From the NCBI GenBank assembly GCA_009835985.1, contig VXWI01000115.1, positions 11,145 to 75,144 of the forward strand: DNA of 64,000 nt. The letters are read 5' to 3'. The position numbers and the translations under genes were made by a program. This document shows, one piece after another, positions 1 to 64,000 of the stretch. Numbering within the stretch: the first letter of the stretch is position 1; each line of letters opens with the position of its first letter. Source of the DNA: Acidobacteriota bacterium. Its GTDB lineage: Bacteria; Acidobacteriota; Vicinamibacteria; Marinacidobacterales; Marinacidobacteraceae. The notes below the pieces were generated by a model. It saw nothing but the letters and a program-made list of their open reading frames with translations, had not been told where the DNA came from and did no database searches.

Positions 1-208
1 GGACCTCCTCGACGTCACTCTCGGTCATGATCGGCCGCAGTCCGACTTCGTCCACCTTGTCGATGGGAACCATGACCAGGGTTGACTTGGACAGCAGGCG
101 CAGGCGATAGAAGCTCGGTCCCGCAGTTCCGTTGGTGGATTCAATACTCTCGACAACGCTGATCCCCTGATTCGGGTAGATCACCTTGTCTCCAACTTCA
201 AACCGCAT
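1..208 (-). CDS. CarD/CdnL-family transcriptional regulator, N-terminal portion (partial; C-terminus lies beyond the window start).
   Basis: Minus-strand reading gives MRFEVGDKVIYPNQGISVVESIESTNGTAGPSFYRLRLLSKSTLVMVPIDKVDEVGLRPIMTESDVEEV, which matches the CarD_TRCF N-terminal domain (Pfam CarD_CdnL_TRCF). The ATG is at 206-208. Confidence 0.7.
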   Translation of the reverse strand, partial: MRFEVGDKVIYPNQGISVVESIESTNGTAGPSFYRLRLLSKSTLVMVPIDKVDEVGLRPIMTESDVEEV

Positions 209-428
209 CAATACTCAGCGACGCCTCCCGGTAGCGTTGTGGATACGCGAACCGTTAATCATACCACACCCCTGAAACGCCGAGAACGCTGGCATTCTTG
301 GGATTTGCCGCGCTGAACGGCCGAGGTCGGCCGAGCTCCCGTTGTCATCGGGATGCCGAAGAACCGTGACCCTTCGTTGGTACACTGTGATTCCGAGCGC
401 CGGTGACTGCTGGACGGCTTCGGAGTTT

Positions 429-516
429 GCCGGAGTGGCGGAATTGGTAGACGCACGGGACTCAAAATCCCGCGGTCCTCGTGATCATGAGGGTTCGAGT
501 CCCTCCTCCGGCACCA
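429..516 (+). tRNA. tRNA-Leu with anticodon CAA (class II, long variable arm; CCA encoded).
   Basis: Acceptor stem gccggag/ctccggc pairs perfectly. The anticodon loop is ggaCTCAAAAtcc. D-loop GGTAGA, T-loop GGTTCGAGTCC, discriminator A followed by CCA. Length 88 nt. Confidence 0.9.
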
Positions 517-567
517 GGTCTGAGCGGACCGGGAACGGGGCCCGCGTCCTGCCGATAACCTGAACCC

Positions 568-900
568 ATGATTCACCCCGAACTCCTCGAGATCCTCTGT
601 TGTCCGGAGACCCGGCAGCCGGTGCGCGAGGCCCCCGAGGCGCTCGTGGAGTCCGTGAACCGGGCCATCCGTGACGGCAGTCTCGCGATGCCCGCCAGCG
701 GCGAGCCCGCCGCGGTCCTCGACGGCGGGCTGGTCCGGGAGGACGGGAAGTTCCTCTATCCGGTGCGCAACGGAATCCCGATCATGCTGATCGACGAGCG
801 CATCGCGATGCCGGCCCCGGAGGGCGAAGACTCAACCGAAGATGTTGAAGAGGATGGCGACTCCGGACATCATCCAGTGGAGACTGGCGCCGGGGCCTGA
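568..900 (+). CDS. Trm112/YcaR-family small protein (DUF343) with an acidic C-terminal tail.
   Basis: MIHPELLEILCCPETRQP...FLYPVRNGIPIMLIDERIA matches the Trm112p-like motif (LLEILvCP...YPIrdGIPvML). Confidence 0.65.
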   Translation: MIHPELLEILCCPETRQPVREAPEALVESVNRAIRDGSLAMPASGEPAAVLDGGLVREDGKFLYPVRNGIPIMLIDERIAMPAPEGEDSTEDVEEDGDSGHHPVETGAGA

Positions 901-1287
901 GAGCATCGCCCGCCGCACCGCGCCGGCCGGCTCCGTCAGTTCGGCCGCCGCCGCCATCTCGGTTCCCATCAGGGGCGGCTCCGCGGTTCCCTCGAAGACG
1001 CCGTCGTAGAGCCGCTGCAACCGCTCGTCGGTGCGGGTGAGCGAGGCGTCCATCCACCAGAACCAGAGCGCGGCCGGGATCGCGGCCAGCCGCAGGAGCA
1101 GCCATCCCTGGAGCACGCCGAAGCCGATGGCGCCCGCCACGAGCGCCACGCTCCCGCGCTTCACCCAGAGCGACTTCCTGGCTACGGCGGCGCGGGAGTC
1201 CTGGATCCGGTCCAGTCCGACGTCCCGGTCCGTACGCGGCGCCTTCGGCCGCTCGGCGCGCAGGGGGGAGCGAGCGGGTCCGGGCAT
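832..1287 (-). CDS. Hypothetical membrane protein.
   Basis: ORF with hydrophobic segments (LVAGAIGFGVLQGWLLLRLAAIPAALWFWW). No recognisable family. Start chosen at MPGPARS. Overlaps the 3' end of the Trm112-like gene on the opposite strand. Confidence 0.3.
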   Translation of the reverse strand: MPGPARSPLRAERPKAPRTDRDVGLDRIQDSRAAVARKSLWVKRGSVALVAGAIGFGVLQGWLLLRLAAIPAALWFWWMDASLTRTDERLQRLYDGVFEGTAEPPLMGTEMAAAAELTEPAGAVRRAMLSGPGASLHWMMSGVAILFNIFG

Positions 1288-1491
1288 GGCTAACAGCCGG
1301 TGGCGGAACTGGCGTGAGCACCGGCCCCCCACCGGGAGAACTGGTGCACGCTGGGCCTCGCTGACAAGGCGCGCGAGGGAGGAATAGCAGCGCTCTTTCG
1401 ACCGAAGCGCAACGATGAGCGAGCCGAAGGCGAGCGGTTCAGCGGGGATTCAGCGGGTGTCGAATGCCGCGGTAGTTTCGTCACAGGCTGT

Positions 1492-1821
1492 CTAGTGAAC
1501 CGTGGAAGAGTCGGTTCCCTGGGGGCGGGGAACGTTGTCGCCCTCCGACTGCTCCACGGCGCTCAACTGGGTCTCGAGCATCTTGATGAGGGCGGGGACG
1601 ATCCGGAAGGGAAGCGTGATCCGGGTCTTGGGATCGGCATGCACGACGGGTTCGCCGGATGCATCGGTGTGCGAGAGGTCCTCCGGCTGGATGCCGGTGA
1701 GACTGCAGAACGTGATCGTCAGATCGAAGGGCGAGTGCGTCGCTTCGCAGAAGTTCGCGTACACCTCCGGACAGGAGACGTCCCGCCGGGCCTTGATCTT
1801 GAACGTTTTCTTCATGTCCAT
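1492..1821 (-). CDS. Small conserved hypothetical protein (DUF3467-like).
   Basis: 109-aa ORF; the YANFCEATHSPFDLTITF motif resembles the DUF3467 family. Codon usage is consistent with the rest of the window. Confidence 0.5.
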   Translation of the reverse strand: MDMKKTFKIKARRDVSCPEVYANFCEATHSPFDLTITFCSLTGIQPEDLSHTDASGEPVVHADPKTRITLPFRIVPALIKMLETQLSAVEQSEGDNVPRPQGTDSSTVH

Positions 1822-1864
1822 GGCGACTCCCGAAGTCGGACCCCGGAAACGGGGTTGCCGACGG

Positions 1865-1939
1865 TAGCGGGGGGCGGACTTGAACCGCCGACCTAAGGGT
1901 TATGAGTCCTTCGCTCTAACCGAACTGAGCTACCCCGCC
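1865..1939 (-). tRNA. tRNA with anticodon CAU (Met elongator or Ile2-lysidine type).
   Basis: Reverse complement is ggcggggtagctcagttcggttagagcgaaggaCTCATAAcccttaggtcggcggttcaagtccgccccccgcta. It forms a cloverleaf with D-stem gctc/gagc, T-arm ggcgg-ttcaagt-ccgcc, and a 7-bp acceptor stem with G1.U72. No encoded CCA. Confidence 0.8.
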
Positions 1940-1984
1940 AGCCGAATTTCGTCGGAACCGATCAATTTTACCACCCGGAACATC

Positions 1985-2000
1985 TGGCACGTCGGTTGCG
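1985..2000 (+). promoter_or_regulatory. Candidate sigma-54 (RpoN) promoter, -24/-12 elements TGGCACG-N4-TTGCG.
   Basis: ctGGCACGtcggTTGCGtt is a near-perfect match to the RpoN consensus TGGCACG-N4-TTGCW. It lies about 50 nt upstream of the Spy/CpxP-like gene (2049) on the same strand. Confidence 0.4.
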
Positions 2001-2048
2001 TTTTCGTGCGATACACCGCGCGCCGAAGCGCGGAAAGGAGTCCCTCCC

Positions 2049-2678
2049 ATGAAGCAGATCACGAGTCCCGCGCCGGTTCGATCCCGCCTCTTCCGCGCCC
2101 TCCTGATCGCGGCGCCGTTCGCCCTGGTCTCCGCCGGGCAGGCCGCCGCGGAATCGCCCCCGGAGCCGGATGCCCGGACTCTCGCGGCGTCCTCCGCGGA
2201 GCCCACGCTCGAGACGGCCTCGCAGCCGGGCCGCGAACGGATGGCGCGCCGGTTCGACCGGCGGTCGGCCGGCCCGGAGCGCCGCGCCCGCCGGGGCGCG
2301 CGCCGTGAAGGCCGCTCGGGTCCGGAGGCGCGCTGGTTCGGACGGCGCGCGGCCGCCGCCCTCGACCTCACCGACGAGCAGCGCGACCAGCTGCGGGACG
2401 CGATGCGGGACATCAGCGACAACCGCCGGGCCAGCCGGCGGGAGGTTGCCGACGCCCGGCGTTCCTTCCAGCGGGCGGCCCGGAACCCCGAGCGCAGCGC
2501 CGAAGAAGTGCAGGCGCTGGGCGAGGCGCTCGGCAGGGCGCAGGCCGACCGGGCGCTGCAGCGGAGGTCCGAACGCGAGCAGATCGCCGCCATCCTGACC
2601 GACGAGCAGCGCGAGCAGCTCGAAACGATGCGCGAGCGCCGGGGACCGCGGGCGCGCACCAGCCGCCGCCGCGGCTAA
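2049..2678 (+). CDS. Periplasmic Spy/CpxP-family stress chaperone (LTXXQ-motif protein).
   Basis: Signal peptide (LLIAAPFALVSAGQAAA). Two LTxxQ motifs (LDLTDEQRDQL, ILTDEQREQLE). Basic, helical, low-complexity remainder, typical of the CpxP/Spy family. RBS aaggag upstream. Confidence 0.6.
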   Translation: MKQITSPAPVRSRLFRALLIAAPFALVSAGQAAAESPPEPDARTLAASSAEPTLETASQPGRERMARRFDRRSAGPERRARRGARREGRSGPEARWFGRRAAAALDLTDEQRDQLRDAMRDISDNRRASRREVADARRSFQRAARNPERSAEEVQALGEALGRAQADRALQRRSEREQIAAILTDEQREQLETMRERRGPRARTSRRRG

Positions 2679-2823
2679 GGGGTCCTTCAGACCGGTGGCG
2701 GGGTCCCTGCCCCGCCACCAGTGAAAGGCGCGCAACGGCTTGGAACCCCCACCGGGAGAACCGTCATGTTCGGTCCACCTGCACACCCCGCCGGGCATGA
2801 AACGGCGGGAACGGCTTGAGCTC

Positions 2824-3043
2824 GGAGCGCCGGCCTCCGGCCGGCATCGCGGCCGCAGGCCGCGAAACGGACGCCGCAGCCGACTCCGATGGCGTGATCC
2901 CTACCGGGAGCGGCTGCCCGCCGCTCGAAACGAGCCGGACCTGGGCCCCACGTTCAGGGGGGAGGAGCGCCATCAGCGCGGGTTTCGCGCTCCCGCGCGG
3001 CCCCCACCGGGAGAACTGGCCGCCGGCCGGAGGCCGGCGCTCC
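2824..3043 (+). mobile_element. MITE-like repeat copy 1, 220 bp, with perfect 22-bp terminal inverted repeats (ggagcgccggcctccggccggc ... gccggccggaggccggcgctcc).
   Basis: About 90% identical over its full length to the reverse complement of 15174-15392. Its 5' half is shared with 28707-28860 and 61238-61265. Intergenic, no coding capacity. Confidence 0.75.
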
Positions 3044-3138
3044 GAGGCGACGCCACCACAGCTGCTGGCCAACTCCGCACGACTGCACTTTCACAGCAAC
3101 TGGCGCGCAGCGCGTGCCGGCTGAAGCCGGCGTTCCAA

Positions 3139-3172
3139 GGAGTCTGAGCCGCATTTCTGCGGCTCAGACTCC
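3139..3172. terminator. Perfect 14-bp stem / 6-nt loop hairpin (ggagtctgagccgc-atttct-gcggctcagactcc); candidate bidirectional terminator.
   Basis: Directly abuts the stop of the minus-strand ORF 3172..3435. No U-tract follows, which is common in high-GC genomes. Confidence 0.4.
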
Positions 3173-3435
3173 TACGCCCGCGCTTCTTCCTCTTCTTCCT
3201 CGGCTTCGAGCAGGCTCCGCTCGTCCTCGGTCAGCACGTCCGCCATCTTCCAGACGGGCTCCTGCGGACCCGGGACGATCCCCTCGATGTCCCGGTCGCC
3301 TTCCCTGGGCACGGCCATCGCCCGCTCTTTCTCGATGGCGCGTTCGCGGCGCCGCAATTCCTTGGCCCGCTGGCGCGCCACGCGCTCCTTTTCCTTCCTG
3401 CGCTTGAGGAACGTCTGTCGGGAACGGTTGGCCAT
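3172..3435 (-). CDS. Hypothetical small protein, basic N-terminus (KRRKEKERVARQRAKELRRRER) and acidic C-terminus (EAEEEEEEARA).
   Basis: 87-aa ORF, no recognisable family. Sits between the MITE/hairpin and the BNR-protein gene. Confidence 0.35.
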   Translation of the reverse strand: MANRSRQTFLKRRKEKERVARQRAKELRRRERAIEKERAMAVPREGDRDIEGIVPGPQEPVWKMADVLTEDERSLLEAEEEEEEARA

Positions 3436-3558
3436 TGGCTCGGGAATGCTAACAAGCCGCTTCCCGGCGAAGTAGCCGCGGACGGACCGGGGGCCGCCTG
3501 GCCATATGCTCTCCGGTTCTCACGTTTCGTGGATTTGTCCCTCAAAGGAGGCCGTTCG

Positions 3559-6500
3559 ATGGCTCTTCGGAAACTGAAACTCGTGCGTCTGCCGCTCATC
3601 GGCCTGGCGGCGCTCGCCCTCGCTGCGCCTGGGTTCACCCAGGACCTGCGGCTGGAAGCCTCGCACCTCCGCACGATGGAGTGGCGCAACATCGGGCCGC
3701 TGCGCGGCGGCCGCTCGCTCTCCTGCATCGGCAGTCCCGGCCGGCGCCACGAGTACTACTTCGGGGCCACCGGCGGCGGTCTGTGGAAGACCCTCGACTC
3801 GGGGACGACGTGGTTTCCGGTGACCGACGGCCAGATCTCGAGCTCCTCGATCGGCGCCGTCGCGGTGGCGGAGACCAACCCCGACATCGTCTTCATCGGC
3901 GGGGGCGAGACCCAGCTCCGGGGCAGCATCACCCAGGGCGACGGCGTCTACAAGAGTTCGGACGGCGGGGAGACCTGGCGCCACGTGGGCCTCCGCGACA
4001 CCCAGGCGGTCGCCCGCATCCGGATCCACCCGGTGAACCCCGACGTCGTCTATGTCGCGGCGCTCGGTCATCCCTACGGCGACAACGAGGAGCGCGGTGT
4101 CTTCCGTTCGCGCGACGGCGGCAACACCTGGGAACGGGTCCTCTTCGTCAGCCCGGGCGCGGGAGCCGCCGACCTCATCATCGACCGGACGAACCCGGAC
4201 GTGCTCTACGCGAGCATCTGGCAGGTGTACCGGAAGGCCTGGAAGATGTGGGGCGGGGGTCCCGATTCCGGCCTCTACCGCTCGGACGACGGCGGCGACA
4301 CCTGGACCGAACTCACCGAAAACCCCGGAATGCCGGCCGGTCCCATCGGCAAGATCGGCGTCACCGTTTCCCCCGCGAACCCCGACCGGGTCTGGGCGAT
4401 CGTGGAGGCCCCCGAGGGCGGGGTGTTCCGGTCCGAGGACGGCGGCGCGACCTGGCGGCTCACCAACAACGAGCGCAAGCTGCGCCAGCGCGCCTTCTAC
4501 TACTCGCGGGTCTACGCCGATCCGGTGGACGTCGACACGGTGTACGCACTGAACACCGGCTTCTACAAGTCGACGGACGGCGGCGAGACCTTCGACCACG
4601 TGATCCGCCCGCCCCACGGGGACCAGCACGACCTCTGGATCGATCCCAACAACCCCATGCGGATGTGCAACTCCAACGACGGCGGGGGCAACGTGAGCGT
4701 GAACGGCGGGGAAACCTGGACCGGTCAGGCCTATTCGACCACCCAGCTCTACCACGTGAACGTGACGAACGACTTCCCCTACCACGTGTGCGGCGCCCAG
4801 CAGGACAACACCACGCTCTGCACGCCCAGCGAGGGCTGGGACCACATGCAGGCGCGAGGTCCCGGCAGCCGCTGGTACTACGACGCCGGCGGCGGCGAGA
4901 GCGGCTACATCACGCAGCATCCCTCGAACCTCGACGTCTTCTACGCCGGCAGCCAGGGAGCGCTGCTGACCCGCTACAACCGCGCGAACGGCCAGATCCG
5001 CGACATCCAGGTCTATCCGCGGTTCTTCTCGGGGGAACCGGCGAGCGCGTTGCCCGACCGCTGGCAGTGGACCTTCCCGATCATCTTCTCGCCGCTCGAC
5101 GAGAACCGGCTCTACACGAGTTCGCAGTTCCTCTACATCACGACTGACGACGGTCAGTCCTGGACGAAGATCAGCCCCGACCTCACCTACGCCGATCCGG
5201 CGACGCTCGGCGAGACCGGCGGCCTCATCACGATGGACATGAACGGACCCGAGATCTACGCGACGATCTTCGCCGTCGTCCCCTCGCAGCACGACATCGA
5301 CACCATCTGGGTCGGCTCGGATGACGGACAGGTCCACGTCACCCGGGATCACGGGGCGAACTGGACGGACATCACCCCGGCCGACCTTCCCAAATTCAGC
5401 CGGGTCAGCATCATCGAGGAGTCGTCGCACCGGCCGGGCACGATCTTCGTGGCCGCCAACCGCTACCAGGTGGACGACCGCGAGCCCTACGTCTTCCGGA
5501 CGACCGACTACGGCGCCACCTGGACGAAGATCGTGGACGGCATCGCCCCCGGGCACTTCGCGCGCGCGGTCCGGGAGGACCCGGTGCGCCAGGGGCTGCT
5601 CTTCCTCGGGACCGAGCACGGGGTGTACGCCTCCTGGGACGACGGGGACCAGTGGGTCTCGCTCCAGCAGAACCTCCCGGACACCCCGATCCGCGACCTG
5701 GTGGTCAAGGATGCGGACGTGGTGCTCGGCACCCACGGCCGCGGCTTCTGGATTCTCGACGACATCCAGCCCCTCCGCCAGTACACCCCCGAGTCGCTGA
5801 ACGCCACGCTGACGGTCTTCGATCCCGACCCGGCGGTGCGCGGAGTCCAGGACGGGATCGTCCAGTACCACCTCGCGGAGGAGGTGGACTCGGTGGTGGT
5901 GGAGATCCACGACGCGAGCGGGACGCTGGTGGACCGCTTCGAGGGCACCGAACCGGACTTCGAGGCGGAGCCGGACTTTTCGTGGTTCCGGGTGCGGCGC
6001 TCGTCGGAGCCGACCACGGGCCAGGGCCTGAACCGCTTCGTCTGGAGCGGCCGCTACCAGGGCGCCGTCGAGTTCGACGGGATGATCCTCTGGAGCGCGC
6101 GGGCCACCAGCGGTCCGAAGGCGCCTCCCGGTGAGTACCGGGTGAGCGTCACCGCGGCCGGAGTCACCGAGACCACGAACCTCACGCTGACCGCGGATCC
6201 CCGACTCAAGGGCGTCTCCACCGCCGACCTCGTGGAGCAGTTCGAACTGGCCAGCAGGATCCGGGACCGCACATCCGAGGCGAACGAGGCCGTGATCCAG
6301 ATCCGGGATGTCCGCGTTCAACTCGAGGAGCGCCTGGAGGGATCGAGCGACCAGGGTCTGATCGCCGACGGCGGCCGGCTGCTCGAGGAGATGACCGAGG
6401 TCGAGGAAGCGATCTACCAGACGAAGAACCGCAGCAACCAGGATCCGCTGAACTTCCCGATCCGGCTGAACAACCGGCTCGCATCGCTCCGCCGCAGCGT

Positions 6501-6684
6501 GGAGACCGGCGATGCGAAGCCCACGGACGGCGCTTACGCGGTCTTCGAGGAGTTGTCAGGCGAGCTGGATCAGCACCTGGGACGGCTCGGCGGGCTGCTC
6601 AGCGACCGTCTCGACGACCTGAACGGAAGGATCACCGCCGGCGGCGCGGACCCGGTGGACGCCGGGCGCTGGAAGGAGCAGTAG
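3559..6684 (+). CDS. Large secreted BNR/Asp-box repeat protein (sortilin/Vps10-like beta-propeller glycosidase-like).
   Basis: RBS aaggagg 8 nt upstream of ATG 3559. Signal peptide (LPLIGLAALALAAPGFTQ). At least 9 Asp-box motifs S/T-x-D-x-G-x-T/S-W (SSDGGETW, SRDGGNTW, SDDGGDTW, SEDGGATW, STDGGETF, TDDGQSW, TRDHGANW, TTDYGATW, WDDGDQW). Confidence 0.8.
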   Translation: MALRKLKLVRLPLIGLAALALAAPGFTQDLRLEASHLRTMEWRNIGPLRGGRSLSCIGSPGRRHEYYFGATGGGLWKTLDSGTTWFPVTDGQISSSSIGAVAVAETNPDIVFIGGGETQLRGSITQGDGVYKSSDGGETWRHVGLRDTQAVARIRIHPVNPDVVYVAALGHPYGDNEERGVFRSRDGGNTWERVLFVSPGAGAADLIIDRTNPDVLYASIWQVYRKAWKMWGGGPDSGLYRSDDGGDTWTELTENPGMPAGPIGKIGVTVSPANPDRVWAIVEAPEGGVFRSEDGGATWRLTNNERKLRQRAFYYSRVYADPVDVDTVYALNTGFYKSTDGGETFDHVIRPPHGDQHDLWIDPNNPMRMCNSNDGGGNVSVNGGETWTGQAYSTTQLYHVNVTNDFPYHVCGAQQDNTTLCTPSEGWDHMQARGPGSRWYYDAGGGESGYITQHPSNLDVFYAGSQGALLTRYNRANGQIRDIQVYPRFFSGEPASALPDRWQWTFPIIFSPLDENRLYTSSQFLYITTDDGQSWTKISPDLTYADPATLGETGGLITMDMNGPEIYATIFAVVPSQHDIDTIWVGSDDGQVHVTRDHGANWTDITPADLPKFSRVSIIEESSHRPGTIFVAANRYQVDDREPYVFRTTDYGATWTKIVDGIAPGHFARAVREDPVRQGLLFLGTEHGVYASWDDGDQWVSLQQNLPDTPIRDLVVKDADVVLGTHGRGFWILDDIQPLRQYTPESLNATLTVFDPDPAVRGVQDGIVQYHLAEEVDSVVVEIHDASGTLVDRFEGTEPDFEAEPDFSWFRVRRSSEPTTGQGLNRFVWSGRYQGAVEFDGMILWSARATSGPKAPPGEYRVSVTAAGVTETTNLTLTADPRLKGVSTADLVEQFELASRIRDRTSEANEAVIQIRDVRVQLEERLEGSSDQGLIADGGRLLEEMTEVEEAIYQTKNRSNQDPLNFPIRLNNRLASLRRSVETGDAKPTDGAYAVFEELSGELDQHLGRLGGLLSDRLDDLNGRITAGGADPVDAGRWKEQ

Positions 6685-6723
6685 CCGCTTCCCCCGGGAC
6701 CGGCGGCCGGGCGCCGGAGCCGC

Positions 6724-7323
6724 CTAGTGCGCTCCGGCGCGCCCGTCTGCGAACGCGGCGGCTCCGCGTTCCGGCGGTGGTTCCCCGGGGGCGAAGGGCG
6801 GGGCCGCGAGCAGGTCCACCTCGTTCGTGAGCATCAGCTCGCCGTCGAAGACGAACCGGCCCGAGAACGGTTGCTCCCGCAGGAGGAGCGGAAGCCAGAC
6901 CGCATCGTCTTCCCACATGCGCTCGTAGGGAATGGACTCGAGGTCCGCCCAGAGCGGCGTGGCCTCGACGGTGGATTCGGGCTCGCCCGCAAATCCGTCG
7001 GCGCGGAACACGTAGACGTGGATCGAGTAACCGTCCACGAACTGGAAGCGCAGTTCCCCGGCGGGACGGATCCCGGTGGGGCGGATCCGGATCTCCTCCT
7101 CCGCCTCGCGGACCGCCGCGGCGCGGGGCGTCTCGCCGGGTTCCAGCCGGCCGCCGGGCCCGTTGACCTTCCCCTGACCCAGCCCGCGGTGTTTCTCGAT
7201 CAGCAGGATCCGGCCGCCCGCGACCACAAAGAGCAGGGTCGCCCGTTCCTCGGGAGTCCAGCCGTCCCAGGAGAACGCCCGCAGGAACGCCCGCGCCTCG
7301 GCGGAAACGCCGTTTTCCGTCAA
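6724..7323 (-). CDS. NUDIX hydrolase (MutT/8-oxo-dGTP diphosphatase-like).
   Basis: Nudix box GPGGRLEPGETPRAAAVREAEEEIRI (Gx5Ex7REUxEExGU). Start assigned to a TTG whose sequence overlaps the TGA stop of the upstream AIM24 gene (TTGA). The 527-aa ORF in the track is an out-of-frame read-through artefact. Confidence 0.7.
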   Translation of the reverse strand: MTENGVSAEARAFLRAFSWDGWTPEERATLLFVVAGGRILLIEKHRGLGQGKVNGPGGRLEPGETPRAAAVREAEEEIRIRPTGIRPAGELRFQFVDGYSIHVYVFRADGFAGEPESTVEATPLWADLESIPYERMWEDDAVWLPLLLREQPFSGRFVFDGELMLTNEVDLLAAPPFAPGEPPPERGAAAFADGRAGAH

Positions 7324-8321
7324 CTGCCGTCCCAGCCGACCCCGGAGAGACGACCGAGGAGCGACCCCTCGCCCTTGCCGCCGCCGCCGGTCTGCGGTGC
7401 GGCCTGGTGGATCCGTCCGGCCAGCCGGCTGAACGGCAGCGACTGCAGCCAGACCCATCCCGGGCCGGTGAGGCTCGCGAAGAAGAAGCCTTCGCCGCCG
7501 AAGATGGCGGACTTGATGCCGCCCACGAACTGGATGTCGTAGTTCACCGAGGGGGCGAGCGCGACGAGACACCCGGTGTCCACCCGCAGGTTCTCGCCGG
7601 CGGCCAGTTCCCGCTTCACGACCGTGCCGCCGGCGTGGAGGAAGGCCAGCCCGTCGCCCTCGAGCGACTGCATGATGAAGCCCTCGCCGCCGAACAGCGC
7701 GGTGCCGATCTTGCGCTGGAACGCGATGCCGATCGAGACGCCCTTGGCGCCGCAGAGGAACGCGTCCTTCTGGGCGATGAGCCGGCCGCCCAGTTCGTCG
7801 AGCTGGACCGGCAGGATCTTGCCCGGATAGGGCGAGGCGAAGGCCACGTGCTGTTTGCCGCCGCCCTGGTTCACGAACTCCGTCATGAACAGGCTCTCGC
7901 CGGTGAGCAGCCGCTTGCCGGCGCCCAGCATCTTGTCCATGAAACCCGTCTGGTTCCCGTCGCCGAAGATCGTCTGCATCTCGATGCCGGCGCTCATGAA
8001 CATCATGGCTCCCGCTTCGGCCACGGCCCCTTCGCCGGGATCGAGCTCGACCTCCACGAACTGCATCTCCTCGCCGTAGATCCGGTAGTCCACCTCGTGC
8101 ATCCGGCGGGGCGCCGGCGGACGGGGCGGCGCCGCGCCGTTGCCGATGCCGGTCCGCAGCTCCGGGACATCGGAGGCCGGCGTCCAGGAGCTTTCTCCGA
8201 GCGGGCACACCAGCGTGCCCGAGGTCCAGCGGCCGCTCTGGAGCGACTGCCGGACATCGGCCGTGGAGAACGGACCCAGAGTCCGGCCTCCCTCGGCTAC
8301 GTACCATTGACTGGTTGACAT
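7320..8321 (-). CDS. AIM24/TIGR00266-family protein with N-terminal DUF4339 (GYF-like) domain.
   Basis: MSTSQWYVAEGGRTLGPFSTADVRQSLQSGRWTSGTLVCPLGESSWTPASDV resembles DUF4339. The remaining ~270 aa match the AIM24 family (FGDGNQTGFMDKMLGAGKRLLTGESLFMTEF...). RBS aaggag precedes the ATG at 8319-8321. Confidence 0.75.
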   Translation of the reverse strand: MSTSQWYVAEGGRTLGPFSTADVRQSLQSGRWTSGTLVCPLGESSWTPASDVPELRTGIGNGAAPPRPPAPRRMHEVDYRIYGEEMQFVEVELDPGEGAVAEAGAMMFMSAGIEMQTIFGDGNQTGFMDKMLGAGKRLLTGESLFMTEFVNQGGGKQHVAFASPYPGKILPVQLDELGGRLIAQKDAFLCGAKGVSIGIAFQRKIGTALFGGEGFIMQSLEGDGLAFLHAGGTVVKRELAAGENLRVDTGCLVALAPSVNYDIQFVGGIKSAIFGGEGFFFASLTGPGWVWLQSLPFSRLAGRIHQAAPQTGGGGKGEGSLLGRLSGVGWDGS

Positions 8322-8543
8322 GTTTTCTCCTTTCGCGACCGTCGCCGTGACTGCCGCTTCCTCAGTTCCCTCCGCAGTGAAACAGGAGGAGTCCGCCGAG
8401 GGCGAGCGCCGCCAGGACGATGGGCGCAAGAGCCACTACGAAGTGCCAGCGCTTCGGGTTCGGTCCGTTCGTGCCCGCCGGCCGGTTCATCGCGCCACTC
8501 TAACGGCCCCGGTGGGGTTCCCGGCCCGCTGACCGCGAGACAA

Positions 8544-9905
8544 ATGAAGGCTCGGCCCGCTCCGCCGCCGCCTTTCGATCGGCTTCGCGCGGACCTCCTG
8601 GCGATTCACCGGGCGGCGCTCCGGGCGGCCGACCCGGAGCGGATCCTGGAGCGGGACCTCCGGGGAGATGCGGCGTCCGGCTGGACCTTCCGGGGCCAGC
8701 CCCTGCTGCCGCCCGCGCGGACGCGGGGGGAGCCGGTCTTCCTGTTCGGCGCCGGCAAGGCGGCCGCCGCGCTCGCCCGGGGAGTCCGGCGGCGGCTTGC
8801 CGGGGAGGTGGTGCGCGGGAGGATCATCGTGAAGCACGGTCACCGGCTCGAGGTGCCCGGGGTGGTGGTCGAGGAGGCGGGACATCCCGTCCCCGACGTC
8901 CACTCGGTGGAGGCGACGAAGCGGTTGCTCGCGGACCTCCGGGAAAGCGCCGATAGCGGCCGGGTCCTCGTACTGCTGACGGGAGGGGCGTCGGCGCTGC
9001 TGGTGGCGCCGGCGGCCGGCATCACCCTGGAGGACAAGTCACGGGTCAGTTCCCTGCTGCTCGCCTGCGGCGCGGACATCCACGAAATGAACACCGTCCG
9101 CAAACATCTCTCCGCCGTGAAGGGCGGCGGCCTCATCCCGCTGCTGCCGTCAGGACGTGCCGCCGCGCTCGTGATTTCCGACGTGATCGGCGACCAGTTG
9201 ACCTCGATCGGTTCGGGGCCGGCGACCGGGGATCCCACGACCTTCGGCGATGCCCTGGGGGTGCTCGAGAAGTTCGCCCTGCTGGAGCAGGTCCCGGAAG
9301 CGGTGATCGCCCGCCTTCGCGGCGGAGTCGCCGGGACGGTCGCGGAGACGCCCGACGCGCCCGGCGAAGCCGTTCCCCACCACATCGTGGCGAGCAACGC
9401 GCACTCCCTCGGCGCCGCCGGGGAGGAAGCGACCCGGCTCGGCTACCGCGCCGAGATCTTCGGCCGGGACCTCGCGGGCGAGGTCCACCGCACCGCCCGG
9501 GGGTTCGCGAACCGCCTTGCCGTCCTGGGTGCGGACCCCGCGCCGGCGGCGCTGCTCGCGGGAGGAGAGCTGACCCTCAAGGTGACCGGACACGGCCGCG
9601 GGGGGCGGAGCCAGGAGTTCGCGCTGGTCGCGGCGGAGACCCTGGAGGGAGTTCCCGGAGTCGCGCTGCTCGCCGCGGGCACCGACGGCACCGACGGCCC
9701 CACGGACGCGGCCGGGGCGTTTGCGGACGGGGAGTCGTTGGTCCGGGCCCGGCAGCAAGGCCTGGACCCGGAGGCGGCGCTCCGGGACAACGACTCCTGG
9801 TCCCTGTTCCGGGCAACGGGCGACCTGCTCATCACCGGTCCCACCGGAACGAACGTGATGGACCTCATGGTGGGACTCACCAGCGGGGAGACGAACGCGG
9901 ACTAA
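8544..9905 (+). CDS. Glycerate kinase (MOFRL family; glycerate 2-kinase / hydroxypyruvate reductase-like).
   Basis: 453 aa with a DUF4147 N-terminal domain and MOFRL C-terminal domain. Motifs FLFGAGKAAAA, LLTGGASALL, HGRGGRSQEFALVAA. Confidence 0.8.
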   Translation: MKARPAPPPPFDRLRADLLAIHRAALRAADPERILERDLRGDAASGWTFRGQPLLPPARTRGEPVFLFGAGKAAAALARGVRRRLAGEVVRGRIIVKHGHRLEVPGVVVEEAGHPVPDVHSVEATKRLLADLRESADSGRVLVLLTGGASALLVAPAAGITLEDKSRVSSLLLACGADIHEMNTVRKHLSAVKGGGLIPLLPSGRAAALVISDVIGDQLTSIGSGPATGDPTTFGDALGVLEKFALLEQVPEAVIARLRGGVAGTVAETPDAPGEAVPHHIVASNAHSLGAAGEEATRLGYRAEIFGRDLAGEVHRTARGFANRLAVLGADPAPAALLAGGELTLKVTGHGRGGRSQEFALVAAETLEGVPGVALLAAGTDGTDGPTDAAGAFADGESLVRARQQGLDPEAALRDNDSWSLFRATGDLLITGPTGTNVMDLMVGLTSGETNAD

Positions 9906-10603
9906 CGGGATCCCTCCCGCAGCCGGCGGCGTCCGCGCGAGGCCGCGGGGCGGATTCCCACCCGGTGACGGTGCCCGGCGAAGGACGTGCGGAGCGCCCG
10001 TTTGATCAAGGTGATCCGGCGGGCCACCGAGGAAGCGCTGAGCGGCACCGCCCGCAGGCGCGCGATCTGCGGAATGGTGCAGTGGTCCCGGAAGTAGAGC
10101 TGAAACAGGAGCCGGTTCAGGGCCTGCTGCCGGTCGTCGACCGAGATCCGCCGCAGGACCGTCTCGACGCCCTCGTTCAACTCGCGCATCACAACGGCCG
10201 ACTCGGGATCGTCGAGGACGTCTTCGAGAGGACTCTCGGCGAGCGCGGCCTCGAGCCGCCAGGTCTCCTCGGGCGGAAACGTCTGTTCGACGCCATGCCG
10301 GTACCGGTCGTGCCGGAACTGGTCCCGCAGGATGTTCTCGGCGATCCGGCGGATGAAGAGATCGAACGTCTCCTCGCGCGTCCCGGCGAAACTGCGGATC
10401 ACCCGGCGCCCGTCCGCGACGAGCCGCTCCATGACGTCCTGCGACAGGTCGTCCAGCGTGGCGGCGTCCGCGCGCCGGCGACCCGCGAAACGCGAGTGCA
10501 GAACCACCCGGACGAGGTTCCGGCAGCGTCTGAACAGGACTCCCCACAGGGGGTCGTCCGGACGCGCCGCCACGAGGCGGCGAAACAGCTCCCAGGAGTC
10601 CAT
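9902..10603 (-). CDS. ECF-type RNA polymerase sigma factor.
   Basis: Sigma-70 region 2-like segment (DLSQDVMERLV...) and region 4 helix-turn-helix (RQQALNRLLFQLYFRDHCTIPQIARLRAVPLSASSVARRI). An AT-rich putative promoter lies upstream at 10640-10690. Confidence 0.6.
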   Translation of the reverse strand: MDSWELFRRLVAARPDDPLWGVLFRRCRNLVRVVLHSRFAGRRRADAATLDDLSQDVMERLVADGRRVIRSFAGTREETFDLFIRRIAENILRDQFRHDRYRHGVEQTFPPEETWRLEAALAESPLEDVLDDPESAVVMRELNEGVETVLRRISVDDRQQALNRLLFQLYFRDHCTIPQIARLRAVPLSASSVARRITLIKRALRTSFAGHRHRVGIRPAASRGRRRLREGSR

Positions 10604-10689
10604 GCGCAGCGGCAGCCGGGGAGTCTATTCCGTCCTAACTCTCTCCGAACTCTTTTTTTCGACGCGCTTTTTACGTTTGTTACAGCACA

Positions 10690-11091
10690 TTACACCGAAG
10701 CGGCCCCGCCGTGGCCGCCGTGGCGCGGGACTGCCAACAAGACGGCCAGCGTCACGGCGGCCAGGACACCGTCCGCCGCGGCGAACACCAGGAACAGGGG
10801 AGGGGAGTCCCTGAGCAGGAAGTCGAGGACGAAGAGCAGGGCTCCGCCACCCTTGAGCACGGGTCCCATGATCCAGATGTACCAGCGGTTCGCTTCGAGG
10901 TTTTTCAGGATCGCGAAGTAGCCGAGTCCGACCGCGAGCGCGAAGAGTCCGTTCAGGTTCGCGTGGATCGGGAAGCGGGGCGGTTCGGTGCCGAACAGCT
11001 GGCGAACCTCTTCCAGCGCGAAGAGCAGCGCGCCGCCCAGAAGCACGTCGTAGACGCCGCTGACGATGACGACGCCAAGGAGCAACCTCAT
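10690..11091 (-). CDS. Hypothetical small integral membrane protein (4 predicted TM helices).
   Basis: 133-aa hydrophobic ORF immediately upstream of, and co-directional with, the ECF sigma gene. Possible membrane-bound partner or anti-sigma factor, but no family recognised. Confidence 0.45.
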   Translation of the reverse strand: MRLLLGVVIVSGVYDVLLGGALLFALEEVRQLFGTEPPRFPIHANLNGLFALAVGLGYFAILKNLEANRWYIWIMGPVLKGGGALLFVLDFLLRDSPPLFLVFAAADGVLAAVTLAVLLAVPRHGGHGGAASV

Positions 11092-11151
11092 CGGCCAAAT
11101 GTAACCGCCGGCGCCTCCACGAAGGGCCGCCGGCGCCCTGTAATCCGCCCA

Positions 11152-11179
11152 TTACAGGCCATTCGGGCCCGGCTATACT
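11152..11179 (+). promoter_or_regulatory. Candidate sigma-70-type promoter for hslVU: TTACAG-N16-TATACT.
   Basis: -10 TATACT at 11174-11179, -35 TTACAG at 11152-11157 with 16-nt spacing. An 8-bp-stem hairpin (cctgtaat-ccgccc-attacagg) overlaps the -35 region. Confidence 0.3.
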
Positions 11180-11206
11180 GCCTGACTGCCCCGTGTGGAG
11201 AACCGC

Positions 11207-11821
11207 ATGCGGCGCCCGGGTCCCGACGGGGTGCGCGCGCGGCTTCGCGATGGTCCAGGTCCGCGGGGGCTCCGCATCAGTTCCGTGCCCTCCCCGTTCC
11301 ACTCCACGACCGTGCTGGCCGTCCGTCGCGAGGGCAGCACGACCCTGGCGGCCGACGGACAGGTCACCCTCGGGGACATCGTGGTGAAGCACGGCGCGCG
11401 CAAGCTGCGACGGATGAGCGATGGCGCGATCCTCGCCGGTTTCGCCGGGGCCACCGCGGATGCCCAGGCGCTGTTCGCGAAGTTCGAGACGAAGCTCGAA
11501 GCCCATCGGGGGAACCTCGAACGCGCGTGCGTGGAGCTCGCCCAGGACTGGCGGACCGATCGGGTGCTCCGCCATCTGGATGCCCTGCTGCTCGTGGCCG
11601 ACAAGGACCACGTCTTCCTGCTCTCGGGCGACGGGGACCTCATGCAGCCCGACGACGGCATCATGGCGATCGGCGCGGGAGCGCCCTTCGCGATGGCGGC
11701 GGCGCGCGCCCTCGCGTCCCGAACCGAACTCACCGCCCGGGAGATCGCCGAGGAGGCGATGCGCGTCACCGACGGCATCTGCATCTACACGAACGGTCAG
11801 GTGATCTACGAAGAGGTGTGA
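11207..11821 (+). CDS. hslV: ATP-dependent protease subunit HslV, with an apparent N-terminal extension before the catalytic Thr.
   Basis: TTVLAVRREG...GQVTLGDIVVKHGARKLRRM...GFAGATADAQALF...DWRTDRVLRHLDALLLVAD...AIGAGAPFAMAAARAL...CIYTN aligns along the whole length of HslV. GGAG RBS 6 nt upstream of ATG 11207; GTG 11195 also possible. The catalytic Thr codon is at 11309. Confidence 0.8.
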   Translation: MRRPGPDGVRARLRDGPGPRGLRISSVPSPFHSTTVLAVRREGSTTLAADGQVTLGDIVVKHGARKLRRMSDGAILAGFAGATADAQALFAKFETKLEAHRGNLERACVELAQDWRTDRVLRHLDALLLVADKDHVFLLSGDGDLMQPDDGIMAIGAGAPFAMAAARALASRTELTAREIAEEAMRVTDGICIYTNGQVIYEEV

Positions 11822-11845
11822 CTTCTGGTCGAGTATCTCCCCCCC

Positions 11846-13264
<1,419 letters not shown>

Positions 13265-13298
13265 CGGCACGCCGATTCCCGCCGGCCGCCGGGGCTCG

Positions 13299-15119
13299 AT
13301 GAAGACGCTGGCCGCGCTCGCGCTCGTCCTGATCGTCGGCGCCGCCGGATGCGGTCGCCGGGGTCCGCCGCTCGCGCCGCTCCAGGTGGATCCGGAAACG
13401 CCCCGGGTCCTGCCGCTCCGGCAGGAGGACGGCGCGGTCGTGGTGCGCTGGTACGCGCCCCGTCTCGACTCGGGGGGGGACCCTGCGGACCTGCGGCTGC
13501 GGAAGGCGGTCGTGTCCTACCGGATCGTGGACCTCCACGCCCTCGCTGCGGAGGAGCGCGCCTCCCAGCGCCGGCCGCCGGAGGAGGAGGAAGAGGACAC
13601 CGGGGCGGCCTCCGCGGACGACGAGGATGGCGCCGGAGTCCCCGAACCGGAGGACCCCGAACCGGAGGACCCCGTGACCGAGGACTCCGCGACGGAGGAC
13701 TCCGTGACGGAGGACCCCGTGACGGAGGAGCCGGCAGCGCCGGACGCGGCGCCCGCGACGCCGGGGCCGGAGACCCCCGCCGGGGAAGAAACGCCGGTGC
13801 CGGATGCCGTGCCCCCGGAGACCACCGAGCCGGGGCCCGTAGCGGTCGAGGAACCGTCCCCCGCCGGCGGGACTCCGCCCGGGGAAGCGGAAGCGGAGCC
13901 GGAGCAGCAACCGGTGCCGGAGGAGGAGCCCGAGCCGGCGCCCGAGCCGGGAGGGGAGCCGGAACCCGAACCCGAGGGGGAAACCGGGCCCGGCGCCGCC
14001 CAGGAAGCGGAGGGACCGGGAGAACCAGCCCCGGACGAGGCGGGTGGTGATACGCAGGAGGAGGCTCCGGAGCCGGAGGCCGCGCCGGAACCCGAGGGGC
14101 CGCTCCTCGACTACGAGGAACTCGAGTTCGAAGTGCTCTCCGAGATCGAGTCGGAAGTGCCCGGGGAGGAACGGGTCCTCGAGCTGCCGGTGGAACCGGA
14201 CTGGATCGGCCGCCGCCTGGAGATCACCGTCCGCTACGAGGCGCGCGGCGGCGCGAGCGAGGAGAGCGAACTCCAGTCGCTCGACGTCACCGGCCCGCTG
14301 CCGCCGGTGGCGGGGGTCCTCGTCGAGGTCGGGCCGCGCGAGCTGACCATCCGCTGGCAGGATCCCCGCGGCGCCCTGGGAGAGGCGCCCCTGGCGGACC
14401 CGCTGTTCGAGGTCTTCCGCCGGCGCGGAGGGGAATCCGAACGGCTGGGACGGTCCTTCGGCCCGACCCAGACGGACGCCGACGTGGTGTGGGGGGAAGA
14501 GGTCTGTTACCGCGCGCGGCTCGTCGTGGCCGGGGACGCGGAAGAGCGGGTGATCCCCGACCCCGGGCCCGTCGCGCCGGCCGGCCCCGCGGGAGGCGAT
14601 AGCGCCGGGGAGTCCCCGGCTCCGGACGAGACCGGCGAGCCTGGCGCCCTCGATACATCCGGCGCGGAGCCCGCAGATCCCGAAGGGGAAGCGGCGACCG
14701 CGCCCGGGGATCCCGAGGCGGAGGAGGCGCCGTGGACCCCGATCCCGATCCGGGTCCCCGGCGCCGGAACCGGCGCGCTGAGCGTCGGGCCGATGTCCGC
14801 CGAGGAGTGCGTTACCCCGGTGGACGTCTTCCCGCCGGTCCCGCCGTCGGATCTCCGCCTCTTCTGGCGCGCCGAGGCGACCGAACTCAGTTGGAGGGAC
14901 TCGGCCTCCACCGACGTCGCCGGGTATCACGTCTACCGCTCCGGCCCGGATGGCAGCGGCTTCCAGCGCCTGACCGAGTCGCCGGTCGAACAGACGAGCT
15001 ACACCGACGCGGCGCGCGATCCGCGGGGCGCGTATCGCTACGCCGTCACGGCGGTGGACGGCGCCGACCCGCCGAACGAGAGCCTGCCCTCCGACCCCCG
15101 CACCGCGAATCCGCGCTAA
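13299..15119 (+). CDS. Lipoprotein with a long acidic Pro/Glu-rich tandem-repeat region and C-terminal fibronectin type III-like domains.
   Basis: Lipobox MKTLAALALVLIVGAAGC. Degenerate 15-nt (5-aa) in-frame tandem repeats at ~13641-13730 (PEPEDPEPEDPVTEDSATEDSVTEDPVTEE). FN3-like segments (LRLFWRAEATELSWRDSASTDVAGYHVYRSGPDGSGFQRLTESPVEQTSYTD). Confidence 0.6.
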   Translation: MKTLAALALVLIVGAAGCGRRGPPLAPLQVDPETPRVLPLRQEDGAVVVRWYAPRLDSGGDPADLRLRKAVVSYRIVDLHALAAEERASQRRPPEEEEEDTGAASADDEDGAGVPEPEDPEPEDPVTEDSATEDSVTEDPVTEEPAAPDAAPATPGPETPAGEETPVPDAVPPETTEPGPVAVEEPSPAGGTPPGEAEAEPEQQPVPEEEPEPAPEPGGEPEPEPEGETGPGAAQEAEGPGEPAPDEAGGDTQEEAPEPEAAPEPEGPLLDYEELEFEVLSEIESEVPGEERVLELPVEPDWIGRRLEITVRYEARGGASEESELQSLDVTGPLPPVAGVLVEVGPRELTIRWQDPRGALGEAPLADPLFEVFRRRGGESERLGRSFGPTQTDADVVWGEEVCYRARLVVAGDAEERVIPDPGPVAPAGPAGGDSAGESPAPDETGEPGALDTSGAEPADPEGEAATAPGDPEAEEAPWTPIPIRVPGAGTGALSVGPMSAEECVTPVDVFPPVPPSDLRLFWRAEATELSWRDSASTDVAGYHVYRSGPDGSGFQRLTESPVEQTSYTDAARDPRGAYRYAVTAVDGADPPNESLPSDPRTANPR

Positions 15120-15173
15120 ACGGCCGCGCTCGCTGGTCGGCGGGTCGCCCAGCCGCCGTGGTGGCGCCGCCTC

Positions 15174-15392
15174 GGAGCGCCGGCCTCCGGCCGGCGGCCA
15201 GTTCTCCCGGTGGGGGCCGCGCGCGAGCGCGAAACCCGCGCTGATGGCGCTCCTCCCCCTGAAGGTGGGCCCCACGTTCGGCTCGTTTCGGGCGGCACGC
15301 AGCCTTTCCCGGTTGGGATCACGCCATGGGAATCGGCTGCGGCGTGCGTTTCGCGGCCTGCGGCCGCGATGCCGGCCGGAGGCCGGCGCTCC
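15174..15392 (-). mobile_element. MITE-like repeat copy 2 (219 bp), inverted relative to copy 1; same perfect 22-bp terminal inverted repeats.
   Basis: Its sequence equals the reverse complement of 2824-3043 with about 90% identity, e.g. ...ggccagttctcccggtggggg... is the reverse complement of cccccaccgggagaactggcc. Lies between the lipoprotein gene and tal. A 10-bp-stem hairpin (cgtttccgcc-N11-ggcggaaacg) follows at 15403-15435. Confidence 0.75.
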
Positions 15393-15513
15393 GAGCTCCG
15401 GCCGTTTCCGCCATTGTCGTGACGGGCGGAAACGCCGCGTCAGTCGTGCCGCCAACCGGTAGAATCGCGCCGGGGCCGGGCCGAATTCCGGATTGACGAG
15501 GTGCCGGGCGCGC

Positions 15514-16161
15514 ATGCAGATCTTTCTTGACACCGCAAACGTTGACGAAATCTCGCGTGCCGCCGCGATGGGGCTCGTGGACGGCGTCACGACGAATCCG
15601 TCGCTCATGGCGAAGGAAACGGGCGATCCGCGGGAGATCCTGGCCGCGATCGCCGAAACGGTTTCCGGCGACGTCTCGGCGGAGGTCTTGTCAACCGACA
15701 CCGCCGGGATGGTGGCCGAAGGCCGGGAACTCGCGACCATCGCCCCGAACATCATCATCAAGTGCCCGCTGACGCCCGACGGCCTGCGCGCGGTCCGCGA
15801 ACTCAAGGAGGAGGGGATCCGTGTCAACGTGACCCTCTGTTTCAGCGTTCCGCAGGCCCTCTTCGCGGCGAAGGCGGGCGCCTACATCGTGAGCCCCTTC
15901 GTCGGCCGGCTCGACGACATCTCCGCCCCCGGCATGCAGTTGATCGCGGACATCCGGGAGGTCTACGACAACTACGGCTTCGCCACCCAGATTCTGGTCG
16001 CCAGCATCCGGAACCCCCTGCACGTCGTGGAGGGGGCGCGGCTGGGAGCCGACATCGCCACCATGCCCGCCAAGGTGCTGGACCTGCTCATCAAGCATCC
16101 GTTGACGGACATCGGCCTCGAGCGTTTCCTGAAGGACTGGGAAGCCGCCCGGGTCGGTTGA
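15514..16161 (+). CDS. tal: Transaldolase (fructose-6-phosphate aldolase/TalC subfamily).
   Basis: [13 protein letters not shown]...GVTTNPSL...IIIKCPLT...[11 protein letters not shown]..., about 215 aa, typical of the short TalC/FSA transaldolase subfamily. Confidence 0.85.
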
Positions 16162-16197
16162 CCGGGCGCGCCGGAGGTCTGGCGAGGTCCGGCTGAA

Positions 16198-17763
16198 GTG
16201 TCAGCCAGGTCGGAAGGGTCTGCGGACGCCTTCGCCGAACTCGAGGAGCGGAACCGCCGCGCCGAGGAAGGCGGCGGCGAGGCCCGGCTCGAGCGCCAGC
16301 GGCGTTCGGGAAGACTGACGGCGCGCGAGCGGATCGCGACCCTGGTCGACGCCGGGTCCTTCGAAGAGACCGGACGGCTGGTCGAGCACCGCTCGCGCGA
16401 TTTCGGCCTCGACCGGCAGCGCTATCCCGGGGACGGAGTTGTCACGGGCTACGCCCGGATCGACGGGCGCCTCGCCTACCTGTTCGCCCAGGACTTCACG
16501 GTTCTCGGCGGCTCGCTCAGCGAGGCGGTCGCCGAGAAGATCTGCCGGACCATGGATCTGGCGGTCCGGCAGGGCGCCCCCATCATCGGGCTGAACGACT
16601 CCGGGGGCGCGCGCATCCAGGAAGGGGTGGTCTCGCTCGCCGGATACGCCGACATCTTTCTGAGGAACACGCTGGCTTCGGGCGTGGTTCCCCAGATTTC
16701 GGCCATCCTCGGGCCCTGCGCCGGCGGCGCCGTGTATTCCCCGGCCATCACGGACTTCACGATCATGTCCCGCGGCACCAGCTACATGTTCGTGACCGGG
16801 CCGGACGTGATCCGCGCCGTGACCCACGAGGAAGTCACGATGGAGGACCTCGGCGGTGCGGAGACCCACAACACGGTTTCGGGGAACGCGCACTTCCTGG
16901 GGGAGAACGACGAGGACTGCCTCGATCTCATCCGGCAACTCCTCTCCTTCCTGCCGTCGAACAACCTGGAGGAGCCGCCGCGGCGTCCCTCGGCGGATCC
17001 GCCCGACCGGGAAGTCCCGTCGCTGGACAAGCTCGTTCCCGAGGCGCCCGACCAGCCGTACGACATCAAGGACCTCATCGGCGAAGTGGTGGACGACGGC
17101 GAGTTCCTGGAGGTCCAGGCGCTCCACGCCGGGAACCTGGTGGTCGGTTTCGCCCGGCTCGCCGGGGCTCCGGTGGGCATCGTGGCGAACCAGCCGGCGG
17201 TGCTGGCGGGCGTTCTGGACATCCATGCTTCCGTCAAGGGCGCCCGCTTCGTCCGGTTCTGCGACGCCTTCAACCTCCCGCTGATCACGTTCGAGGACGT
17301 GCCGGGCTTCCTGCCGGGGACCCAGCAGGAGTGGGGAGGCATCATCCGGCACGGAGCGAAGCTGCTCTATGCCTTCGCGGAAGCCACCGTTCCCAAGATC
17401 ACGGTCATCACCCGCAAGGCGTACGGCGGCGCCTACTGCGTGATGGCGAGCAAGCACATCCGGACCGACCTCAACTACGCCTGGCCGAACGCCGAGATCG
17501 CGGTGATGGGGTCGGAGGGAGCCGTGAACGTCCTGTATCGGCGCGAACTCGAAGCGGCCGAGGACGCCGAAGCGGAGCGCGCCGGCCGGGTGGCCGCCTA
17601 CCGCGAGCGCTTCGCGAACCCGTACGTGGCGGCGGAGCGGGGATACGTGGACGAGGTCATCCCGCCGCGGACCACCCGCCGGAAGCTGACCACCGCGCTG
17701 GCCTCGCTCGCCACCAAACGTGACCGGAACCCGCCGAAGAAGCACGGCAACATCCCGCTCTGA
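16198..17763 (+). CDS. Acyl-CoA carboxylase carboxyltransferase subunit (propionyl-CoA carboxylase beta / methylmalonyl-CoA carboxyltransferase family).
   Basis: 521 aa, GTG start. Conserved blocks [56 protein letters not shown]. Confidence 0.85.
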
Positions 17764-17772
17764 CACCGACTG

Positions 17773-19287
17773 ATGTTCCGCCGGGTCCTCGTCGCCAACC
17801 GGGGTGAGATCGCGGTCCGGATCATCCGGGCCTGCCGCGACCTCGGCGTTTCGCCGGTAACGGTTCACTCCGAGGCCGACCGGGACAGTCTGCACGTGCG
17901 GCTCGCCGACGAGTCCTTCGAAGTGGGGAGAGCGGCCTCTCGCGACAGCTACCTGAACGGCGAGCGGGTCATCGAGGCGGCGCGGGCCATGGAGGCCGAG
18001 GCCCTTCATCCCGGGTACGGATTCCTTGCCGAGAACGGCGGTTTCGCCGCGCGCTGCGCCGAACGCGGCCTCGTCTTCGTGGGACCGCCTCCGGAGGCCA
18101 TGCGCCGGATGGGGGACAAGGCTGCGGCCCGCGCGACGGCGGTCGAGGCCGGGGTCCCGGTCGTCCCGGGCTCGGATGTCGTCTCGGGGAAGGACGCCGA
18201 ACGCGCCGCCGTGAGGATCGGGTTCCCGCTGCTCATCAAGGCCGTGGCCGGCGGCGGAGGCATGGGAATGCGCCTCGTGCGGGATCCGTCGGAGTTCTCC
18301 GACTCCCTGCGGGCCGCGGAGTCCGAAGCGGAGGCGGCCTTCGGGGATGCCGGGGTGTTCCTCGAGCGCTTCGTGGAGAACCCCCGTCACATCGAGATCC
18401 AGGTGTTCGGCGATGACTTCGGCTCCGTCGTTCACCTGGGCGAGCGCGACTGTTCCATCCAGCGCCGGAACCAGAAACTCCTCGAAGAGAGCCCGTCGCC
18501 GGCGATTTCGCCCGGGCTGCGTGCCGCGATGGGGGAAGCGGCCGTCCGTCTCGCGCGCGGCGCCGGCTACCGGAACGCCGGGACCGTGGAGTTCCTCCTC
18601 GCTCCGGAAGGGCGCTTCCATTTCCTCGAGATGAACGCGCGGCTCCAGGTCGAGCATCCGGTCACCGAGCTGGTCTCGGGAATGGACCTCGTCGCGCTCC
18701 AGTTGCGGGTGGCCGCCGGCGAGCCGCTCGGTTTCGCCCAGTCGGAGGTCTCGCTGAGCGGCGCGGCGATCGAACTCCGGATCACCGCGGAGGATCCGTT
18801 CACCGGTTTCGTCCCGGCCACCGGCCGCATCCGGGAGTTCCGTCCCCCCGCCGGTCCGGGAGTCCGCTGCGACGCCGGGATCGACTCGGGCAGCGTGGTG
18901 TCCCCGCACTACGACCCCCTGCTCGCCAAGATCATCGTGTCGGGGCCCGACCGGGAAACGGCCCGGAAACGGGCGATCCGGGCGGTCCGGGAGACCCGGC
19001 TCATCGGAGTCGCCTCGACCCTGCCCTTCTTCGAACGGGTGCTGGCCAGCGCCCCCTTCTGCAGCGGGGACCTCGATACCTCGTTCGTCGCCGTGCACTG
19101 GTCCGCCCTCAGCCGGGACGGAGCGGACGGCGAATCCGCGGCGCGGGCCGAACTGGCGCCTCTGGCGCTCGCGGCGGCGGCCGGTGAGCTGTGGCGCCGC
19201 GAAGGAGCCAACGCGGGCGTTTCCGGTGCGCCCCCGTCCGGGTGGCGCCTCGCCGGCGTCGCCGAAGCGCAGCGGGACCGGCTCTAG
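17773..19287 (+). CDS. accC: Biotin carboxylase subunit (AccC/PccA-type).
   Basis: MFRRVLVANRGEIAVRIIRACRDLG..., ATP-grasp motifs, GYGFLAEN, EMNARLQVEHPVTE, and a C-terminal biotin-carboxylase domain. 504 aa. Confidence 0.9.
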   Translation: MFRRVLVANRGEIAVRIIRACRDLGVSPVTVHSEADRDSLHVRLADESFEVGRAASRDSYLNGERVIEAARAMEAEALHPGYGFLAENGGFAARCAERGLVFVGPPPEAMRRMGDKAAARATAVEAGVPVVPGSDVVSGKDAERAAVRIGFPLLIKAVAGGGGMGMRLVRDPSEFSDSLRAAESEAEAAFGDAGVFLERFVENPRHIEIQVFGDDFGSVVHLGERDCSIQRRNQKLLEESPSPAISPGLRAAMGEAAVRLARGAGYRNAGTVEFLLAPEGRFHFLEMNARLQVEHPVTELVSGMDLVALQLRVAAGEPLGFAQSEVSLSGAAIELRITAEDPFTGFVPATGRIREFRPPAGPGVRCDAGIDSGSVVSPHYDPLLAKIIVSGPDRETARKRAIRAVRETRLIGVASTLPFFERVLASAPFCSGDLDTSFVAVHWSALSRDGADGESAARAELAPLALAAAAGELWRREGANAGVSGAPPSGWRLAGVAEAQRDRL

Positions 19288-19304
19288 CCGCCTGGTTGAA
19301 ACCA

Positions 19305-19832
19305 ATGCGGCGCACCCTTTCTCTCGACGGAAAGAAGCTGCGGGTCGAAGTGCGCGCCGAGACCGGCGACGGCACCCTGAGGGTCGGGATCGAGGGCGGT
19401 GACCGGGAACTGGTCGCTCGCGAGACCCCCGGTGGCTGGACGATCACGAACGGCCGCCGCACGGTCGAGGCCGGCGTTACCGGCGATCGAAGCGGAGCAC
19501 TGGTGGTTCAGATCGCCGGACACACCTACCGGCTCGAAACCGGCCGGGGCCCGGCGGGCAGCTCCCGCCGAATGGGGCCGGCGGCCGGCGGGGCGGCGGG
19601 TGGCCGCTCCGAGGTCCGGACCCCGATGCCAGGCAAGGTGGTACGCCTCCTGCGTGAGGAAGGCGAGCAGGTCGCCGCCGGCGACGGCGTGCTGGTGTTC
19701 GAAGCGATGAAGATGCAGAACGAGATCCGCGCCCCGGAGAGCGGGGTCATCGCTAACATGAGGGCTGCCGCGGGAACACCCATGGAGGGCGGCGAACTTC
19801 TGTTCGTCGTGGAGCCCGCGCAATCTGCGTGA
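19305..19832 (+). CDS. Biotin carboxyl carrier protein (biotinyl/lipoyl attachment domain).
   Basis: C-terminal biotinyl domain with EAMKMQNEIRAP (AMKM biotinylation motif). Start ATG 19305 lies 15 nt after the accC stop. Confidence 0.8.
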   Translation: MRRTLSLDGKKLRVEVRAETGDGTLRVGIEGGDRELVARETPGGWTITNGRRTVEAGVTGDRSGALVVQIAGHTYRLETGRGPAGSSRRMGPAAGGAAGGRSEVRTPMPGKVVRLLREEGEQVAAGDGVLVFEAMKMQNEIRAPESGVIANMRAAAGTPMEGGELLFVVEPAQSA

Positions 19833-22800
19833 CTTCTCCCGCTCCGAATCGCCGAAACCGCCGGTTCCGGCTGGTGTTGGCGGGCGCCGCCGCCGCCTCG
19901 GCGGTGTCCCTCGGCGTGATCCTCTGGGTGGTGTCGAGCCTGGATCAGCAGCGGCTCGGCGCCTACGTCACCGACCGTCTCAGCGCTGTCCTGGGCCGCC
20001 CGGTCGCGGCGAGCGGCTTCGAGTTCTCGCTGCCGGAGGGGGAGTTCGTCCTCCGCGGACTCCAGCTCGGGCGGGAACCCACGGAGATCGGTCCGCCGCC
20101 GCCGGCATTCTCGATCGACCGGGTCCGGGGCCGCCTGAGCTGGCGGTCGCTGTTTCCCGCACGCCTCCACCTCGAGAGCCTCGATGTCGAGGGAGTGGGC
20201 CTCTGGGGTCTCGACGACGGGGGAAAGCCGCCGCCGGAGTCCGCCCCCCTGGGACCGGCCATCGAGGCGGTGGCCGCCAGGCTCTCGTTCTCTTCGAACC
20301 GCATGTCCGTTTCCGGAACCACGATCGGGTACCGGAACCGGCCGACGCCGTGGGAAGTCCGCGCCGACGACGTCGCCTTCAGCCTCCAGACCGGTGACGA
20401 AGGCGGCGTGGACGGCGAGATCCGATCCGGTTGGGGAGTGATCCGCCTCTGGGAACGGCCCGATCTTCCGATGGCGCTGTCATCGGACTTCCGGATCCGG
20501 GAGAACGACCTGCACATCGACTTCCTCGAGCTGCGCTCCGACCTGCTCGAGGTGCGCTTCGAGGGGACGATGGACATGGCGAACGATCTCGACGGCCGCC
20601 TGCGGATGGTCGGGAGCGGGGACGCCGGCGGTCTGGGCCGTTTCCTGTTCGAGTTCGAGGGCATGGACACCGAGGGGGATCCGTGGCTCCAGTTCGACGG
20701 AACGGCGGGGTTTCAGGAGAACGGCCTGGCGATCGACGGCGATTTCGCCTTGCCGCGGAGCCGTTTCTTCGGCGTTCCCCTGCGGGACTGGACGGGCGTG
20801 GTGCACTGGGACCCCGAGCGCGTCGAGATCCTCTCCTCGCGCGGACTCGCGTCGGAGGGACCGGCCACCCTGCGGCTGCTCCAGGTGCAGCCGCGGGAGG
20901 AGAACCCGGCGGAGATCCTCCTGAGCGTCCGCGACGGAGCGCTGGCGCCCGCGCTGGAAGGCGTCTTCGGAACGCCGACCACGATCCGTTCGCAGGTGAC
21001 GCTCGACGCGGACCTGCGCATGCCGTTCGCCGATCCGGGCCTGATGACCGGGACCATCCAGGCCACCGGACTGATGCCGGACGAGACCGGGTCGGGAGAG
21101 TTGCCGCTCGGCTTCGAGACCGACCTGCGCATGGATGACACGGCAACCGACATCCACCGCGTCGTCCTGGAGGGCGAGGCCTTTCGCGGCTCCATGGAGG
21201 GCCGCTATCCCCGATCCGGGAACGCCAGCATCGCGGCGACCGCGCTGGCCGGCGAATCGGCCGAGGCCGACGCCATGCAGCAGGAGCTGCGCCGGGTGCT
21301 CTTCGGGGAGGATCCCGAGACGACCTGGTGGGACGTCGCGGGGGCCGGTGGGTTCGAGGGCATCGTCCGCGGCCGCTGGCCCGATCTCGTCCTCGAGGGA
21401 GAGGTCGAGGGTCAGATGATGCGCTTCTCCACGATCCACACCGAGACCCTGATTGCGACCGGGAGGATCGAGCGCGACGCCATCCATCTCGACAGCCTGA
21501 ACGCGCGCTTCGGCGGGGGAAGGATCTCGGCCTCCGGGGTCTTCGACCGCGCCACGGTGGAGTATCCGGACATGGAGTTCGACGCCGACTGGGAGGGATG
21601 GGACGCCCGGGAGATCATCGATTTCCTCGAGTGGGACCTTGAGGCCGACGGAACCACGACCGGCCGCAGCCACACCGTGCGGCGCGACGAGCGCTACACG
21701 GGGGGCGGATCCGTGGTCGGCTCCGACGGACACGTCCTCGAACAGCCGTTCGACGAGGTGGCCATCACCTGGGACATGGATGGCGATACCGCCCGGCTGG
21801 CTCCCATGAGCGGGGTGTTTCGGGCGGGCACTGCCGATGGGGTCCTCGACATCGGCCTCGTGGACTGGGAGATGGAGGGTCTCGTCACCGGGAGCGATTA
21901 CCCCCTGACGCCCGGTCTGGCGCCCGAGTGGATCTCCATCCGCTCCGATTTCCGCCTGGAGGTCGGGGGAGATCTCCTGGTTCCCGAACTCCTGCTCGAG
22001 GCGCGGGTGCCGAACGCCGCGGTCCTCGGCCTTCCGCTCGGTCCGGGCGACATCCGGGGATCCGTCCACGGCGAGGAATTCGAGGGCAGCGGGACGCTGG
22101 ACTCGGGCGCCGCGTCCTTCCGGATGCAGGGACGGGTGCCGCTCGGCACCGCCGGCGCCGGCACGGTCACGATCCGGGAAGTCGATGTCGCACCGATCCT
22201 CTTCGACGCGCCGGCCGAGCGGGGGTTCCAGGTCGTGGTTGGCGGGTCCGGAGACTTCCACATCGAGGATCCGCTCGACGAATGGATGACCGGCGCGGCG
22301 ACGCTCGAGACCCTGACGATCACGGCGCCGGACTTCGTCGCCGAAACGGGTGGTCCGACGACCGTCCGCCTGGAGGACGCGCGGGTGCACGTCGAGGGGC
22401 TCCGCCTCCTGCACGGCGACAGCCAGCTGGCGCTCGCCGGGTCCATCGGACTGGATGACGAGCTGCTCGACCTCTCGCTCCTGGGGCAGACGTCGCTGCT
22501 CGCCACCGCGCCCTTCGTGCCCTGGCTTTCGGCGGACGGCGAGTTCGGCCTGGAAGCCGCGGTGGTGGGTCCCTGGACCGAGCCCGAAGTCCTCGGCACC
22601 GGGACGATCCAGGGCGGCTCCTTCCGGGTCGAGGGGTTCCCGCACGCCCTCAGCGACGTGGAGGGCACCGTCGATTTCGATCAGCGGACGCTGCGGATCG
22701 CGGAGGTCATCGGCCGCATGGGGGGCGGCGAGGCCGTCGTATCCGGCTCGATCTCGGTCGAGGACGCGGAGTTCGCGGCCACCGACCTGCGCGTTCAGCT

Positions 22801-23743
22801 CACCGGCTCCAGCCTTCGCTATCCGAGCGACCTGAGCGCGACCGTGGACGCCGACCTGCGGCTCCTCGGCGATCAGAGCGGCCGTCTGCTCACCGGGGAG
22901 GTCCGCCTCGACCAGGCGGTCTGGAGCCGCGAGTACGAGTTCTTCGCCAGCATCCTCGCCGACGTCAACAGCGTCGCGCGCCCGGGGGAGACCGAATCGA
23001 GCGGGTTCCTGGACGCGTTGCGGATGGACATCCAGGTGGAGACGGACTCACCCTTCGCGGTCCGGAACTCCATCTTCCAGCTCGATGCCACGGCGGACTT
23101 CGATCTCCGCGGCACCGCCGGATCGCCCGCGGTGCTGGGTCGCGCCGACCTCGTCGGGGGCGAGGTGTACTTCGGCGCGCATCGCTTCCAGATCGTCGAC
23201 GGCCGGGCCGACTTCATCGATCCCGCGGGAATCCAGCCGGTGTTCGAGATCGAGGCGGAGACCACTGTCCGCAGCTACCGCGTGCAGCTCGCCGCCTCGG
23301 GGACCGCGGAACAGATCGAGCCGAATCTGAGTTCCGAGCCGCCGCTGCGGGAGGCCGACATCCTCAGGCTCCTCGCCGGGGCCCCGGAGCAGGACCTCCT
23401 GACGGCGGCGAGCGACGACGAACTCGCGGCGGCCTCCGCGGCGAGCCTGCTGAGCCAGCAGCTCAGCAACATGATCGGCCGGCGCGCCGGCCGGGTGTTC
23501 GGGATCGACCGGGTGAGCATCGATCCCTTCATGATCGGCCGTTTCAGCAATCCGACCGCCCGGGTCACGCTGGGCAAACAGGTGACCCGGGATCTCAACG
23601 TCCGCTACTCCTCGAGCCTGTCGGACGCCGAGGAGTCCATCATCGTGGTCGAGTACACCCCGAGCGGCCCGGTCTCCTGGATCTTCTCCCGGGATCAGGA
23701 TGGCTCGCTGGGGGTGGACATCCGGTTCCACCGCAGCTTCTAG
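19829..23743 (+). CDS. tamB: TamB/AsmA-family translocation and assembly module protein (DUF490 C-terminus).
   Basis: 1304 aa. N-terminal signal-anchor (RFRLVLAGAAAASAVSLGVILWVV). C-terminus ...LGKQVTRDLNVRYSSSLSDAEESIIVVEYTPSGPVSWIFSRDQDGSLGVDIRFHRSF matches DUF490/TamB. GTG start overlaps the BCCP stop (GTGA). Confidence 0.85.
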   Translation: MTSPAPNRRNRRFRLVLAGAAAASAVSLGVILWVVSSLDQQRLGAYVTDRLSAVLGRPVAASGFEFSLPEGEFVLRGLQLGREPTEIGPPPPAFSIDRVRGRLSWRSLFPARLHLESLDVEGVGLWGLDDGGKPPPESAPLGPAIEAVAARLSFSSNRMSVSGTTIGYRNRPTPWEVRADDVAFSLQTGDEGGVDGEIRSGWGVIRLWERPDLPMALSSDFRIRENDLHIDFLELRSDLLEVRFEGTMDMANDLDGRLRMVGSGDAGGLGRFLFEFEGMDTEGDPWLQFDGTAGFQENGLAIDGDFALPRSRFFGVPLRDWTGVVHWDPERVEILSSRGLASEGPATLRLLQVQPREENPAEILLSVRDGALAPALEGVFGTPTTIRSQVTLDADLRMPFADPGLMTGTIQATGLMPDETGSGELPLGFETDLRMDDTATDIHRVVLEGEAFRGSMEGRYPRSGNASIAATALAGESAEADAMQQELRRVLFGEDPETTWWDVAGAGGFEGIVRGRWPDLVLEGEVEGQMMRFSTIHTETLIATGRIERDAIHLDSLNARFGGGRISASGVFDRATVEYPDMEFDADWEGWDAREIIDFLEWDLEADGTTTGRSHTVRRDERYTGGGSVVGSDGHVLEQPFDEVAITWDMDGDTARLAPMSGVFRAGTADGVLDIGLVDWEMEGLVTGSDYPLTPGLAPEWISIRSDFRLEVGGDLLVPELLLEARVPNAAVLGLPLGPGDIRGSVHGEEFEGSGTLDSGAASFRMQGRVPLGTAGAGTVTIREVDVAPILFDAPAERGFQVVVGGSGDFHIEDPLDEWMTGAATLETLTITAPDFVAETGGPTTVRLEDARVHVEGLRLLHGDSQLALAGSIGLDDELLDLSLLGQTSLLATAPFVPWLSADGEFGLEAAVVGPWTEPEVLGTGTIQGGSFRVEGFPHALSDVEGTVDFDQRTLRIAEVIGRMGGGEAVVSGSISVEDAEFAATDLRVQLTGSSLRYPSDLSATVDADLRLLGDQSGRLLTGEVRLDQAVWSREYEFFASILADVNSVARPGETESSGFLDALRMDIQVETDSPFAVRNSIFQLDATADFDLRGTAGSPAVLGRADLVGGEVYFGAHRFQIVDGRADFIDPAGIQPVFEIEAETTVRSYRVQLAASGTAEQIEPNLSSEPPLREADILRLLAGAPEQDLLTAASDDELAAASAASLLSQQLSNMIGRRAGRVFGIDRVSIDPFMIGRFSNPTARVTLGKQVTRDLNVRYSSSLSDAEESIIVVEYTPSGPVSWIFSRDQDGSLGVDIRFHRSF

Positions 23744-23780
23744 TCGGACCGTGGTGCAAGTGCCCCACCCCGGCCCGGGG

Positions 23781-26555
23781 GTGGCTCCGGCGCCGCGTCC
23801 GGCGTTCGGCGTGCCGGCGGTCCTCCTTGCCGGCATCCTGTCGGGGGTGTTCGCGGCGCCCGCCGCCGGCGGGCAGGACGTTGCCGGTCAGCCCGAGGAT
23901 CCACTGTCCCGGCGCGTGGACTCGGTCGTGGTCCGCTGGGCCGACGGGAGCAGCGAACCGGTGCCCGAGGAGGTCTCCCGGCTGATCTCGGTACGTCCGG
24001 GAACCCGCTTCCGCCCGCTGGTCGCGCGTCAGTCGGTGAAACAGGTGTTCGCGCTCGGCCGCTTCCGCGATGTCCGGGTGCGTTCGGAGGAGGCGCGGGG
24101 CGGGGATCTGCGGCTCATCTTCGAACTCGACCCCATCCCGAGGATTGCCCGGCTGAACGTGGAGGGGGCTCCGCCCGGCGAGGATCTGAACCTCATCGCC
24201 ACGCTCGGACTGGAGGTCGGTGAGACCGTCCCGGAGGATCTGCCGGTTCGGGCGGAGGCCGGCGAAAACTGGCTTCGCTCGCGCGGTTTCGTGAGCGCGG
24301 AAGTGATCATCCGGAGCGTTCCGGACGGCCGGGATGCGCTGCTCGAGGTGGTGGTGTCCGCCGCCGACCGGGCCCGCGTGGTTTCGATCGAGGCCCTCGG
24401 GGTGGGGGAAGAACCGGGCCGCGACCTCATCGCCGCGCTGGGGATTTCGCGGGATGATCCCTGGATCGAGGCGGACGTGACGGCGCGGCTGCCGGAAGTC
24501 GAGGAACGGCTCCGCGACCGCGGGTTCCTGTTCGCCACGGCAAGCCTCGATTGGAGGCTCACCGACGCAGGGGACGTCCAGGTATTCCTGTCCGTGGACC
24601 CCGGCCCCGCAGTAACCCTGGAGGTGCAGGGGTTCGGCGCCTCTCAAGGAGACGCACAGGGCGTCGTGGACGGGCTTTCCGGACAGACACTGACGCTCGA
24701 TGCGATCGAGGCCGCCAGGCAGGAGCTTCTCGACGAACTCCGGCGCGAGGGACGGCGGGACGGCGCCGTCGCCGTGGAGAGCGTGGAGAGCGCGGACGGC
24801 GGACACCGGACCTTCCGGTTCTCGGCGGACCCGGGCCCTCGTTACGTTGTCGGCGAGGTCTCCTCGGAGGGTGCGCCTCCCCTCGAGGTGGACACCGTCG
24901 CCGAGGTCCTGCTGCCGCTCCAGCCCGGCCGCCCCTACCGCGAAGAGGAGTGGCGGGCGCTGACCGACAGTGTGCGCCGGACGCTCCGCGGTCTGGGGTA
25001 CTTCCAGGCCGAGGTGGCGCCGCTGCCGCCCCGGCCCGGGGAGCCCACGGACGATGGCGTTCCGATCGATCTCCGGGTGCGGATCGAGCCGGGTCCGCTC
25101 GCTGCCGTGGCGGCGGTCCGCTTCGAGGGCAGTGCCGCGTTCACCGACGCCGAGCTGGCGGAGGCGGCGGCCATCGCACCCGGTGCGCCGTACGTCGCCG
25201 AAGAGATCGTGAACGCCCGCGAAGACCTGGAGGCCTTCCATCGGAACCGGGGATACCTCGAGGCGGTGGTGGAGGTCGAGGCTCCGGTGGACCCCGTCAC
25301 GCACCAGGCGGAGGTCGTCTTCCGGATCCGCCCCGGGAGTTACTTCACGGTCGGCGGCATCATCGTGGCGGGCCTCGACACCACGCGGGATTCGGTGATC
25401 CGCTCCCGCCTCCCCTTCGCGGAGGGGGACGCGCTGGGGAGCGGCGATCTCCTGGAAGTGCGCCGGCGTCTCGTGTCCATGGGGGTTTTCCGCAGCGTGG
25501 ACGTGAACCTGCTGGAACCCGAGGAACCGATCAGCGAACGGAACGTGTTGATTCGCGTGGTGGAGGGCCCGCGCACCAGCATCGGCTACGGCGCGGGCTA
25601 CAGCGAGCGCGAGCAGGTTCGGGGAGAGGGCGAATGGACCCGGAACAACCTCTTCGGGATGGGCCACACCCTGAGCCTGTTCGGCCGGTTCTCGCTCAAG
25701 GGCACGCGCATGGTGGCCACCTACCGGGGGGCGGAGAGCGTCGAGGGCGAGATCCCCATCTTCGTGAGCGCGTTCCGGGAGTCCCAGGACCGGGAGAGTC
25801 TCGACTTCATCCGCTCCGGCATCGGCGTCCAGGTGACCCGCAGGATCCTCGGACGGAACGTGTTCCTGCGCTACGACCTCACCACCAGCGAGTTGTTCGA
25901 TCTGAAGATCAACCCGATCCAGATCGATCGGAACTTCGCCGACAACCTCTGGCTCTCGGCGGTCTCGGCGTCGGTGGTCACGGACACCCGCGACGATCCC
26001 GTGGACCCCCGCCGGGGCCGGTTCGGCATCGTGGACGTGGAGTGGTCGTCGGCGCTCCTCAGGTCCCGGGCGCCGTTCCTGAAGGGCCTGGGGCAGCAGT
26101 ATCTGTTCTTTCCCGTCGGCGAAGCGATCGTCCTCGCCGTCAGCGGGCGGCTCGGCCTCGCGTGGACGCTGGGTGCGGACGAGCCGGCCCTGGTTCCGAT
26201 CACCGAGCGGTTCTTCGCCGGGGGAGCCACGAGCCTGCGCGGTTACAAGCTGGACCGCGCCGGACCGCTCGATCCGAGCGGTTACCCGGTCGGCGGGAAC
26301 ATGCTCATCGTGGGGAACCTCGAGGTCCGGTTCCCCATCGTGGGGAGCCTCCGGGGCGCCGTGTTCTCGGATCACGGCGGGGTCTACAGCGAGGTCCGTT
26401 CCTTCCGCCTTCCGGACCTGGGCCATAACGCCGGCGCCGGGCTCCGCTGGAACACCCCGCTGGGGCCGCTCCGTTTCGACTACGGGATCCGGCTGGGCGA
26501 CGTCGGCGACGCCCCCCGCGGGCAGTGGCACTTCACGATAGGCCACGCCTTCTAG
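23781..26555 (+). CDS. Omp85-family outer membrane protein assembly factor (BamA/TamA-like) with multiple POTRA domains and a C-terminal D15 beta-barrel.
   Basis: Signal peptide after the GTG start; repeated POTRA-like segments; C-terminal barrel with GYSEREQ..., GGATSLRGYKLDRAGP, and terminal ...WHFTIGHAF. Roughly 925 aa. Confidence 0.8.
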   Translation: MAPAPRPAFGVPAVLLAGILSGVFAAPAAGGQDVAGQPEDPLSRRVDSVVVRWADGSSEPVPEEVSRLISVRPGTRFRPLVARQSVKQVFALGRFRDVRVRSEEARGGDLRLIFELDPIPRIARLNVEGAPPGEDLNLIATLGLEVGETVPEDLPVRAEAGENWLRSRGFVSAEVIIRSVPDGRDALLEVVVSAADRARVVSIEALGVGEEPGRDLIAALGISRDDPWIEADVTARLPEVEERLRDRGFLFATASLDWRLTDAGDVQVFLSVDPGPAVTLEVQGFGASQGDAQGVVDGLSGQTLTLDAIEAARQELLDELRREGRRDGAVAVESVESADGGHRTFRFSADPGPRYVVGEVSSEGAPPLEVDTVAEVLLPLQPGRPYREEEWRALTDSVRRTLRGLGYFQAEVAPLPPRPGEPTDDGVPIDLRVRIEPGPLAAVAAVRFEGSAAFTDAELAEAAAIAPGAPYVAEEIVNAREDLEAFHRNRGYLEAVVEVEAPVDPVTHQAEVVFRIRPGSYFTVGGIIVAGLDTTRDSVIRSRLPFAEGDALGSGDLLEVRRRLVSMGVFRSVDVNLLEPEEPISERNVLIRVVEGPRTSIGYGAGYSEREQVRGEGEWTRNNLFGMGHTLSLFGRFSLKGTRMVATYRGAESVEGEIPIFVSAFRESQDRESLDFIRSGIGVQVTRRILGRNVFLRYDLTTSELFDLKINPIQIDRNFADNLWLSAVSASVVTDTRDDPVDPRRGRFGIVDVEWSSALLRSRAPFLKGLGQQYLFFPVGEAIVLAVSGRLGLAWTLGADEPALVPITERFFAGGATSLRGYKLDRAGPLDPSGYPVGGNMLIVGNLEVRFPIVGSLRGAVFSDHGGVYSEVRSFRLPDLGHNAGAGLRWNTPLGPLRFDYGIRLGDVGDAPRGQWHFTIGHAF

Positions 26556-26564
26556 CATTGGAAC

Positions 26565-26604
26565 GCCGGCTTTAGCCGGCACGCGCTGCGCGGTAGCGCA
26601 GCGC
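26565..26604 (+). terminator. Two adjacent GC-rich hairpins (gccggc-ttta-gccggc and gcgctgcgc-ggta-gcgcagcgc) following the Omp85 gene stop.
   Basis: Perfect 6-bp and 9-bp stems beginning 10 nt after the TAG stop. No U-tract. Confidence 0.35.
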
Positions 26605-26677
26605 ACGGCGCAATCCCGACGTGCCCGGTGGGACGCCGGAACCCGGCAATCGGCCCGGGCTGTGCCAGACTGTCCCC

Positions 26678-27424
26678 GTGCGCAGACACGGCCGAATCGC
26701 GGGGAGGCGCCCGAGCTCCTGCGAGCGCCGCTCCGGGTGGTCCGCCCGCCTCGTGCTGGGCGCCTCCCTGGTGCTTGGCCCGGTCCCTGCGGCTTCAGAA
26801 GGCGGCGGCTCGGGCGGACGCGGGCAGGTTCCGGCGCGATCCGATGCCGTGGAGATCGACCGCGTACTCGCGGTCGTGAACGGCGAACCGGTGACCTACT
26901 CGGAAGTCCTGGAGGCGATCGCCCTCACCCCGGGGGTGACGCCGCCCCCGACCCTGGAGGAGACCCTGGAACGCCTCATCGATGCGAGGCTCATGGAGGG
27001 TGAGGCCCGCCGGTACCTGCAGAGCCCGCCGTCGGACGAGGAGAGCGAGGCCACGCTGCGGGCCCTCATGGACCGGTTCGCGACCCCGGGCGACTATCGC
27101 GCCACGCTCCGCCGCCTCGGCATCGCCGAGGACTACCTGCGGAAACGGATCGAGCGCGAACTGATCGTGGACCGCTACGTGGATCGTCGTTTCCGGCCGC
27201 TGGTCCAGGTGGCCCAGCGAGACGTTGAGGAGTACTACCGGACCGTGCTGCTCCCGGATCTGGACGCTGGTTCGCCCGCAACTTTGGTTGAAGTCGAGAG
27301 CCTGATTCGGAATATACTTGAACAGCGCGATCTGAATCGGCGGATTTCCGCCTGGGTGGACGAGTTGAAGTCCAGCGCCAGCATCGTGCGATTGCCGCTC
27401 TCCGAGCCGCCCCAATCGGACTGA
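26678..27424 (+). CDS. SurA N-terminal-domain-like periplasmic chaperone (no PPIase domain).
   Basis: Signal peptide (ARLVLGASLVLGPVPAAS); IDRVLAVVNGEPVTYSEVLEA... resembles the SurA/PpiD N-terminal chaperone domain. Completes a tamB-Omp85-chaperone module. A hairpin (ccttcgg-N15-ccgaagg) follows the stop. Confidence 0.5.
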   Translation: MRRHGRIAGRRPSSCERRSGWSARLVLGASLVLGPVPAASEGGGSGGRGQVPARSDAVEIDRVLAVVNGEPVTYSEVLEAIALTPGVTPPPTLEETLERLIDARLMEGEARRYLQSPPSDEESEATLRALMDRFATPGDYRATLRRLGIAEDYLRKRIERELIVDRYVDRRFRPLVQVAQRDVEEYYRTVLLPDLDAGSPATLVEVESLIRNILEQRDLNRRISAWVDELKSSASIVRLPLSEPPQSD

Positions 27425-27660
27425 ATCCTTCGGTCCCGCCGGGGCGATCCGAAGGTGTCCATCCGCGGGGAAGGGAACCTTGGTTCGGGTGTGGCGTTAC
27501 TCCTCTACCGATGGGTGAGGAGGGACGAGTCACCTTGTTTGCGGGTGACCAAAGTTACCGCTCGGAGACGGAGCGGCTGGAGCAGCGAGGATGGCACACG
27601 GCGTGCTTACCAAAGCTATAGACACAAAGTAGGCCAACAAGGAGTTATCTGGAGGGCGTC

Positions 27661-28695
27661 ATGGACCCTACGAGTACGGATTACGAAACCATCGAGTTTG
27701 TGGACGAGGCTTTCGACCTCGAGGAAGAGGAGGAAGAGTCCACTGAGGACGAGGTGGACGAGGCGACAGAACTCGGCCTCGCCCCGGACACGCACCAGAC
27801 CGGTGATCTGGATTCGATGGGCCTCTATCTGCGGGACACGCACCGGCACCGGCTGCTCACCAAGAATGACGAGCAGCGCTACAGCCGGGCCATGCAGAAG
27901 GCCCTTCGCGACATCGAGGGCACCGAGGACCCGTCGAACGAGAACCTCACGGCCTTCTACAAGAACCGCGAAAAGATGATCGAGGGGAATCTGCGCCTCG
28001 TCATCTCCATCGCCAAACAGTCCCGAGGAAAGGGGCTCCCGCTGGGCGACCTCATCCAGGAGGGCAACATCGGACTCATGCAGGCGGTCCGCAAGTTCGA
28101 GCCCGAGCGGAATCTCAAGTTCTCGACCTACGCGACGTGGTGGATCCGGCAGGCCATCTGGCGCGCGCTCTCGCAGAAGTCCCGCACCATCAAGGTCCCG
28201 ATCAACAAGCTGGATCTCCATCGCAAGGCTTCCAAGGTCAGGGCGGAACTCGAGCAGCGGTACCGGAACGATCCGGGGCGCCGCGGCAAGCGTCAGTTCC
28301 CGTCCACGGATGACGTCGCTCGCGAGATCGGCGTGCCGCCGGACAGGCTTCGCGACGCGCTCCGTTCGGTGCCGCAGATCGACTCGCTCGACGCACCGCT
28401 GGTTCCCGACGGGACGCCGCGGATCCAGTTGACTCCCGATCCGGACCAGTTGAACCCGATCGAGGGCGTCACGGACGCCGAGCAGCGCCGTCACGTGCGG
28501 GATGCGATTTCGGACCTCCCGGACCGGTTGCAGCACGTGCTCAAGCGCCGCTTCGGAATCCTGGGCGGTCCGGAAGCCAACCTCGAGGAGATCGGACGCG
28601 AGCTTCACCTCACCCGGGAGCGGGTGCGGCAGCTCGAGGCGGAAGCGCTCACGCGGCTCCGCCAGGACCCGCGCCTCCGCATCTCCGCAAACTGA
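27661..28695 (+). CDS. rpoD: RNA polymerase sigma-70 family factor (RpoD/SigA-like, group 1/2).
   Basis: Acidic N-terminus; region 2 LVISIAKQ...[37 protein letters not shown]; region 3 and 4 HTH ([22 protein letters not shown]). 344 aa. RBS aaggag upstream. Confidence 0.85.
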
Positions 28696-28706
28696 CCGGG
28701 CGCTTC

Positions 28707-28860
28707 GGAGCGCCGGCCTCCGGCCGGCATCGCGGCCGCAGGCCGCGAAACGCATCTTCCGTGGTGGCAACGCGGCCCCTCAGTTTCACGCGGGCCTGGC
28801 GCCCGGTACGCGCGCCTCGCCTCGCTGCGCTCGGCGATGCCGACCAGAGGTCGGCGCTCC
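28707..28860 (+). mobile_element. MITE-like repeat copy 3 (divergent/truncated, 154 bp).
   Basis: First 47 nt identical to copy 1 (ggagcgccggcctccggccggcatcgcggccgcaggccgcgaaacg). Degenerate right inverted repeat gccgaccagaggtcggcgctcc. Inserted 12 nt after the sigma-70 stop. Confidence 0.6.
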
Positions 28861-28894
28861 ACCCCCGAACCGACACGACGGATACGATGGCGCC

Positions 28895-30505
28895 ATGCGC
28901 CGTCTTCTGCCGTTCCCCACCGCCCTCGTGGGTGGGGCGCTTGCCGCCCTGGCCCTGTTGCTCCCCGCCCGCGGCGATTCCGGGCAGCCCCGTGAGATCG
29001 AACTCACCACCGCCACGATCGCCGAGATCCATGAGGCGGTGGATGCCGGCGCGCTGACCGCCGAGCGGCTCGTCGAGCTGTGTCTCGCGCGGATCACGGC
29101 CTACGACGATCAGGGGCCGCGGATCAACGCCGTCATCTCGGTGAATCCGAACGCCCGGCAGCGGGCTCGGGAGCTGGACGCCGAGCGGGAGCGGTCGGGG
29201 CGCCGCTCACCGCTGCACGGGATCCCGGTCCTCCTCAAGGACAACTTCGACACCGCGGACATCCCCACCACCGCGGGATCCTTCCTGCTGCAGGATTCGC
29301 GCCCCCCGGACGATGCCTTCGTGGTGCGGAAGCTGCGAGAGGCTGGCGCGATCGTGCTGGCCAAGGTGAACCTGAGCGAGTTCGCCTCCGGGGGCGCCAT
29401 GAGTTCGCTCGGCGGGATCACCCGGAACCCGCACGATCCCGCTCGCACCCCCGCCGGTTCTTCGGGTGGCACCGGCGCCGCGGTGGCGGCCGGATACGGT
29501 TTCGTCGGGCTGGGTTCCGACACCGGCGGTTCCATTCGCGGCCCCTCCACCGCGAACGGACTGGCCGGTCTCAAACCGACGCTGGGGCTCCTGAGCCGCG
29601 ACGGCATCGTGCCGCTGGCGCTCTCCTTCGACACCGGCGGACCGATGGCGCGCAGCGTGTACGACGTGGCGGTCTCGCTCGGAACGATGGTGGGCGTGGA
29701 CGAGGCGGACGCCGCGACGTCGAGGAGCGCCGGGCAGTTCCACCACGACTACACCCAGTTCCTGGACCAGGAGGCGCTGTCCGGGGCGCGCCTCGGCGTA
29801 GCCCGCGATTTCATGGGCGCCGACCGCGAGGTGGACTGGGCGATTGAGGCGGCGCTCGATGCGATGCGCGACGCCGGGGCCGAGGTCGTGGACGTGCGCT
29901 TTCCGGAGTGGCTGCTCGAGGTCGAGAGCGACTTCTACCTGGCGGTGCGCTGGCCGGAGTTCCGCAAGCAGATCGCGGAGTACCTGCAGGGCCTCGGTGA
30001 CGGCTATCCGCAGACGCTCGACGAGCTGGTCGAGCGCTCCATGCGCCTTCCCTCCCACGGCGACGGGCTGCGTCCCAACCCGGGACGCTGGAGCCTGTTC
30101 CTCCGCGAGAACGCCAGCGGGGAGGTCACCGACTACGCCCACCTTGCGGTGCGGGAGCATGCGCTCCCGTTGGTCCGCACCCTGGTGGAAGGCCTGATGG
30201 ACCAGGAAGACCTCGACGCCATCGTCTATCCGACCTCGCCGACGCGTCCGGCGCTCCTCGATCGGCCGCCGGATCTCTACGGACCCTCGCCCGTACGCCT
30301 CGCCAACATGAGCGGGTTTCCGGACCTGATCGTGCCCGCGGGGTTCACCGGGGGAGGACTCCCGGTGGGCATCTCGTTCCTCGGCCGGGCTTTTAGCGAG
30401 CCTCGCCTGCTGGCCCTCGGCTATGCCTTCGAGCAGCGGGTCAGGGCCCATCGGGTGCCCGCGCACACGCCGCCGCTGCCGGGCGAACGGATCACCATTC
30501 CGTGA
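28895..30505 (+). CDS. Secreted amidase (amidase-signature family).
   Basis: Signal peptide MRRLLPFPTALVGGALAALALLLPARG. Amidase-signature block GGSSGGTGAAVAAGYGFVGLGSDTGGSIRGP and the HGIPVLLKDNFDT motif. 536 aa. Confidence 0.85.
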   Translation: MRRLLPFPTALVGGALAALALLLPARGDSGQPREIELTTATIAEIHEAVDAGALTAERLVELCLARITAYDDQGPRINAVISVNPNARQRARELDAERERSGRRSPLHGIPVLLKDNFDTADIPTTAGSFLLQDSRPPDDAFVVRKLREAGAIVLAKVNLSEFASGGAMSSLGGITRNPHDPARTPAGSSGGTGAAVAAGYGFVGLGSDTGGSIRGPSTANGLAGLKPTLGLLSRDGIVPLALSFDTGGPMARSVYDVAVSLGTMVGVDEADAATSRSAGQFHHDYTQFLDQEALSGARLGVARDFMGADREVDWAIEAALDAMRDAGAEVVDVRFPEWLLEVESDFYLAVRWPEFRKQIAEYLQGLGDGYPQTLDELVERSMRLPSHGDGLRPNPGRWSLFLRENASGEVTDYAHLAVREHALPLVRTLVEGLMDQEDLDAIVYPTSPTRPALLDRPPDLYGPSPVRLANMSGFPDLIVPAGFTGGGLPVGISFLGRAFSEPRLLALGYAFEQRVRAHRVPAHTPPLPGERITIP

Positions 30506-30519
30506 TCCCGTAGCACTCC

Positions 30520-31470
30520 TTAATCCGGGATTCTCAACACCCCTTCGGCGACCTCCACGGCCTGCCCGCCGACGCGAACCAGCGAGGGCTGGCCGCCTTC
30601 GCGTTCGACCTCGACGTGGATCGAACTGGGACGACCCATCTCGTAGCCCTGTTCGATCACGAGGCGGACCGGGTCCCGGCCGCCGTTCTTCGCGAGTCCG
30701 TGCCGGACCAGCCAGGCGCCCAGCGCGCCCGCGGCGCTGCCGGTCGCCGGGTCTTCGTGCACGCCGAGTCCCGGGGCGAACATCCGGGCGTGCGCGGCGC
30801 TGTCTTCCCCGACGCACTGGGTCGAGAAGACCATCATGCAGTCGGAGCCGATCTCCTCGCGGTTGAGCAGCGCCTGCGCGGCCGCCGGGTCCAGTTCGAG
30901 CTTCTCGATGCTGCGCAGCGACCGCACCGGCACCATCAACTGGGGAAGCGCGGTCGAGACCACCTGCGCCGGCCGTCCGTCGGGAAGGAGCTCGTCGGCC
31001 CCGATACCGAGACAGCCGGCGAGGGAACTCCGATCCGTGAACTCGGCGAAGAAGCGGGGGGGCGCCTGGGTCATGACGACCTGCTCCACCTCGCCCCTAC
31101 GAACCCGGATGTCCACCGGAAGCACCCCGGCGCCGCATTCCTGGTGGATGCGGTGGACGCCGGTGCCGAGGGTGCCGAGCGCCTCGCCGAGGCCCAGTTC
31201 TCCGCGCCGGGCGAGTACGAAGAAGGTGCCCACCACGGGATGGCCCGCGAGCGGCAGTTCCGTGTTGGGGGTGAAGATGCGAAGGCGGCAGAGCGCCTGC
31301 ACGTCGGTCGGCGGCAGCACGAACGCGGTCTCCGAGAGGTTCATCTCGGCGGCGATCCGCTGCATCTCCTCGCCCGACAGCCCTTCGGCGCCGGTGACGA
31401 TGGCCAGCGGATTCCCGGCGAACGCGCGGTCGGTGAAGACGTCCGCCTGAAGGAACCGGTACTCGCGCAC
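30520..31470 (-). CDS. PhzF-family isomerase (phenazine biosynthesis protein PhzF-like).
   Basis: YRFLQADVFTDRAFAGNPLAIV... matches the PhzF/YddE N-terminus. GTG start at 31470, 14 nt downstream of the rnhA stop. The longer ORF in the track overlaps rnhA and is an artefact. Confidence 0.7.
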   Translation of the reverse strand: MREYRFLQADVFTDRAFAGNPLAIVTGAEGLSGEEMQRIAAEMNLSETAFVLPPTDVQALCRLRIFTPNTELPLAGHPVVGTFFVLARRGELGLGEALGTLGTGVHRIHQECGAGVLPVDIRVRRGEVEQVVMTQAPPRFFAEFTDRSSLAGCLGIGADELLPDGRPAQVVSTALPQLMVPVRSLRSIEKLELDPAAAQALLNREEIGSDCMMVFSTQCVGEDSAAHARMFAPGLGVHEDPATGSAAGALGAWLVRHGLAKNGGRDPVRLVIEQGYEMGRPSSIHVEVEREGGQPSLVRVGGQAVEVAEGVLRIPD

Positions 31471-31483
31471 GAACGCCCCGAGT

Positions 31484-31969
31484 CTATCCGCTGGGGGGAA
31501 AGAGCCGGCCGCTCCGGTTGGGCCCGGGCGCCTGCCGCCCTTGCCTTGCGGCTGCTTCCGAAGCGAGGTCATGGGCTCTTTCGTTTCCGGGGTGGCCGGC
31601 ATGGCCCGGGACCCACTCGAAACGAACGCCGGGCCGCCTGGCGCGCGCGGCGGCCAGCCGCCGCCAGAGGTCGGCGTTCTTGACCGGGCGGCGGCTCGCA
31701 GTCTGCCAGCCGCGCCGGACCCAGGACGGAAGCCACTGGGTGATGCCCTTGACCACGTACTGGCTGTCGCACGACACCGTGGCCGAGGCGCCGTCCGGCA
31801 CCGCTTCCACGGCCCGGATCGCGGCCGTGAGCTCCATGCGGTTGTTCGTGGTGTTCGGTTCACCGCCGGAGAGGACCCGTTCCTCTCCGGCATCGGTCAG
31901 GATCACCGCCGCCCACCCTCCCGGCCCGGGGTTCCCGAGGCAGGAGCCGTCGCACGCGATCTGCAACAT
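31484..31969 (-). CDS. rnhA: Ribonuclease HI.
   Basis: MLQIACDGSCLGNPGPGGWAAVI...TNNRMELTAAIRAVEA...VSCDSQYVVKGITQWLPSW...FEWVPGHAGHPGNERAHDLA carries the canonical RNase H catalytic residues. 161 aa. Confidence 0.9.
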   Translation of the reverse strand: MLQIACDGSCLGNPGPGGWAAVILTDAGEERVLSGGEPNTTNNRMELTAAIRAVEAVPDGASATVSCDSQYVVKGITQWLPSWVRRGWQTASRRPVKNADLWRRLAAARARRPGVRFEWVPGHAGHPGNERAHDLASEAAARQGRQAPGPNRSGRLFPPSG

Positions 31970-32011
31970 CCGCTGGGTATCCTATGTGGCGGGTTCCCTC
32001 TCCCCGTTCGG

Positions 32012-32569
32012 ATGTCCTGGATTCACATGGTTCCGCCCAGCGCCCCCGAGGGGCAGGCGGGGCGGCTCGGGGAGCTCTACCGGCGGCACCGCCGTCCCGA
32101 CGGACTGGTGGACAACATCCTGAGGGTGTCCAGCCTCAATCCGGAAGCGCTGGAGCACCACCTGTCGCTCTACGAGCACCTGATGCGGGGCGAATCGGGC
32201 CTCAGCCTCGCCGAACGGGAACTGATCGCGGTCGCCGTCTCGGTAGTCAACGACTGCCACTATTGAATCGAGCATCACCGGAGAGGTCTTCTCCGGCTGA
32301 CCCGGGACCCGCAACTGGTGGACGCCCTCCGCCGTGATCCGGAGGGTTGCCCGCTGGCGCCCCGCCAGCGGGCGCTCGCCGACTACGCCATCAAGCTGGC
32401 GCGGACCCCGGGCAGCCTGGTGGAGCAGGACCTCGCGCCCCTCCGAAACGTGGGACTCTCCGATCGCGACATTCACGACGCCTGTGCGGTCGCGTCCTAC
32501 TACTGCTTCGTGAACCGCATGGCGAACGGCCTGGGGGTGGAGCTGGAGGAGACGGAAGCCGGCCGGTAG
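32012..32569 (+). CDS. Carboxymuconolactone-decarboxylase/AhpD-family (peroxidase-related) protein with an in-frame UGA (32264-32266) at the active-site CxxC position; candidate selenoprotein.
   Basis: ORF 32012-32266 ends ...AVAVSVVNDCHY-TGA. The same frame continues as IEHHRRG... and joins the track ORF 32318-32569 (both in frame with 32012), giving a contiguous 185-aa CMD domain. The motif becomes VNDCHY-U-IEHH, corresponding to the family's CxxC-x3-H. Confidence 0.6.
32278..32296 (+). promoter_or_regulatory. Candidate bacterial SECIS hairpin (ccggaga-GGUCU-tctccgg), 11 nt 3' of the in-frame UGA.
   Basis: 7-bp perfect stem with apical loop GGUCU. The loop resembles the E. coli fdhF SECIS apical loop (cagGUCUg), and the 11-nt UGA-to-hairpin spacing matches it. 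Confidence 0.5.
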
Positions 32570-32680
32570 CCCGGATAGCGCACCGGCCTGGAACGCCGGT
32601 CTCCAGACCGGCACCGCGGCGCTCCGCACCGCGCACGTCGCAACCCCACCCACCCTCATGACGAGGTCCGGGAGTACGCG

Positions 32681-34624
32681 CTACGGACCTCCGGGGCCGC
32701 CCTGAACCGCGGCGTCGAGGCGTTCGAGTTCCTCGTAGAGGGCCGGCAGCCGGCTCTTCAGATCCTCGTAGGTGGCCGTGACTTCCCGGGATCCCTCGCG
32801 GTCGCCGAAGAAACCGGGCGCCGCCATCCGCGCTTCCAGGCTTTCGACGGCGGCCTCGGTGTCCGCGATCGCCTCGAACACCTCGCGCCACTCGCGCCGC
32901 AGCTGCCGCAGCCGGTTCTTCCCGGGCGGCCGGGGCGCGCCGGCCCTGCCCGCCGGCTTCGCGGTTCGCTTCGGTCGTTTCGCCGCGGCCGCTGCGGCCG
33001 CCGCGGCCGCCGGGGGAGCCGCCGCCGCGGGTTCCGGCGGCGTGACCCGCGCGAGGTAGTCCGAGTAGTTGCCCCAGTAGAGGGCCGCCCCGCCACCGCC
33101 GATCGCGGCCACCCGGGTGGCCAGCGCGTCCATGAAGTACCGGTCGTGGGCGACGAACACGATGGTGCCCTGGTAGTTCGAAAGGGCGTTCAGGAGCGCC
33201 CGCTTGGCGTCGAGGTCGAGATGGTTGGTCGGCTCGTCGAGGAGGAGGAGATTCGCGGGACGAAGGAACAGGCGGGCCAGCGCCAGACGGCTTCGTTCGC
33301 CGCCGGAGAGGACCGCCGTCTTCTTCTCCACGGTCTCTCCCGAGAACAGGAACGCACCCAGGATGTTGCGGATCTCCGGGAGCATGGCGAGCGGCGCCGC
33401 GTCGGCCATGGTCTCCCGCACCGTGCGGTCCGGATCGAGGTCGTGCCGGTCCGGCCCGTAGTAGGCGATGCGGACGTTGTGGCCCAGTTCCCGATTGCCG
33501 GCGTCCAGGCCTTCCTCACCGGCGATCAGCCGGATGAGGGTGGATTTCCCGGCGCCGTTCGGCCCGACGAGCGCCAGGCGCTGGCCGCGCTCCACGACGA
33601 GGTCCACATTCCGGAACACCTCGTTGGTCCCGAAGGCCTTGGAGACCGCGGTGAGCGTGACGAGCACCCGCCCGGAACGTGGCGGATGCGGCAGGCGCAG
33701 GGCCACCCGCCGGGGCTCGGGCGGCACCTCGATCCGCTCGATCTTCTCGAGCATGCGGACCCGGCTCTGGACCTGCCGCGCGCGGCTGGCCTGATAGCGG
33801 AACCGGTTGATGAAGCGTTCGTTCCGCTCGATCTCGGCGGCCTGCTCGGCGGCCCGCTTGCGCAGGTCGGCGATCTCGGCGGCCCGCTGGGTCTCGTAAC
33901 GACTGTAGGTGCCCGGATAGTTGCCGAGCCGGCCCAGCCCGATCTCGGTGATCCGGGTCACCACGGAGTCGAGGAAGTAGCGGTCGTGGGCGACCAGTAC
34001 CAGGCCGCCGCGGTGCCGGGCGAGGAAACCGAGCAGCCAGGTGCGGGCCTCGATGTCCAGGTAATTCGTGGGCTCGTCGAGGAGGACGAGGTCGTTCGCC
34101 TCGACGAGCAGCCGGGCGAGGGCGATGCGCATCTGCCAGCCCTGGCTGAAGGTCTCCACGGGGCGGTCCTCGTCCCCGGCCGCGAATCCCAGGCCGGAGA
34201 GGACCTCGCTGATGCGGGTGTCCATCTCGTACCCGCCCCGGCGCTGCCACTCATCTTCCAGTTCTCCGTAGCGGGCGACGAGTTCGGGCTGCTCCGGGGT
34301 CTCCGCGAGCGCGTCCGCCACCTCCTCCTGTTCGCGCCGCATCCGGAGCAGGTCGGCGAAGGCGGTCCGCACCTCCCCGGCAACGGTGCGGTCCCCGAGG
34401 CTCAGTCCCTCCTGGGGCAGGTACCCGACGCGTTTCCGCCTGGCCAGCACCACCTTTCCGGCGTCGGGACGCACCAGTCCCGCAAGGATCTTCAGTAGGG
34501 TGGTCTTGCCCGACCCGTTGGGTCCGACCAGACCGACGCGGTCGCCGTCGCCGACCTGCCAGGAGACCTCACGGAGAAGGACCTGTTCTCCGTAGGCCTT
34601 GGTGGCCTCGACGAGCTGGATCAT
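32681..34624 (-). CDS. ABC-F family ATPase (Uup-like; two ABC domains plus C-terminal coiled-coil/basic tail).
   Basis: Two Walker A motifs (GPNGSGKTTLLK; GPNGAGKSTLIR), two LSGGE signatures, no transmembrane domain, and an Ala/Lys-rich C-terminal extension. 647 aa. Confidence 0.85.
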   Translation of the reverse strand: MIQLVEATKAYGEQVLLREVSWQVGDGDRVGLVGPNGSGKTTLLKILAGLVRPDAGKVVLARRKRVGYLPQEGLSLGDRTVAGEVRTAFADLLRMRREQEEVADALAETPEQPELVARYGELEDEWQRRGGYEMDTRISEVLSGLGFAAGDEDRPVETFSQGWQMRIALARLLVEANDLVLLDEPTNYLDIEARTWLLGFLARHRGGLVLVAHDRYFLDSVVTRITEIGLGRLGNYPGTYSRYETQRAAEIADLRKRAAEQAAEIERNERFINRFRYQASRARQVQSRVRMLEKIERIEVPPEPRRVALRLPHPPRSGRVLVTLTAVSKAFGTNEVFRNVDLVVERGQRLALVGPNGAGKSTLIRLIAGEEGLDAGNRELGHNVRIAYYGPDRHDLDPDRTVRETMADAAPLAMLPEIRNILGAFLFSGETVEKKTAVLSGGERSRLALARLFLRPANLLLLDEPTNHLDLDAKRALLNALSNYQGTIVFVAHDRYFMDALATRVAAIGGGGAALYWGNYSDYLARVTPPEPAAAAPPAAAAAAAAAAKRPKRTAKPAGRAGAPRPPGKNRLRQLRREWREVFEAIADTEAAVESLEARMAAPGFFGDREGSREVTATYEDLKSRLPALYEELERLDAAVQGGPGGP

Positions 34625-34754
34625 GGTTGTCTACGGAGCTGCTGCGCCGGGAACCGTATCGCGGGGAACGGCCCGCTCACGCCCGTCCCGGTTCCGCATG
34701 GAAACCGCTTCCGCCGATCGGCGTGGGCGCCACGTTGGTCATAATGGGGGATCC

Positions 34755-37700
34755 ATGTTCCGGAGCGTCCAGTCCCGTCTCTTCTGGCTCCTGCCGCTCG
34801 CGGCGGCCGTCGTCCTGTCTTCCGTCGGCGCCCAGACGCAGCAACAGCAGGCGGAGGCCGGGATGAGCCGCGGGGTGGCGCTGCTCGAGCAGTTCCGGTT
34901 CTCGGACGCCGCCACCGAGTTCGCGCGCGTGGTGGATCTCCGGCCCGAGTCGGCGGCGGCCCATGTGAACCTCGGGATCGCCTGGTTCAACGAGCGCGAC
35001 TTCCTTGCCGCCCGCGCCTCCTTCGCCCGAGCCCTCGATCTCGACCCCGACGGGCTCCACGCGCTCTACAACCTGGGCCTCATCGAAAAGCTCGAAGGCA
35101 ACACCGACGCGGCGCTCGCCGCCTTCCGGCAGGTCGCCGAAGCCGATCCCGACGACGCGATGACGCAGTACTACCTGGGCGCCGCCTACGCCGCGGTCGG
35201 CCGTCTGGAGGAGGCCGAGGCCGCCCTGCGCACCGCGATCCAGCTCCAGCCGGAGCATGAGTCCGCGCACTTCAGCCTGGGGAACGTCCTCGTGCGTGCC
35301 GGCCGCCGGGAAGAGGGCCGCGCCCAGTTGATGCTGTTCCAGGAGCTGAAGAACAGCTTTTCCGGGGGCGGGGTCTCCGCCGGGCTCCAGTACACCGAGC
35401 TTGGGCCCTATGCGGAGGCGGTCGAGGAGCGTCCGGTCTCGCTTCACGGCGCCCAGGGCCAACCGGCGCCGACGGGTCAGGTGCGTTTTTCGGAGGCGAC
35501 CGGGGAATGGAACTTGGCGCTGCCGGCTGCGGGCGCGCCGCCGGATCCTCCCGTGACCCTGAGAGCGGAGGACTACTCGGCCGACTGGGTAGCGGCGAAC
35601 CTGCTGCCCCCACTCGGTTCGGGCGTCGCGATCCGCGACCTGGACGCGGACGGCCGGCCGGAGGTCCTGTTCGTCAGGGACGGGAGTGTGGTCTTGTTCC
35701 GGAACACGGGGGATGGCTTCGAGCCCTGGGCGGACTCCGGGCTCGAAACGGACGGGGCGGTCAGCGTGACCGTCGGTGACGTGAACCTCGACGGAGCTCC
35801 CGACGTCTACGCGGCGGGCGTCGGCCCGAACGCGCTCTTCTGGAACCGGTCGGGTGAGGCCGGGGCGCTCTTCGCCAGGGCGGACGCCTCGGGAGCCGAG
35901 GGAGACGACCTCTCGGTGGGCGCCACCTTCGCCGACTTCGATCACGACGGCGACCTCGACATTCAGGTTTCCAACTACGCCCCGGCTTCGCTCGCGGCGC
36001 TCGACGGTGTCCCGGAGGTCCTCCGCGTTCCGGACGATCTTCCGGGGGCCCCCAACCGTCTCTACCGGAACAACGGGGACGGCAGCTTCACGGACGTCGC
36101 GCTGGAGACCCGGACGGACGGCGGGGCGCGGCGCAGTCTCTTCGCGCTGTTCTCCGACTGGGACGACGACCGCGACGTGGACTTCCTGGTGGTGAATGAC
36201 GGCAGCCCGGTGCAGGTCTTCTCGAACGACCGCATCGGAACGTTCACCGAGAGCTCGGAGGCCTGGGGCGTCGAGACGGCGAGACGGATGCGGGGAGCCG
36301 CGGCCGCCGATTACGACCGGGACGGCTTCTTCGACCTGCTGCTTTCGGCCGAGGGAAGCGCGTTGAACATGCTGCTGCGGGGATCCGGACCCGACGGGTT
36401 CTCTCCGGACATCGGGTCCCCCTTCCTGCTGCGCGCCGGCGTGCCCGGGGCCCGGTACGGGGTCTCGTTCCTCGATGCCGACCACGACATGGATCTGGAC
36501 CTCCTCATGGCCACCTCCGGCGCCGACGGGCCTCTGACCCTCTATGAGAACTCGCCCGCCGGGTTCTCACGCGCCGGAGCGGTTTCCGCCGGGCTCGACT
36601 CCGGCGAGGAGCCGCGGGCGCTCGCCACCGGGGACCTCGACGGTGATGGAGATCTCGACGCCGTGATCGGCACCACCCGGGGCCGCATCTTCGCCTTCCG
36701 GAACGATCAGGCCGGGTCCGGAAACTGGATGGCGGTCAGCCCGCGGGGCCTGCGCAGCAATCTGGACGGGGTCGGCACCAAGATCGAGGTCCGGGTCGCC
36801 GGGGTGAGCCAGCGCCGGCAGGTGCGGACCACATCGGGATACCTGTCGCAGAGCGATCTTCCCGTCCACTTCGGGCTGGGGGACGCGGTCGCGGCCGACT
36901 ACGTCCGCTTCCTCTGGCCGGGAGGGGTGAAGCAGGTCGAGCTGGACGTGCCGGCCCTGGCCGTGGCGTCGGTCGAGGAGCTGAACCGGAAGGGCACGTC
37001 CTGTCCCGTCCTCTACGCCTGGGACGGACAGCGGATCCGCTTCGTCACCGATTTCCTGGGCGGCAGCGCGCTCGGCAACCTTCTCGCGCCCGGTACCTAC
37101 AACTTCCCGGACACCGCGGAAGTCGTGAAGATGGAAGCGTTTCCGCTCGTCCCCAGGGACGGGGCCTACGAGATGCGCTGGGTGAACCAGCTCGAAGAGG
37201 TCATCTTCTACGACCGGGCGGCGCTTTGGGTGGTGGATCATCCGGAAGAGGCGGACGTGTTCCCGCTCGAGCGCCTGATGCCGGGCCCCCCGTATCCCGA
37301 CCCGGGACTGATCGCGGTCCGGAACCGGCGGGCTCCCTCCCGTGCTTCGTCTTCGACGGCCGCGGGGGAGCGGGAGGTGACCGCGGCGCTCGCCCGCGTG
37401 GACCGGGACTACGTCGACGACTTCGCCCTTCTGCCCTTCAAGGGATACGCCGAGACCCACGACCTGACCCTCACGTTCGAGGGGGTGCGCCCCGGCGTCC
37501 CCCAGGTCCTCCTGCTCTACGGTTGGGTGGACTACGCCGATTCGAGTTCCAACCTCGCGGCTTCCCACGCAGGAGTCGGAGCCCAGCCGCCGATCCTGGA
37601 GATCGCCGACGGGGACGGTTTCCGCCTCGCCACCGACCGGATGGGATTCCCGGCAGGCCTGCCCAAGACGATGGTGGTGCCCCTGAATGACCTCGCGGTC

Positions 37701-38351
37701 GAGAGCGGGCGGCCGCTCAGGATCCGGACCAACATGCGCATCTACTGGGACCGGATCGAGCTTGCCGAGGTCGCCGACGTCCCGCTTCAGGAGTGGCGGC
37801 TCGACGCCCAGACGGCGGGGTTCGGCTTCGCGGGGTATCCCGAACCGCATCGGCCCCGCGGCATCCCGCCCACCGAGTACCGCTACGGGACGCGCGCGGC
37901 GCGGGACATCTGGGGCGCCCATGAAGGGGAGTACACGAGGTACGGGGACGTGCTGCCCCTCCTCGACGAGATCGACGACCGCTACGTCATCGCCCGGCAC
38001 GGAGATGAGCTGCGGCTCCGGTTCGACGCTCGGCAGGTCCCGCCGCCGGCCCCCGGGACCCGCCGTTCGTTCTTCGCGTTCGCCGACGGTTTCGGAAAGG
38101 ACATGGATCTGAACTCCGCCCGGCCGCACACGATCGAGCCGCTGCCGTTCCGCGGGATGCCGAGCTACCCGTATCCCCCGGACGCCTATCCGGACACCGA
38201 GGAGTTGGCGCGCTGGCGCGCCGAATACAACACCCGGCGGATCGGCCCCGAGGGGCGGCACGGGTTCCTCGAGGACGGCGAGACACCGATCGAAACCACC
38301 GGGGCGCCGGGCGGACCCGGTGCCGGCCGGGAGCGGCCGCGCCAGCGCTAA
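34755..38351 (+). CDS. Secreted TPR + FG-GAP/VCBS repeat + ASPIC/UnbV-domain protein (CRTAC1 family).
   Basis: Signal peptide LFWLLPLAAAVVLSSVGAQ. N-terminal TPRs. Seven or more D-x-D-x-D-G calcium-binding FG-GAP-like repeats (DLDADGRPEV, GDVNLDGAPDVY, FDHDGDLDIQ, ...). ASPIC/UnbV signature SGYLSQSDLPVHFGLG. 1198 aa. Confidence 0.75.
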   Translation: MFRSVQSRLFWLLPLAAAVVLSSVGAQTQQQQAEAGMSRGVALLEQFRFSDAATEFARVVDLRPESAAAHVNLGIAWFNERDFLAARASFARALDLDPDGLHALYNLGLIEKLEGNTDAALAAFRQVAEADPDDAMTQYYLGAAYAAVGRLEEAEAALRTAIQLQPEHESAHFSLGNVLVRAGRREEGRAQLMLFQELKNSFSGGGVSAGLQYTELGPYAEAVEERPVSLHGAQGQPAPTGQVRFSEATGEWNLALPAAGAPPDPPVTLRAEDYSADWVAANLLPPLGSGVAIRDLDADGRPEVLFVRDGSVVLFRNTGDGFEPWADSGLETDGAVSVTVGDVNLDGAPDVYAAGVGPNALFWNRSGEAGALFARADASGAEGDDLSVGATFADFDHDGDLDIQVSNYAPASLAALDGVPEVLRVPDDLPGAPNRLYRNNGDGSFTDVALETRTDGGARRSLFALFSDWDDDRDVDFLVVNDGSPVQVFSNDRIGTFTESSEAWGVETARRMRGAAAADYDRDGFFDLLLSAEGSALNMLLRGSGPDGFSPDIGSPFLLRAGVPGARYGVSFLDADHDMDLDLLMATSGADGPLTLYENSPAGFSRAGAVSAGLDSGEEPRALATGDLDGDGDLDAVIGTTRGRIFAFRNDQAGSGNWMAVSPRGLRSNLDGVGTKIEVRVAGVSQRRQVRTTSGYLSQSDLPVHFGLGDAVAADYVRFLWPGGVKQVELDVPALAVASVEELNRKGTSCPVLYAWDGQRIRFVTDFLGGSALGNLLAPGTYNFPDTAEVVKMEAFPLVPRDGAYEMRWVNQLEEVIFYDRAALWVVDHPEEADVFPLERLMPGPPYPDPGLIAVRNRRAPSRASSSTAAGEREVTAALARVDRDYVDDFALLPFKGYAETHDLTLTFEGVRPGVPQVLLLYGWVDYADSSSNLAASHAGVGAQPPILEIADGDGFRLATDRMGFPAGLPKTMVVPLNDLAVESGRPLRIRTNMRIYWDRIELAEVADVPLQEWRLDAQTAGFGFAGYPEPHRPRGIPPTEYRYGTRAARDIWGAHEGEYTRYGDVLPLLDEIDDRYVIARHGDELRLRFDARQVPPPAPGTRRSFFAFADGFGKDMDLNSARPHTIEPLPFRGMPSYPYPPDAYPDTEELARWRAEYNTRRIGPEGRHGFLEDGETPIETTGAPGGPGAGRERPRQR

Positions 38352-38353
38352 CC

Positions 38354-38827
38354 ATGCCCAGAGACACCCTGCGCGCCGAGCTCTACCGGTTGCTCTTTGA
38401 CGACCGGCAGGGGGCGGCGGCGTTTCTGGCGCCGCGGATGCTGGCCGACCCGCAGTCGCTCACCCCGGAAGTGCGCTGGTGTTTGATCTACCTGCTACGC
38501 GGGATCCGCTCGGTTGCGGCGAGCAGCCGCCTGCTGGAACCCGACTCGGTGCTCCACCTGGTGGCGCACACGGTGGAGGCCGCGCGCCGGACGACGGCCG
38601 GTATCGATGGGCACTGGTATGAGATCGCGCGAGAACTACCAGGCCACTGGTTGCGGCGCTACGAGCGGGGAGAGGTCCGGTACTCGCTGGACGAACTCCG
38701 CTACCTGAACGTGCTGCTCGCCCGGTTGTGGTTCGTGGAGCGGCAACGGATCGCCTTCATGGACCCGCCGCTGCTCCCGCGCTACCTGCGCCCGGAGGGG
38801 ACGGAGGCGATGCTTCCCGCGGGGTGA
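38354..38827 (+). CDS. Hypothetical protein.
   Basis: 157-aa ORF starting 3 nt after the CRTAC1-family gene stop. No family recognised. Confidence 0.4.
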   Translation: MPRDTLRAELYRLLFDDRQGAAAFLAPRMLADPQSLTPEVRWCLIYLLRGIRSVAASSRLLEPDSVLHLVAHTVEAARRTTAGIDGHWYEIARELPGHWLRRYERGEVRYSLDELRYLNVLLARLWFVERQRIAFMDPPLLPRYLRPEGTEAMLPAG

Positions 38828-38840
38828 CCCCGCAGGAACG

Positions 38841-39938
38841 CTAAAGGCCCCCTTCGCAGACCCCGTCCTCGATGTCGAGGATCATGTCCTCGACGTCCGC
38901 GGCCCGCGAGTCGCCTCCGGCCAGGCGCATGAACGCCCTGAAGTAGCGCTCTGCGGTGTTGCACTGGCCGCGATTGAAGGCGATCACGCCGAGGGAGTAG
39001 TTCGCATCCCGGGCGTTCGGGTTGTTGGGGTCCGCCTGGAGCGCCGCGCCGTAGTGGCGCATCATGCCGTTCTCATCGGTGCTGCGTCCCGCGATGAACC
39101 CGAGCATCCAATGGACCTCGGTGGCGTACTGCCCTTCCGGCGCCGCTTCGAGATACTTGTTCAACCGCTCGGCAGCCGAGTCGAACTCCTGGGCGTTGTA
39201 GGCGAGTTGGCCGGCCAGGAAGAGAACCTGCGGCAACTGCGGGATGTCCGGGTTCAGGGCGATCACGGCTGCGAAGGACTCTTCGGCGCCCGCATCGTCG
39301 TCCTCCTGCAGCAGCGCGTACCCAAGCCGGAAATACGCCTCCGCGTCCGTCGGATCGGCTTCGGCGACCTGCCGCAGCAGGGGGATCGCGGCCGCGCGGT
39401 CACCCATCTCGCTCTTGGCGATCGCGACGTTGCGGCGCGCCATGGTGATCTGCTCGCCGAGCTGGGCGGCCATCTCCGGATTCGCATCGGCGGCAGCGAG
39501 GAACTCCTCGAAGGAACCGATGGCCTCGGTCGCGCTTCCCGTCCCCTGATGGGCGAAGCCCAGGAAGAGGTGGGCGACGAAGAAGTCGGGAGTCGTGGCG
39601 AGGATTGCCGGGCAGGCGGTGAGGGTCGTGTCCCAGGCGCCGGACTGCGCCGACTCGACGCACTGCTGCTGGTTCTGGTAGTTGATCGTGGTGTGGGCGT
39701 ACTCCACGTTCTGCTGGTAGAACTCGTACGCAGGATCGCTCTCGTCGTGGGTGGAGAGCAGCGGCTCACAGGCCGCGATGACGTCTTCCCAGACCTGGCT
39801 CTCGATGGCCGCCTCGCAAACTTCGCCCGGATCCTCCTGCAACAGCGCTGGCGGAGCGGCGGCGGAAAGCGCGAGAGCGGGGAAGGCGAGCGTTGCAACG
39901 AGCAGAAGCGGGAGTCCGATGTTGCTCCGGAGTGACAT
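38841..39938 (-). CDS. Secreted TPR-repeat protein, paralogue 1 of 3.
   Basis: GAGGAGG RBS. Signal peptide MSLRSNIGLPLLLVATLAFPALALSAA. TPR-like helices. Conserved Cys pairs near the N-terminus and a C-terminal ...GVCEGGL. Confidence 0.7.
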   Translation of the reverse strand: MSLRSNIGLPLLLVATLAFPALALSAAAPPALLQEDPGEVCEAAIESQVWEDVIAACEPLLSTHDESDPAYEFYQQNVEYAHTTINYQNQQQCVESAQSGAWDTTLTACPAILATTPDFFVAHLFLGFAHQGTGSATEAIGSFEEFLAAADANPEMAAQLGEQITMARRNVAIAKSEMGDRAAAIPLLRQVAEADPTDAEAYFRLGYALLQEDDDAGAEESFAAVIALNPDIPQLPQVLFLAGQLAYNAQEFDSAAERLNKYLEAAPEGQYATEVHWMLGFIAGRSTDENGMMRHYGAALQADPNNPNARDANYSLGVIAFNRGQCNTAERYFRAFMRLAGGDSRAADVEDMILDIEDGVCEGGL

Positions 39939-40150
39939 GACAAAACCTCCTCGAGGGCGGGCAGGGTGCGACGGCCGGTGAGCGCGGGCCATACCCCCAT
40001 GGTCCCCGTCCCCATTACGGGAACGAAGCAGCCTAGCACAGGCAACGGATGGTGGTGTAAAGGCGAACACAGCGATGGAAAGGCGGGTTGATACTGCAGA
40101 TTCGGAGCCCGCCAGGAACGCCTTCAGGCGGGCCCGCGGGGGTGCCGGGC

Positions 40151-41206
40151 TCAGCCGCCCTCGCAGCCGCCTTCCGCGATCGATGCGAGGATCTCGGTCA
40201 CCTGGGCGGCGTTCGCATGGTCGGGCGCCAGCTCCATGAACGTCTGGTAGTGGGTCTCGGCGTTTCCGCAGTCGTCGCGGTTATAGAAGATGGTGCCGAG
40301 GGCGAAGTTGGCGTCCACGATCCGCGGGTCCCCCGCCGCCGATCCGGAGAGGAAACCCTGGTAGTGGGTGACGGCCCGGTCCTCGTCCGAGCCCTGGAGC
40401 GCCTGCGCCAGCATGAAGTGCGCGTCCGGGACGCCCCGGTCCCCTCCGGCATTCGCCAGGTAGGCGGTCAGCCGGGCGTCGGCCCTGGCGTAGTCGCCGG
40501 CGTTGTAGTTGAGCTGGCCGGCGAGGAACAGGACGCTGGCGATCGGGTTCGGAGCGTTGTCGATCACGACGGAAAACGCCCGCTCGGCGCCCGCGCTATC
40601 GCCCGTCGACAGGAGGGCGACTGCGAGCCGGTAGTGCACCTCAACGTCGGTCCCGCTCGCTCGGGAAGCCGCCTGCAGCAGGGGAATGGCGTCCTGCAGC
40701 GCGCCCGCCCGCGCGTACGCGATGCCGCCGGAGCGCTGGGCGGTGGCGACCTGGTCCGAGAGCTGCGACGCTGCCTCGGAGTTTCCCCGGACTCCATTCA
40801 GGAAGGCGGCGAAATTGACCGCGGTGTTCGCCCAGTCCTCTTTCGTCTGGTGAGCGACGCCGAGGAAGTAGTTCATGATGAACGCCCCGGGGTTCGCCTC
40901 GACCGCCATCTGGCAGTAGGCGATCACGCTGTCCCACTGCTGCGCTTCGAACGCCGGTTGGCACTGGAGGCTGTAGGCGTAGTTCACGGTCTGCGCCCAG
41001 TGGGCGTAGTACGGATGGTCTTCCGGAAGTACCTCGAGTACCTCGGGACACGCCGCCAGGACCTGTTCGTAGTTGGCGCCGTCCACCGCCTGCATGCAGG
41101 CGGCGGCCTTCTGCGGGTCCACATCCTGGGCCGTCGCCTCCTGGGCGCTTCCCATGAGTGCGCCGAATGCGGCGGCTACCGACAGGGCGAGGAATCGGGT
41201 AGGCAT
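40151..41206 (-). CDS. Secreted TPR-repeat protein, paralogue 2 of 3.
   Basis: Signal peptide MPTRFLALSVAAAFGALMGSAQEATA. Same architecture as paralogue 1 (C-terminal ...GGCEGG; shared blocks FLAGQLNYNAGDY, HYQ.F..). Confidence 0.7.
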   Translation of the reverse strand: MPTRFLALSVAAAFGALMGSAQEATAQDVDPQKAAACMQAVDGANYEQVLAACPEVLEVLPEDHPYYAHWAQTVNYAYSLQCQPAFEAQQWDSVIAYCQMAVEANPGAFIMNYFLGVAHQTKEDWANTAVNFAAFLNGVRGNSEAASQLSDQVATAQRSGGIAYARAGALQDAIPLLQAASRASGTDVEVHYRLAVALLSTGDSAGAERAFSVVIDNAPNPIASVLFLAGQLNYNAGDYARADARLTAYLANAGGDRGVPDAHFMLAQALQGSDEDRAVTHYQGFLSGSAAGDPRIVDANFALGTIFYNRDDCGNAETHYQTFMELAPDHANAAQVTEILASIAEGGCEGG

Positions 41207-41292
41207 GACGAATGTCTCCTTGACGGGATGACCGGACGCCCCGTGGCGCGCGCTCTGATGAAGGCGGTCGCGGCCCGTGCGAACGGGGGAAA

Positions 41293-42249
41293 CTAGCATA
41301 GCCCTCGGGGATTCAGCGAATTCCCGGCGGGGGCCGGACACGGCGCGAAACCCTCCTCCAGGTAGCGCCGGACCTCGGAAGCGCGTTCGTGGTCCGGCGC
41401 GATCCGCAGGAAGTCCTCGTAGTGCCGGCGGGCCTGATCGCAGGCCTCCCGGTCGGCCGCGATGGTGCCGAGGAAGTAGTGCGCGACCGCAGCGCGGGGA
41501 CTCTCCGGTTCGACCGCGAGGAGCGCGGCGAAGTGGTTCCGCGCCTCGTCGTCGGCGCCGGGGTCCGCCGTCTCGGACTCCGACCTCCTCAGCGCGATGG
41601 AGCCGGCCATCCAGTGCGCGTCGGCGGCGAAGGGTCCCGCGGGCGCCGCTTCCAGATAGCGGGTGAGGTGGGCGCCCGCCGCTTCGTAGTCCCCCGTTTC
41701 GTAGCGGAGCTGCCCGGCGAAGAAGAGCGCCTGGCTGATCTGGGGGGCTTCCCGGATCACGACCGAAAAGGCCGCCTCCGCCGCCTCGCCGTCACCCCGC
41801 CGCATCAGGCCGACCCCGAGAAGGAAGTGGACCTCGGCGTCGGCCGGATCCGCTTCCGCGGTCCGGTGGAGGAAAGGGAGTGCGGCCTCGAGGTCTCCCG
41901 CGCGGAACCACGCCAGCCCGGCGCTCCGCGCTGCGATCCCGAGTTGCTCGTCCGGTCGCGGAACGTCCTCGGGCAGGTCCTCGACCGCGGCGAGGAAGGA
42001 CTGGAACGCGGCGCCGGCCTCGGTCCATTCCTGCCTCGCCTGGTAGGCGAAACCCAGGAAGTAGTGGATGCCGTAGGTGTCGGGGGATTCCCGGATCGCT
42101 TCCTCGCAGACTGTGACGGCGGCGTCCCAGTCGGACGCCTGCGCGGCTGCCTCGCACTCCCCAACGGCGTCCGAGTCCGGCTGCGCCGGCTGCGCGAACA
42201 GGGGACCCGCCGCGAGGAGGCACGCGGTGCTCCACCCGGGAAGCGCCAT
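41293..42249 (-). CDS. Secreted TPR-repeat protein, paralogue 3 of 3.
   Basis: Signal peptide MALPGWSTACLLAAGPLFAQP. Shared blocks (ALFFAGQLRYETGDYEAAGAHLTRYLEAAP; HYFLGTIAADREACDQARRHYEDFLRIAPDHE) with paralogues 1 and 2. Confidence 0.7.
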   Translation of the reverse strand: MALPGWSTACLLAAGPLFAQPAQPDSDAVGECEAAAQASDWDAAVTVCEEAIRESPDTYGIHYFLGFAYQARQEWTEAGAAFQSFLAAVEDLPEDVPRPDEQLGIAARSAGLAWFRAGDLEAALPFLHRTAEADPADAEVHFLLGVGLMRRGDGEAAEAAFSVVIREAPQISQALFFAGQLRYETGDYEAAGAHLTRYLEAAPAGPFAADAHWMAGSIALRRSESETADPGADDEARNHFAALLAVEPESPRAAVAHYFLGTIAADREACDQARRHYEDFLRIAPDHERASEVRRYLEEGFAPCPAPAGNSLNPRGLC

Positions 42250-42283
42250 GAGACCGCCGCCCAAACGACGGCGGGGCTGGCTC

Positions 42284-42628
42284 CTAGCGAGCCCGCGATT
42301 CACTGGAGGACGAGGAGGTCTTACCGCTGCTTGCCGTTGCCGGCTTGGCTCCCGAACCCTCCTTCCCCTGCGGCTTTCCGGAGTCCGATTTCTCCGGTCC
42401 GCCCTTTGCCGCCGATCCGTTCTTCCCGCCCGCAGCCTTGTCGCCGTTCTTCCTCGCGTAGTCGGTCACGTACCAGCCGCTTCCCAGGAACTGGATGGCC
42501 GGGCTGGAGACGATCCGGCGGGCGGCTCCGCCGCAGAGCCGGCAGACGTCGAGCGGCGCGTCACTGATGCGCTGGATGGCCTCGAACACCTGATCGCAGT
42601 CGTCGCAGCGGTATTCGTAGATGGGCAT
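42284..42628 (-). CDS. FmdB-family zinc-ribbon protein with Lys/Gly/Ser-rich tail.
   Basis: MPIYEYRCDDCDQVFEAIQRISDAPLDVCRLCGG matches the CxxC-N17-CxxC FmdB zinc ribbon. Confidence 0.7.
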   Translation of the reverse strand: MPIYEYRCDDCDQVFEAIQRISDAPLDVCRLCGGAARRIVSSPAIQFLGSGWYVTDYARKNGDKAAGGKNGSAAKGGPEKSDSGKPQGKEGSGAKPATASSGKTSSSSSESRAR

Positions 42629-42689
42629 GGGTCTCCGGAGCGCCGGGGCGGGGAGTGTAGCGAAGAAACGCCGGCCCGTTCGGCGCGCC

Positions 42690-44264
42690 CTACGGCGTCA
42701 CGGGAGGGGTGGTTGGCGGCGGTTTCCGGTGACCGGTCGCCTGCTCGTAGGCGTACGAGATCCGGAACAGCGCGCCCTCGCCGAGGGCGTTCCCCAGGAG
42801 CTGGAGTCCACCCGGAAGTCCTGACGGAGTGAAGCCCATGGGAACGGTGACCGCCGGAAACCCGGTGGGAGGGGAGAGCTGGGGCGAGTTGTTTCCGTCG
42901 GGCGTGGTCAGGTCGCCCAGGAGCCGCGGGGGGTTGCTCCAGGTGGGGAAGGCAAGCGCGTCGAGGTCCTCGGCTTCGAACAGGCCCCCGACCTCGGCCC
43001 GCAGTTCACCGGCGCGCCGGTTCGCTTCGGCGCAGACGTCGTCCGGCTCGCCTTCGACTTCGAGGGCGGTCTCGAGTCGTGGCCGGATCGACGGGTGGAA
43101 GTCGCCGCCCTCCACCAGGTCCTCGAGCGTCGTCACCGGGGCGTTCGGTCCCAGGCTTGCCAGATAGGCCTCGAGCTGGGCGCGGAAGGGGTTGCACCAC
43201 AGCGATCCCTCGGCTTCGAGCCCCTCGATCCGCACCGGGTCCACGACGGTGACCCCCAGCGCCTCGAGTTCGGCGAGGGCCGCTTCGAAGAGCGCCGAGA
43301 TGTCGGCATCCGCGGTCTCGGTGTCGCTGAGCTGGCGGACGACACCGATCCGGAACTCGGTGAGCGGGCCCGCGTCGAGGTACTGGAGGTAGTCGCCCTC
43401 GCGCTCGAACCCCTCCGTCGCCTCGTCGGCTGGGTCCGGCCCCGCCAGCACGTCGAAGATCCGCACGCCGTCTTCCACGGTGCGCGCCATCGGGCCGCCG
43501 ATGTCCCGGAAGAGATTGAGCGGCACGATCCCGTCGCGACTCGTCAGGCCCATCGTGGACCGGATGCCGAAGAGGGCGTTGTGGGACGAAGGCCCGCGGA
43601 TGGAGTTGCCGGTGTCCGTCCCGAGGCCCACGGCCCCGAAGCTCGCGGCCACCGCGGCTCCGGTGCCTCCGGAGGATCCCGCGGGTACCCGATAGGGGTC
43701 GTAGGGATTCCTGACGTGACCCGGAATGACCGAGCCGAGGCTCTGATAGGCGCTGAAGGCGAACTCGGCCATGTGGGACTTGGCAAGCACGATGGCGCCC
43801 GCTTCCCGGACCCGCTGCACCTGGAAGGCGTCATCCGGCGGGATCGAGTCCGCGAGCGACGCCGATCCGGCGCTCGTGGGAAGGTCCGCGGTGTCGTAGT
43901 TGTCCTTCACGATCATCGGGACGCACTCGAGCGGCCGGTCCGGGCTGAGCCCGGAACCCGCGAGGCGCACGTCGGCTTCGGCGGCCCGCTCCATCGCCCG
44001 CGGATTGACCGTGACGATCGCGTGGAGGGCCGGGCCCTCCCGGTCGTAGGCCTCGATCCGGGCCAGGTAGGCCGCGACCAACTCCGCGCAGGTGAAGTCG
44101 CCGGCCTGAAGACCCCGGTGGATCCCGGCAATATCGAGTTCCACCACCTCGAGACCGGCTGCCGCTTCCGGCGCCGGATCGCCGCAACCGATCATCGCGA
44201 TCGACCCGAGGGTGACCAGGGCGATGCCGCCTTGTTTCCCGACCTTCTCCAATGTCCCGAACAT
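42690..44264 (-). CDS. Amidase-signature family lipoprotein; paralogue of the 28895-30505 amidase.
   Basis: Lipobox LVTLGSIAMIGCG. Amidase-signature block GGSSGGTGAAVAASFGAVGLGTDTGNSIRGP; PMIVKDNYDT. 524 aa. Confidence 0.85.
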   Translation of the reverse strand: MFGTLEKVGKQGGIALVTLGSIAMIGCGDPAPEAAAGLEVVELDIAGIHRGLQAGDFTCAELVAAYLARIEAYDREGPALHAIVTVNPRAMERAAEADVRLAGSGLSPDRPLECVPMIVKDNYDTADLPTSAGSASLADSIPPDDAFQVQRVREAGAIVLAKSHMAEFAFSAYQSLGSVIPGHVRNPYDPYRVPAGSSGGTGAAVAASFGAVGLGTDTGNSIRGPSSHNALFGIRSTMGLTSRDGIVPLNLFRDIGGPMARTVEDGVRIFDVLAGPDPADEATEGFEREGDYLQYLDAGPLTEFRIGVVRQLSDTETADADISALFEAALAELEALGVTVVDPVRIEGLEAEGSLWCNPFRAQLEAYLASLGPNAPVTTLEDLVEGGDFHPSIRPRLETALEVEGEPDDVCAEANRRAGELRAEVGGLFEAEDLDALAFPTWSNPPRLLGDLTTPDGNNSPQLSPPTGFPAVTVPMGFTPSGLPGGLQLLGNALGEGALFRISYAYEQATGHRKPPPTTPPVTP

Positions 44265-44328
44265 GATCCGATTCTATGCGTCCCCTCCGGCATCACGGTC
44301 TTCGCGGGCTGCTAATATCCCGCGCCCC

Positions 44329-44433
44329 ATGACGCTCAGCGAGTCAGCCCGGTCGCGCCAGTCCCGGCAATGGCTGTGGCGATGGCGATTTTGCATTAGG
44401 CCGGGCTCGTCTCGCGTCCGTTCGATCCACTGA
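44329..44433 (+). CDS. Candidate trp-operon leader peptide (34 aa) containing W-L-W-R-W.
   Basis: ATG 44329 ... TGA 44431-44433 gives MTLSESARSRQSRQWLWRWRFCIRPGSSRVRSIH. Three TGG codons fall within five codons, about 135 nt upstream of trpD on the same strand. GC-rich hairpins follow (gggaggcg-N13-cgcctcc). Confidence 0.3.
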   Translation: MTLSESARSRQSRQWLWRWRFCIRPGSSRVRSIH

Positions 44434-44569
44434 TTGCGGCGGGAGGCGGCCCGACCCGGGACGCCTCCGGACGACGGCGCGAGAGGGTGCTTGAGGGCGC
44501 CCGCCAAGGCTTCGAGGTTCCCGGTTCGGGACGCGCTGACCGTCACTCACCCACCAAGGAGCCACCACC

Positions 44570-45601
44570 GTGATCGCCCCCCTCCTCGAAACCCTGCTCT
44601 CCGGCGAGGCCGCCGACTCCGGCGCGCTGGAGACCGCTCTCCACCGGATCCTGGCCGGAGAGAGCGACGTCGCCCAGACGGCGGGACTGCTCGTCGCCCT
44701 CAGGATCAACGAGCCCGACGCCGCCACGCTGGCCGCGTGCGCCCGCGCGCTCCGGGGTCACCGGAAGGCCGTCATGTCGCAGGTGCGGCCGCTGGTGGAC
44801 ACCTGCGGAACCGGTGGCGACAAGAGCGGCACCTTCAACATCTCGACGGCCTCGGCGCTCGTGGTCGCGGCCGCCGGCGGTGCGGTCGCCAAACACGGCA
44901 ACCGCAGCGTGTCGTCCATCACCGGCAGCGCCGACGTACTGGAAGCCTGCGGAGCGCCGCTCCACCTCGAGCCCGGTCAGGCGTCCCGGATTCTGGATTC
45001 CACGGGTTTCGTTTTCCTCTTCGCTCCCGCCTTCCACCCCGCCATGGCCCACGTCGGGCCGGCGCGCCGGGCGCTCGGGATCCGCACGCTCTTCAACGTC
45101 CTCGGCCCGCTCGCGAATCCGGCGCTCGCGGATCGTCAGCTGATCGGTGTCTACGACCCGGCCCTGACGGAGACCGTCGCGGGTGCGCTCGCCGAACTCG
45201 GGTCCGCCTCGGCGCTCGTCGTGCACTGCGAGGGGCTGGACGAGATCGGTCTCCACGCCACCACCCGCGGACACGCCCTCAAGGACGGAGAGGTGTCGCC
45301 GGTCGAGATCCGGGTCTCCGAACTCGGACTCCGCGAAGCCTCGATCGAGGACCTGCGGGGTGGCGCCACCTCGCAGAACGCGGAGATCCTGCGCGCCGTG
45401 CTCTCCGGAGAGGAAGAAGGTCCGAAGCGGGACGTGGTCGCCGCGAACGCCGGCGCCGCGCTCACCGTGGCCGGCCTCGCGCCGGACCTGCAGGCCGGCT
45501 TGAAGACCGCGCTGGAGACCCTGGCGTCAGGCCGCGCGCTGCGCACGCTGGAACGCTACGTGGAGACCAGCATGCGGATGACGGGGATGAATGTCGCATG
45601 A
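44570..45601 (+). CDS. trpD: Anthranilate phosphoribosyltransferase.
   Basis: GTG start after aaggag. MIAPLLETLL..., GTGGDKSGTFNISTASALVVAAAG, KHGNRSVSS. Confidence 0.9.
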   Translation: MIAPLLETLLSGEAADSGALETALHRILAGESDVAQTAGLLVALRINEPDAATLAACARALRGHRKAVMSQVRPLVDTCGTGGDKSGTFNISTASALVVAAAGGAVAKHGNRSVSSITGSADVLEACGAPLHLEPGQASRILDSTGFVFLFAPAFHPAMAHVGPARRALGIRTLFNVLGPLANPALADRQLIGVYDPALTETVAGALAELGSASALVVHCEGLDEIGLHATTRGHALKDGEVSPVEIRVSELGLREASIEDLRGGATSQNAEILRAVLSGEEEGPKRDVVAANAGAALTVAGLAPDLQAGLKTALETLASGRALRTLERYVETSMRMTGMNVA

Positions 45602-46374
45602 CCGATCGGGTACTCGAGCGGCTCGTCCGGGCCGCCGAGGCGCGAGCCGAACGACTCGCCGCCGGTCCGGCGCCCGGCGCGCCTGAGCGGCCAGCCCCTT
45701 GCTTCCACACGGCGATCGGCGGGCGGGACGCGCTATCGGTCATCGCCGAGTTCAAACGGAAGAGTCCAAGCGCCGGGGCGATCCGCGACGACGATCCCGG
45801 GGCCCGGGCGCTGGCGTACCGGGAGGCCGGCGCCTCGGCCGTCTCCGTGCTGACCGACCCGGATGCGTTCGGGGGATCTCTGGACGACCTGTCGGCGGCT
45901 TCCGCGGCCGCAGGCCTGCCCATCCTCATGAAGGACTTCATCGTGGACCCGGCGCAGATCCGGGCGGGTTGGGCGGCGGGTGCGTCCGCGGTGCTGCTGA
46001 TCGTCCGCTGCCTGGACGACGCCCGGCTTCGCCAGCTCCATCGGGAGGCGCGGTCGCTCGGGCTCGACGCCCTGGTCGAGGTGCACGACGCGGCGGAGCT
46101 GGATCGCGCCCTTGCGCTCGAGGACGCCATCGTGGGGATCAACAACCGGGACCTGGACACGCTGCGGACGGACCGCGGGCGCGTTCGCGACCTCCTTCCC
46201 CAGGTCCCTTCCGGACGGATCGCGGTCGCCGAGAGCGGATACCTGGAGCCGGAACATCTGACGGAGTTGCGGGGGCGGGCGGACGCGGTGCTCATCGGGA
46301 CGGCGTTGATGCGCGCCGCCGATCCCTCGGCATTCCTCCGGGCCGCGACCGAACCCGTACCGGCCGGCGTCTGA
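45598..46374 (+). CDS. trpC: Indole-3-glycerol phosphate synthase.
   Basis: IAEFKRKSPSAGAI...ASAVSVLTD...GSLDDL, ILMKDFIVDPAQI, GINNRDLDTL. ATGA overlap with the trpD stop. Confidence 0.9.
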   Translation: MTDRVLERLVRAAEARAERLAAGPAPGAPERPAPCFHTAIGGRDALSVIAEFKRKSPSAGAIRDDDPGARALAYREAGASAVSVLTDPDAFGGSLDDLSAASAAAGLPILMKDFIVDPAQIRAGWAAGASAVLLIVRCLDDARLRQLHREARSLGLDALVEVHDAAELDRALALEDAIVGINNRDLDTLRTDRGRVRDLLPQVPSGRIAVAESGYLEPEHLTELRGRADAVLIGTALMRAADPSAFLRAATEPVPAGV

Positions 46375-46386
46375 CCGGCGCGCGTC

Positions 46387-47006
46387 GTGGAGATCAAGAT
46401 CTGCGGCCTCCGCCGCCCGGAGGACGCCCGCCTGGCCGTGCGGCTCGGGGCGCAGTGGATCGGGGTGGTCCGGGCTCCCGACTCCCCGCGCTCGGCAACG
46501 CTCGACGAAGCCCGGCAGGTAATCGCGGCCGCCAGGGAGGTCGATCCGGAGGTGCGCCCGGTGCTCGCGACCGGGAGGCGCACGCGCGACGAGGTCGCCT
46601 CGGACGCGTTTGCGCTGGGGGTGGAACGGGTCCAGCCGCACGGTCTCTCCGAAGCCGGGATCCGAACGCTGACACAAGCCGGCCTGATCGTTCACCGGGT
46701 CGTGACCGTGCCCGAATCCGCGGCCCGGCTTCCGGACTTCGAATCCCCCGCGGAGGATGCCGCGCCGCTCGTATTCGATGTGGGAGGGGGAGGCAGCGGC
46801 CGCGCCTTCGACTGGTGCATTCTGGGGGAGCGGGCTCCGGAACGGGCGTTCATCGCCGGCGGGTTGCGGCCCGAGAACATCGAACGGCTGCTCCCCTACC
46901 GGCCGTGGGGCGTGGATGTCTCGAGCGGGATCGAGTCGTCCCCCGGAGTCAAGGATCCGGAGCGGCTGCAGCGGTTCTTCGACCTGGTGCGGCCGCTGGC
47001 CGTGTC

Positions 47007-47010
<4 letters not shown>
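46387..47010 (+). CDS. trpF: Phosphoribosylanthranilate isomerase.
   Basis: VEIKICGLRRPEDARLAVRLGAQWIGVV..., FIAGGLRPENI. ATGA overlap with the trpB start. Confidence 0.85.
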
Positions 47011-48214
<1,204 letters not shown>

Positions 48215-48218
<4 letters not shown>

Positions 48219-49012
48219 GCCACTCGGCGCTCAGCGCGGTGCTCGCGGACGGCCCGGCCGTCTCACCCTGCCTGGTCCTGGGAGACCCCACCCCGGATCT
48301 GTCGGTCGAAATGGCGCGTGCCGCGGTCGGCGCGGGCGCGCGACTGCTCGAGATCGAATTCCCCTACAGCGATCCGGTGGCCGACGGGCCGGCGATCCAG
48401 GCGGCGGTCCAGCGGTCTCTGGCAGGCGGGACTTCGACCAGCCGGGCGTTCGAGTTGCTGGGGCGGATCGCGGAAACCTGTCCCGGGACGCCGCTGAACC
48501 TCCTGGTCTATGGGAATCTCGTCCACCGGATCGGATACGAATGTTTCGCGGAGCGGGCCGTCGCCGCCGGAGCTTCCACGCTCCTGGTGACCGACATTCC
48601 GCTGGAGGAGTCCGTGCCGCTGCGGCGGGCGTGCCGCCGCGCCGGATTGGGTCACGTGGAACTTGCCGGTCCGCTGACTCCCGCCGCCCGCCTTCAAAGG
48701 CTCGCCGCAGTGTCCTCCTTCGTTTACCTGGCCGGATTCCAGGGCGTGACGGGAGTGCGCCGCGGTGGTTTCGATGCCATGCTTCACCGCGTCGCGGAAG
48801 TAGCCGAGATCGTGGACGTTCCTCTCTGCCTTGGATTCGGGCTCTCTGAAAGGAGCCAGATCGTTCGCGCCTTCGGGGCCGGCGCCGGCATCGCGGTCGT
48901 CGGGAGCCATCTCGTGCGGGTGGTCGGCGACCTCTACCGCACTCCGTCTGATGCGGATCGCCTGCTCTCGGGTTACGGAGCCGCCGTGCGCCGGCTCATC
49001 TCGAACGGGTAG
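48215..49012 (+). CDS. trpA: Tryptophan synthase alpha chain.
   Basis: LLEIEFPYSDPVADGPAIQ, GYECF, FVYLAGFQGVTG. ATGA overlap with the trpB stop. Confidence 0.9.
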
Positions 49013-49032
49013 GGAAGCGAAAGGGACGAACC

Positions 49033-50037
49033 ATGCTGGTCATCATGGGGACGAACCCCACCGAAGAACAATGCGGGCGGGTGGAGACCGCGATCCGTGA
49101 CATGGGTTTCACTCCGCTCCGGGTGCCGGGCGCCGACCGGACCGCGATCTGCGTCACCGGGAACCGGGGGCCGGTGGACCCCTCGTTCCTGATCCGGCTC
49201 CCCGGGGTCGCCCGCTGCATTCCGGTCACCAAGCCGTTCAAGCTGGTCAGCCGCGAGGTCCATCCGGCGGAGACGGTCGTCGAGATCGGCGGGGTGCCGG
49301 TGGGGGGGCCGGAACCCATCGTGATCGCCGGGCCGGGCAGCGTCGAGACCGAGGCCAGGACCCTGGACATCGCCCGTGCGGTGAAGAAGGCGGGCGCTCA
49401 CGCTTTCCGCGCGCGCCTGTGGGCGGAGCGGGTCGGTCCGTATCACTTCGGCGGGGTCGGCGACGAAGGGCTGCACACCCTCGACCGCGTGCGCGAGGAG
49501 ACCGGGCTCCCGGTGATCACGGAGGTCATCGATCCGCGGTCGGCGGAGCAGGTCGCGGAACGCGTCGACTGCGTCCAGATCGCGGCCCGCCACATGGAGA
49601 ACGAAGCGCTTCTGGACGTGGCGTGCCGCCTCGGGAAGCCGGTGATCGTGGAACGCGCGCCGTCGGCGAGCGTCGAGGAGTGGCTGATGGCGGCGGAGTC
49701 CCTGCTGGCCCGGGAGAAGCGGGACGTGATCCTGTGCGAACGGGGAATCCGCACCGGCGGCCAAAGGCGAACTCTGCTTGACCTGCACGTCGTGCCGGTG
49801 GTGCGGCGCATGACCCACCTGCCCGTCCTGGTGGACCCGTCGCGGGCCGTCGAGGAACGGGACCGCGTCCGGCCGCTGGCCCGCGCCGCCCTGGGCGCCG
49901 GCGCTTCGGGCCTGCTGCTCGAGGTACACACACACCCCGACACCGCCTATACCGACCCGATGCAGACGGTGGACATTCCGACCTTCGAGGGCATCCAGCG
50001 CGACCTCGTCAAGATCGGCGAGTTCGAGGCGCTATAA
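49033..50037 (+). CDS. aroF: 3-deoxy-D-arabino-heptulosonate 7-phosphate synthase (type I-beta, Thermotoga-like, with N-terminal regulatory domain).
   Basis: N-terminal ferredoxin-like domain followed by a KDO8P/DAHP synthase barrel (IAGPCSVETEA-like IAGPGSVETEA, RAGAHAFRARLW, PVITEVIDP, LLEVHTHPD). Confidence 0.85.
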   Translation: MLVIMGTNPTEEQCGRVETAIRDMGFTPLRVPGADRTAICVTGNRGPVDPSFLIRLPGVARCIPVTKPFKLVSREVHPAETVVEIGGVPVGGPEPIVIAGPGSVETEARTLDIARAVKKAGAHAFRARLWAERVGPYHFGGVGDEGLHTLDRVREETGLPVITEVIDPRSAEQVAERVDCVQIAARHMENEALLDVACRLGKPVIVERAPSASVEEWLMAAESLLAREKRDVILCERGIRTGGQRRTLLDLHVVPVVRRMTHLPVLVDPSRAVEERDRVRPLARAALGAGASGLLLEVHTHPDTAYTDPMQTVDIPTFEGIQRDLVKIGEFEAL

Positions 50038-50038
50038 A

Positions 50039-50216
50039 CGGCCTGTGGTGGAACTCACGCGGCATTCGAACGGCGATGCATCCCGGCTGAACGTGCCGCT
50101 TCGCGCCCCTCATCGTTGCGTTGCGGTCGGAATACACTCGGTATTCCTCCCTTACGCGCCTTGTCAGCCGGGCGCCTCACCGTTCTCGGTGCTCACGCCA
50201 GTTCCACCACAGGCCG
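50039..50216 (+). ncRNA. Candidate structured RNA or palindromic element: a 17-bp perfect long-range inverted repeat enclosing about 144 nt with internal hairpins.
   Basis: 5' arm cggcctgtggtggaact (50039-50055) pairs perfectly with 3' arm agttccaccacaggccg (50200-50216). An internal 7-bp hairpin ggaatac-actcg-gtattcc lies at about 50139-50157. Begins 2 nt after the aroF stop and ends 25 nt before the next ATG. Single copy in the window. Confidence 0.3.
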
Positions 50217-50240
50217 TTCAGGCGTGATTCGCCCGTCCCC

Positions 50241-51128
50241 ATGACCGAGCCGTCTCCGCCGCCACCCGAAGCGGGCGACGTTTCGTTCGCGCGGACCCTG
50301 CTCCAGTTCTTCGTGATCCCCATGGTGGTGGTGGTCCTCGGGGTGGGGATCTTCCTGGGGTTCGCGTGGCTCGTCTCCGACGACACGACCGCCGAGGAAC
50401 AGCTCCAGCGGATCCGTTCCGGGGGACACCGGGAAGCGCGGCAGGCGGCGTTCGAACTCGCGAACCGCATCCAGCACGGCGATCCCGCGGAGTTCCGGGC
50501 CCTGGGCCCCGATCTGGTGCGGGCGTTTGAAGAAGCGGCGCCGCCGACGGATCCGTGGGTGCGCCAATACCTCGCCCTGGCCCTCGGAACCCTTTCCGAA
50601 GCGGCGGCGGTTCCGGCGCTCGCCGTGGCCCTTTCCGATCCGGACGAGACGGTGCGGGTCTATGCCGCCTGGGCGCTTGGCTCCATCGGGGGCGGCACCG
50701 CGGTTTCCGCGCTCGGCGAAGCCAGCCGGGCCGAGGACGCCGGACTCCGCACCATGGCGGTCTACGGACTCGGGGCCATCGGCGATCCGGCGGGCGCCGA
50801 GGCGCTCAGAAGAGCGGTCGACGATCCCGTGCTGGACGTTTCCGTGAACGCGGTGGTGGCGCTCGCCCGAATCGGCGATGCGGCGGCCGCCGAACGGCTC
50901 CTCGGCATGATGGAGCCGGGCTACTGGGCGAACGTGCCGGGCATGCTGGACGGCGAGCGGACGCTCGCCCGGCTGAGCGCGGTGCAGGCGGCGGGCGTGC
51001 TCGAGACCCCGGTGGTCAGGGCCCGGCTCGAGGAGGTGGCGGCGAACGACCCGGATCTCAAGGTCCGGGAGGCCGCGCTCTCGGCCCTCGCGGGTCGGGG
51101 GAGGACGAGGCAGCCGGCCCCTCCCTGA
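50241..51128 (+). CDS. HEAT/PBS-lyase-repeat protein with N-terminal transmembrane segment.
   Basis: N-terminal TM (LLQFFVIPMVVVVLGVGIFLGFAWLV), then repeated HEAT-like units (VRQYLALALGTL, DETVRVYAAWALGSIG, LRTMAVYGLGAIGDPAGAEALRRAVDD, VSVNAVVALARIGD). Confidence 0.65.
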   Translation: MTEPSPPPPEAGDVSFARTLLQFFVIPMVVVVLGVGIFLGFAWLVSDDTTAEEQLQRIRSGGHREARQAAFELANRIQHGDPAEFRALGPDLVRAFEEAAPPTDPWVRQYLALALGTLSEAAAVPALAVALSDPDETVRVYAAWALGSIGGGTAVSALGEASRAEDAGLRTMAVYGLGAIGDPAGAEALRRAVDDPVLDVSVNAVVALARIGDAAAAERLLGMMEPGYWANVPGMLDGERTLARLSAVQAAGVLETPVVRARLEEVAANDPDLKVREAALSALAGRGRTRQPAPP

Positions 51129-51228
51129 GGTGCCGCGAGCGGTCCAAAAACGACGAAACTCATGACGCGACTTCGGGGGGCTTCCGTTAGAATCCCGCGC
51201 CGATCCAGAATTACTCCAACTGCAAGCG

Positions 51229-51783
51229 ATGCCTGATCCCCCGGCCCAACCGGCAGCTCCCAAACCGGCTCCCCGGCGGGCTGCGAGCGCCGCGAAAAAG
51301 GTCACCCGCCGGGAGTTTCCGTTCCTCGCCATCGGCTGGGGCATGTTCACGGCCGCGATGGCGGCCGGCCTGACCGCGGCGGGCCGGTTCATGTTCCCGA
51401 ACGTGCTCACCGAGCCGCCTTCGACCTTCACGGCCGGCTTCCCGGATGACTTCGCCATCGGGGTCGTCGACACCCGTTTCAAGGAGCGCTACCAGGTCTG
51501 GATCGTCCGGGACGAGGAGGGGATCTACGCGCTCTCCACCATCTGCACCCACCTGGGATGCACCCCGAACTGGCTCGAGGCCGAAAGCAAGTTCAAGTGC
51601 CCGTGCCACGGCAGCGGGTTCTACGCCTCCGGGATCAACTTCGAGGGACCGGCGCCCCGGCCGCTGGAGCGCGTCGGGGTGAGTCTCGCGGAGGACGGCC
51701 AGGTCCTCATCGACAAGTCCCGTCTCTTCAAGTTCGAAGCGGGTCAGTGGAACGACCCCGCCTCCTTCCTCTCCCTGACGTAA
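51229..51783 (+). CDS. Rieske [2Fe-2S] subunit of a cytochrome bc/b6f-type complex.
   Basis: N-terminal TM anchor. Rieske boxes CTHLGC and CPCHGS separated by 15 residues. Confidence 0.9.
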
Positions 51784-51802
51784 TCACAAGGCAAGGGGCG
51801 TC

Positions 51803-52603
51803 ATGTTGAACCGCATCCTGGCGCCTCTCTCCGCCGCCTGGAAGGAGGCGACGGACTCGCAGGTCTGGACCTCGATCTTCCGGCACGGCAAGCCGGTCAG
51901 CAACCGGAACCGGGCGCTCGTGATGATGAGCAACGTGTTCCTGCACCTGCATCCGGTGAAGTCCCGGAAGGCGGGAATCAAGCTCCGCTACACCTGGTGC
52001 ATGGGAGGCATCACGTTCTTCCTCTTCCTGGTGCTCACCTTCACCGGGCTGCTCCTGATGTTCTACTACCGGCCCACGGTGGAGTACGCCTACGCGGACA
52101 TCGTGGACCTGCAGGAGCATGTGCCGCTCGGCATCATGCGCGAACTCCACCGCTGGGGCGCCCACGCCATGGTCATCACCGTGTGGCTGCACATGCTGCG
52201 GGTCTTCATGACCGGTTCCTACAAGCCGCCGCGGGAGTTCAACTGGGGCATCGGGGTGGTCCTGCTGGTGCTCACCCTGCTCCTCTCCTTCACCGGCTAC
52301 CTGCTGCCCTGGGACCAGTTGGCGATCTGGGCCATCGCGGTGGGTTCCAACATGGCGCGCGCGACGCCGCTGCTCGGAACGGAAGGGCCGTTATCGGCGT
52401 CCCTCACCCTGGGGGACATCAGCCTCATCAACGCGGGGAACGACGCACGCTTCGCGCTGCTGGGCGCCCGCTCGGTCGGCCAGCCGACGCTCCTCCGCTT
52501 CTACGTCCTCCACTGTGTCGGGTTACCCCTGGCGGCCGCCTTCCTGATGGCGGTGCATTTCTGGCGGGTCCGCAAGGACGGCGGAATCTCGGGGCCGATG
52601 TAG
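51803..52603 (+). CDS. Cytochrome b, N-terminal half (b6-like haem-binding four-helix core).
   Basis: Cytochrome b/b6 N-terminal domain. His ligands in [23 protein letters not shown]... and ...[12 protein letters not shown].... Confidence 0.85.
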
Positions 52604-52655
52604 GTGCGGAATCCACGCTTGAGAGAAGACGCTCCCGCCCCGACCCGTTGAGACC

Positions 52656-53777
52656 GTGATCGACCTCTTCAAGGACCTCGTCAACTGGGCCTCCGGGCCC
52701 ACGGTCCTGTTCACGATCGCGACGCTCGGCCTGTTGGCGGCCTTCCGCTTCACCCAGGTCTGGAGCAAGACCTCGGCGAAGGTGTTCTTCGTCGTCCTCG
52801 CGGTGTTCTACACCGCGAGCATGTGGGACCCCGACTTCTTGCTGATCGTCGCGAAGCCCGACAACATCCCGATCACCGGGGTCATCTTCCTGGTCTTCTT
52901 CTTCACCTGGTTCGCGATGCACCAGGGGATCCAGAACGACCGGCGGAGCGCGGGCGAGGGAGAGGTCCTCGAGAAGCAGGAGTCCGAGAAGGTCTGGGTG
53001 TGGCCCGATCTCGTCTACACCGAGATGCTCGCGATGGTGATTCTCAGCATCGTGCTGCTGGTGTGGTCCATCCTGCTGGCGGCGCCGCTGGAGCAGCCGG
53101 CGAACCCCGCCGATTCGCCGAACCCGTCCAAGGCGCCCTGGTATTTCCTCGGGCTCCAGGAGATGCTGGTCTATTTCGACCCGTGGCTCGCCGGAGTGGT
53201 CTTCCCCACGCTGATCATCGTGGGGCTGATGGCGATTCCCTACATCGACACGAACCCCAAGGGCAACGGGTACTTCACCTTCAAGGAGCGGAAGGCCGAG
53301 ATCGTCATCTTCCTGTTCGGCTTCTTGATCCTCTGGTGCCTGCTGGTCGTCTCGGGCACCTTCCTGCGTGGTCCCAACTGGAACTTCTTCGGCCCCTATG
53401 AGTACTGGGACGTCCACCGGGTGGAGCCGCTGCTCAACGTCAACGTCTCCGACTTCTTCTGGGTGAAGCTGCTCGGGCGTCCCTTGCCGACCGGCGGGTT
53501 CTTCGCCGCGCTCATGCGGGAATGGCTCGGCATCCTGATGGTGGGGGCCTACCTGTTCGTGCTTCCGGTGGTCATGTCGTGGCCGAGGGACAAGTTTCCC
53601 ACCGGGCTCAAGTGGCTGAGCTGCCACCACTACTTCGAAAAGATGGGCGCCACCCGCTACTACCTCGGCGTCAGCCTCTTCCTGATGATGATGAGCCTGC
53701 CGATCAAGATGTATCTGCGGTGGGCCTTCAACCTCAAATACATCGTCGCTTTCCCAGAGATCTTCTTCAACATCTAG
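52656..53777 (+). CDS. Cytochrome b C-terminal domain protein (subunit IV/PetD-like, extended).
   Basis: PWYFLGLQEMLVYFDPWLAGVVFPTLIIVGLMAIPYID matches the cytochrome b6f subunit IV / cytochrome b C-terminal domain. 373 aa with extra TM helices. Encoded separately from the N-terminal half (split cytochrome b). Confidence 0.8.
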   Translation: MIDLFKDLVNWASGPTVLFTIATLGLLAAFRFTQVWSKTSAKVFFVVLAVFYTASMWDPDFLLIVAKPDNIPITGVIFLVFFFTWFAMHQGIQNDRRSAGEGEVLEKQESEKVWVWPDLVYTEMLAMVILSIVLLVWSILLAAPLEQPANPADSPNPSKAPWYFLGLQEMLVYFDPWLAGVVFPTLIIVGLMAIPYIDTNPKGNGYFTFKERKAEIVIFLFGFLILWCLLVVSGTFLRGPNWNFFGPYEYWDVHRVEPLLNVNVSDFFWVKLLGRPLPTGGFFAALMREWLGILMVGAYLFVLPVVMSWPRDKFPTGLKWLSCHHYFEKMGATRYYLGVSLFLMMMSLPIKMYLRWAFNLKYIVAFPEIFFNI

Positions 53778-53787
53778 GCAACCCGCA

Positions 53788-56595
53788 GTGTCCAAAGTCG
53801 CGCCCGGTCACGCTCACAACATCTCGAAGCTGAACGTCATCTTTGCGGTTTCGAGCGTCTTCCTCCTGTTCTCGACGCTGTGGATGATCTGGTTCGACTA
53901 CTCGCGCGAGTGGAAGGGGTTCCAGCGGCAGTTCGTCCAGATGGAGCGCGACCTGACCGCGCGGCAGATCCAGGAGGCGCAGCAGGGGATCAACCAGGCG
54001 GACCTGCAACGCGTTCAGGGCGAACTCCAGCAGGCCCAGACCGCCCTCGCCGCCGAGCAGGCCGCGCTCGAGGCCATCGAAGCGGAGATCGCGGACCTCG
54101 ACACCCGCCGGACGCTGGCGGACATCCGCGAGCGCGAGATCAAGGCGGTCTACGACTCGGACAAGTTCTACTACGAGGAGACCCGCGAGCGCGGGACGCC
54201 GCTCGGCCGGGCGGTGAGCGACGAGGAGTTCGCGGCGCTCGAGACGAGCTTCTTCACCGCGCGCGACGTCCGGGTCGCCATCGACTTCGAGCTGACCCAG
54301 AAGCGGGCCGAACTCCGCGAACAGCGCTCCAGCGTGACGGAACTGGCCGGAGCGATGGAAGAGCTGACCCAGGCGGTGACGCTCGCCCGCAACAAGCTCG
54401 ACAGCCTGGCGCCCAGCTTCCCGAACACCTTCCGCAACCTGCCCGTCGTGGACTTCATCGATCCCTCGATCGAGGTTCGCCAGGTGCTCGTCCGGAACGT
54501 CACCGAGGAACTCAACTTCGCCCAGGTGCCGCGGATCGACCGCTGCCAGACCTGTCATCTCGCGATCGACAACCCCGACTACGCGGACGCGCCCCAGCCG
54601 TTCACCACGCACCCGAACCTGGACATTTTCGTCAGTCGCGAGTCCAGCCACCCGGTGGACGACTTCGGCTGCACCTCCTGCCACCTCGGACGGGGACGCA
54701 AGCTGAGTTTCAGCGGGGCGACCCACATGCCCGAGTCGGTCGAGGAAGAACACGCGTGGATGGAGCAGTACGGCTGGAAGGAAGACCACTACTGGGACAA
54801 CCCGATGTACCAGGCGAACCTCACGGAAGCCGGGTGCATCAAGTGCCACCGCGACCAGGTCTTCATTCCGGGGGCTCAGCACCTCAACCAGAGCCGGATG
54901 ACCTATGAACTCTCCGGCTGCTGGGGGTGTCACAACACGGCCGGTTACGAGGACAAGCGGAACCGGGGACCGTCGCTCAAGCGGATCGCCCACAAGACCG
55001 ATCGCGACTTCGTGGCGCGCTGGGTCCGGGACCCGAAGGCGTTCCGGCAGTCCACCTGGATGCCGACCTTCTGGAACCTCGACAACAACCCGGATTCCGA
55101 CCTCCAGGCTCGCAACGACACCGAGGTCGCGGCGATCGTGGAGTACGTCTTCGAGCATTCCACGGACGACGCCGACTACGCCGCGCCCCCGCGGGGGAGC
55201 GCGGCGCGCGGCGAGGCGCTGGTCAACGAGATCGGATGCCTCGGGTGCCACCTCACCGACGAGACCGGCTACGACCAGGCGAGCATCTACCGCCGGCGCG
55301 GCCCGGCGCTGGTGGGCACCGGCACCAAGCTGGACGCCGGCTTCGTCTACGAGTGGGTCCGGAACCCGCGGCACTACTGGGAAGAGACCTACATGCCGGA
55401 CCTTCGGCTCACCGACCAGGAGGCTGCCGACATCACCGCCTGGCTCATGGGGCTCGAGTCGAACGGGTTCGCGTCGATGGGGGTGCCGCAGGCAGACGCC
55501 GGCGAGCTCGACGAACTGACCCGCGAGTTCCTGAGGACCAGCCTCCCGGACGCGATGGCCGCCGAACGGCTCGCCGGAATGTCGGAGCGGGACAAGCTGC
55601 TCTTTTCGGGCGAATGGTTGATTCGCCGGCACGGCTGCTTCGGCTGCCATGAGATCGGCGGATTCGAAGATGCCCAGAAGATCGGGGTGGACCTTTCCAC
55701 CTGGGGCTCCAAGATGGTGACCCGCCTCGACTTCGGGTACATCGACATCCCCCACACCCGGCAAGCCTGGCTGGAGCAGAAGCTCACCTCGCCCCGCAGC
55801 TATGACCGCGGGAAGGTGAAGGCTCCGGCCGAGAAACTCCGCATGCCGCAGTTCGGATTCACCGACAGCGACCGGCAGCACATCGTGCGGAACGTGCTGG
55901 GCCTGGTGCGCGACGAGTTCCCCCAGGAGGGAACCAAGACGCTCTCCGCGGCCGAAGCGGTCGCCGAACAGGCCCGCCACCTCATCCACAACTACAACTG
56001 CCGCGGCTGCCATCTCATCGACGGCGTCGGGGGCGGGATCTACGAGACGATCGAGGACACGGGCATGCGGCCGCCCGACCTGCATACCCAGGGCAGGCGG
56101 ACCCAGGCGGACTGGCTCTACCACTTCCTCGAGGATCCGACGGAAGTGCGGTTCTGGCTGACCGCGCGGATGCCGAGTTTCAACTTCACCAACGAGGAAG
56201 CGAACACCCTGATCTCCGGGTTCCTGGCAATGGACGGCGGCCAGCCGTTCGACGACGAACAGGCCCGGGAGTACGACCGCGCGGAACTCCGGGTCGGTGC
56301 GCAGCTCCTCGACCAGCTCCAGTGCGAGCGCTGTCACATCGCCGCCGCCGCCGGCACCATGGAGGCGTCCCAGCTTGCTCCGTCCTTCCGGCTTGCCGGC
56401 GAGCGGCTGACCCACGACTGGATCGTGGACTGGATGCTCGATCCGCAGTCGATCACCCCGGGGACCCAGATGCCGCAGTTCTGGCCGACCGATCAACAGG
56501 GCAACCGGTTGACACCCCTGCCGGACATTCTGGACGGCGACCCGATGGCGCAGATGCGCGCGGTGGCGTCGTACCTGATGAACTACGACCGCTGA
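53788..56595 (+). CDS. Membrane-anchored octahaem c-type cytochrome.
   Basis: Eight CxxCH motifs: CQTCH, CTSCH, CIKCH, CWGCH, CLGCH, CFGCH, CRGCH, CERCH. N-terminal TM (ISKLNVIFAVSSVFLLFSTLWMIWF) followed by a coiled-coil. GTG start 11 nt after the cytochrome b stop. 935 aa. Confidence 0.85.
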   Translation: MSKVAPGHAHNISKLNVIFAVSSVFLLFSTLWMIWFDYSREWKGFQRQFVQMERDLTARQIQEAQQGINQADLQRVQGELQQAQTALAAEQAALEAIEAEIADLDTRRTLADIREREIKAVYDSDKFYYEETRERGTPLGRAVSDEEFAALETSFFTARDVRVAIDFELTQKRAELREQRSSVTELAGAMEELTQAVTLARNKLDSLAPSFPNTFRNLPVVDFIDPSIEVRQVLVRNVTEELNFAQVPRIDRCQTCHLAIDNPDYADAPQPFTTHPNLDIFVSRESSHPVDDFGCTSCHLGRGRKLSFSGATHMPESVEEEHAWMEQYGWKEDHYWDNPMYQANLTEAGCIKCHRDQVFIPGAQHLNQSRMTYELSGCWGCHNTAGYEDKRNRGPSLKRIAHKTDRDFVARWVRDPKAFRQSTWMPTFWNLDNNPDSDLQARNDTEVAAIVEYVFEHSTDDADYAAPPRGSAARGEALVNEIGCLGCHLTDETGYDQASIYRRRGPALVGTGTKLDAGFVYEWVRNPRHYWEETYMPDLRLTDQEAADITAWLMGLESNGFASMGVPQADAGELDELTREFLRTSLPDAMAAERLAGMSERDKLLFSGEWLIRRHGCFGCHEIGGFEDAQKIGVDLSTWGSKMVTRLDFGYIDIPHTRQAWLEQKLTSPRSYDRGKVKAPAEKLRMPQFGFTDSDRQHIVRNVLGLVRDEFPQEGTKTLSAAEAVAEQARHLIHNYNCRGCHLIDGVGGGIYETIEDTGMRPPDLHTQGRRTQADWLYHFLEDPTEVRFWLTARMPSFNFTNEEANTLISGFLAMDGGQPFDDEQAREYDRAELRVGAQLLDQLQCERCHIAAAAGTMEASQLAPSFRLAGERLTHDWIVDWMLDPQSITPGTQMPQFWPTDQQGNRLTPLPDILDGDPMAQMRAVASYLMNYDR

Positions 56596-56660
56596 TCGAA
56601 GCCGCCCCGGGACGCCTTGGCCGACAAGCGTTCCGTCAGTAACCCCAGGAGAAACATCAG

Positions 56661-57530
56661 ATGGCCGATGAACCGAAGGGAAGCCGCGGGAGTCTTCAGG
56701 GGATCGCCATGGCGGTCGTCATCTGGGCAATCGTGGTGCTCTCGTCGCTCTACTACGTCCGTTACGGAGTGCCCGAGCTGGCGTCCGACCGCGGCTATCT
56801 GGACAGCCTCTACTACGTGATCCTCGGGATCACCGGGGCCGCCTACATCCTGTATCAGCTCGCGCTCGGCTACGTCATCTACCGGTACCGTGGCGACCGG
56901 CCCGGCGCCGAGTCGAGCTACTGGCACGAAAGCCACAAGCTCGAACTCACCTGGACGATCGGAACCGCGGCCATCCTTATCCCGATCGTCTTCACCGGCC
57001 TGATCTACTGGGAGCGGGTCCGGGGGCCGGCGCCGGAGGATGCCGTGACCGTGATGGCGGTCGGGGCGCAGTTCCAGTGGGACTTCCACTATCCGGGGGC
57101 GGATGGCGAGTTCGGCCGCTTCGACCCCACGCTCTACGCCATCGACAACCAGATCGGCCTCGACGAGACGGACCCGGCGGCCGCGGACGACTGGGTGCTC
57201 ACCAACCAACTGGTGATCCCGGTGAATCGTCCGGCGCGCATCCTGATGCGGTCGAAGGACGTCCAGCACGCCATTTTCCTTCCCAACTTCCGGGTGAAGC
57301 AGGACCTGGTCCCGGGTATGACCACGGAGGTCTGGTTCACCCCGGTGAAGACCGGCAGTTACGAGGTGGCGTGCGCCGAGCTCTGTGGCCTCGGTCACTA
57401 CCGCATGCGCGCCTTCCTCGAGGTGATGGAAGAGGCCGACTACCGGCAGTGGCTGAGCGACAACGCGCCAGCCGCGGTGGCGGACGCCGGGGAACCGGCG
57501 GCGGACGCCCCGCCCGCCTCCGCGGAGTAG
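56661..57530 (+). CDS. coxB: Cytochrome c oxidase subunit II (CuA domain; no fused cytochrome c domain).
   Basis: Two TM helices, then the cupredoxin domain with CuA ligands in ...H....CAELCGLGHYRM. AGGAG RBS. Confidence 0.9.
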   Translation: MADEPKGSRGSLQGIAMAVVIWAIVVLSSLYYVRYGVPELASDRGYLDSLYYVILGITGAAYILYQLALGYVIYRYRGDRPGAESSYWHESHKLELTWTIGTAAILIPIVFTGLIYWERVRGPAPEDAVTVMAVGAQFQWDFHYPGADGEFGRFDPTLYAIDNQIGLDETDPAAADDWVLTNQLVIPVNRPARILMRSKDVQHAIFLPNFRVKQDLVPGMTTEVWFTPVKTGSYEVACAELCGLGHYRMRAFLEVMEEADYRQWLSDNAPAAVADAGEPAADAPPASAE

Positions 57531-57590
57531 GCGGGCAGATCAGGAATCGAACCAGGAAGCGGATCCCCCCAAGAACTACGGAGTAACGGC

Positions 57591-59315
57591 ATGGAGCACG
57601 AAAAGCAAGGCTTCGTGAGCAAGTACATCTTCAGCTTCGATCACAAGATGATCGGCAAGCAGTACTTCACGCTCGCGATGAGCATGGGGTTCATCGGCGG
57701 GATCCTGGCGGTGCTGATCCGCCTCCAGCTCGGCTTCCCCTCGCAGCCCTGGCCCTTCCTCGAGAACCTGTTCCCCGTCGGCATGGCCAGCGGGATCATG
57801 ACTCCCGAGTTCTACGTCTCGCTGTTCACGATGCACGGGACGATCATGGTGTTCTTCCTGCTCTCGCTGCTGCCGGTCAGCGGCTTCGGGAACTTCCTGA
57901 TCCCCCTCCAGATCGGGGCGCGCGACATGGCGTTCCCGTTCCTGAACATGCTGTCCTTCTGGACGGTGGTTCCGGGGGCGATCATCATCATCATCTCCTT
58001 CTTCGTGGAGGGCGGAGCCGCCGCCTCGGGCTGGACGGCCTACCCGCCGCTCTCGGCGATCCGCAGCGCCATCCCCGGTTCCGACCTGGGCCAGACCCTC
58101 TGGCTGGTCGGGATGATCTTCTTCGTGGCCTCGTTCACCATGGGCGGCCTCAACTTCGTGGTGACGATCCTGAACCTCAGGACGAAGGGGCTCCGGATGA
58201 TGCGGATGCCGCTCACCACCTGGGCCCAGTTCGTGGTCGGCATCCTGGGCCTGCTGTCCTTCCCCGCGCTGGCCGCGGGCGCGCTGCTGCTGACCTTCGA
58301 CCGTTCGCTCGGAACCAGCTTCTTCCTCCCGGCGGGCATCTTCATCGGCGACACCCTGATGCCCCACGAGGGTGGCACCCCGCTGCTCTGGCAGCACCTC
58401 TTCTGGTTCCTCGGCCACCCCGAGGTCTACATCATCATGTTGCCGGCCATGGGGTTCACCTCGGACATCCTGGCCACCTTCTGCCGCCGTCCCATCTTCG
58501 GTTACCGCTCGATGGTGTACGCCATCATGGCGATCGGCACCCTCAGCTTCCTGGTCTGGGGCCACCACATGTTCGTGAGCGGGATGAGCCCGTTCCTCGG
58601 CAGCCTCTTCGTGGTGACCACGCTCGCGATCGCCATTCCCTCGGCGGTCAAGGCCTTCAACTGGCTGTTCACCATCGCCCGAGCGCGGATCCAGTTCACG
58701 AGCGCCTCCCTGTTCGGGCTGGGCGTGGTCTCGCTCTTCGTGACCGGTGGCCTCACCGGCATCTTCCTCGGGACGAACGCCGTGGACATCCAGTTGCACG
58801 ACACCTACTTCGTGGTCGGGCACTTCCACTTCATCATGGCGGGCGCCGGGCTCTTCGGAGCCTTCGGGGCGGTCTACTACTGGTATCCCAAGATGTTCGG
58901 CAGGATGCTGAGCGAGCGTCTCGGGAAGATCCACTTCTGGATCACGTTCGTCGCCTACTACGCGGTGTTCTTCCCGATGCACTACCTGGGCGTCTCGGGA
59001 ATGATGCGCCGCATCTACGACCCGAACGTCTACGAATTCCTGCAGCCGCTGCAGCCGGTGAACCTGTTCATCACGATCGCCGCCTTCGTGCTGTTCGCCG
59101 GGCAGTTGATCTTCATCTACAACTACTTCGTGAGCATGCGGCGCGGCGCGCCGGCCACCGCGAACCCGTGGAACGCGGCCGGTCTCGAATGGTCCACACC
59201 GGCCTACCCGGGACACGGCAACTGGGAAGGCGAGATTCCGCCGGCCCACCGCTGGCCCTACGACTACTCCGAGCCCGGCAAGAAGCGTGACTTCACGCCG
59301 CAGTGGGAGGCCTGA
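57591..59315 (+). CDS. coxA: Cytochrome c oxidase subunit I (haem-copper oxidase catalytic subunit).
   Basis: WFFGHPEVYIIMLPAMGF, HHMFVSGM, and 12 TM helices typical of A-type haem-copper oxidase subunit I. 574 aa. Confidence 0.9.
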   Translation: MEHEKQGFVSKYIFSFDHKMIGKQYFTLAMSMGFIGGILAVLIRLQLGFPSQPWPFLENLFPVGMASGIMTPEFYVSLFTMHGTIMVFFLLSLLPVSGFGNFLIPLQIGARDMAFPFLNMLSFWTVVPGAIIIIISFFVEGGAAASGWTAYPPLSAIRSAIPGSDLGQTLWLVGMIFFVASFTMGGLNFVVTILNLRTKGLRMMRMPLTTWAQFVVGILGLLSFPALAAGALLLTFDRSLGTSFFLPAGIFIGDTLMPHEGGTPLLWQHLFWFLGHPEVYIIMLPAMGFTSDILATFCRRPIFGYRSMVYAIMAIGTLSFLVWGHHMFVSGMSPFLGSLFVVTTLAIAIPSAVKAFNWLFTIARARIQFTSASLFGLGVVSLFVTGGLTGIFLGTNAVDIQLHDTYFVVGHFHFIMAGAGLFGAFGAVYYWYPKMFGRMLSERLGKIHFWITFVAYYAVFFPMHYLGVSGMMRRIYDPNVYEFLQPLQPVNLFITIAAFVLFAGQLIFIYNYFVSMRRGAPATANPWNAAGLEWSTPAYPGHGNWEGEIPPAHRWPYDYSEPGKKRDFTPQWEA

Positions 59316-59347
59316 GCCTTCTCAGGATGCCGAAGGCAGGTTCCCCG

Positions 59348-59944
59348 ATGAGTTCGACCGCCGCCGGAGCCGCCGCGCCCATCGACGCGGCGCGGACCCC
59401 TGCCGACCGTCGTCACATCAACCGCCTCGGCCTGCTCGTGGCCCTCGGCGGGATCACGATGCTGTTCGCGGCCTTCACCTCCGCCTACATCGTGCGGAGT
59501 GGAGGCGGGGACTGGACGGCCCTCGAACTGCCACCGGTCCTCTGGATGAGCACGGCGCTGATCGTGGCAAGTTCGCTCACGCTCGAGCTGGCCCGGCGGG
59601 CCTTCCAGCGCGGCAGCCTCCCGTCCTTCCGGTCGTGGAGCGCCGCGACCGCGGCGCTCGGCACCGGGTTCCTGGCGAGTCAGTACGCCGCCTGGCTGTC
59701 GCTCAACGAGGCCGGGATCTACCTTCAGAGCCACCCGAAGAGTTCCTTCTTCTTCGTGTTGACCGGAGTGCACGCCGTCCATCTGCTGGCGGGCGTTGTG
59801 GCCCTGCTGGCGCTGTTCGGGCTGGCCGCCGCCGGCCGGCTCGTCCCGGGACGTTCGGACGCGCCCACCCTGACCGCCATCTACTGGCATTTCGTAGGCG
59901 GCCTGTGGATCTATCTGCTGGCCGTACTGTCTCTTCTCGGCTGA
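59348..59944 (+). CDS. coxC: Cytochrome c oxidase subunit III-family protein (short, 5-TM form).
   Basis: ...SFFFVLTGVHAVHLLAGVVALLALF...IYWHFVGGLWIYLLAVLSLLG is Cox3-like. The alternative ATG at 59327 is also in frame. Confidence 0.7.
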   Translation: MSSTAAGAAAPIDAARTPADRRHINRLGLLVALGGITMLFAAFTSAYIVRSGGGDWTALELPPVLWMSTALIVASSLTLELARRAFQRGSLPSFRSWSAATAALGTGFLASQYAAWLSLNEAGIYLQSHPKSSFFFVLTGVHAVHLLAGVVALLALFGLAAAGRLVPGRSDAPTLTAIYWHFVGGLWIYLLAVLSLLG

Positions 59945-59987
59945 TGTCTGTTTCGCAAACGGGACGCCGACTGGGAGAGGAGGACGC

Positions 59988-60593
59988 ATGAGCCAGACCG
60001 CGATTGCTCAGGCGGACTGGGGGGGCGGTGCGAGCCCCTTCGGCGTGACCTGGCAAAAGATGATGATGTGGTTCTTCATCGTCACCGACGCGCTGCTGTT
60101 CGCCGGCCTGCTGGTCAGCTACGGCGTGGTGCGGATTGCCACCGGAGACTGGCCGACGCAGAGCGAGGTCTTCAGCCTCACTTACATCGCGACGATGACG
60201 TTCGTGCTGATCACCTCGTCCGCCACCATGGCTTGCGGGGTGAAGGCGGCCGAGCTCGGGCGCCCGAAGACTGCCGCCAAGTTCGTCTGGCTCACGATCC
60301 TCGGGGGCTTCATCTTCCTCGGGATGCAGGCCTACGAGTGGTCCGTCTTCATCGGCGATGGCGGCGGAATTACCGCCAACCCCTGGGGTTCGCCCACCTT
60401 CAGCCAGTTCTTCTTCATCATCACCGGCTTCCACGGGTTCCACGTCCTCACCGGCGTGATCGTGCTGCTGGTGGTGGCGATCCGGGCCGCCATGGGCCGC
60501 TATTCCCCCGCCGGCGTCGAGAACGCCGGCCTCTACTGGCACTTCGTGGACCTCGTCTGGGTCTTCGTCTTCGCCCTCTTCTATCTGGTCTAG
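59988..60593 (+). CDS. Second cytochrome c oxidase subunit III-family protein.
   Basis: FFIITGFHGFHVLTGVIVLLVVAIRAA...LYWHFVDLVWVFVFALFYLV matches the Cox3 C-terminal signature. GGAGAGGAGG RBS. Confidence 0.8.
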   Translation: MSQTAIAQADWGGGASPFGVTWQKMMMWFFIVTDALLFAGLLVSYGVVRIATGDWPTQSEVFSLTYIATMTFVLITSSATMACGVKAAELGRPKTAAKFVWLTILGGFIFLGMQAYEWSVFIGDGGGITANPWGSPTFSQFFFIITGFHGFHVLTGVIVLLVVAIRAAMGRYSPAGVENAGLYWHFVDLVWVFVFALFYLV

Positions 60594-60603
60594 GAGAAGC
60601 CAA

Positions 60604-60921
60604 GTGTCAAGTGACGCCCATCCCTACCGCTTCTACTGGCTCCTCTGGGTGGTGCTCCTCGCCGTCACCCTCCTCATGATCGCGATCGAGGGCGCCAACC
60701 TGCCCGCTGCGCTGGCGGTCATCGTCCTGCTCTTCGGATCGGCGATCAAGGCCACCCTCATCATCTTCTACTACATGCACCTCAAGTTCGAGCACATGGG
60801 GCTGATCATGACGGTGCTCGTTGGTTTGTTCGTGACCGCGATCCTGATGTTCGTTCTCCCGGCCTACGACGGCGGCCACATCCTGGATTCGTTCCAGAGC
60901 CTGAAGGAGTATTCGGGCTGA
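60604..60921 (+). CDS. Prokaryotic cytochrome c oxidase subunit IV (CoxD/CtaF-like small membrane subunit).
   Basis: YRFYWLLWVVLLAVTLLMIAIE...IIFYYMHLKFEHMGLIMTVLVGLF... matches the caa3/aa3 subunit IV family (Pfam COX4_pro). GTG start after AGGAG. Confidence 0.7.
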   Translation: MSSDAHPYRFYWLLWVVLLAVTLLMIAIEGANLPAALAVIVLLFGSAIKATLIIFYYMHLKFEHMGLIMTVLVGLFVTAILMFVLPAYDGGHILDSFQSLKEYSG

Positions 60922-60926
60922 CCGCG

Positions 60927-61229
60927 ATGTCCCGTTCCGGCCTCCTCGTCCTGTTCGCGGTGGCGGCGTTCCTGGCGCTGCTCCCCGCCGACGGGTCCGG
61001 CCAGTGCTCCATGTGCCGGACGGCGCTGGAGCAGAACGAAGAGGTTGCCGCCAGCTTCAACAATGCGATCCTGTTCCTGCTGGCGATGCCGTACGCGGTC
61101 TTTGCCTCGGGAGTCGGCTACGTGCTGGTGTCGCGCCGGCGACGCGCGCGGCGGTCCGCCGCCGTGACGGCTCCGGAAGTCCGCGCCGAATTGCTTCCCG
61201 CCGACGATCCGATCAGCGTCACCTCCTGA
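60927..61229 (+). CDS. Small membrane protein with signal/TM segment, CxxC motif (GQCSMCRT) and a second TM helix; possibly oxidase-associated.
   Basis: 100-aa ORF immediately downstream of the oxidase subunit genes with 5-nt spacing. No family confidently recognised. Confidence 0.4.
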   Translation: MSRSGLLVLFAVAAFLALLPADGSGQCSMCRTALEQNEEVAASFNNAILFLLAMPYAVFASGVGYVLVSRRRRARRSAAVTAPEVRAELLPADDPISVTS

Positions 61230-61237
61230 CGGCGTGT

Positions 61238-61300
61238 GGAGCGCCGGCCTCCGGCCGGCATCGCGCCCCACAGGGGAGCGAGACATGCGTGGCTGTTCAG
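61238..61300 (+). repeat. MITE-like repeat copy 4 (5' fragment or solo terminal inverted repeat).
   Basis: ggagcgccggcctccggccggcatcgcg matches the first 28 nt of copies 1 and 3, then diverges. No right inverted repeat found. Begins 8 nt after the upstream stop. Confidence 0.5.
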
Positions 61301-61380
61301 CCCGGATGGTGCACGCGCCTGGTTCACTCCCCGCCCGGGACGCGTCGCGCGAGGCGATCGCACCGCGGCAGCTCCGGCAG

Positions 61381-62061
61381 TCACCGGTCCAGTCGTTCTT
61401 CGATGCGCTTCAGTCGGTCCTCGATCCGGCGTAGCCGGGCATCCGGAGCCGACTCGAGGAAGTACGCCGCGACCGCCCCCCCAAACGTGGCGAAAACGCC
61501 GATTCCGACGAGCATGAGAATTCCGCCGACGATTCTCCCCAGCAGGGAGACCGGCGCAATGTCCCCGTAACCGACGGTCGTCGCGGTGACCAAGGCCCAC
61601 CAGACACCGTTCCAGATACTGCCTACGGCCTTCGGCTCCGCCACGTAGACCAGCGCGCCCCCGACGAGTACCGACAGCAGCAGGACGCCCACGACGGGCC
61701 GGACCCCTGACCGCCCAACGACACCCTGAAGCGCGGGCAGCGCTTTTCCCGCCGCCGACGCGATCAGGAGCACGCGAGCAAGCCGCGCCAATCGCGCGAG
61801 CCGCGAGAGCGCAAGAACCCCCGGCAGCAGAGGGAAACTCAGGACCACGATCGCCAGACTCAACCCCTTTCGGGCGGGCCGGGCGCCCCGCCAGAAATCG
61901 GCGGCGAGGTCGAAGACGAAAATCAGCCAGATGACCCAGTCCGCCGCCACCGTCTGCGGCGTCAGTACCCCTTGTGCTTCAAGAACAACCAGGGGAACCG
62001 TCGCGAGCGCCGCGACGACAACTGCGGCGTCGATCCACCGGAGCGCTCGTGCGCCACTCAT
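61381..62061 (-). CDS. Voltage-gated-type potassium channel (ion_trans family; S4-like RLARLARLARV and TVGYGD selectivity filter).
   Basis: K+ selectivity filter TTVGYGD. Arg-repeat S4-like helix. Four or more TM segments. 226 aa from ATG 62061. Confidence 0.8.
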   Translation of the reverse strand: MSGARALRWIDAAVVVAALATVPLVVLEAQGVLTPQTVAADWVIWLIFVFDLAADFWRGARPARKGLSLAIVVLSFPLLPGVLALSRLARLARLARVLLIASAAGKALPALQGVVGRSGVRPVVGVLLLSVLVGGALVYVAEPKAVGSIWNGVWWALVTATTVGYGDIAPVSLLGRIVGGILMLVGIGVFATFGGAVAAYFLESAPDARLRRIEDRLKRIEERLDR

Positions 62062-62143
62062 GGCTTCCCGGGATTCGAACAGAGAAGCGCGGACAGGGCC
62101 GATCCCGGCGAAGACCGGAGGGGGCGCATCGCGCGCTCTCGGG

Positions 62144-63085
62144 TCACTCCTCGCTCGGGAACGCGTAGTAGCCGTTCCGCGTGCGCGCCAGCAGGTCCCG
62201 GCGCCCCCGAACCGACACCTCGATCTCGCGCCACTCGCCGTCCCTTTCCGCCTCTCGCGGGATGTAGGCAAGCCGGTACTGGGCGTGCATGTCCGCCTCG
62301 ATCCGGGCGAAGCTGCCGATGAGATCGCCGGTCCGCTCCGGGAAGAGCGCCTGACCGCCGGTCTCTTCCGTGAGCCGGCGCAGGAACCGCTTGTTGACCC
62401 GGGCGCCGTTTCCCTCGAATCCGATGGCGTAGACGACGGCATCGGTGAGCCGGGCGGCCTCGATGGCGTCGCCGGCGCTCATCTCGCTGCCGAACCCCAT
62501 GCTCCGCGAGTCGTCGCCGTCGGTGAAGATCAGGAGCACCTTGCGGTCCCCGTCGGCGAAATGGAGCCGCTCGAGGGCCATGATCGAGGCGTCGTAGAGC
62601 GCGGTCGGCCCCAGGGGGTCGAGGGCCATGATGTTTGCCGTGAGCCGAAACCGGTCGTCGGTGAACTCGCCTCCGAAGCGGACCCGGTCGTTGAACTCGC
62701 CGATCATGGCGACATCGCCCTCCCAGAGCCGATCCACGAAGGTCGCGGCGGCTTCCTTCACGTAGTCGAGGCTGACCCTCATGCTCAGGGAGGCGTCGAG
62801 AAGCACGAGGATCGTGAGCGGGGCGGCCTCGGCCGCGAAGAAGCTGATCTGCTGGGGAACTCCATCCTCCCGAACCACGAAGTCATCGGCCGCCAGGCCG
62901 GAGACGAAACGGCCGCGCTCGTCGCTCACCGCCACCCCCAGGTTGACCGCCTCGACCTGCACCTGGATGCGGAAGGGGTCCTGCTGGGTCCGGCCGGCGC
63001 CGGCGAGGGCCAAGGTGCCCGCGATCGCTGCGGAAAGAGCGACGGCCACGCCGGCCGGCGCCTTTGTTCGTATCCACCGGGACAT
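62144..63085 (-). CDS. Secreted von Willebrand factor type A (VWA) domain protein (TIGR03436-like).
   Basis: Signal peptide. VWA/MIDAS motif LVLLDASLSM ... LLIFTDGDDS. About 313 aa. Confidence 0.7.
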   Translation of the reverse strand: MSRWIRTKAPAGVAVALSAAIAGTLALAGAGRTQQDPFRIQVQVEAVNLGVAVSDERGRFVSGLAADDFVVREDGVPQQISFFAAEAAPLTILVLLDASLSMRVSLDYVKEAAATFVDRLWEGDVAMIGEFNDRVRFGGEFTDDRFRLTANIMALDPLGPTALYDASIMALERLHFADGDRKVLLIFTDGDDSRSMGFGSEMSAGDAIEAARLTDAVVYAIGFEGNGARVNKRFLRRLTEETGGQALFPERTGDLIGSFARIEADMHAQYRLAYIPREAERDGEWREIEVSVRGRRDLLARTRNGYYAFPSEE

Positions 63086-63351
63086 TCTCGAAGTTTCCCC
63101 TCGGTTCCGGGTATTTTGTCGCGGCGACGCGAGAAAACGGTGACGGAACCTGCGGACCGCCCGTCTGGTCCGGTCGCACGATCGAGGCAGGCCCAAACCT
63201 CGCGGGGCTGCTACAATTCCCGGCTCGAATCCGGGGCGAAACCGCCCCGCTGAGTCGGTTTCCCGGCTGTCAGGTGCGGCCCGAATCTGTCAGGCCCACC
63301 GGTTGGACCGCAGTTCAATCCCCTGCCCACGGAACGGAGGTTCCTCGCACG

Positions 63352-64000
63352 ATGCTTCAAAGAGCCCCTCGCACGCTCATTCTGCTCGCGATTCCCCTCG
63401 CCGCCGCCCTGATGGTCGGCTGCGGCGGTGGCGGCGAATCGGACACCGCGATGGAGGCCGTTCCGGCCGCCTCCATGACCACCGTGGATCCGGCCACCGC
63501 CGGGACCATCAGCGGCACGATCATGCTCGACGGCGAGGCCCCGCCGGCCGACGCCATCCAGATGGCCGCGGACCCCAACTGCGCCCGAATGCACGACAGC
63601 CCGGTGATGACCGAGTTCGTGATCACGGACATGGAGGGCGGCCTGCAGAACGCCTTCGTGTACATCAAGGGCGGCCTCGAAGGCATGAGCTTCCCGGTGC
63701 CGACCGAGCCGGTCGTCCTGAACCAGGAGGGCTGCGTCTACGTGCCGCACGTGCTGGGCATCCAGGTCGGACAGGAGCTCAACATCCTGAACAGCGACGC
63801 GACGCTCCACAACATCCACGCGACCCCGACCGCGAACCAGGAGTTCAACATCGGCCAGCCGGTGGCGAACATGAGCACCACCCGGACGTTCGACACCGTC
63901 GAGATCATGGTTCCGTTCAAGTGCGACGTGCACCGCTGGATGAACAGCTACGCGGGCGTCCTCGACCATCCCTACTTCGCGGTGAGCGGCATGGACGGCT
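63352..64000 (+). CDS. Lipoprotein with cupredoxin-like (type-1 copper) C-x2-H-x2-M motif; partial (runs off the window end).
   Basis: GGAACGGAGG RBS. Lipobox LAAALMVGCGG. Candidate blue-copper ligands H...C-D-V-H-R-W-M (TLHNIHATP...FKCDVHRWM). Frame remains open to position 64000. Confidence 0.55.
   Translation, partial: MLQRAPRTLILLAIPLAAALMVGCGGGGESDTAMEAVPAASMTTVDPATAGTISGTIMLDGEAPPADAIQMAADPNCARMHDSPVMTEFVITDMEGGLQNAFVYIKGGLEGMSFPVPTEPVVLNQEGCVYVPHVLGIQVGQELNILNSDATLHNIHATPTANQEFNIGQPVANMSTTRTFDTVEIMVPFKCDVHRWMNSYAGVLDHPYFAVSGMDG

What the first reader, a model, noticed from the sequence alone, without database searches (positions are those of the whole stretch)
50039..50216. 178-nt intergenic element closed by a perfect 17-bp long-range stem; possible structured ncRNA (6S-like) or novel small palindromic element
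cggcctgtggtggaact at 50039-50055 pairs perfectly with agttccaccacaggccg at 50200-50216. The enclosed about 144 nt contains further hairpins, including ggaatac-actcg-gtattcc. The element fills the aroF-to-HEAT-gene spacer almost exactly and has no ORF. A long closing helix around an internally structured region recalls 6S RNA-like regulators, but it could also be a distinct single-copy MITE.
Basis: seen in the sequence. Interest (0 to 1): 0.5.

Follow-up and report, generated by a model that had tools for sequence, protein, structure and literature searches.

The report
Hairpin-shaped miniature transposon, not an RNA gene
The 182-base hairpin between aroF and the HEAT-repeat gene is one copy of a small non-coding jumping-DNA element (a MITE) that is scattered through marine and sponge-associated Acidobacteriota genomes, so it is an ordinary kind of element from a family that seems to be undescribed.

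Summary
The inverted arms are 19 bp, not 17 (50037-50055 / 50200-50218), and the whole spacer folds into one long hairpin. The 6S-like and single-copy readings do not hold.

A second copy, 72% identical, lies at 1292-1492 in the window. A conserved 19-mer found 51 loci, about 45 of them in Vicinamibacteria / Ca. Marinacidobacterium genomes, with 10 loci from one chromosome.

Copies are flanked by TA, and tandem copies share a single TA. Two filled-versus-empty comparisons show one TA becoming two. Three relatives have an aroF-HEAT spacer of only 19-31 nt with no element.

The outer 16-17 nt of the arms match the ends of 1.46-1.51-kb insertion sequences. Two of these encode an intact DUF772 + DDE_Tnp_1 transposase (IS5/IS1182-like), and all three are TA-flanked. 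No Rfam family, promoter, terminator or conserved ORF was found.

Verdict: a new MITE family of a known kind.

One point is unexplained. The hairpin covaries strongly (26 of 64 pairs). It is strand-specific (246 G·U against 14 A·C). Yet the better-folding strand is usually antisense to the neighbouring genes (13:2).

The parts
50037..50218 (-). MITE copy 1 (subfamily A, 182 nt counting the perfect 19-bp arms). The core RCAGCC...GGCTGY equivalent is 50038-50217. The better-folding ('displayed') strand is the window minus strand.
   Evidence: Inverted repeat; folds; nhmmer with the family profile gives E = 1.4e-52; aligned with 40 other copies.
50037..50055 (.). Terminal inverted repeat, the arm next to the aroF stop codon. 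The outer 16-17 nt match the ends of IS5/IS1182-like insertion sequences.
50200..50218 (.). Terminal inverted repeat, the arm next to the HEAT-repeat gene.
50129..50147 (-). Apical hairpin P4 (GGAAUAC-loop-GUAUUCC). On the minus strand it carries the nearly invariant AGGGAGGAAUACC motif.
50093..50109 (-). Second apical hairpin P5, whose stem sequence varies between copies with compensatory changes.
   Evidence: helix 8: 4 of 5 pairs have changes on both sides.
50035..50037 (+). The aroF stop codon TAA, directly abutting and overlapping the element's end. In this family, TA plus the element's first purine gives TAA or TAG.
1292..1492 (+). MITE copy 2 (subfamily B, 201 nt, with a 20-nt inserted module at 1325-1344). 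It lies between two minus-strand genes and abuts the stop codon of the DUF3467 gene (1492-1821).
   Evidence: (E = 3.3e-48).
8493..8510 (-). Empty target site (single TA at 8501-8502). The orthologous place in a related genome (L021:2226-2408) carries a family copy flanked by TA on both sides.
829..853 (+). Empty site at a stop-codon region. The orthologous place in OZ244986.1 (L037:850-1032) carries a copy. The flanks have diverged, so the junction is only approximate.

Best explanation
The element is one copy of a non-autonomous DNA transposon (a MITE) of about 181-183 bp. It is dispersed in marine and sponge-associated Acidobacteriota (Vicinamibacteria / Ca. Marinacidobacterium).

Shown here:
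- The family is multi-copy.
- Copies are bounded by 16-19-bp terminal inverted repeats, RCAGCCTGTGGTGRAAC.
- Insertions sit at a TA that ends up on both sides.
- Copies are present or absent at orthologous sites.
- Copies insert next to and into one another.
- The same termini with TA flanks bound 1.46-1.51-kb insertion sequences, two of which encode an intact DUF772 + DDE_Tnp_1 transposase (IS5/IS1182-like).

Inferred:
- Such a transposase, supplied in trans, binds the two ends and cuts and pastes the element into TA sites.
- The element begins with a purine, so insertion into the TA of a TAA or TAG stop codon rebuilds a stop codon. In a 69% G+C genome, stop codons are among the few harmless TA sites. 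This would explain why copies sit exactly at gene ends and fill spacers within operons.
- At this locus the element was inserted between aroF and the HEAT-repeat gene and is probably co-transcribed with them as a long RNA hairpin. No function specific to this locus is needed to explain its presence.
For: - Second copy in the window.
- The 19-mer GGAACTGGCGTGAGCACCG hits 51 loci, about 45 of them in Acidobacteriota MAGs, including 10 loci from the one chromosome OZ244986.1. From these, 53 distinct copies were extracted and nhmmer found 84 hits.
- TA flanks are the rule. Tandem copies share one TA, and nested copies sit at the GCGCG-TA-AGGGAGG site of another copy.
- Filled against empty sites: L021 against window 8493-8510, and L057 against L042. 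In both, one TA in the empty site becomes TA on each side of the element.
- At this locus, relatives with AroF 88%, 86% and 83% identical have spacers of 31, 19 and 24 nt with no element. A relative at 81% identity has a family copy in the same spacer.
Of the 80 loci held and analysed, 29 short elements of 78-181 nt were extracted, and 28 of them were flanked TA/TA.
- Full-length insertion sequences L093:358-1863, L077:43-1556 and L107:25-1488 have the same 16-17-nt ends and TA flanks. L093 and L107 encode intact transposases of 477 and 468 aa; the L077 copy is split between two overlapping frames. The L093 protein matches DUF772 (E = 2.8e-15) and DDE_Tnp_1 (E = 2.8e-6). Its best NCBIfam match is IS1182.
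- No Rfam hit, and no promoter or terminator.
Against: - The cognate transposase was not shown to be present in the host lineage. The top 120 homologues of the L107 transposase lie mostly on contigs of about 1.5 kb, and none has the contig length of a known host genome.
- The transposase scores fall below NCBIfam's cut-offs for both IS1182 and IS5, so the exact IS family is open.
- The TA flanks of the window copy are degenerate (TAA|...|TC).
- The whole-length hairpin covaries and is strand-specific. A plain double-stranded cut-and-paste model does not predict this. Other MITE families with the same ends are not full-length hairpins.
Confidence: 0.9

Rival explanations
1. It is a MITE family that is also selected at the single-strand level, as RNA or ssDNA. 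Two versions are possible: the hairpin acts in cis on operon mRNAs (processing, stability or decoupling of neighbouring genes, as reported for ERIC), or source copies need the fold. This adds to the MITE explanation rather than replacing it.
For: - 26 of 64 pairs show compensatory double changes.
- 97.3% of cells are paired, against 88.1% in shuffles (0 of 500 shuffles reach it) and 35-42% when partners are slid.
- 246 G·U cells against 14 A·C cells, and all 41 copies fold better on one strand, by about 21 kcal/mol on average.
- Unpaired columns are slightly more conserved than paired ones (entropy 0.318 against 0.423).
- Orientation relative to co-directional flanking genes is biased 13:2 (p = 0.007).
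- A different 160-nt palindromic family with the same ends shows the same polarity.
Against: - The better-folding strand is mostly antisense to the neighbouring genes, so operon mRNAs usually carry the weaker fold.
- No promoter was found that could drive the better-folding strand.
- Copies are absent from orthologous sites in relatives, so no individual copy is required.
- Concerted evolution of the two arms, through mismatch repair in extruded hairpins, could give covariation without any function.
- The two subfamilies account for much of the double-change count, so the number of independent events is smaller than the number of cells.
Confidence: 0.22
2. It is a stand-alone structured small-RNA gene, 6S-like or another regulator, lying between aroF and the HEAT-repeat gene.
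For: A long closing helix and a significant fold, plus covariation within the family.
Against: - No match to 6S or to any other of the 4227 Rfam models at E <= 10.
- No promoter or terminator.
- It is multi-copy and mobile, with TA duplications.
- It is absent from this spacer in three relatives.
- The fold is a rod with a two-hairpin tip, not a rod with a large central bubble.
Confidence: 0.02
3. It is a REPIN-like element moved as single-stranded DNA by a tyrosine (HUH/RAYT or IS200/IS605-type) transposase. On this view, the TA on the right belongs to the element and the TA on the left is the target.
For: The hairpin is strand-specific and carries compensatory changes, as described for REPINs (PMC3116915). 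A single duplicated dinucleotide cannot formally be told apart from a target plus a cleavage site.
Against: - The ends are identical to those of insertion sequences that carry a DDE transposase.
- The termini are symmetrical.
- Non-hairpin MITEs with the same ends and TA flanks exist.
- No Y1/RAYT gene was seen.
- The orientation is opposite to what lagging-strand-template insertion of the folding strand would give (this rests on my own knowledge of IS608).
Confidence: 0.04
4. It is a MITE mobilised by an IS630/Tc1-mariner transposase, the family classically linked to TA duplications (RUP is the example in PMC2229807).
For: Strict TA flanks.
Against: The only autonomous elements found with these ends encode DUF772 + DDE_Tnp_1 transposases, not IS630-type ones. 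No IS630-like partner was seen in the DNA examined.
Confidence: 0.04

Closest known systems
ERIC / IRU (enterobacterial repetitive intergenic consensus)
   Same: A small non-coding intergenic repeat with terminal inverted repeats, TA at the termini and a target-site duplication. It folds end-to-end into a long stem-loop and lies in transcribed spacers. Its effects on mRNA are reported to depend on orientation (review PMC2229807).
   Different: A different sequence, host phylum and length (182 against 127 bp). The contiguous terminal repeat is much longer (19 bp against 7 bp). This element is G+C-rich (63%). Here an autonomous IS partner can be named, and no expression data exist.
Correia / NEMIS elements of Neisseria, and RUP of Streptococcus pneumoniae
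   Same: Bacterial MITEs of 100-160 bp with terminal repeats and TA duplication, many dispersed copies, and sites that are filled or empty between strains. RUP is linked to an IS through similarity of its ends (PMC2229807).
   Different: RUP is linked to IS630-Spn1, whereas here the partner is IS5/IS1182-like. No sequence similarity. No IHF-site or promoter motifs were tested or found here.
REPINs (REP doublets forming hairpins)
   Same: Extragenic hairpin-forming mobile DNA whose stem is kept by compensatory changes; tandem clusters occur (PMC3116915).
   Different: REPINs are tied to RAYT tyrosine transposases. This family has a TA duplication and the ends of a DDE-type IS.
IS5 / IS1182-superfamily insertion sequences (DUF772 + DDE_Tnp_1 transposases)
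   Same: The same 16-17-nt termini, TA|RCAGCCTGTGGTGRAA, and TA flanks. L107 also shares the subterminal GTGAGCAC.
   Different: The window element has no transposase gene, and its interior is unrelated to the IS interior. The IS copies come from other metagenomes, not demonstrably from the host lineage.
6S RNA (Rfam RF00013)
   Same: Similar length (about 180 nt), with a long closing helix.
   Different: No covariance-model match, no central bubble, multi-copy and mobile, and not conserved at the locus.

Membership tests
Bacterial MITE (non-autonomous DNA transposon) | Small (under about 300 bp) with no conserved coding capacity | tested here: met
   181-201 nt. The short ORFs differ in frame and length between copies.
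Bacterial MITE (non-autonomous DNA transposon) | Terminal inverted repeats | tested here: met
   A perfect 19 bp in the window copy. The family consensus is RCAGCCTGTGGTGRAAC at both ends.
Bacterial MITE (non-autonomous DNA transposon) | Target-site duplication shown by filled against empty sites | tested here: met
   TA: L021 against window 8493-8510, and L057 against L042. 28 of 29 metagenome elements are flanked TA/TA. The window copy's own flanks are degenerate.
Bacterial MITE (non-autonomous DNA transposon) | Many dispersed copies within a genome and presence/absence between relatives | tested here: met
   Two copies in the 64-kb window. Ten loci from OZ244986.1 and eight from OY821641.1 contain the exact 19-mer. 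The aroF-HEAT spacer is empty in L058, L059 and L061.
Bacterial MITE (non-autonomous DNA transposon) | Ends shared with an autonomous IS that encodes a transposase | tested here: met
   L093, L077 and L107: 1.46-1.51 kb with the same ends. L093 and L107 encode intact transposases of 477 and 468 aa. They were found in other metagenomes, not in the host genomes.
Bacterial MITE (non-autonomous DNA transposon) | Mobilisation by that transposase | not testable with these tools
   This needs a transposition assay.
IS1182 or IS5 family (partner IS) | Transposase reaches the curated family cut-off | tested here: inconclusive
   NCBIfam IS1182 scores 161 bits against a cut-off of 270, and IS5_4 scores 92.5 against 140. 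Pfam DUF772 and DDE_Tnp_1 are above their cut-offs.
IS630 / Tc1-mariner-derived MITE | Ends match an IS630-family element | tested here: not met
   The elements with these ends encode DUF772 + DDE_Tnp_1 transposases. Only the TA duplication fits.
6S RNA | Match to the Rfam covariance model RF00013 | tested here: not met
   No hit on the element at E <= 10 in a 1.3-kb search.
6S RNA | A gene conserved among relatives, with its own promoter and terminator | tested here: not met
   Multi-copy. Absent from the locus in three relatives. No promoter or terminator.
6S RNA | A rod with a large central bubble that mimics an open promoter | tested here: not met
   The consensus fold is a long stem with small internal loops, tipped by two hairpins.
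REPIN / RAYT system | Association with a RAYT (Y1) transposase gene | not tested
   Whole host genomes could not be scanned. No such gene was noticed in the loci.
REPIN / RAYT system | Hairpin kept by compensatory changes | tested here: met
   This is a shared property, not sufficient on its own for membership.

The most novel reading that the evidence does not exclude
This palindromic MITE family is not just selfish DNA. On this reading, its end-to-end hairpin is maintained by selection on one particular strand, as RNA or single-stranded DNA. The supporting observations are conserved loop motifs (CUGACAAGG, AGGGAGGAAUACC, CGCAACGAUGAG), covarying stems and a strong orientation bias within operons. 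That would make it a mobile structured-RNA module that shapes expression of the operons it lands in, or an element whose propagation needs a single-stranded folded intermediate even though it has the ends of a DDE-type IS.
Probability: 0.15. Interest if true: 0.55.

Novelty: new member of a known kind. Interest (0 to 1): 0.3.

Why it matters
For annotation: this spacer and the one at 1292-1492 should be labelled as mobile repeats, not as candidate sRNA genes. The same holds for probably on the order of a hundred sites per genome in this lineage, a rough extrapolation from the copy density in the DNA examined.

For biology: the family is a clean example of a MITE whose ends rebuild stop codons. 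That explains why copies sit precisely at gene ends in a G+C-rich genome. The family is also tied to an IS group that is very abundant in metagenomes: the 8,000 best candidates all scored at E <= 1e-30.

The strand-specific covariation, combined with the antisense orientation bias, is a small but real puzzle about how palindromic MITEs evolve. Metatranscriptomes from sponge or marine samples could address it.

Tried and rejected
- **Rfam.** All 4227 models were run at E <= 10 over 49500-50800. Nothing fell on the element.
- **Promoters and terminators.** Sigma-70 and intrinsic-terminator scans found none. Reading the consensus by eye gave no convincing -35/-10 pair on either strand.
- **Coding potential.** The SD-like GGGAGGA plus GUG/AUG opens ORFs of different frame and length in different copies, so it was rejected as a gene.
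- **Replication-strand explanation for the orientation bias.** The local GC skew of the 8-kb loci was uninformative, 29 against 24.
- **Autonomous partner in the 51 genome loci.** No pairs of ends 1-3 kb apart enclosed a transposase.
- **The L014/L032/L041/L047 unit.** The element's left arm is joined to about 2.2 kb carrying an HU-like gene and a 476-aa ORF with no Pfam match. It is not a recognisable transposase and was not pursued.
- **Viral contigs.** Neither the apical motif nor the 20-nt module occurs there.
- **Transposase in the host lineage.** A homologue search returned only the 120 closest proteins, mostly from contigs of about 1.5 kb, so it could not say.
- **IS630 as the mobilising family.** Assumed at first because of the TA duplication, then dropped once the DUF772/DDE insertion sequences with identical ends were found.
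- **Literature.** No paper on 'Marinacidobacterium', or on MITEs in sponge Acidobacteria, describes this family.

Full report
**1. The observation.** The reported arms are real and slightly longer than stated. AACGGCCTGTGGTGGAACT (50037-50055) is perfectly complementary to 50200-50218, giving 19 bp with 144 nt between them. In 100 dinucleotide-preserving shuffles of the window, the 19-mer never matched even with 3 mismatches. The inner hairpin ggaatac/gtattcc is at 50129-50147. The whole stretch folds into one long imperfect hairpin: -104.4 kcal/mol on the + strand (z = -7.8) and -119.8 kcal/mol on the - strand (z = -10.2). It fills the spacer between a DAHP synthase gene (49033-50037, Pfam DAHP_synth_1) and a HEAT-repeat gene (ATG at 50241). 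These sit in a trpDCFBA-aroF-HEAT-Rieske/cytochrome b-cox cluster.

**2. It is not single-copy.** A search for the arm with mismatches, followed by blastn and nhmmer, found a second copy at 1292-1492 in the opposite orientation. It is 72% identical and 201 nt long. This copy also fills the spacer between two co-directional genes and abuts the stop codon of the upstream one.

A 19-mer shared by both copies (GGAACTGGCGTGAGCACCG) was searched in one genome per species. It hit 51 loci. About 45 are in Acidobacteriota MAGs (Vicinamibacteria, Ca. Marinacidobacterium, sponge-derived bins), and 10 come from the single chromosome OZ244986.1. The handful of other hits lack the rest of the element and look like chance. 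From these loci I extracted 53 distinct copies, and the family profile gives 84 hits. The modal length is 183 nt when one flanking base is counted on each side.

**3. It is mobile and duplicates TA.**
- Most copies read TA|RCAGCC...GGCTGY|TA.
- Tandem copies share one TA (L026, L039, L048, L052).
- Several copies are inserted into another copy at GCGCG-TA-AGGGAGG (L015, L034, L042, L043, L051).
- I joined the two flanks of each copy and searched for uninterrupted matches. This gave two clean empty sites. L021 (filled, TA on both sides) corresponds to window 8493-8510 (a single TA at 8501-8502). L057:5615-5788 corresponds to an empty site in L042.
- A third pair, L037 against window 829-853, has diverged but lies at a stop codon.
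- Because the element starts with a purine, TA plus R rebuilds TAA or TAG when the target is the TA of a stop codon. This is inference, but it explains why copies abut stop codons in a 69% G+C genome.

**4. This locus.** Near-identical strains all carry the element. Relatives whose AroF is 88%, 86% and 83% identical keep the same gene order but have spacers of only 31, 19 and 24 nt with no element. A relative at 81% identity has a family copy in the same spacer and the same orientation. So the element is an insertion. The aroF-HEAT operon does not need it.

**5. The autonomous partner.**
- I scanned JGI metagenomes for the terminal repeat while forbidding a base that is invariant in the MITE interior (TARCAGCCKGTGGTGRAACNNNNNNH). 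Eighty were held and analysed.
- They include several unrelated short families of 78, 88, about 120, 130 and 160 nt with the same ends. Of 29 such elements, 28 are flanked TA/TA.
- They also include three elements of 1.46-1.51 kb with the same 16-17-nt ends and TA flanks: L093:358-1863, L077:43-1556 and L107:25-1488.
- L093 and L107 encode intact transposases of 477 and 468 aa. The L077 copy is split between two overlapping frames.
- The L093 protein matches Pfam DUF772 and DDE_Tnp_1. Its best NCBIfam model is IS1182 (161 bits), then IS5_4 (92.5 bits), and both are below the curated cut-offs.
- L107 also shares the subterminal GTGAGCAC with the MITE.
- This transposase group is very abundant: all 8,000 scored candidates had E <= 1e-30, and the 120 best hits lie mostly on contigs of about 1.5 kb.
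- I could not show that the host lineage itself encodes one.
- My first assumption was IS630, because of the TA duplication. I dropped it.

**6. The RNA-gene reading.** No Rfam family matches the element at E <= 10. No promoter or terminator was found, and there is no conserved ORF. The 6S-like reading therefore fails every test I could apply.

**7. What remains odd.**
- An alignment of 41 copies (A3) gives a consensus fold of 64 pairs: a long stem tipped by two hairpins. Twenty-six pairs show compensatory double changes.
- 97.3% of cells are paired, against 88.1% in column shuffles (0 of 500 reach it) and 35-42% when partners are slid. The covariation score is 0.292 against 0.137.
- Much of this reflects two subfamilies whose inner stems differ block-wise on both arms, so the number of independent events is smaller than the number of cells.
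- The fold is strand-specific. On the strand that is the window's minus strand at 50 kb there are 246 G·U cells and 14 A·C cells. All 41 copies fold better on that strand (mean -113.6 against -92.5 kcal/mol).
- Unpaired columns are slightly more conserved than paired ones.
- Yet at independent sites with confidently called co-directional neighbours, that strand is antisense to the genes 13 times and sense twice (p = 0.007). Local GC skew could not separate a replication cause from a transcription cause.
- A different 160-nt palindromic family with the same ends shows the same polarity. The 120- and 130-nt families are not full-length hairpins, so the hairpin is not required by the transposase.
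- Three explanations remain possible, and none was tested: (a) selection against the near-perfect dsRNA, or against the SD-like GGGAGGA plus GUG, when it appears in the sense orientation inside operons; (b) a single-stranded stage in source copies; (c) biased mismatch repair in extruded hairpins, which could also produce covariation without function. REPINs offer a precedent for compensatory changes in mobile hairpins (PMC3116915). ERIC offers one for orientation-dependent mRNA effects of a TA-flanked MITE (PMC2229807).

**8. Verdict.** This is a copy of a previously undescribed MITE family: a new member of a known kind. It has IS5/IS1182-like ends and a TA duplication, and it was inserted at the aroF stop codon. 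Confidence is 0.9. It is ordinary as a class. The stop-codon-rebuilding ends and the strand-specific structural conservation give it modest extra interest.

Noticed in passing
window 1325-1344, 2745-2764, 3000-3019, 15198-15217; also L017:4727-4977, L057:1064-1539, L052:4501-4770, L008, L024, L027, L039, L049, L055, L060: A tiny module of about 20 nt, GCCCCCACCGGGAGAACTGG, occurs 4 times in the window (0 expected). It is found inserted at several different positions and in both orientations inside MITE copies, including four in one element. It appears to replace an A/T-rich di- or trinucleotide. It behaves like an extremely small mobile insert. It is absent from viral contigs.
   Followed up: partly
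window 2801-3066 and 15151-15415: A second repeat family. The two copies are 96% identical and in opposite orientation, each with perfect 25-bp inverted repeats, CTCGGAGCGCCGGCCTCCGGCCGGC (2821-2845/3022-3046 and 15171-15195/15371-15395). Each contains the 20-nt module. The similarity runs at least 20 nt beyond the inverted repeats, so the true unit is longer.
   Followed up: partly
L035:4824-5096, L036:2257-2553, L038:332-604, L046:6144-6433: Longer variants (273-297 nt) of the MITE carry an extra insert of about 90 nt (…CTTCCGGAGCGGGGCG…TAGCTCGGG…) within the GTTCG^AATGCC segment of the right arm. This is another nested module.
   Followed up: no
L014, L032, L041, L047 (MAG jk18x22bins.33): The MITE's left arm, up to about nt 35, is joined to a repeated unit of about 2.2 kb. 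That unit encodes an HU/IHF-like protein (Pfam Bac_DNA_binding) and a 476-aa ORF with no Pfam match. Three of the four copies lie on contigs of 2.5-2.9 kb. It may be a larger mobile or plasmid-like element that targets or captured the MITE.
   Followed up: partly
L093:336-357 and 1864-1885: The full-length IS in L093 is flanked by sequences that are inverted repeats of each other (tttttatgacccagtagta). The IS may therefore sit inside another palindromic element.
   Followed up: no
window 3138-3173: A perfect 16-bp hairpin with a 4-nt loop (AGGAGTCTGAGCCGCA / TGCGGCTCAGACTCCT), just downstream of the second-family repeat.
   Followed up: no
L060:2506-2715: A relative with AroF 81% identical has a family copy in the same aroF-HEAT spacer and the same orientation as the window, while closer relatives lack it. 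This means either independent insertion at the stop-codon TA or loss in the intermediate lineages. Both this copy and the window copy carry one extra purine after the TA (TAG-GCAGCC, TAA-ACGGCC).
   Followed up: partly

Follow-up and report, generated by a model that had tools for sequence, protein, structure and literature searches.

Results

Organization of the locus

The window analysed here is a stretch of 64,000 nt from an uncultured marine acidobacterium (GCA_009835985.1, contig VXWI01000115.1, positions 11,145–75,144 of the forward strand); the coordinates below are those of the window, and every gene given with coordinates lies on its + strand. Ten co-directional genes occupy 51229–61229, each ORF lying where a preliminary description of the sequence had placed it. 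Their third-codon-position GC content is 0.86–0.95 in a genome of ∼70% GC, so the ten ORFs are genuine coding frames, and Pfam and NCBIfam assigned Rieske, cytochrome b6, subunit IV, COX2, COX1, two COX3 and COX4_pro, in agreement with the identities first proposed. The spacers were likewise as short or overlapping as had been described (−13 to 65 nt); from the Rieske gene through the final CxxC gene they measure, in order, 19, 52, 10, 65, 60, −13, 43, 10 and 5 nt. Of four terminator-like sites found, none falls within a + strand intergenic spacer. The predicted folding of the 65 nt spacer between the octahaem cytochrome and CoxII genes does not exceed that of shuffled sequence (z = 0.09), and an AGGAGA ribosome-binding site precedes this unstructured junction. 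A simple scan, which is uninformative on the promoters of the host organism, gave no promoter-like site anywhere in the region. The short spacers, the lack of an intergenic terminator and the unstructured 65 nt junction support an operon character, from which we infer co-transcription.

The Rieske/cytochrome b6 module

The recognition of ten genes was correct as far as it went, but the module extends further upstream, where the preliminary description missed a conserved gene for a membrane-anchored HEAT-repeat protein (50241–51128; the ORF opens at TTG 50121 and the likely start is ATG 50241). The product matches Pfam HEAT_2 (E 3e-23) and HEAT_PBS and has one transmembrane helix with a conserved QFF[LV]IP motif. 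Its gene lies upstream of the Rieske gene in 54 of the 55 related loci with enough flanking sequence, across phyla, and is the conserved opening gene of the Rieske/b6 module, immediately upstream of the ten-gene string.

The Rieske [2Fe-2S] subunit (51229–51783; Pfam Rieske) carries a twin-arginine (TRREF) signal-anchor; its best NCBIfam match is of the b6f PetC type, and its boxes, CTHLGC and CPCHGSGF, are kept in related loci. In Kao & Hunte (2014; PMC4122944), the S..F Rieske signature is given a ‘Mid+’ potential rating. The cytochrome b6-type subunit (51803–52603; Pfam Cytochrome_B, E 9e-40) has four helices, four His ligands for the b haems and the Cys for haem ci; it scores 268 bits against NCBIfam ExtP, under the cut-off of 290, and the nearest solved chains are the b6 subunits of b6f complexes (E 1e-42). 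The His ligands and TWCMGG are retained across 63–69 loci. Cytochrome b is thus split, and its second part is extended, as had been proposed: subunit IV (52656–53777; Pfam Cytochrom_B_C) is 373 aa long, with extra N- and C-terminal hydrophobic segments that bring the total to about 6–7. It matches NCBIfam ExtQ and b6f subunit IV, its matches to subunit IV in the PDB spanning residues 115–229 only. The Qo motif in subunit IV is APWY in all 74 of 74 loci, and the module of HEAT protein, Rieske, b6, subunit IV and octahaem cytochrome belongs to the uncharacterised ‘APWY’ Qo-motif clade.

The octahaem cytochrome

The octahaem cytochrome c (53788–56595; 935 aa) is membrane-anchored and takes the place of c1, as first described, having one transmembrane helix and exactly eight CxxCH motifs, at residues 253, 295, 350, 378, 484, 617, 738 and 846; all eight are invariant in 71 homologues with identity down to 38%. 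The single N-terminal anchor (13–37) is followed by a long helical hairpin (41–207), by the closely spaced motifs at 253, 295 and 350, and by five class-I-like cytochrome c repeats that hold the haems at 378, 484, 617, 738 and 846, with a conserved Met after each. These repeats are mutually homologous (hhalign 95–99% in nine of ten pairs). No solved homologue of the protein was found; the AF2 model has a pLDDT of 73.8.

In Pfam and NCBIfam, the families matched by the protein are limited to cytochrome c, FixO and SoxX types. It has no match to HAO, NrfA or nitrite-reductase families, homology to which would, according to the preliminary description, have spoken against a part in quinol oxidation; CxxCK features are also absent. 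Because of its five homologous repeats with Met and the nature of its family matches, the protein looks like an electron-transfer protein rather than a catalytic one. Wherever a related locus retains sequence upstream, the octahaem gene lies directly 3′ of that for subunit IV, L029 being the one exception; the anchor and its flanks are invariant (G7, H8, A9 ... W42, K43, Q46, R47). For these reasons we take the cytochrome to be an integral subunit of the Rieske/b6 module, where it substitutes for cytochrome f or c1.

The aa3-type oxidase module

The remaining six genes bear out the proposed A-type oxidase with CuA and two subunit III paralogues. CoxII (56661–57530; Pfam COX2; TIGR02866 CoxB, 148.7 bits against a cut-off of 147.7) has a CuA site (H...CAELCGLGHYRM), read from the translation, and no cytochrome c domain. 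CoxI is of the A1 type (57591–59315; Pfam COX1, E 7e-147), with GHPEVY, HH and HFH ligand motifs and the D- and K-channel residues; its nearest solved chains are subunit I of Bacillus subtilis aa3-600 (402 bits) and mycobacterial CtaD (395 bits). The two CoxIII proteins are 31% identical and are real paralogues: paralogue a (59303–59944; Pfam COX3) is of the short, ∼200-aa type and matches the CtaE, QoxC and CyoC types in NCBIfam, and paralogue b (59988–60593) matches Pfam COX3 with E 4e-15. Both are present in 16 of 16 oxidase-linked loci and in a stand-alone oxidase operon. Prokaryotic oxidase subunit IV (60604–60921) matches Pfam COX4_pro with 34 bits against a cut-off of 28.9.

The last gene (60927–61229) encodes a 100-aa protein with a signal peptide, a CxxC motif (CSMC at residue 27) and a transmembrane helix, and with no Pfam or NCBIfam match; only 67 relatives were found among 5.8 billion proteins. 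AQC[SA]MC[RV]TALEQN and the helix are conserved in 16 loci, and the gene, which closes the oxidase module, also lies 3′ of COX4 in the stand-alone operon.

A cupredoxin lipoprotein linked to both modules

The preliminary description had noted a cupredoxin lipoprotein gene nearby. The gene is present (63352–64000, truncated where the window ends), 2.1 kb downstream of the operon; two opposite-strand genes lie between them in the window, and it is therefore not co-transcribed with the operon. The lipoprotein has a lipobox and the motif LHNIH...CDVHRWM, and at its full length of ∼262 aa includes a C-terminal CarboxypepD_reg-like beta-sandwich. The ligands for type-1 copper (H, C-x2-H-x2-M) are kept in 27 homologues. 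Pfam detected no cupredoxin family in it, and NCBIfam amicyanin matched with an E-value of 0.003–0.008 only. The AF2 model (pLDDT 84.4) gave amicyanin, pseudoazurin and plastocyanin as top Foldseek matches, with marginal E-values (9e-4 to 1e-2) and target-normalised TM-scores of 0.62–0.67 for amicyanin; the predicted fold is thus amicyanin-like.

To call this gene merely nearby understates its position. The cupredoxin gene comes immediately after the octahaem gene in 12 loci, which belong to Omnitrophota, Planctomycetes, Eisenbacteria and other Acidobacteriota; in two Planctomycetales loci (L056 and L061), it directly precedes that for CoxI. Fusions of the cupredoxin to CoxII occur in L053 and P0337 and are 68% identical to each other; in P0404, a ∼200-aa Pro/Ala/Glu-rich linker joins it to CoxIV. 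These arrangements argue for an evolutionary link between the cupredoxin and the respiratory system rather than an incidental neighbourhood, and because the protein adjoins the octahaem cytochrome or CoxI, or is fused to CoxII or CoxIV, we infer that it is likely a tethered electron carrier from the octahaem cytochrome to CuA.

Distribution of the two modules

The module of HEAT protein, Rieske, b6, subunit IV and octahaem cytochrome occurs in at least 575 species genomes of several phyla, and the oxidase module is found by itself on a different metagenomic contig (L081). The ten-gene string unites these two modules, each of which is also found without the other. Of the 75 related loci that extend far enough downstream, 16 show direct octahaem–CoxII adjacency, as does the truncated L046 in addition; this adjacency is confined to one marine acidobacterial clade, in which the linkage is kept in 16 species-level genomes at octahaem identities of 57–94%. 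L056 and L061 link the octahaem module, cupredoxin and oxidase in a different order. In 46 of the 75, no oxidase or cupredoxin gene is found less than 10 kb from the octahaem gene, and the octahaem module is therefore not specialised for this oxidase.

Discussion

We consider it moderately probable that this locus specifies the terminal part of an aerobic respiratory chain, from quinol to oxygen, and that it arose when two modules were joined in one marine acidobacterial clade, with the cupredoxin most likely linking the octahaem cytochrome to CuA. The HEAT/Rieske/b6/subunit IV/octahaem module would act as a b6f-like quinol oxidase, in which the Qo site oxidises quinol, presumably menaquinol; one electron would be taken up by the Rieske cluster and handed to the octahaem cytochrome anchored in the membrane, and the other would follow a Q cycle by way of the b haems. 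The CoxII/CoxI/two CoxIII/CoxIV/CxxC module would be an aa3-type oxidase without a cytochrome c domain of its own. Electrons from the high-potential His/Met haems would most likely reach CuA through the lipid-tethered, amicyanin-like cupredoxin, the alternative for this step being direct transfer from haem to CuA in a supercomplex. Eight haems far exceed what a bridge to CuA needs, which counts against the proposed path.

The preliminary description had gone further in proposing that the genes specify a dedicated bc-aa3 supercomplex, wired internally by the octahaem protein. In its strict form, this would be an obligate assembly of eleven gene products in which electrons pass from Rieske straight through the octahaem cytochrome to CuA, without any mobile or tethered carrier. 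The absence of a cytochrome c domain from CoxII, the packing of the genes in a single string with no terminator, the octahaem–CoxII adjacency in 16 genomes and the near-equal closeness of CoxI to mycobacterial supercomplex CtaD and to any other solved chain all fit such an assembly. Nevertheless, each module occurs independently, direct adjacency is limited to the one clade, and the cupredoxin family, tied to both modules by adjacency and by CoxII and CoxIV fusions, would be redundant as a carrier beside a dedicated wire; comparative evidence favours a tethered cupredoxin between octahaem and CuA, and we regard the supercomplex, unsupported as stated, as unlikely. That the modules are merely neighbours, separately transcribed and with no preferred coupling, the octahaem complex feeding a general periplasmic pool with several acceptors, appears more doubtful still. 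The many octahaem loci lacking a nearby oxidase or cupredoxin and the solitary oxidase module of L081 would be expected in that case, but adjacency with spacers of <300 nt persists in a clade whose octahaem proteins have diverged to 57% identity, the three components are also linked, in another order, in Planctomycetales, and Rosetta-stone fusions tie the cupredoxin to the oxidase.

The Rieske/b6 module might also run in reverse or bifurcate, passing electrons from a high-potential donor to the quinone pool, or the octahaem cytochrome might be a catalytic reductase. Bifurcation to NAD(P)+ has been proposed for the related Kuenenia complexes (PMC12954380), and reverse operation for APWY complexes by Kao & Hunte (PMC4122944). 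Here, the module is paired in the operon with an oxygen reductase; within it and beside it there is no gene for an NAD(P) oxidoreductase or for an enzyme that oxidises a substrate, and the cytochrome has no HAO, NrfA or CxxCK features; we consider these readings highly improbable.

Kao & Hunte (2014) state that no APWY-type complex has been characterised in vitro or in vivo (PMC4122944), which agrees with the earlier remark that such complexes are poorly characterised; their reverse-operation proposal counts against forward quinol oxidation in this clade. The clade is probably equivalent to groups A1/A2, the ‘additional species’ of Baymann et al. (2012; PMC3509893), among which are Solibacter usitatus and Planctomyces. 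The present module shares with APWY-clade complexes the split b6-type cytochrome b, the haem-ci Cys, the APWY motif, the S-F ‘Mid+’ Rieske and a patchy distribution over Acidobacteria, Planctomycetes and other phyla. Both papers classify cytochrome b and Rieske only and describe every member as uncharacterised; their searchable text contains no mention of an octahaem subunit or HEAT protein and no description of an APWY-complex cupredoxin or aa3-oxidase link.

Operons for Rieske, split cytochrome b and an ‘atypical octahaem cytochrome c’ are known from Nitrospina gracilis, Ca. Methylomirabilis oxyfera and Kuenenia stuttgartiensis (PMC3578206; PMC12954380). The architecture is common to all, with Rieske, b6, subunit IV and a multihaem (hexa- or octahaem) cytochrome c replacing cytochrome f, and Kuenenia subunit IV has extra helices, as here. 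The octahaem proteins of Nitrospina and M. oxyfera, likened to ours by architecture, have 767 and 856 aa as against 935, and their subunit IV has ∼270 aa as against 373; PMC4122944 places Nitrospinae cytochrome b in the GPWY clade rather than the APWY clade. Kuenenia complexes include NAD(P) oxidoreductase subunits and an HAO-like protein, both absent here. The cyanobacterial and chloroplast b6f complexes, which provide the nearest solved relatives of b6 and of the subunit IV core, have the same haem ligands and ci cysteine; unlike them, the present module has no cytochrome f, reads APWY rather than PEWY at Qo, has a subunit IV more than twice as long, and includes the HEAT protein and octahaem cytochrome.

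In the actinobacterial bcc-aa3 supercomplex, the dihaem QcrC wires Rieske to CuA, and qcrCAB lies next to ctaE; a comparable linkage of complex-III-like and oxidase components is found in the Sulfolobus SoxM and ACIII-oxidase clusters and supercomplexes. As in the actinobacterial case, complex-III-like and oxidase genes are linked here, and a membrane-bound multihaem subunit replaces soluble cytochrome c. The quinol modules differ, with unsplit QcrB and dihaem QcrC, or ACIII, as against split b6/subunit IV. Auracyanin with ACIII, and sulfocyanin, are cupredoxin partners of terminal oxidases. The cupredoxin also resembles AcoP of Acidithiobacillus ferrooxidans, a membrane-tethered type-1-like copper protein associated, genetically or physically, with an A-type oxidase (PMC4059628), and in Baymann et al. 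(PMC3509893) the halocyanin of a haloarchaeal Rieske/cytb cluster is a proposed donor to the oxidase. Unlike these four proteins, the cupredoxin described here has an added CarboxypepD_reg-like beta-sandwich and an amicyanin-type C-x2-H-x2-M loop, and its family, which escapes Pfam cupredoxin recognition, occurs fused to CoxII or CoxIV.

A complex-III-like module that begins with a HEAT-repeat gene

The row of ten ORFs on the + strand at 51229–61229 stands as laid out in the preliminary description: GC content at the third codon position (0.86–0.95) marks all ten as true frames, and Pfam and NCBIfam searches bore out the identities proposed there, namely a Rieske protein, cytochrome b6, subunit IV, a c-type cytochrome, CoxII, CoxI, two CoxIII and CoxIV. 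A further gene, encoding a membrane-anchored protein with HEAT/PBS-lyase-like repeats (50241–51128), lies immediately before the Rieske gene. It occupies this position in 54 of the 55 related loci with enough upstream sequence, an arrangement conserved across phyla. The core of the module therefore consists of five genes (50241–56595), and starts at 50241 rather than at 51229. The transmembrane helix of the HEAT protein carries a conserved QFF[LV]IP motif, its two flanks differing little in the positive-inside count (1.8 versus 1.5 Lys + Arg), and the protein shows weak NCBIfam similarity to NblB and to CpcE-type bilin lyases. It could be a subunit or an assembly factor, and one speculative role would be the attachment of haem ci; we know of no attachment factor for this haem outside the CCB system of oxygenic phototrophs.

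Cytochrome b is split, with separate ORFs matching Cytochrome_B/b6 and Cytochrom_B_C/subunit IV. The predicted ligands of haems bL and bH in b6 (H116, H130, H237 and H252) and the predicted haem-ci cysteine (C66, in TWCMGG) were at least 95% conserved in 63 sequences. The Rieske protein has the boxes CTHLGC and CPCHGSGF and a twin-arginine motif, TRREF; the second box reads CPCHGSGF in 56 of 63 loci and CPCHGSGY in six, and this S-F/S-Y signature would correspond to a Mid+ or high-potential type. Subunit IV carries the Qo motif APWY at residue 160, in the ef loop, as it does in all 74 related loci; taken together, the motifs of b6, the Rieske protein and subunit IV were kept across 62–74 related loci. 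Among solved structures, the closest chains were cyanobacterial and chloroplast b6 (E 1e-42), while for subunit IV, whose 373 aa include additional hydrophobic segments before and after the three-helix core, the core alone was matched. A C-terminal ‘CHH’ in subunit IV was considered as an extra haem site and dropped, as it is not conserved.

We also noted a conserved segment, NVFLHLHPV, before helix A of b6 (residues 45–52), in which H48 and H50 are at least 95% conserved. For Kuenenia complexes, AlphaFold3 predicts that a histidine at the dimer interface ligates an additional b haem (PMC12954380), and the H48/H50 segment may correspond to that site.

The octahaem cytochrome

The gene for the 935-aa octahaem cytochrome lies directly 3′ of subunit IV in all related loci that retain upstream sequence, except L029. 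This position identifies the protein as the c-type subunit of the complex, as had been proposed. None of its eight CxxCH motifs varied among 71 homologues, the most distant at 38% identity. The protein contains five class-I cytochrome c repeats that are homologous to one another (hhalign probabilities of 95–99% for nine of ten pairs), each with one CxxCH followed by a conserved Met, with a Met-Pro pair in most repeats; the third CxxCH, at residue 350, falls at the edge of the first repeat. This pattern indicates His/Met-ligated electron-transfer haems of relatively high potential.

The preliminary description had left room for a periplasmic reductase of the HAO or nitrite reductase families. 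No HAO-, NrfA- or reductase-type family in Pfam or NCBIfam matched the protein, and its haem motifs are all CxxCH, with no CxxCK. An assignment to HAO, octahaem nitrite or tetrathionate reductase, or an NrfA-like enzyme was rejected on these grounds.

A profile search of the PDB returned no related solved structure, the best match being CcoO (E 2e-4). In the AlphaFold2 model (pLDDT 73.8), an N-terminal transmembrane helix (residues 13–37) is followed by a long predicted helical hairpin (41–135 and 145–207), then by a poorly modelled stretch with the first two haem motifs, and the chain appears well folded from about residue 340. The modelled hairpin is antiparallel and ∼95 Å long. Foldseek found nothing below 1e-3 for this model; its neighbours were SoxX and coiled-coil proteins alone, among them the periplasmic adaptor hairpins of EmrA and HlyD. 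Apart from the haem motifs, the best-conserved part of the protein is made up of the residues round the membrane anchor, including an invariant PGHA motif on the cytoplasmic side, N-terminal to the transmembrane helix.

The aa3-type oxidase and its mini-protein

The oxidase genes (56661–61229, + strand) encode an A-type enzyme. CoxI matched COX1 with an E-value of 7e-147 and has the A1-type signature GHPEVY together with the HH and HFH ligand motifs; FTMHG, GHPEVY, WGHHMF and GHFHF could all be read from the translation, as could the D-channel motif DMAFP and the K-channel motif SAVKAF. With these, the predicted ligands of haem a, haem a3 and CuB, the cross-linked Tyr and the D-pathway glutamate of GHPEV are all in place. 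The closest solved subunit I is that of Bacillus subtilis aa3-600 (402 bits), just above mycobacterial CtaD. CoxII has a complete CuA motif, H...CAELCGLGHYRM, and scored above the cut-off of the CoxB model TIGR02866 and far below those of QoxA and CyoA, so the enzyme is not a quinol oxidase. Nor is it of the caa3 type, in which a cytochrome c domain is fused to subunit II: the 289-aa CoxII has no CxxCH and no match to a cytochrome c family. The two CoxIII genes encode short-type paralogues (∼200 aa) with 31% identity, and neither is missing from any occurrence of the module.

The last gene encodes a 100-aa protein with a signal peptide, the motif AQC[SA]MC[RV]TALEQN and a transmembrane helix. 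It matched no Pfam or NCBIfam family, and only 67 relatives were found, none of them named. The gene always follows CoxIV and belongs to the oxidase module; its product is a candidate for a small subunit or for an assembly factor that handles copper or thiols. The haem synthesis genes ctaA and ctaB are absent from the window operon. In L008, a related locus from a larger genome, a haem O synthase of the UbiA family (15499–16395) lies between CoxI and the first CoxIII, and a haem A synthase (COX15-CtaA, 18368–19252) follows the mini-protein. Gene spacing suggests that L009–L014 share this layout, with haem O and haem A synthases inside the cluster. CtaA also follows the cluster in L056.

Two modules joined in one lineage

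The spacers between the ten genes are short (19, 52, 10, 65, 60, −13, 43, 10 and 5 nt). No terminator-like site was found within the + strand intergenic spacers and no promoter-like site in a scan of the region, though both scans carry low weight at 70% GC. The 65-nt junction between the octahaem gene and coxB folded no more strongly than shuffled sequence, and AGGAGA stands just 5′ of the coxB ATG. A GC-rich hairpin lies 3′ of the last operon gene, beyond which the next genes are on the opposite strand and converge on the operon.

In order to see how far this arrangement extends, one genome per species was scanned. Relatives of the octahaem cytochrome were present in at least 575 genomes; the best 80 loci came from Acidobacteriota, Omnitrophota, Planctomycetes, Marinimicrobia and Eisenbacteria. 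Of the 75 loci that extend at least 1.5 kb downstream, only 16 had oxidase genes directly 3′ of the octahaem gene; the truncated locus L046 has them there too. All loci with this adjacency belong to the marine clade, with octahaem identities of at least 57%. In L016, a soil acidobacterial MAG, the octahaem gene is followed instead by genes for a hexapeptide transferase, HisRS, AspRS and PhoH, homologues of which occur in about 15 more loci. Conversely, a JGI metagenome contig (L081:5727–10276) carries a six-gene oxidase operon alone, in the order CoxII, CoxI, CoxIII, CoxIII, CoxIV and mini-protein, with ClpS divergent upstream and no bc-type genes upstream of the operon. The oxidase module, including the second CoxIII and the CxxC protein, is thus an independent unit. 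What the preliminary description called a super-operon is real as a string of + strand genes, but it joins two independent modules: since adjacency is limited to the marine clade and each module also occurs on its own, the junction is lineage-specific.

A cupredoxin that travels with both modules

The lipoprotein gene that starts at 63352 on the + strand, cut by the end of the window, encodes a lipobox and the motif LHNIH...CDVHRWM, in which His and Cys-x2-His-x2-Met form a predicted copper ligand set with the spacing of amicyanin. The motif, as LHN[IV]H ... C[DE][VA]HxWM, was conserved in 27 homologues and invariant in 40. Pfam recognized only a C-terminal CarboxypepD_reg-like domain, and the NCBIfam match to amicyanin was weak. 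When a 96%-identical full-length homologue was modelled with AlphaFold2 (pLDDT 84.4), almost all of the top PDB matches given by Foldseek for the model were amicyanin, pseudoazurin or plastocyanin, with TM-scores against amicyanin of 0.62–0.67 (probability 1.00, E 9e-4 to 1e-2). Motif and model together point to a Greek-key cupredoxin fold with type-1 (blue) copper ligands.

The genomic behaviour of this gene is the most informative result of the analysis. Twelve loci, spread over Omnitrophota, Planctomycetes, Eisenbacteria, Terriglobia and other Acidobacteriota, have it directly 3′ of the octahaem gene. The Planctomycetales locus L061 runs octahaem, cupredoxin, CoxI; in L056, the octahaem gene is followed by 3 kb of unrelated genes and then by cupredoxin, CoxI, CoxIII, CoxII and CtaA. 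In the clade of the window, the oxidase genes come first and the cupredoxin stands 6–8 kb 3′ of the octahaem gene; in the window, 2.1 kb separate it from the last oxidase gene. Fusions occur as well. A second cupredoxin copy in the Omnitrophica locus L053 (13678–15255) is joined to the N-terminus of CoxII; the homologue P0337, at 68% identity, has the same architecture, so this is not an assembly error. In another homologue, P0404, the cupredoxin is joined to CoxIV through a ∼200-residue linker rich in Pro, Ala and Glu.

The simplest reading has the cupredoxin passing single electrons between the octahaem cytochrome and CuA while tethered, by lipid in Acidobacteriota and by polypeptide in the fusion proteins. 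A copper chaperone is less likely, because the predicted ligands are those of a type-1 site and because the gene stays with the bc-type module also in loci that have no oxidase close by. Auracyanin and sulfocyanin have roles comparable to that of such a carrier. The same holds for AcoP (PMC4059628) and for halocyanin (PMC3509893).

The combination of cupredoxin and CarboxypepD_reg domain defines a family of ∼18,000 representatives at 50% identity, labelled inconsistently as ‘carboxypeptidase regulatory-like domain protein’ at NCBI and as ‘plastocyanin’ at JGI; the present analysis improves its annotation. Members that we catalogued comprise window 63352–64000, L053:13678–15255 and the homologues P0337, P0404 and P0402. 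Tandem duplicates were seen in P0308, P0311, P0315 and P0318, and the family is also found fused to the Urate_ox_N membrane domain.

Electron transfer and relation to known complexes

We propose that quinol, presumed from the quinones of acidobacteria to be menaquinol, would be oxidised at the APWY Qo site. One electron would pass from the Rieske cluster to the octahaem cytochrome, the cupredoxin, CuA, haem a and the haem a3-CuB centre, where oxygen would be reduced; the other would enter a Q cycle through haems bL, bH and ci. On balance we favour this mechanism as a whole, from the Qo site to oxygen by way of the octahaem cytochrome and the cupredoxin; what we infer in it are the direction in which electrons flow, every step from the octahaem cytochrome to oxygen, and any supercomplex.

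The module resembles b6f-type (‘green clade’) complexes in its split b6 and subunit IV and in the same predicted haem and ci ligands, but it encodes no cytochrome f, its sole c-type cytochrome gene being that of the 935-aa octahaem protein. Actinobacterial bcc-aa3, an obligate III2IV2 assembly, has an unsplit QcrB and a dihaem QcrC, whereas cytochrome b is split here; scores of the NCBIfam models for QcrB, QcrC and QcrA were far below their cut-offs in the window. Clusters for Kuenenia-type complexes include FAD/NAD(P)-binding and iron-sulfur subunits, none of which is encoded in or beside the window module. Linkage of complex-III-like and oxidase genes is already known in Actinobacteria, and it also occurs in Sulfolobus and in ACIII-bearing bacteria.

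By motif, the module is a candidate member of the APWY clade, with which it shares the APWY Qo motif and the S-F/S-Y Rieske signature. Kao & Hunte (2014; PMC4122944) place this clade, scattered, in Deltaproteobacteria, Chloroflexi, Nitrospirales, Planctomycetes and others, with Rieske proteins of ‘Mid+’ to high predicted potential; according to them no member had been characterised, and they suggest that the complexes work in reverse. Split-b complexes with a ci cysteine had already been placed in Acidobacteria, Planctomycetes and Gemmatimonadetes by Baymann et al. (PMC3509893), and operons combining Rieske, split-b and multihaem genes have been known from genomes since about 2011–2013 (PMC3578206, PMC3509893, PMC4122944). 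The literature that we searched on acidobacterial multihaem Rieske systems, on HEAT proteins with Rieske proteins and on cupredoxin-oxidase pairs contained no description of the present system. What appears to be undescribed in it is the assembly as such, made up of the 935-aa octahaem family and its hairpin, the conserved HEAT gene, the cupredoxin, fused in places to CoxII or CoxIV, and the operon junction to an aa3 oxidase.

APWY-type complexes occur in many abundant, poorly studied phyla, yet at its definition the clade had no characterised member, and the sole published functional suggestion that we found has these complexes running backwards. That an APWY module is linked to an oxygen reductase speaks against the idea that the clade as a whole runs in reverse. 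The APWY–oxidase operon is the clearest genomic argument so far that complexes of this type act as ordinary, forward-running complex III equivalents in aerobic respiration, and it is strengthened by the cupredoxin found beside the octahaem gene, beside CoxI or fused to CoxII or CoxIV. The analysis also supplies a concrete list of components: HEAT protein, octahaem cytochrome, cupredoxin, second subunit III and CxxC mini-protein. A more ambitious generalization, which we put forward as doubtful, would see a widespread, biochemically undescribed respiratory unit in which the HEAT protein is a new complex-specific component, as subunit or assembly factor, and an APWY Rieske/b6 core, hairpin octahaem cytochrome and tethered amicyanin-like cupredoxin feed aa3, with APWY complexes working forward and aerobically. 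The range of such a unit may take in Acidobacteriota, Planctomycetes, Omnitrophota and Marinimicrobia.

Genomic surroundings

The window DNA is chromosomal (∼70% GC), and its gene contents showed no sign of a mobile element. The 935-aa cytochrome is 100% identical to an NCBI entry, ‘MAG: cytochrome c [Acidobacteria bacterium]’, and the most closely related genomes are MAGs that bear the label Candidatus Marinacidobacterium or Vicinamibacteria. Other genes are of housekeeping type: HslV/HslU-like proteins, transaldolase, carboxylase subunits, a sigma-70 factor, amidases, trpD/B/A and DAHP synthase. A TamB-like gene (1304 aa) adjoins an Omp85/POTRA gene (951 aa) at 19829–26555; this pair fits a diderm envelope, and so a periplasm in which the octahaem cytochrome and the cupredoxin could reside.

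Several ORFs in the window call for care. Long ORFs at 13065–15119 (+) and 13254–15827 (−) overlap on opposite strands and both pass the GC3 filter; the former matched no Pfam family. Just 5′ of the respiratory genes, within the trpD-trpB-trpA-DAHP synthase row, an 839-aa ORF (45699–48218) has a sole Pfam match, PALP (TrpB-like), at residues 494–818. The long stretch before this match probably results from a start called too far upstream, or else is a gene of its own; another frame holds a 207-aa ORF at 46387–47010. Two genes on the − strand converge on the operon, an ion-channel ORF (Ion_trans_2, 61381–62442) and a VWA-domain ORF (62144–63196) that is syntenic in the clade. As annotated they overlap by ∼300 nt, and the ion-channel gene probably starts further downstream than its listed ATG. 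The N-terminus of the ion-channel ORF appeared to be conserved in related loci; the conserved part coincides with the overlap, and probably reflects an alternative frame of the VWA gene rather than true conservation.
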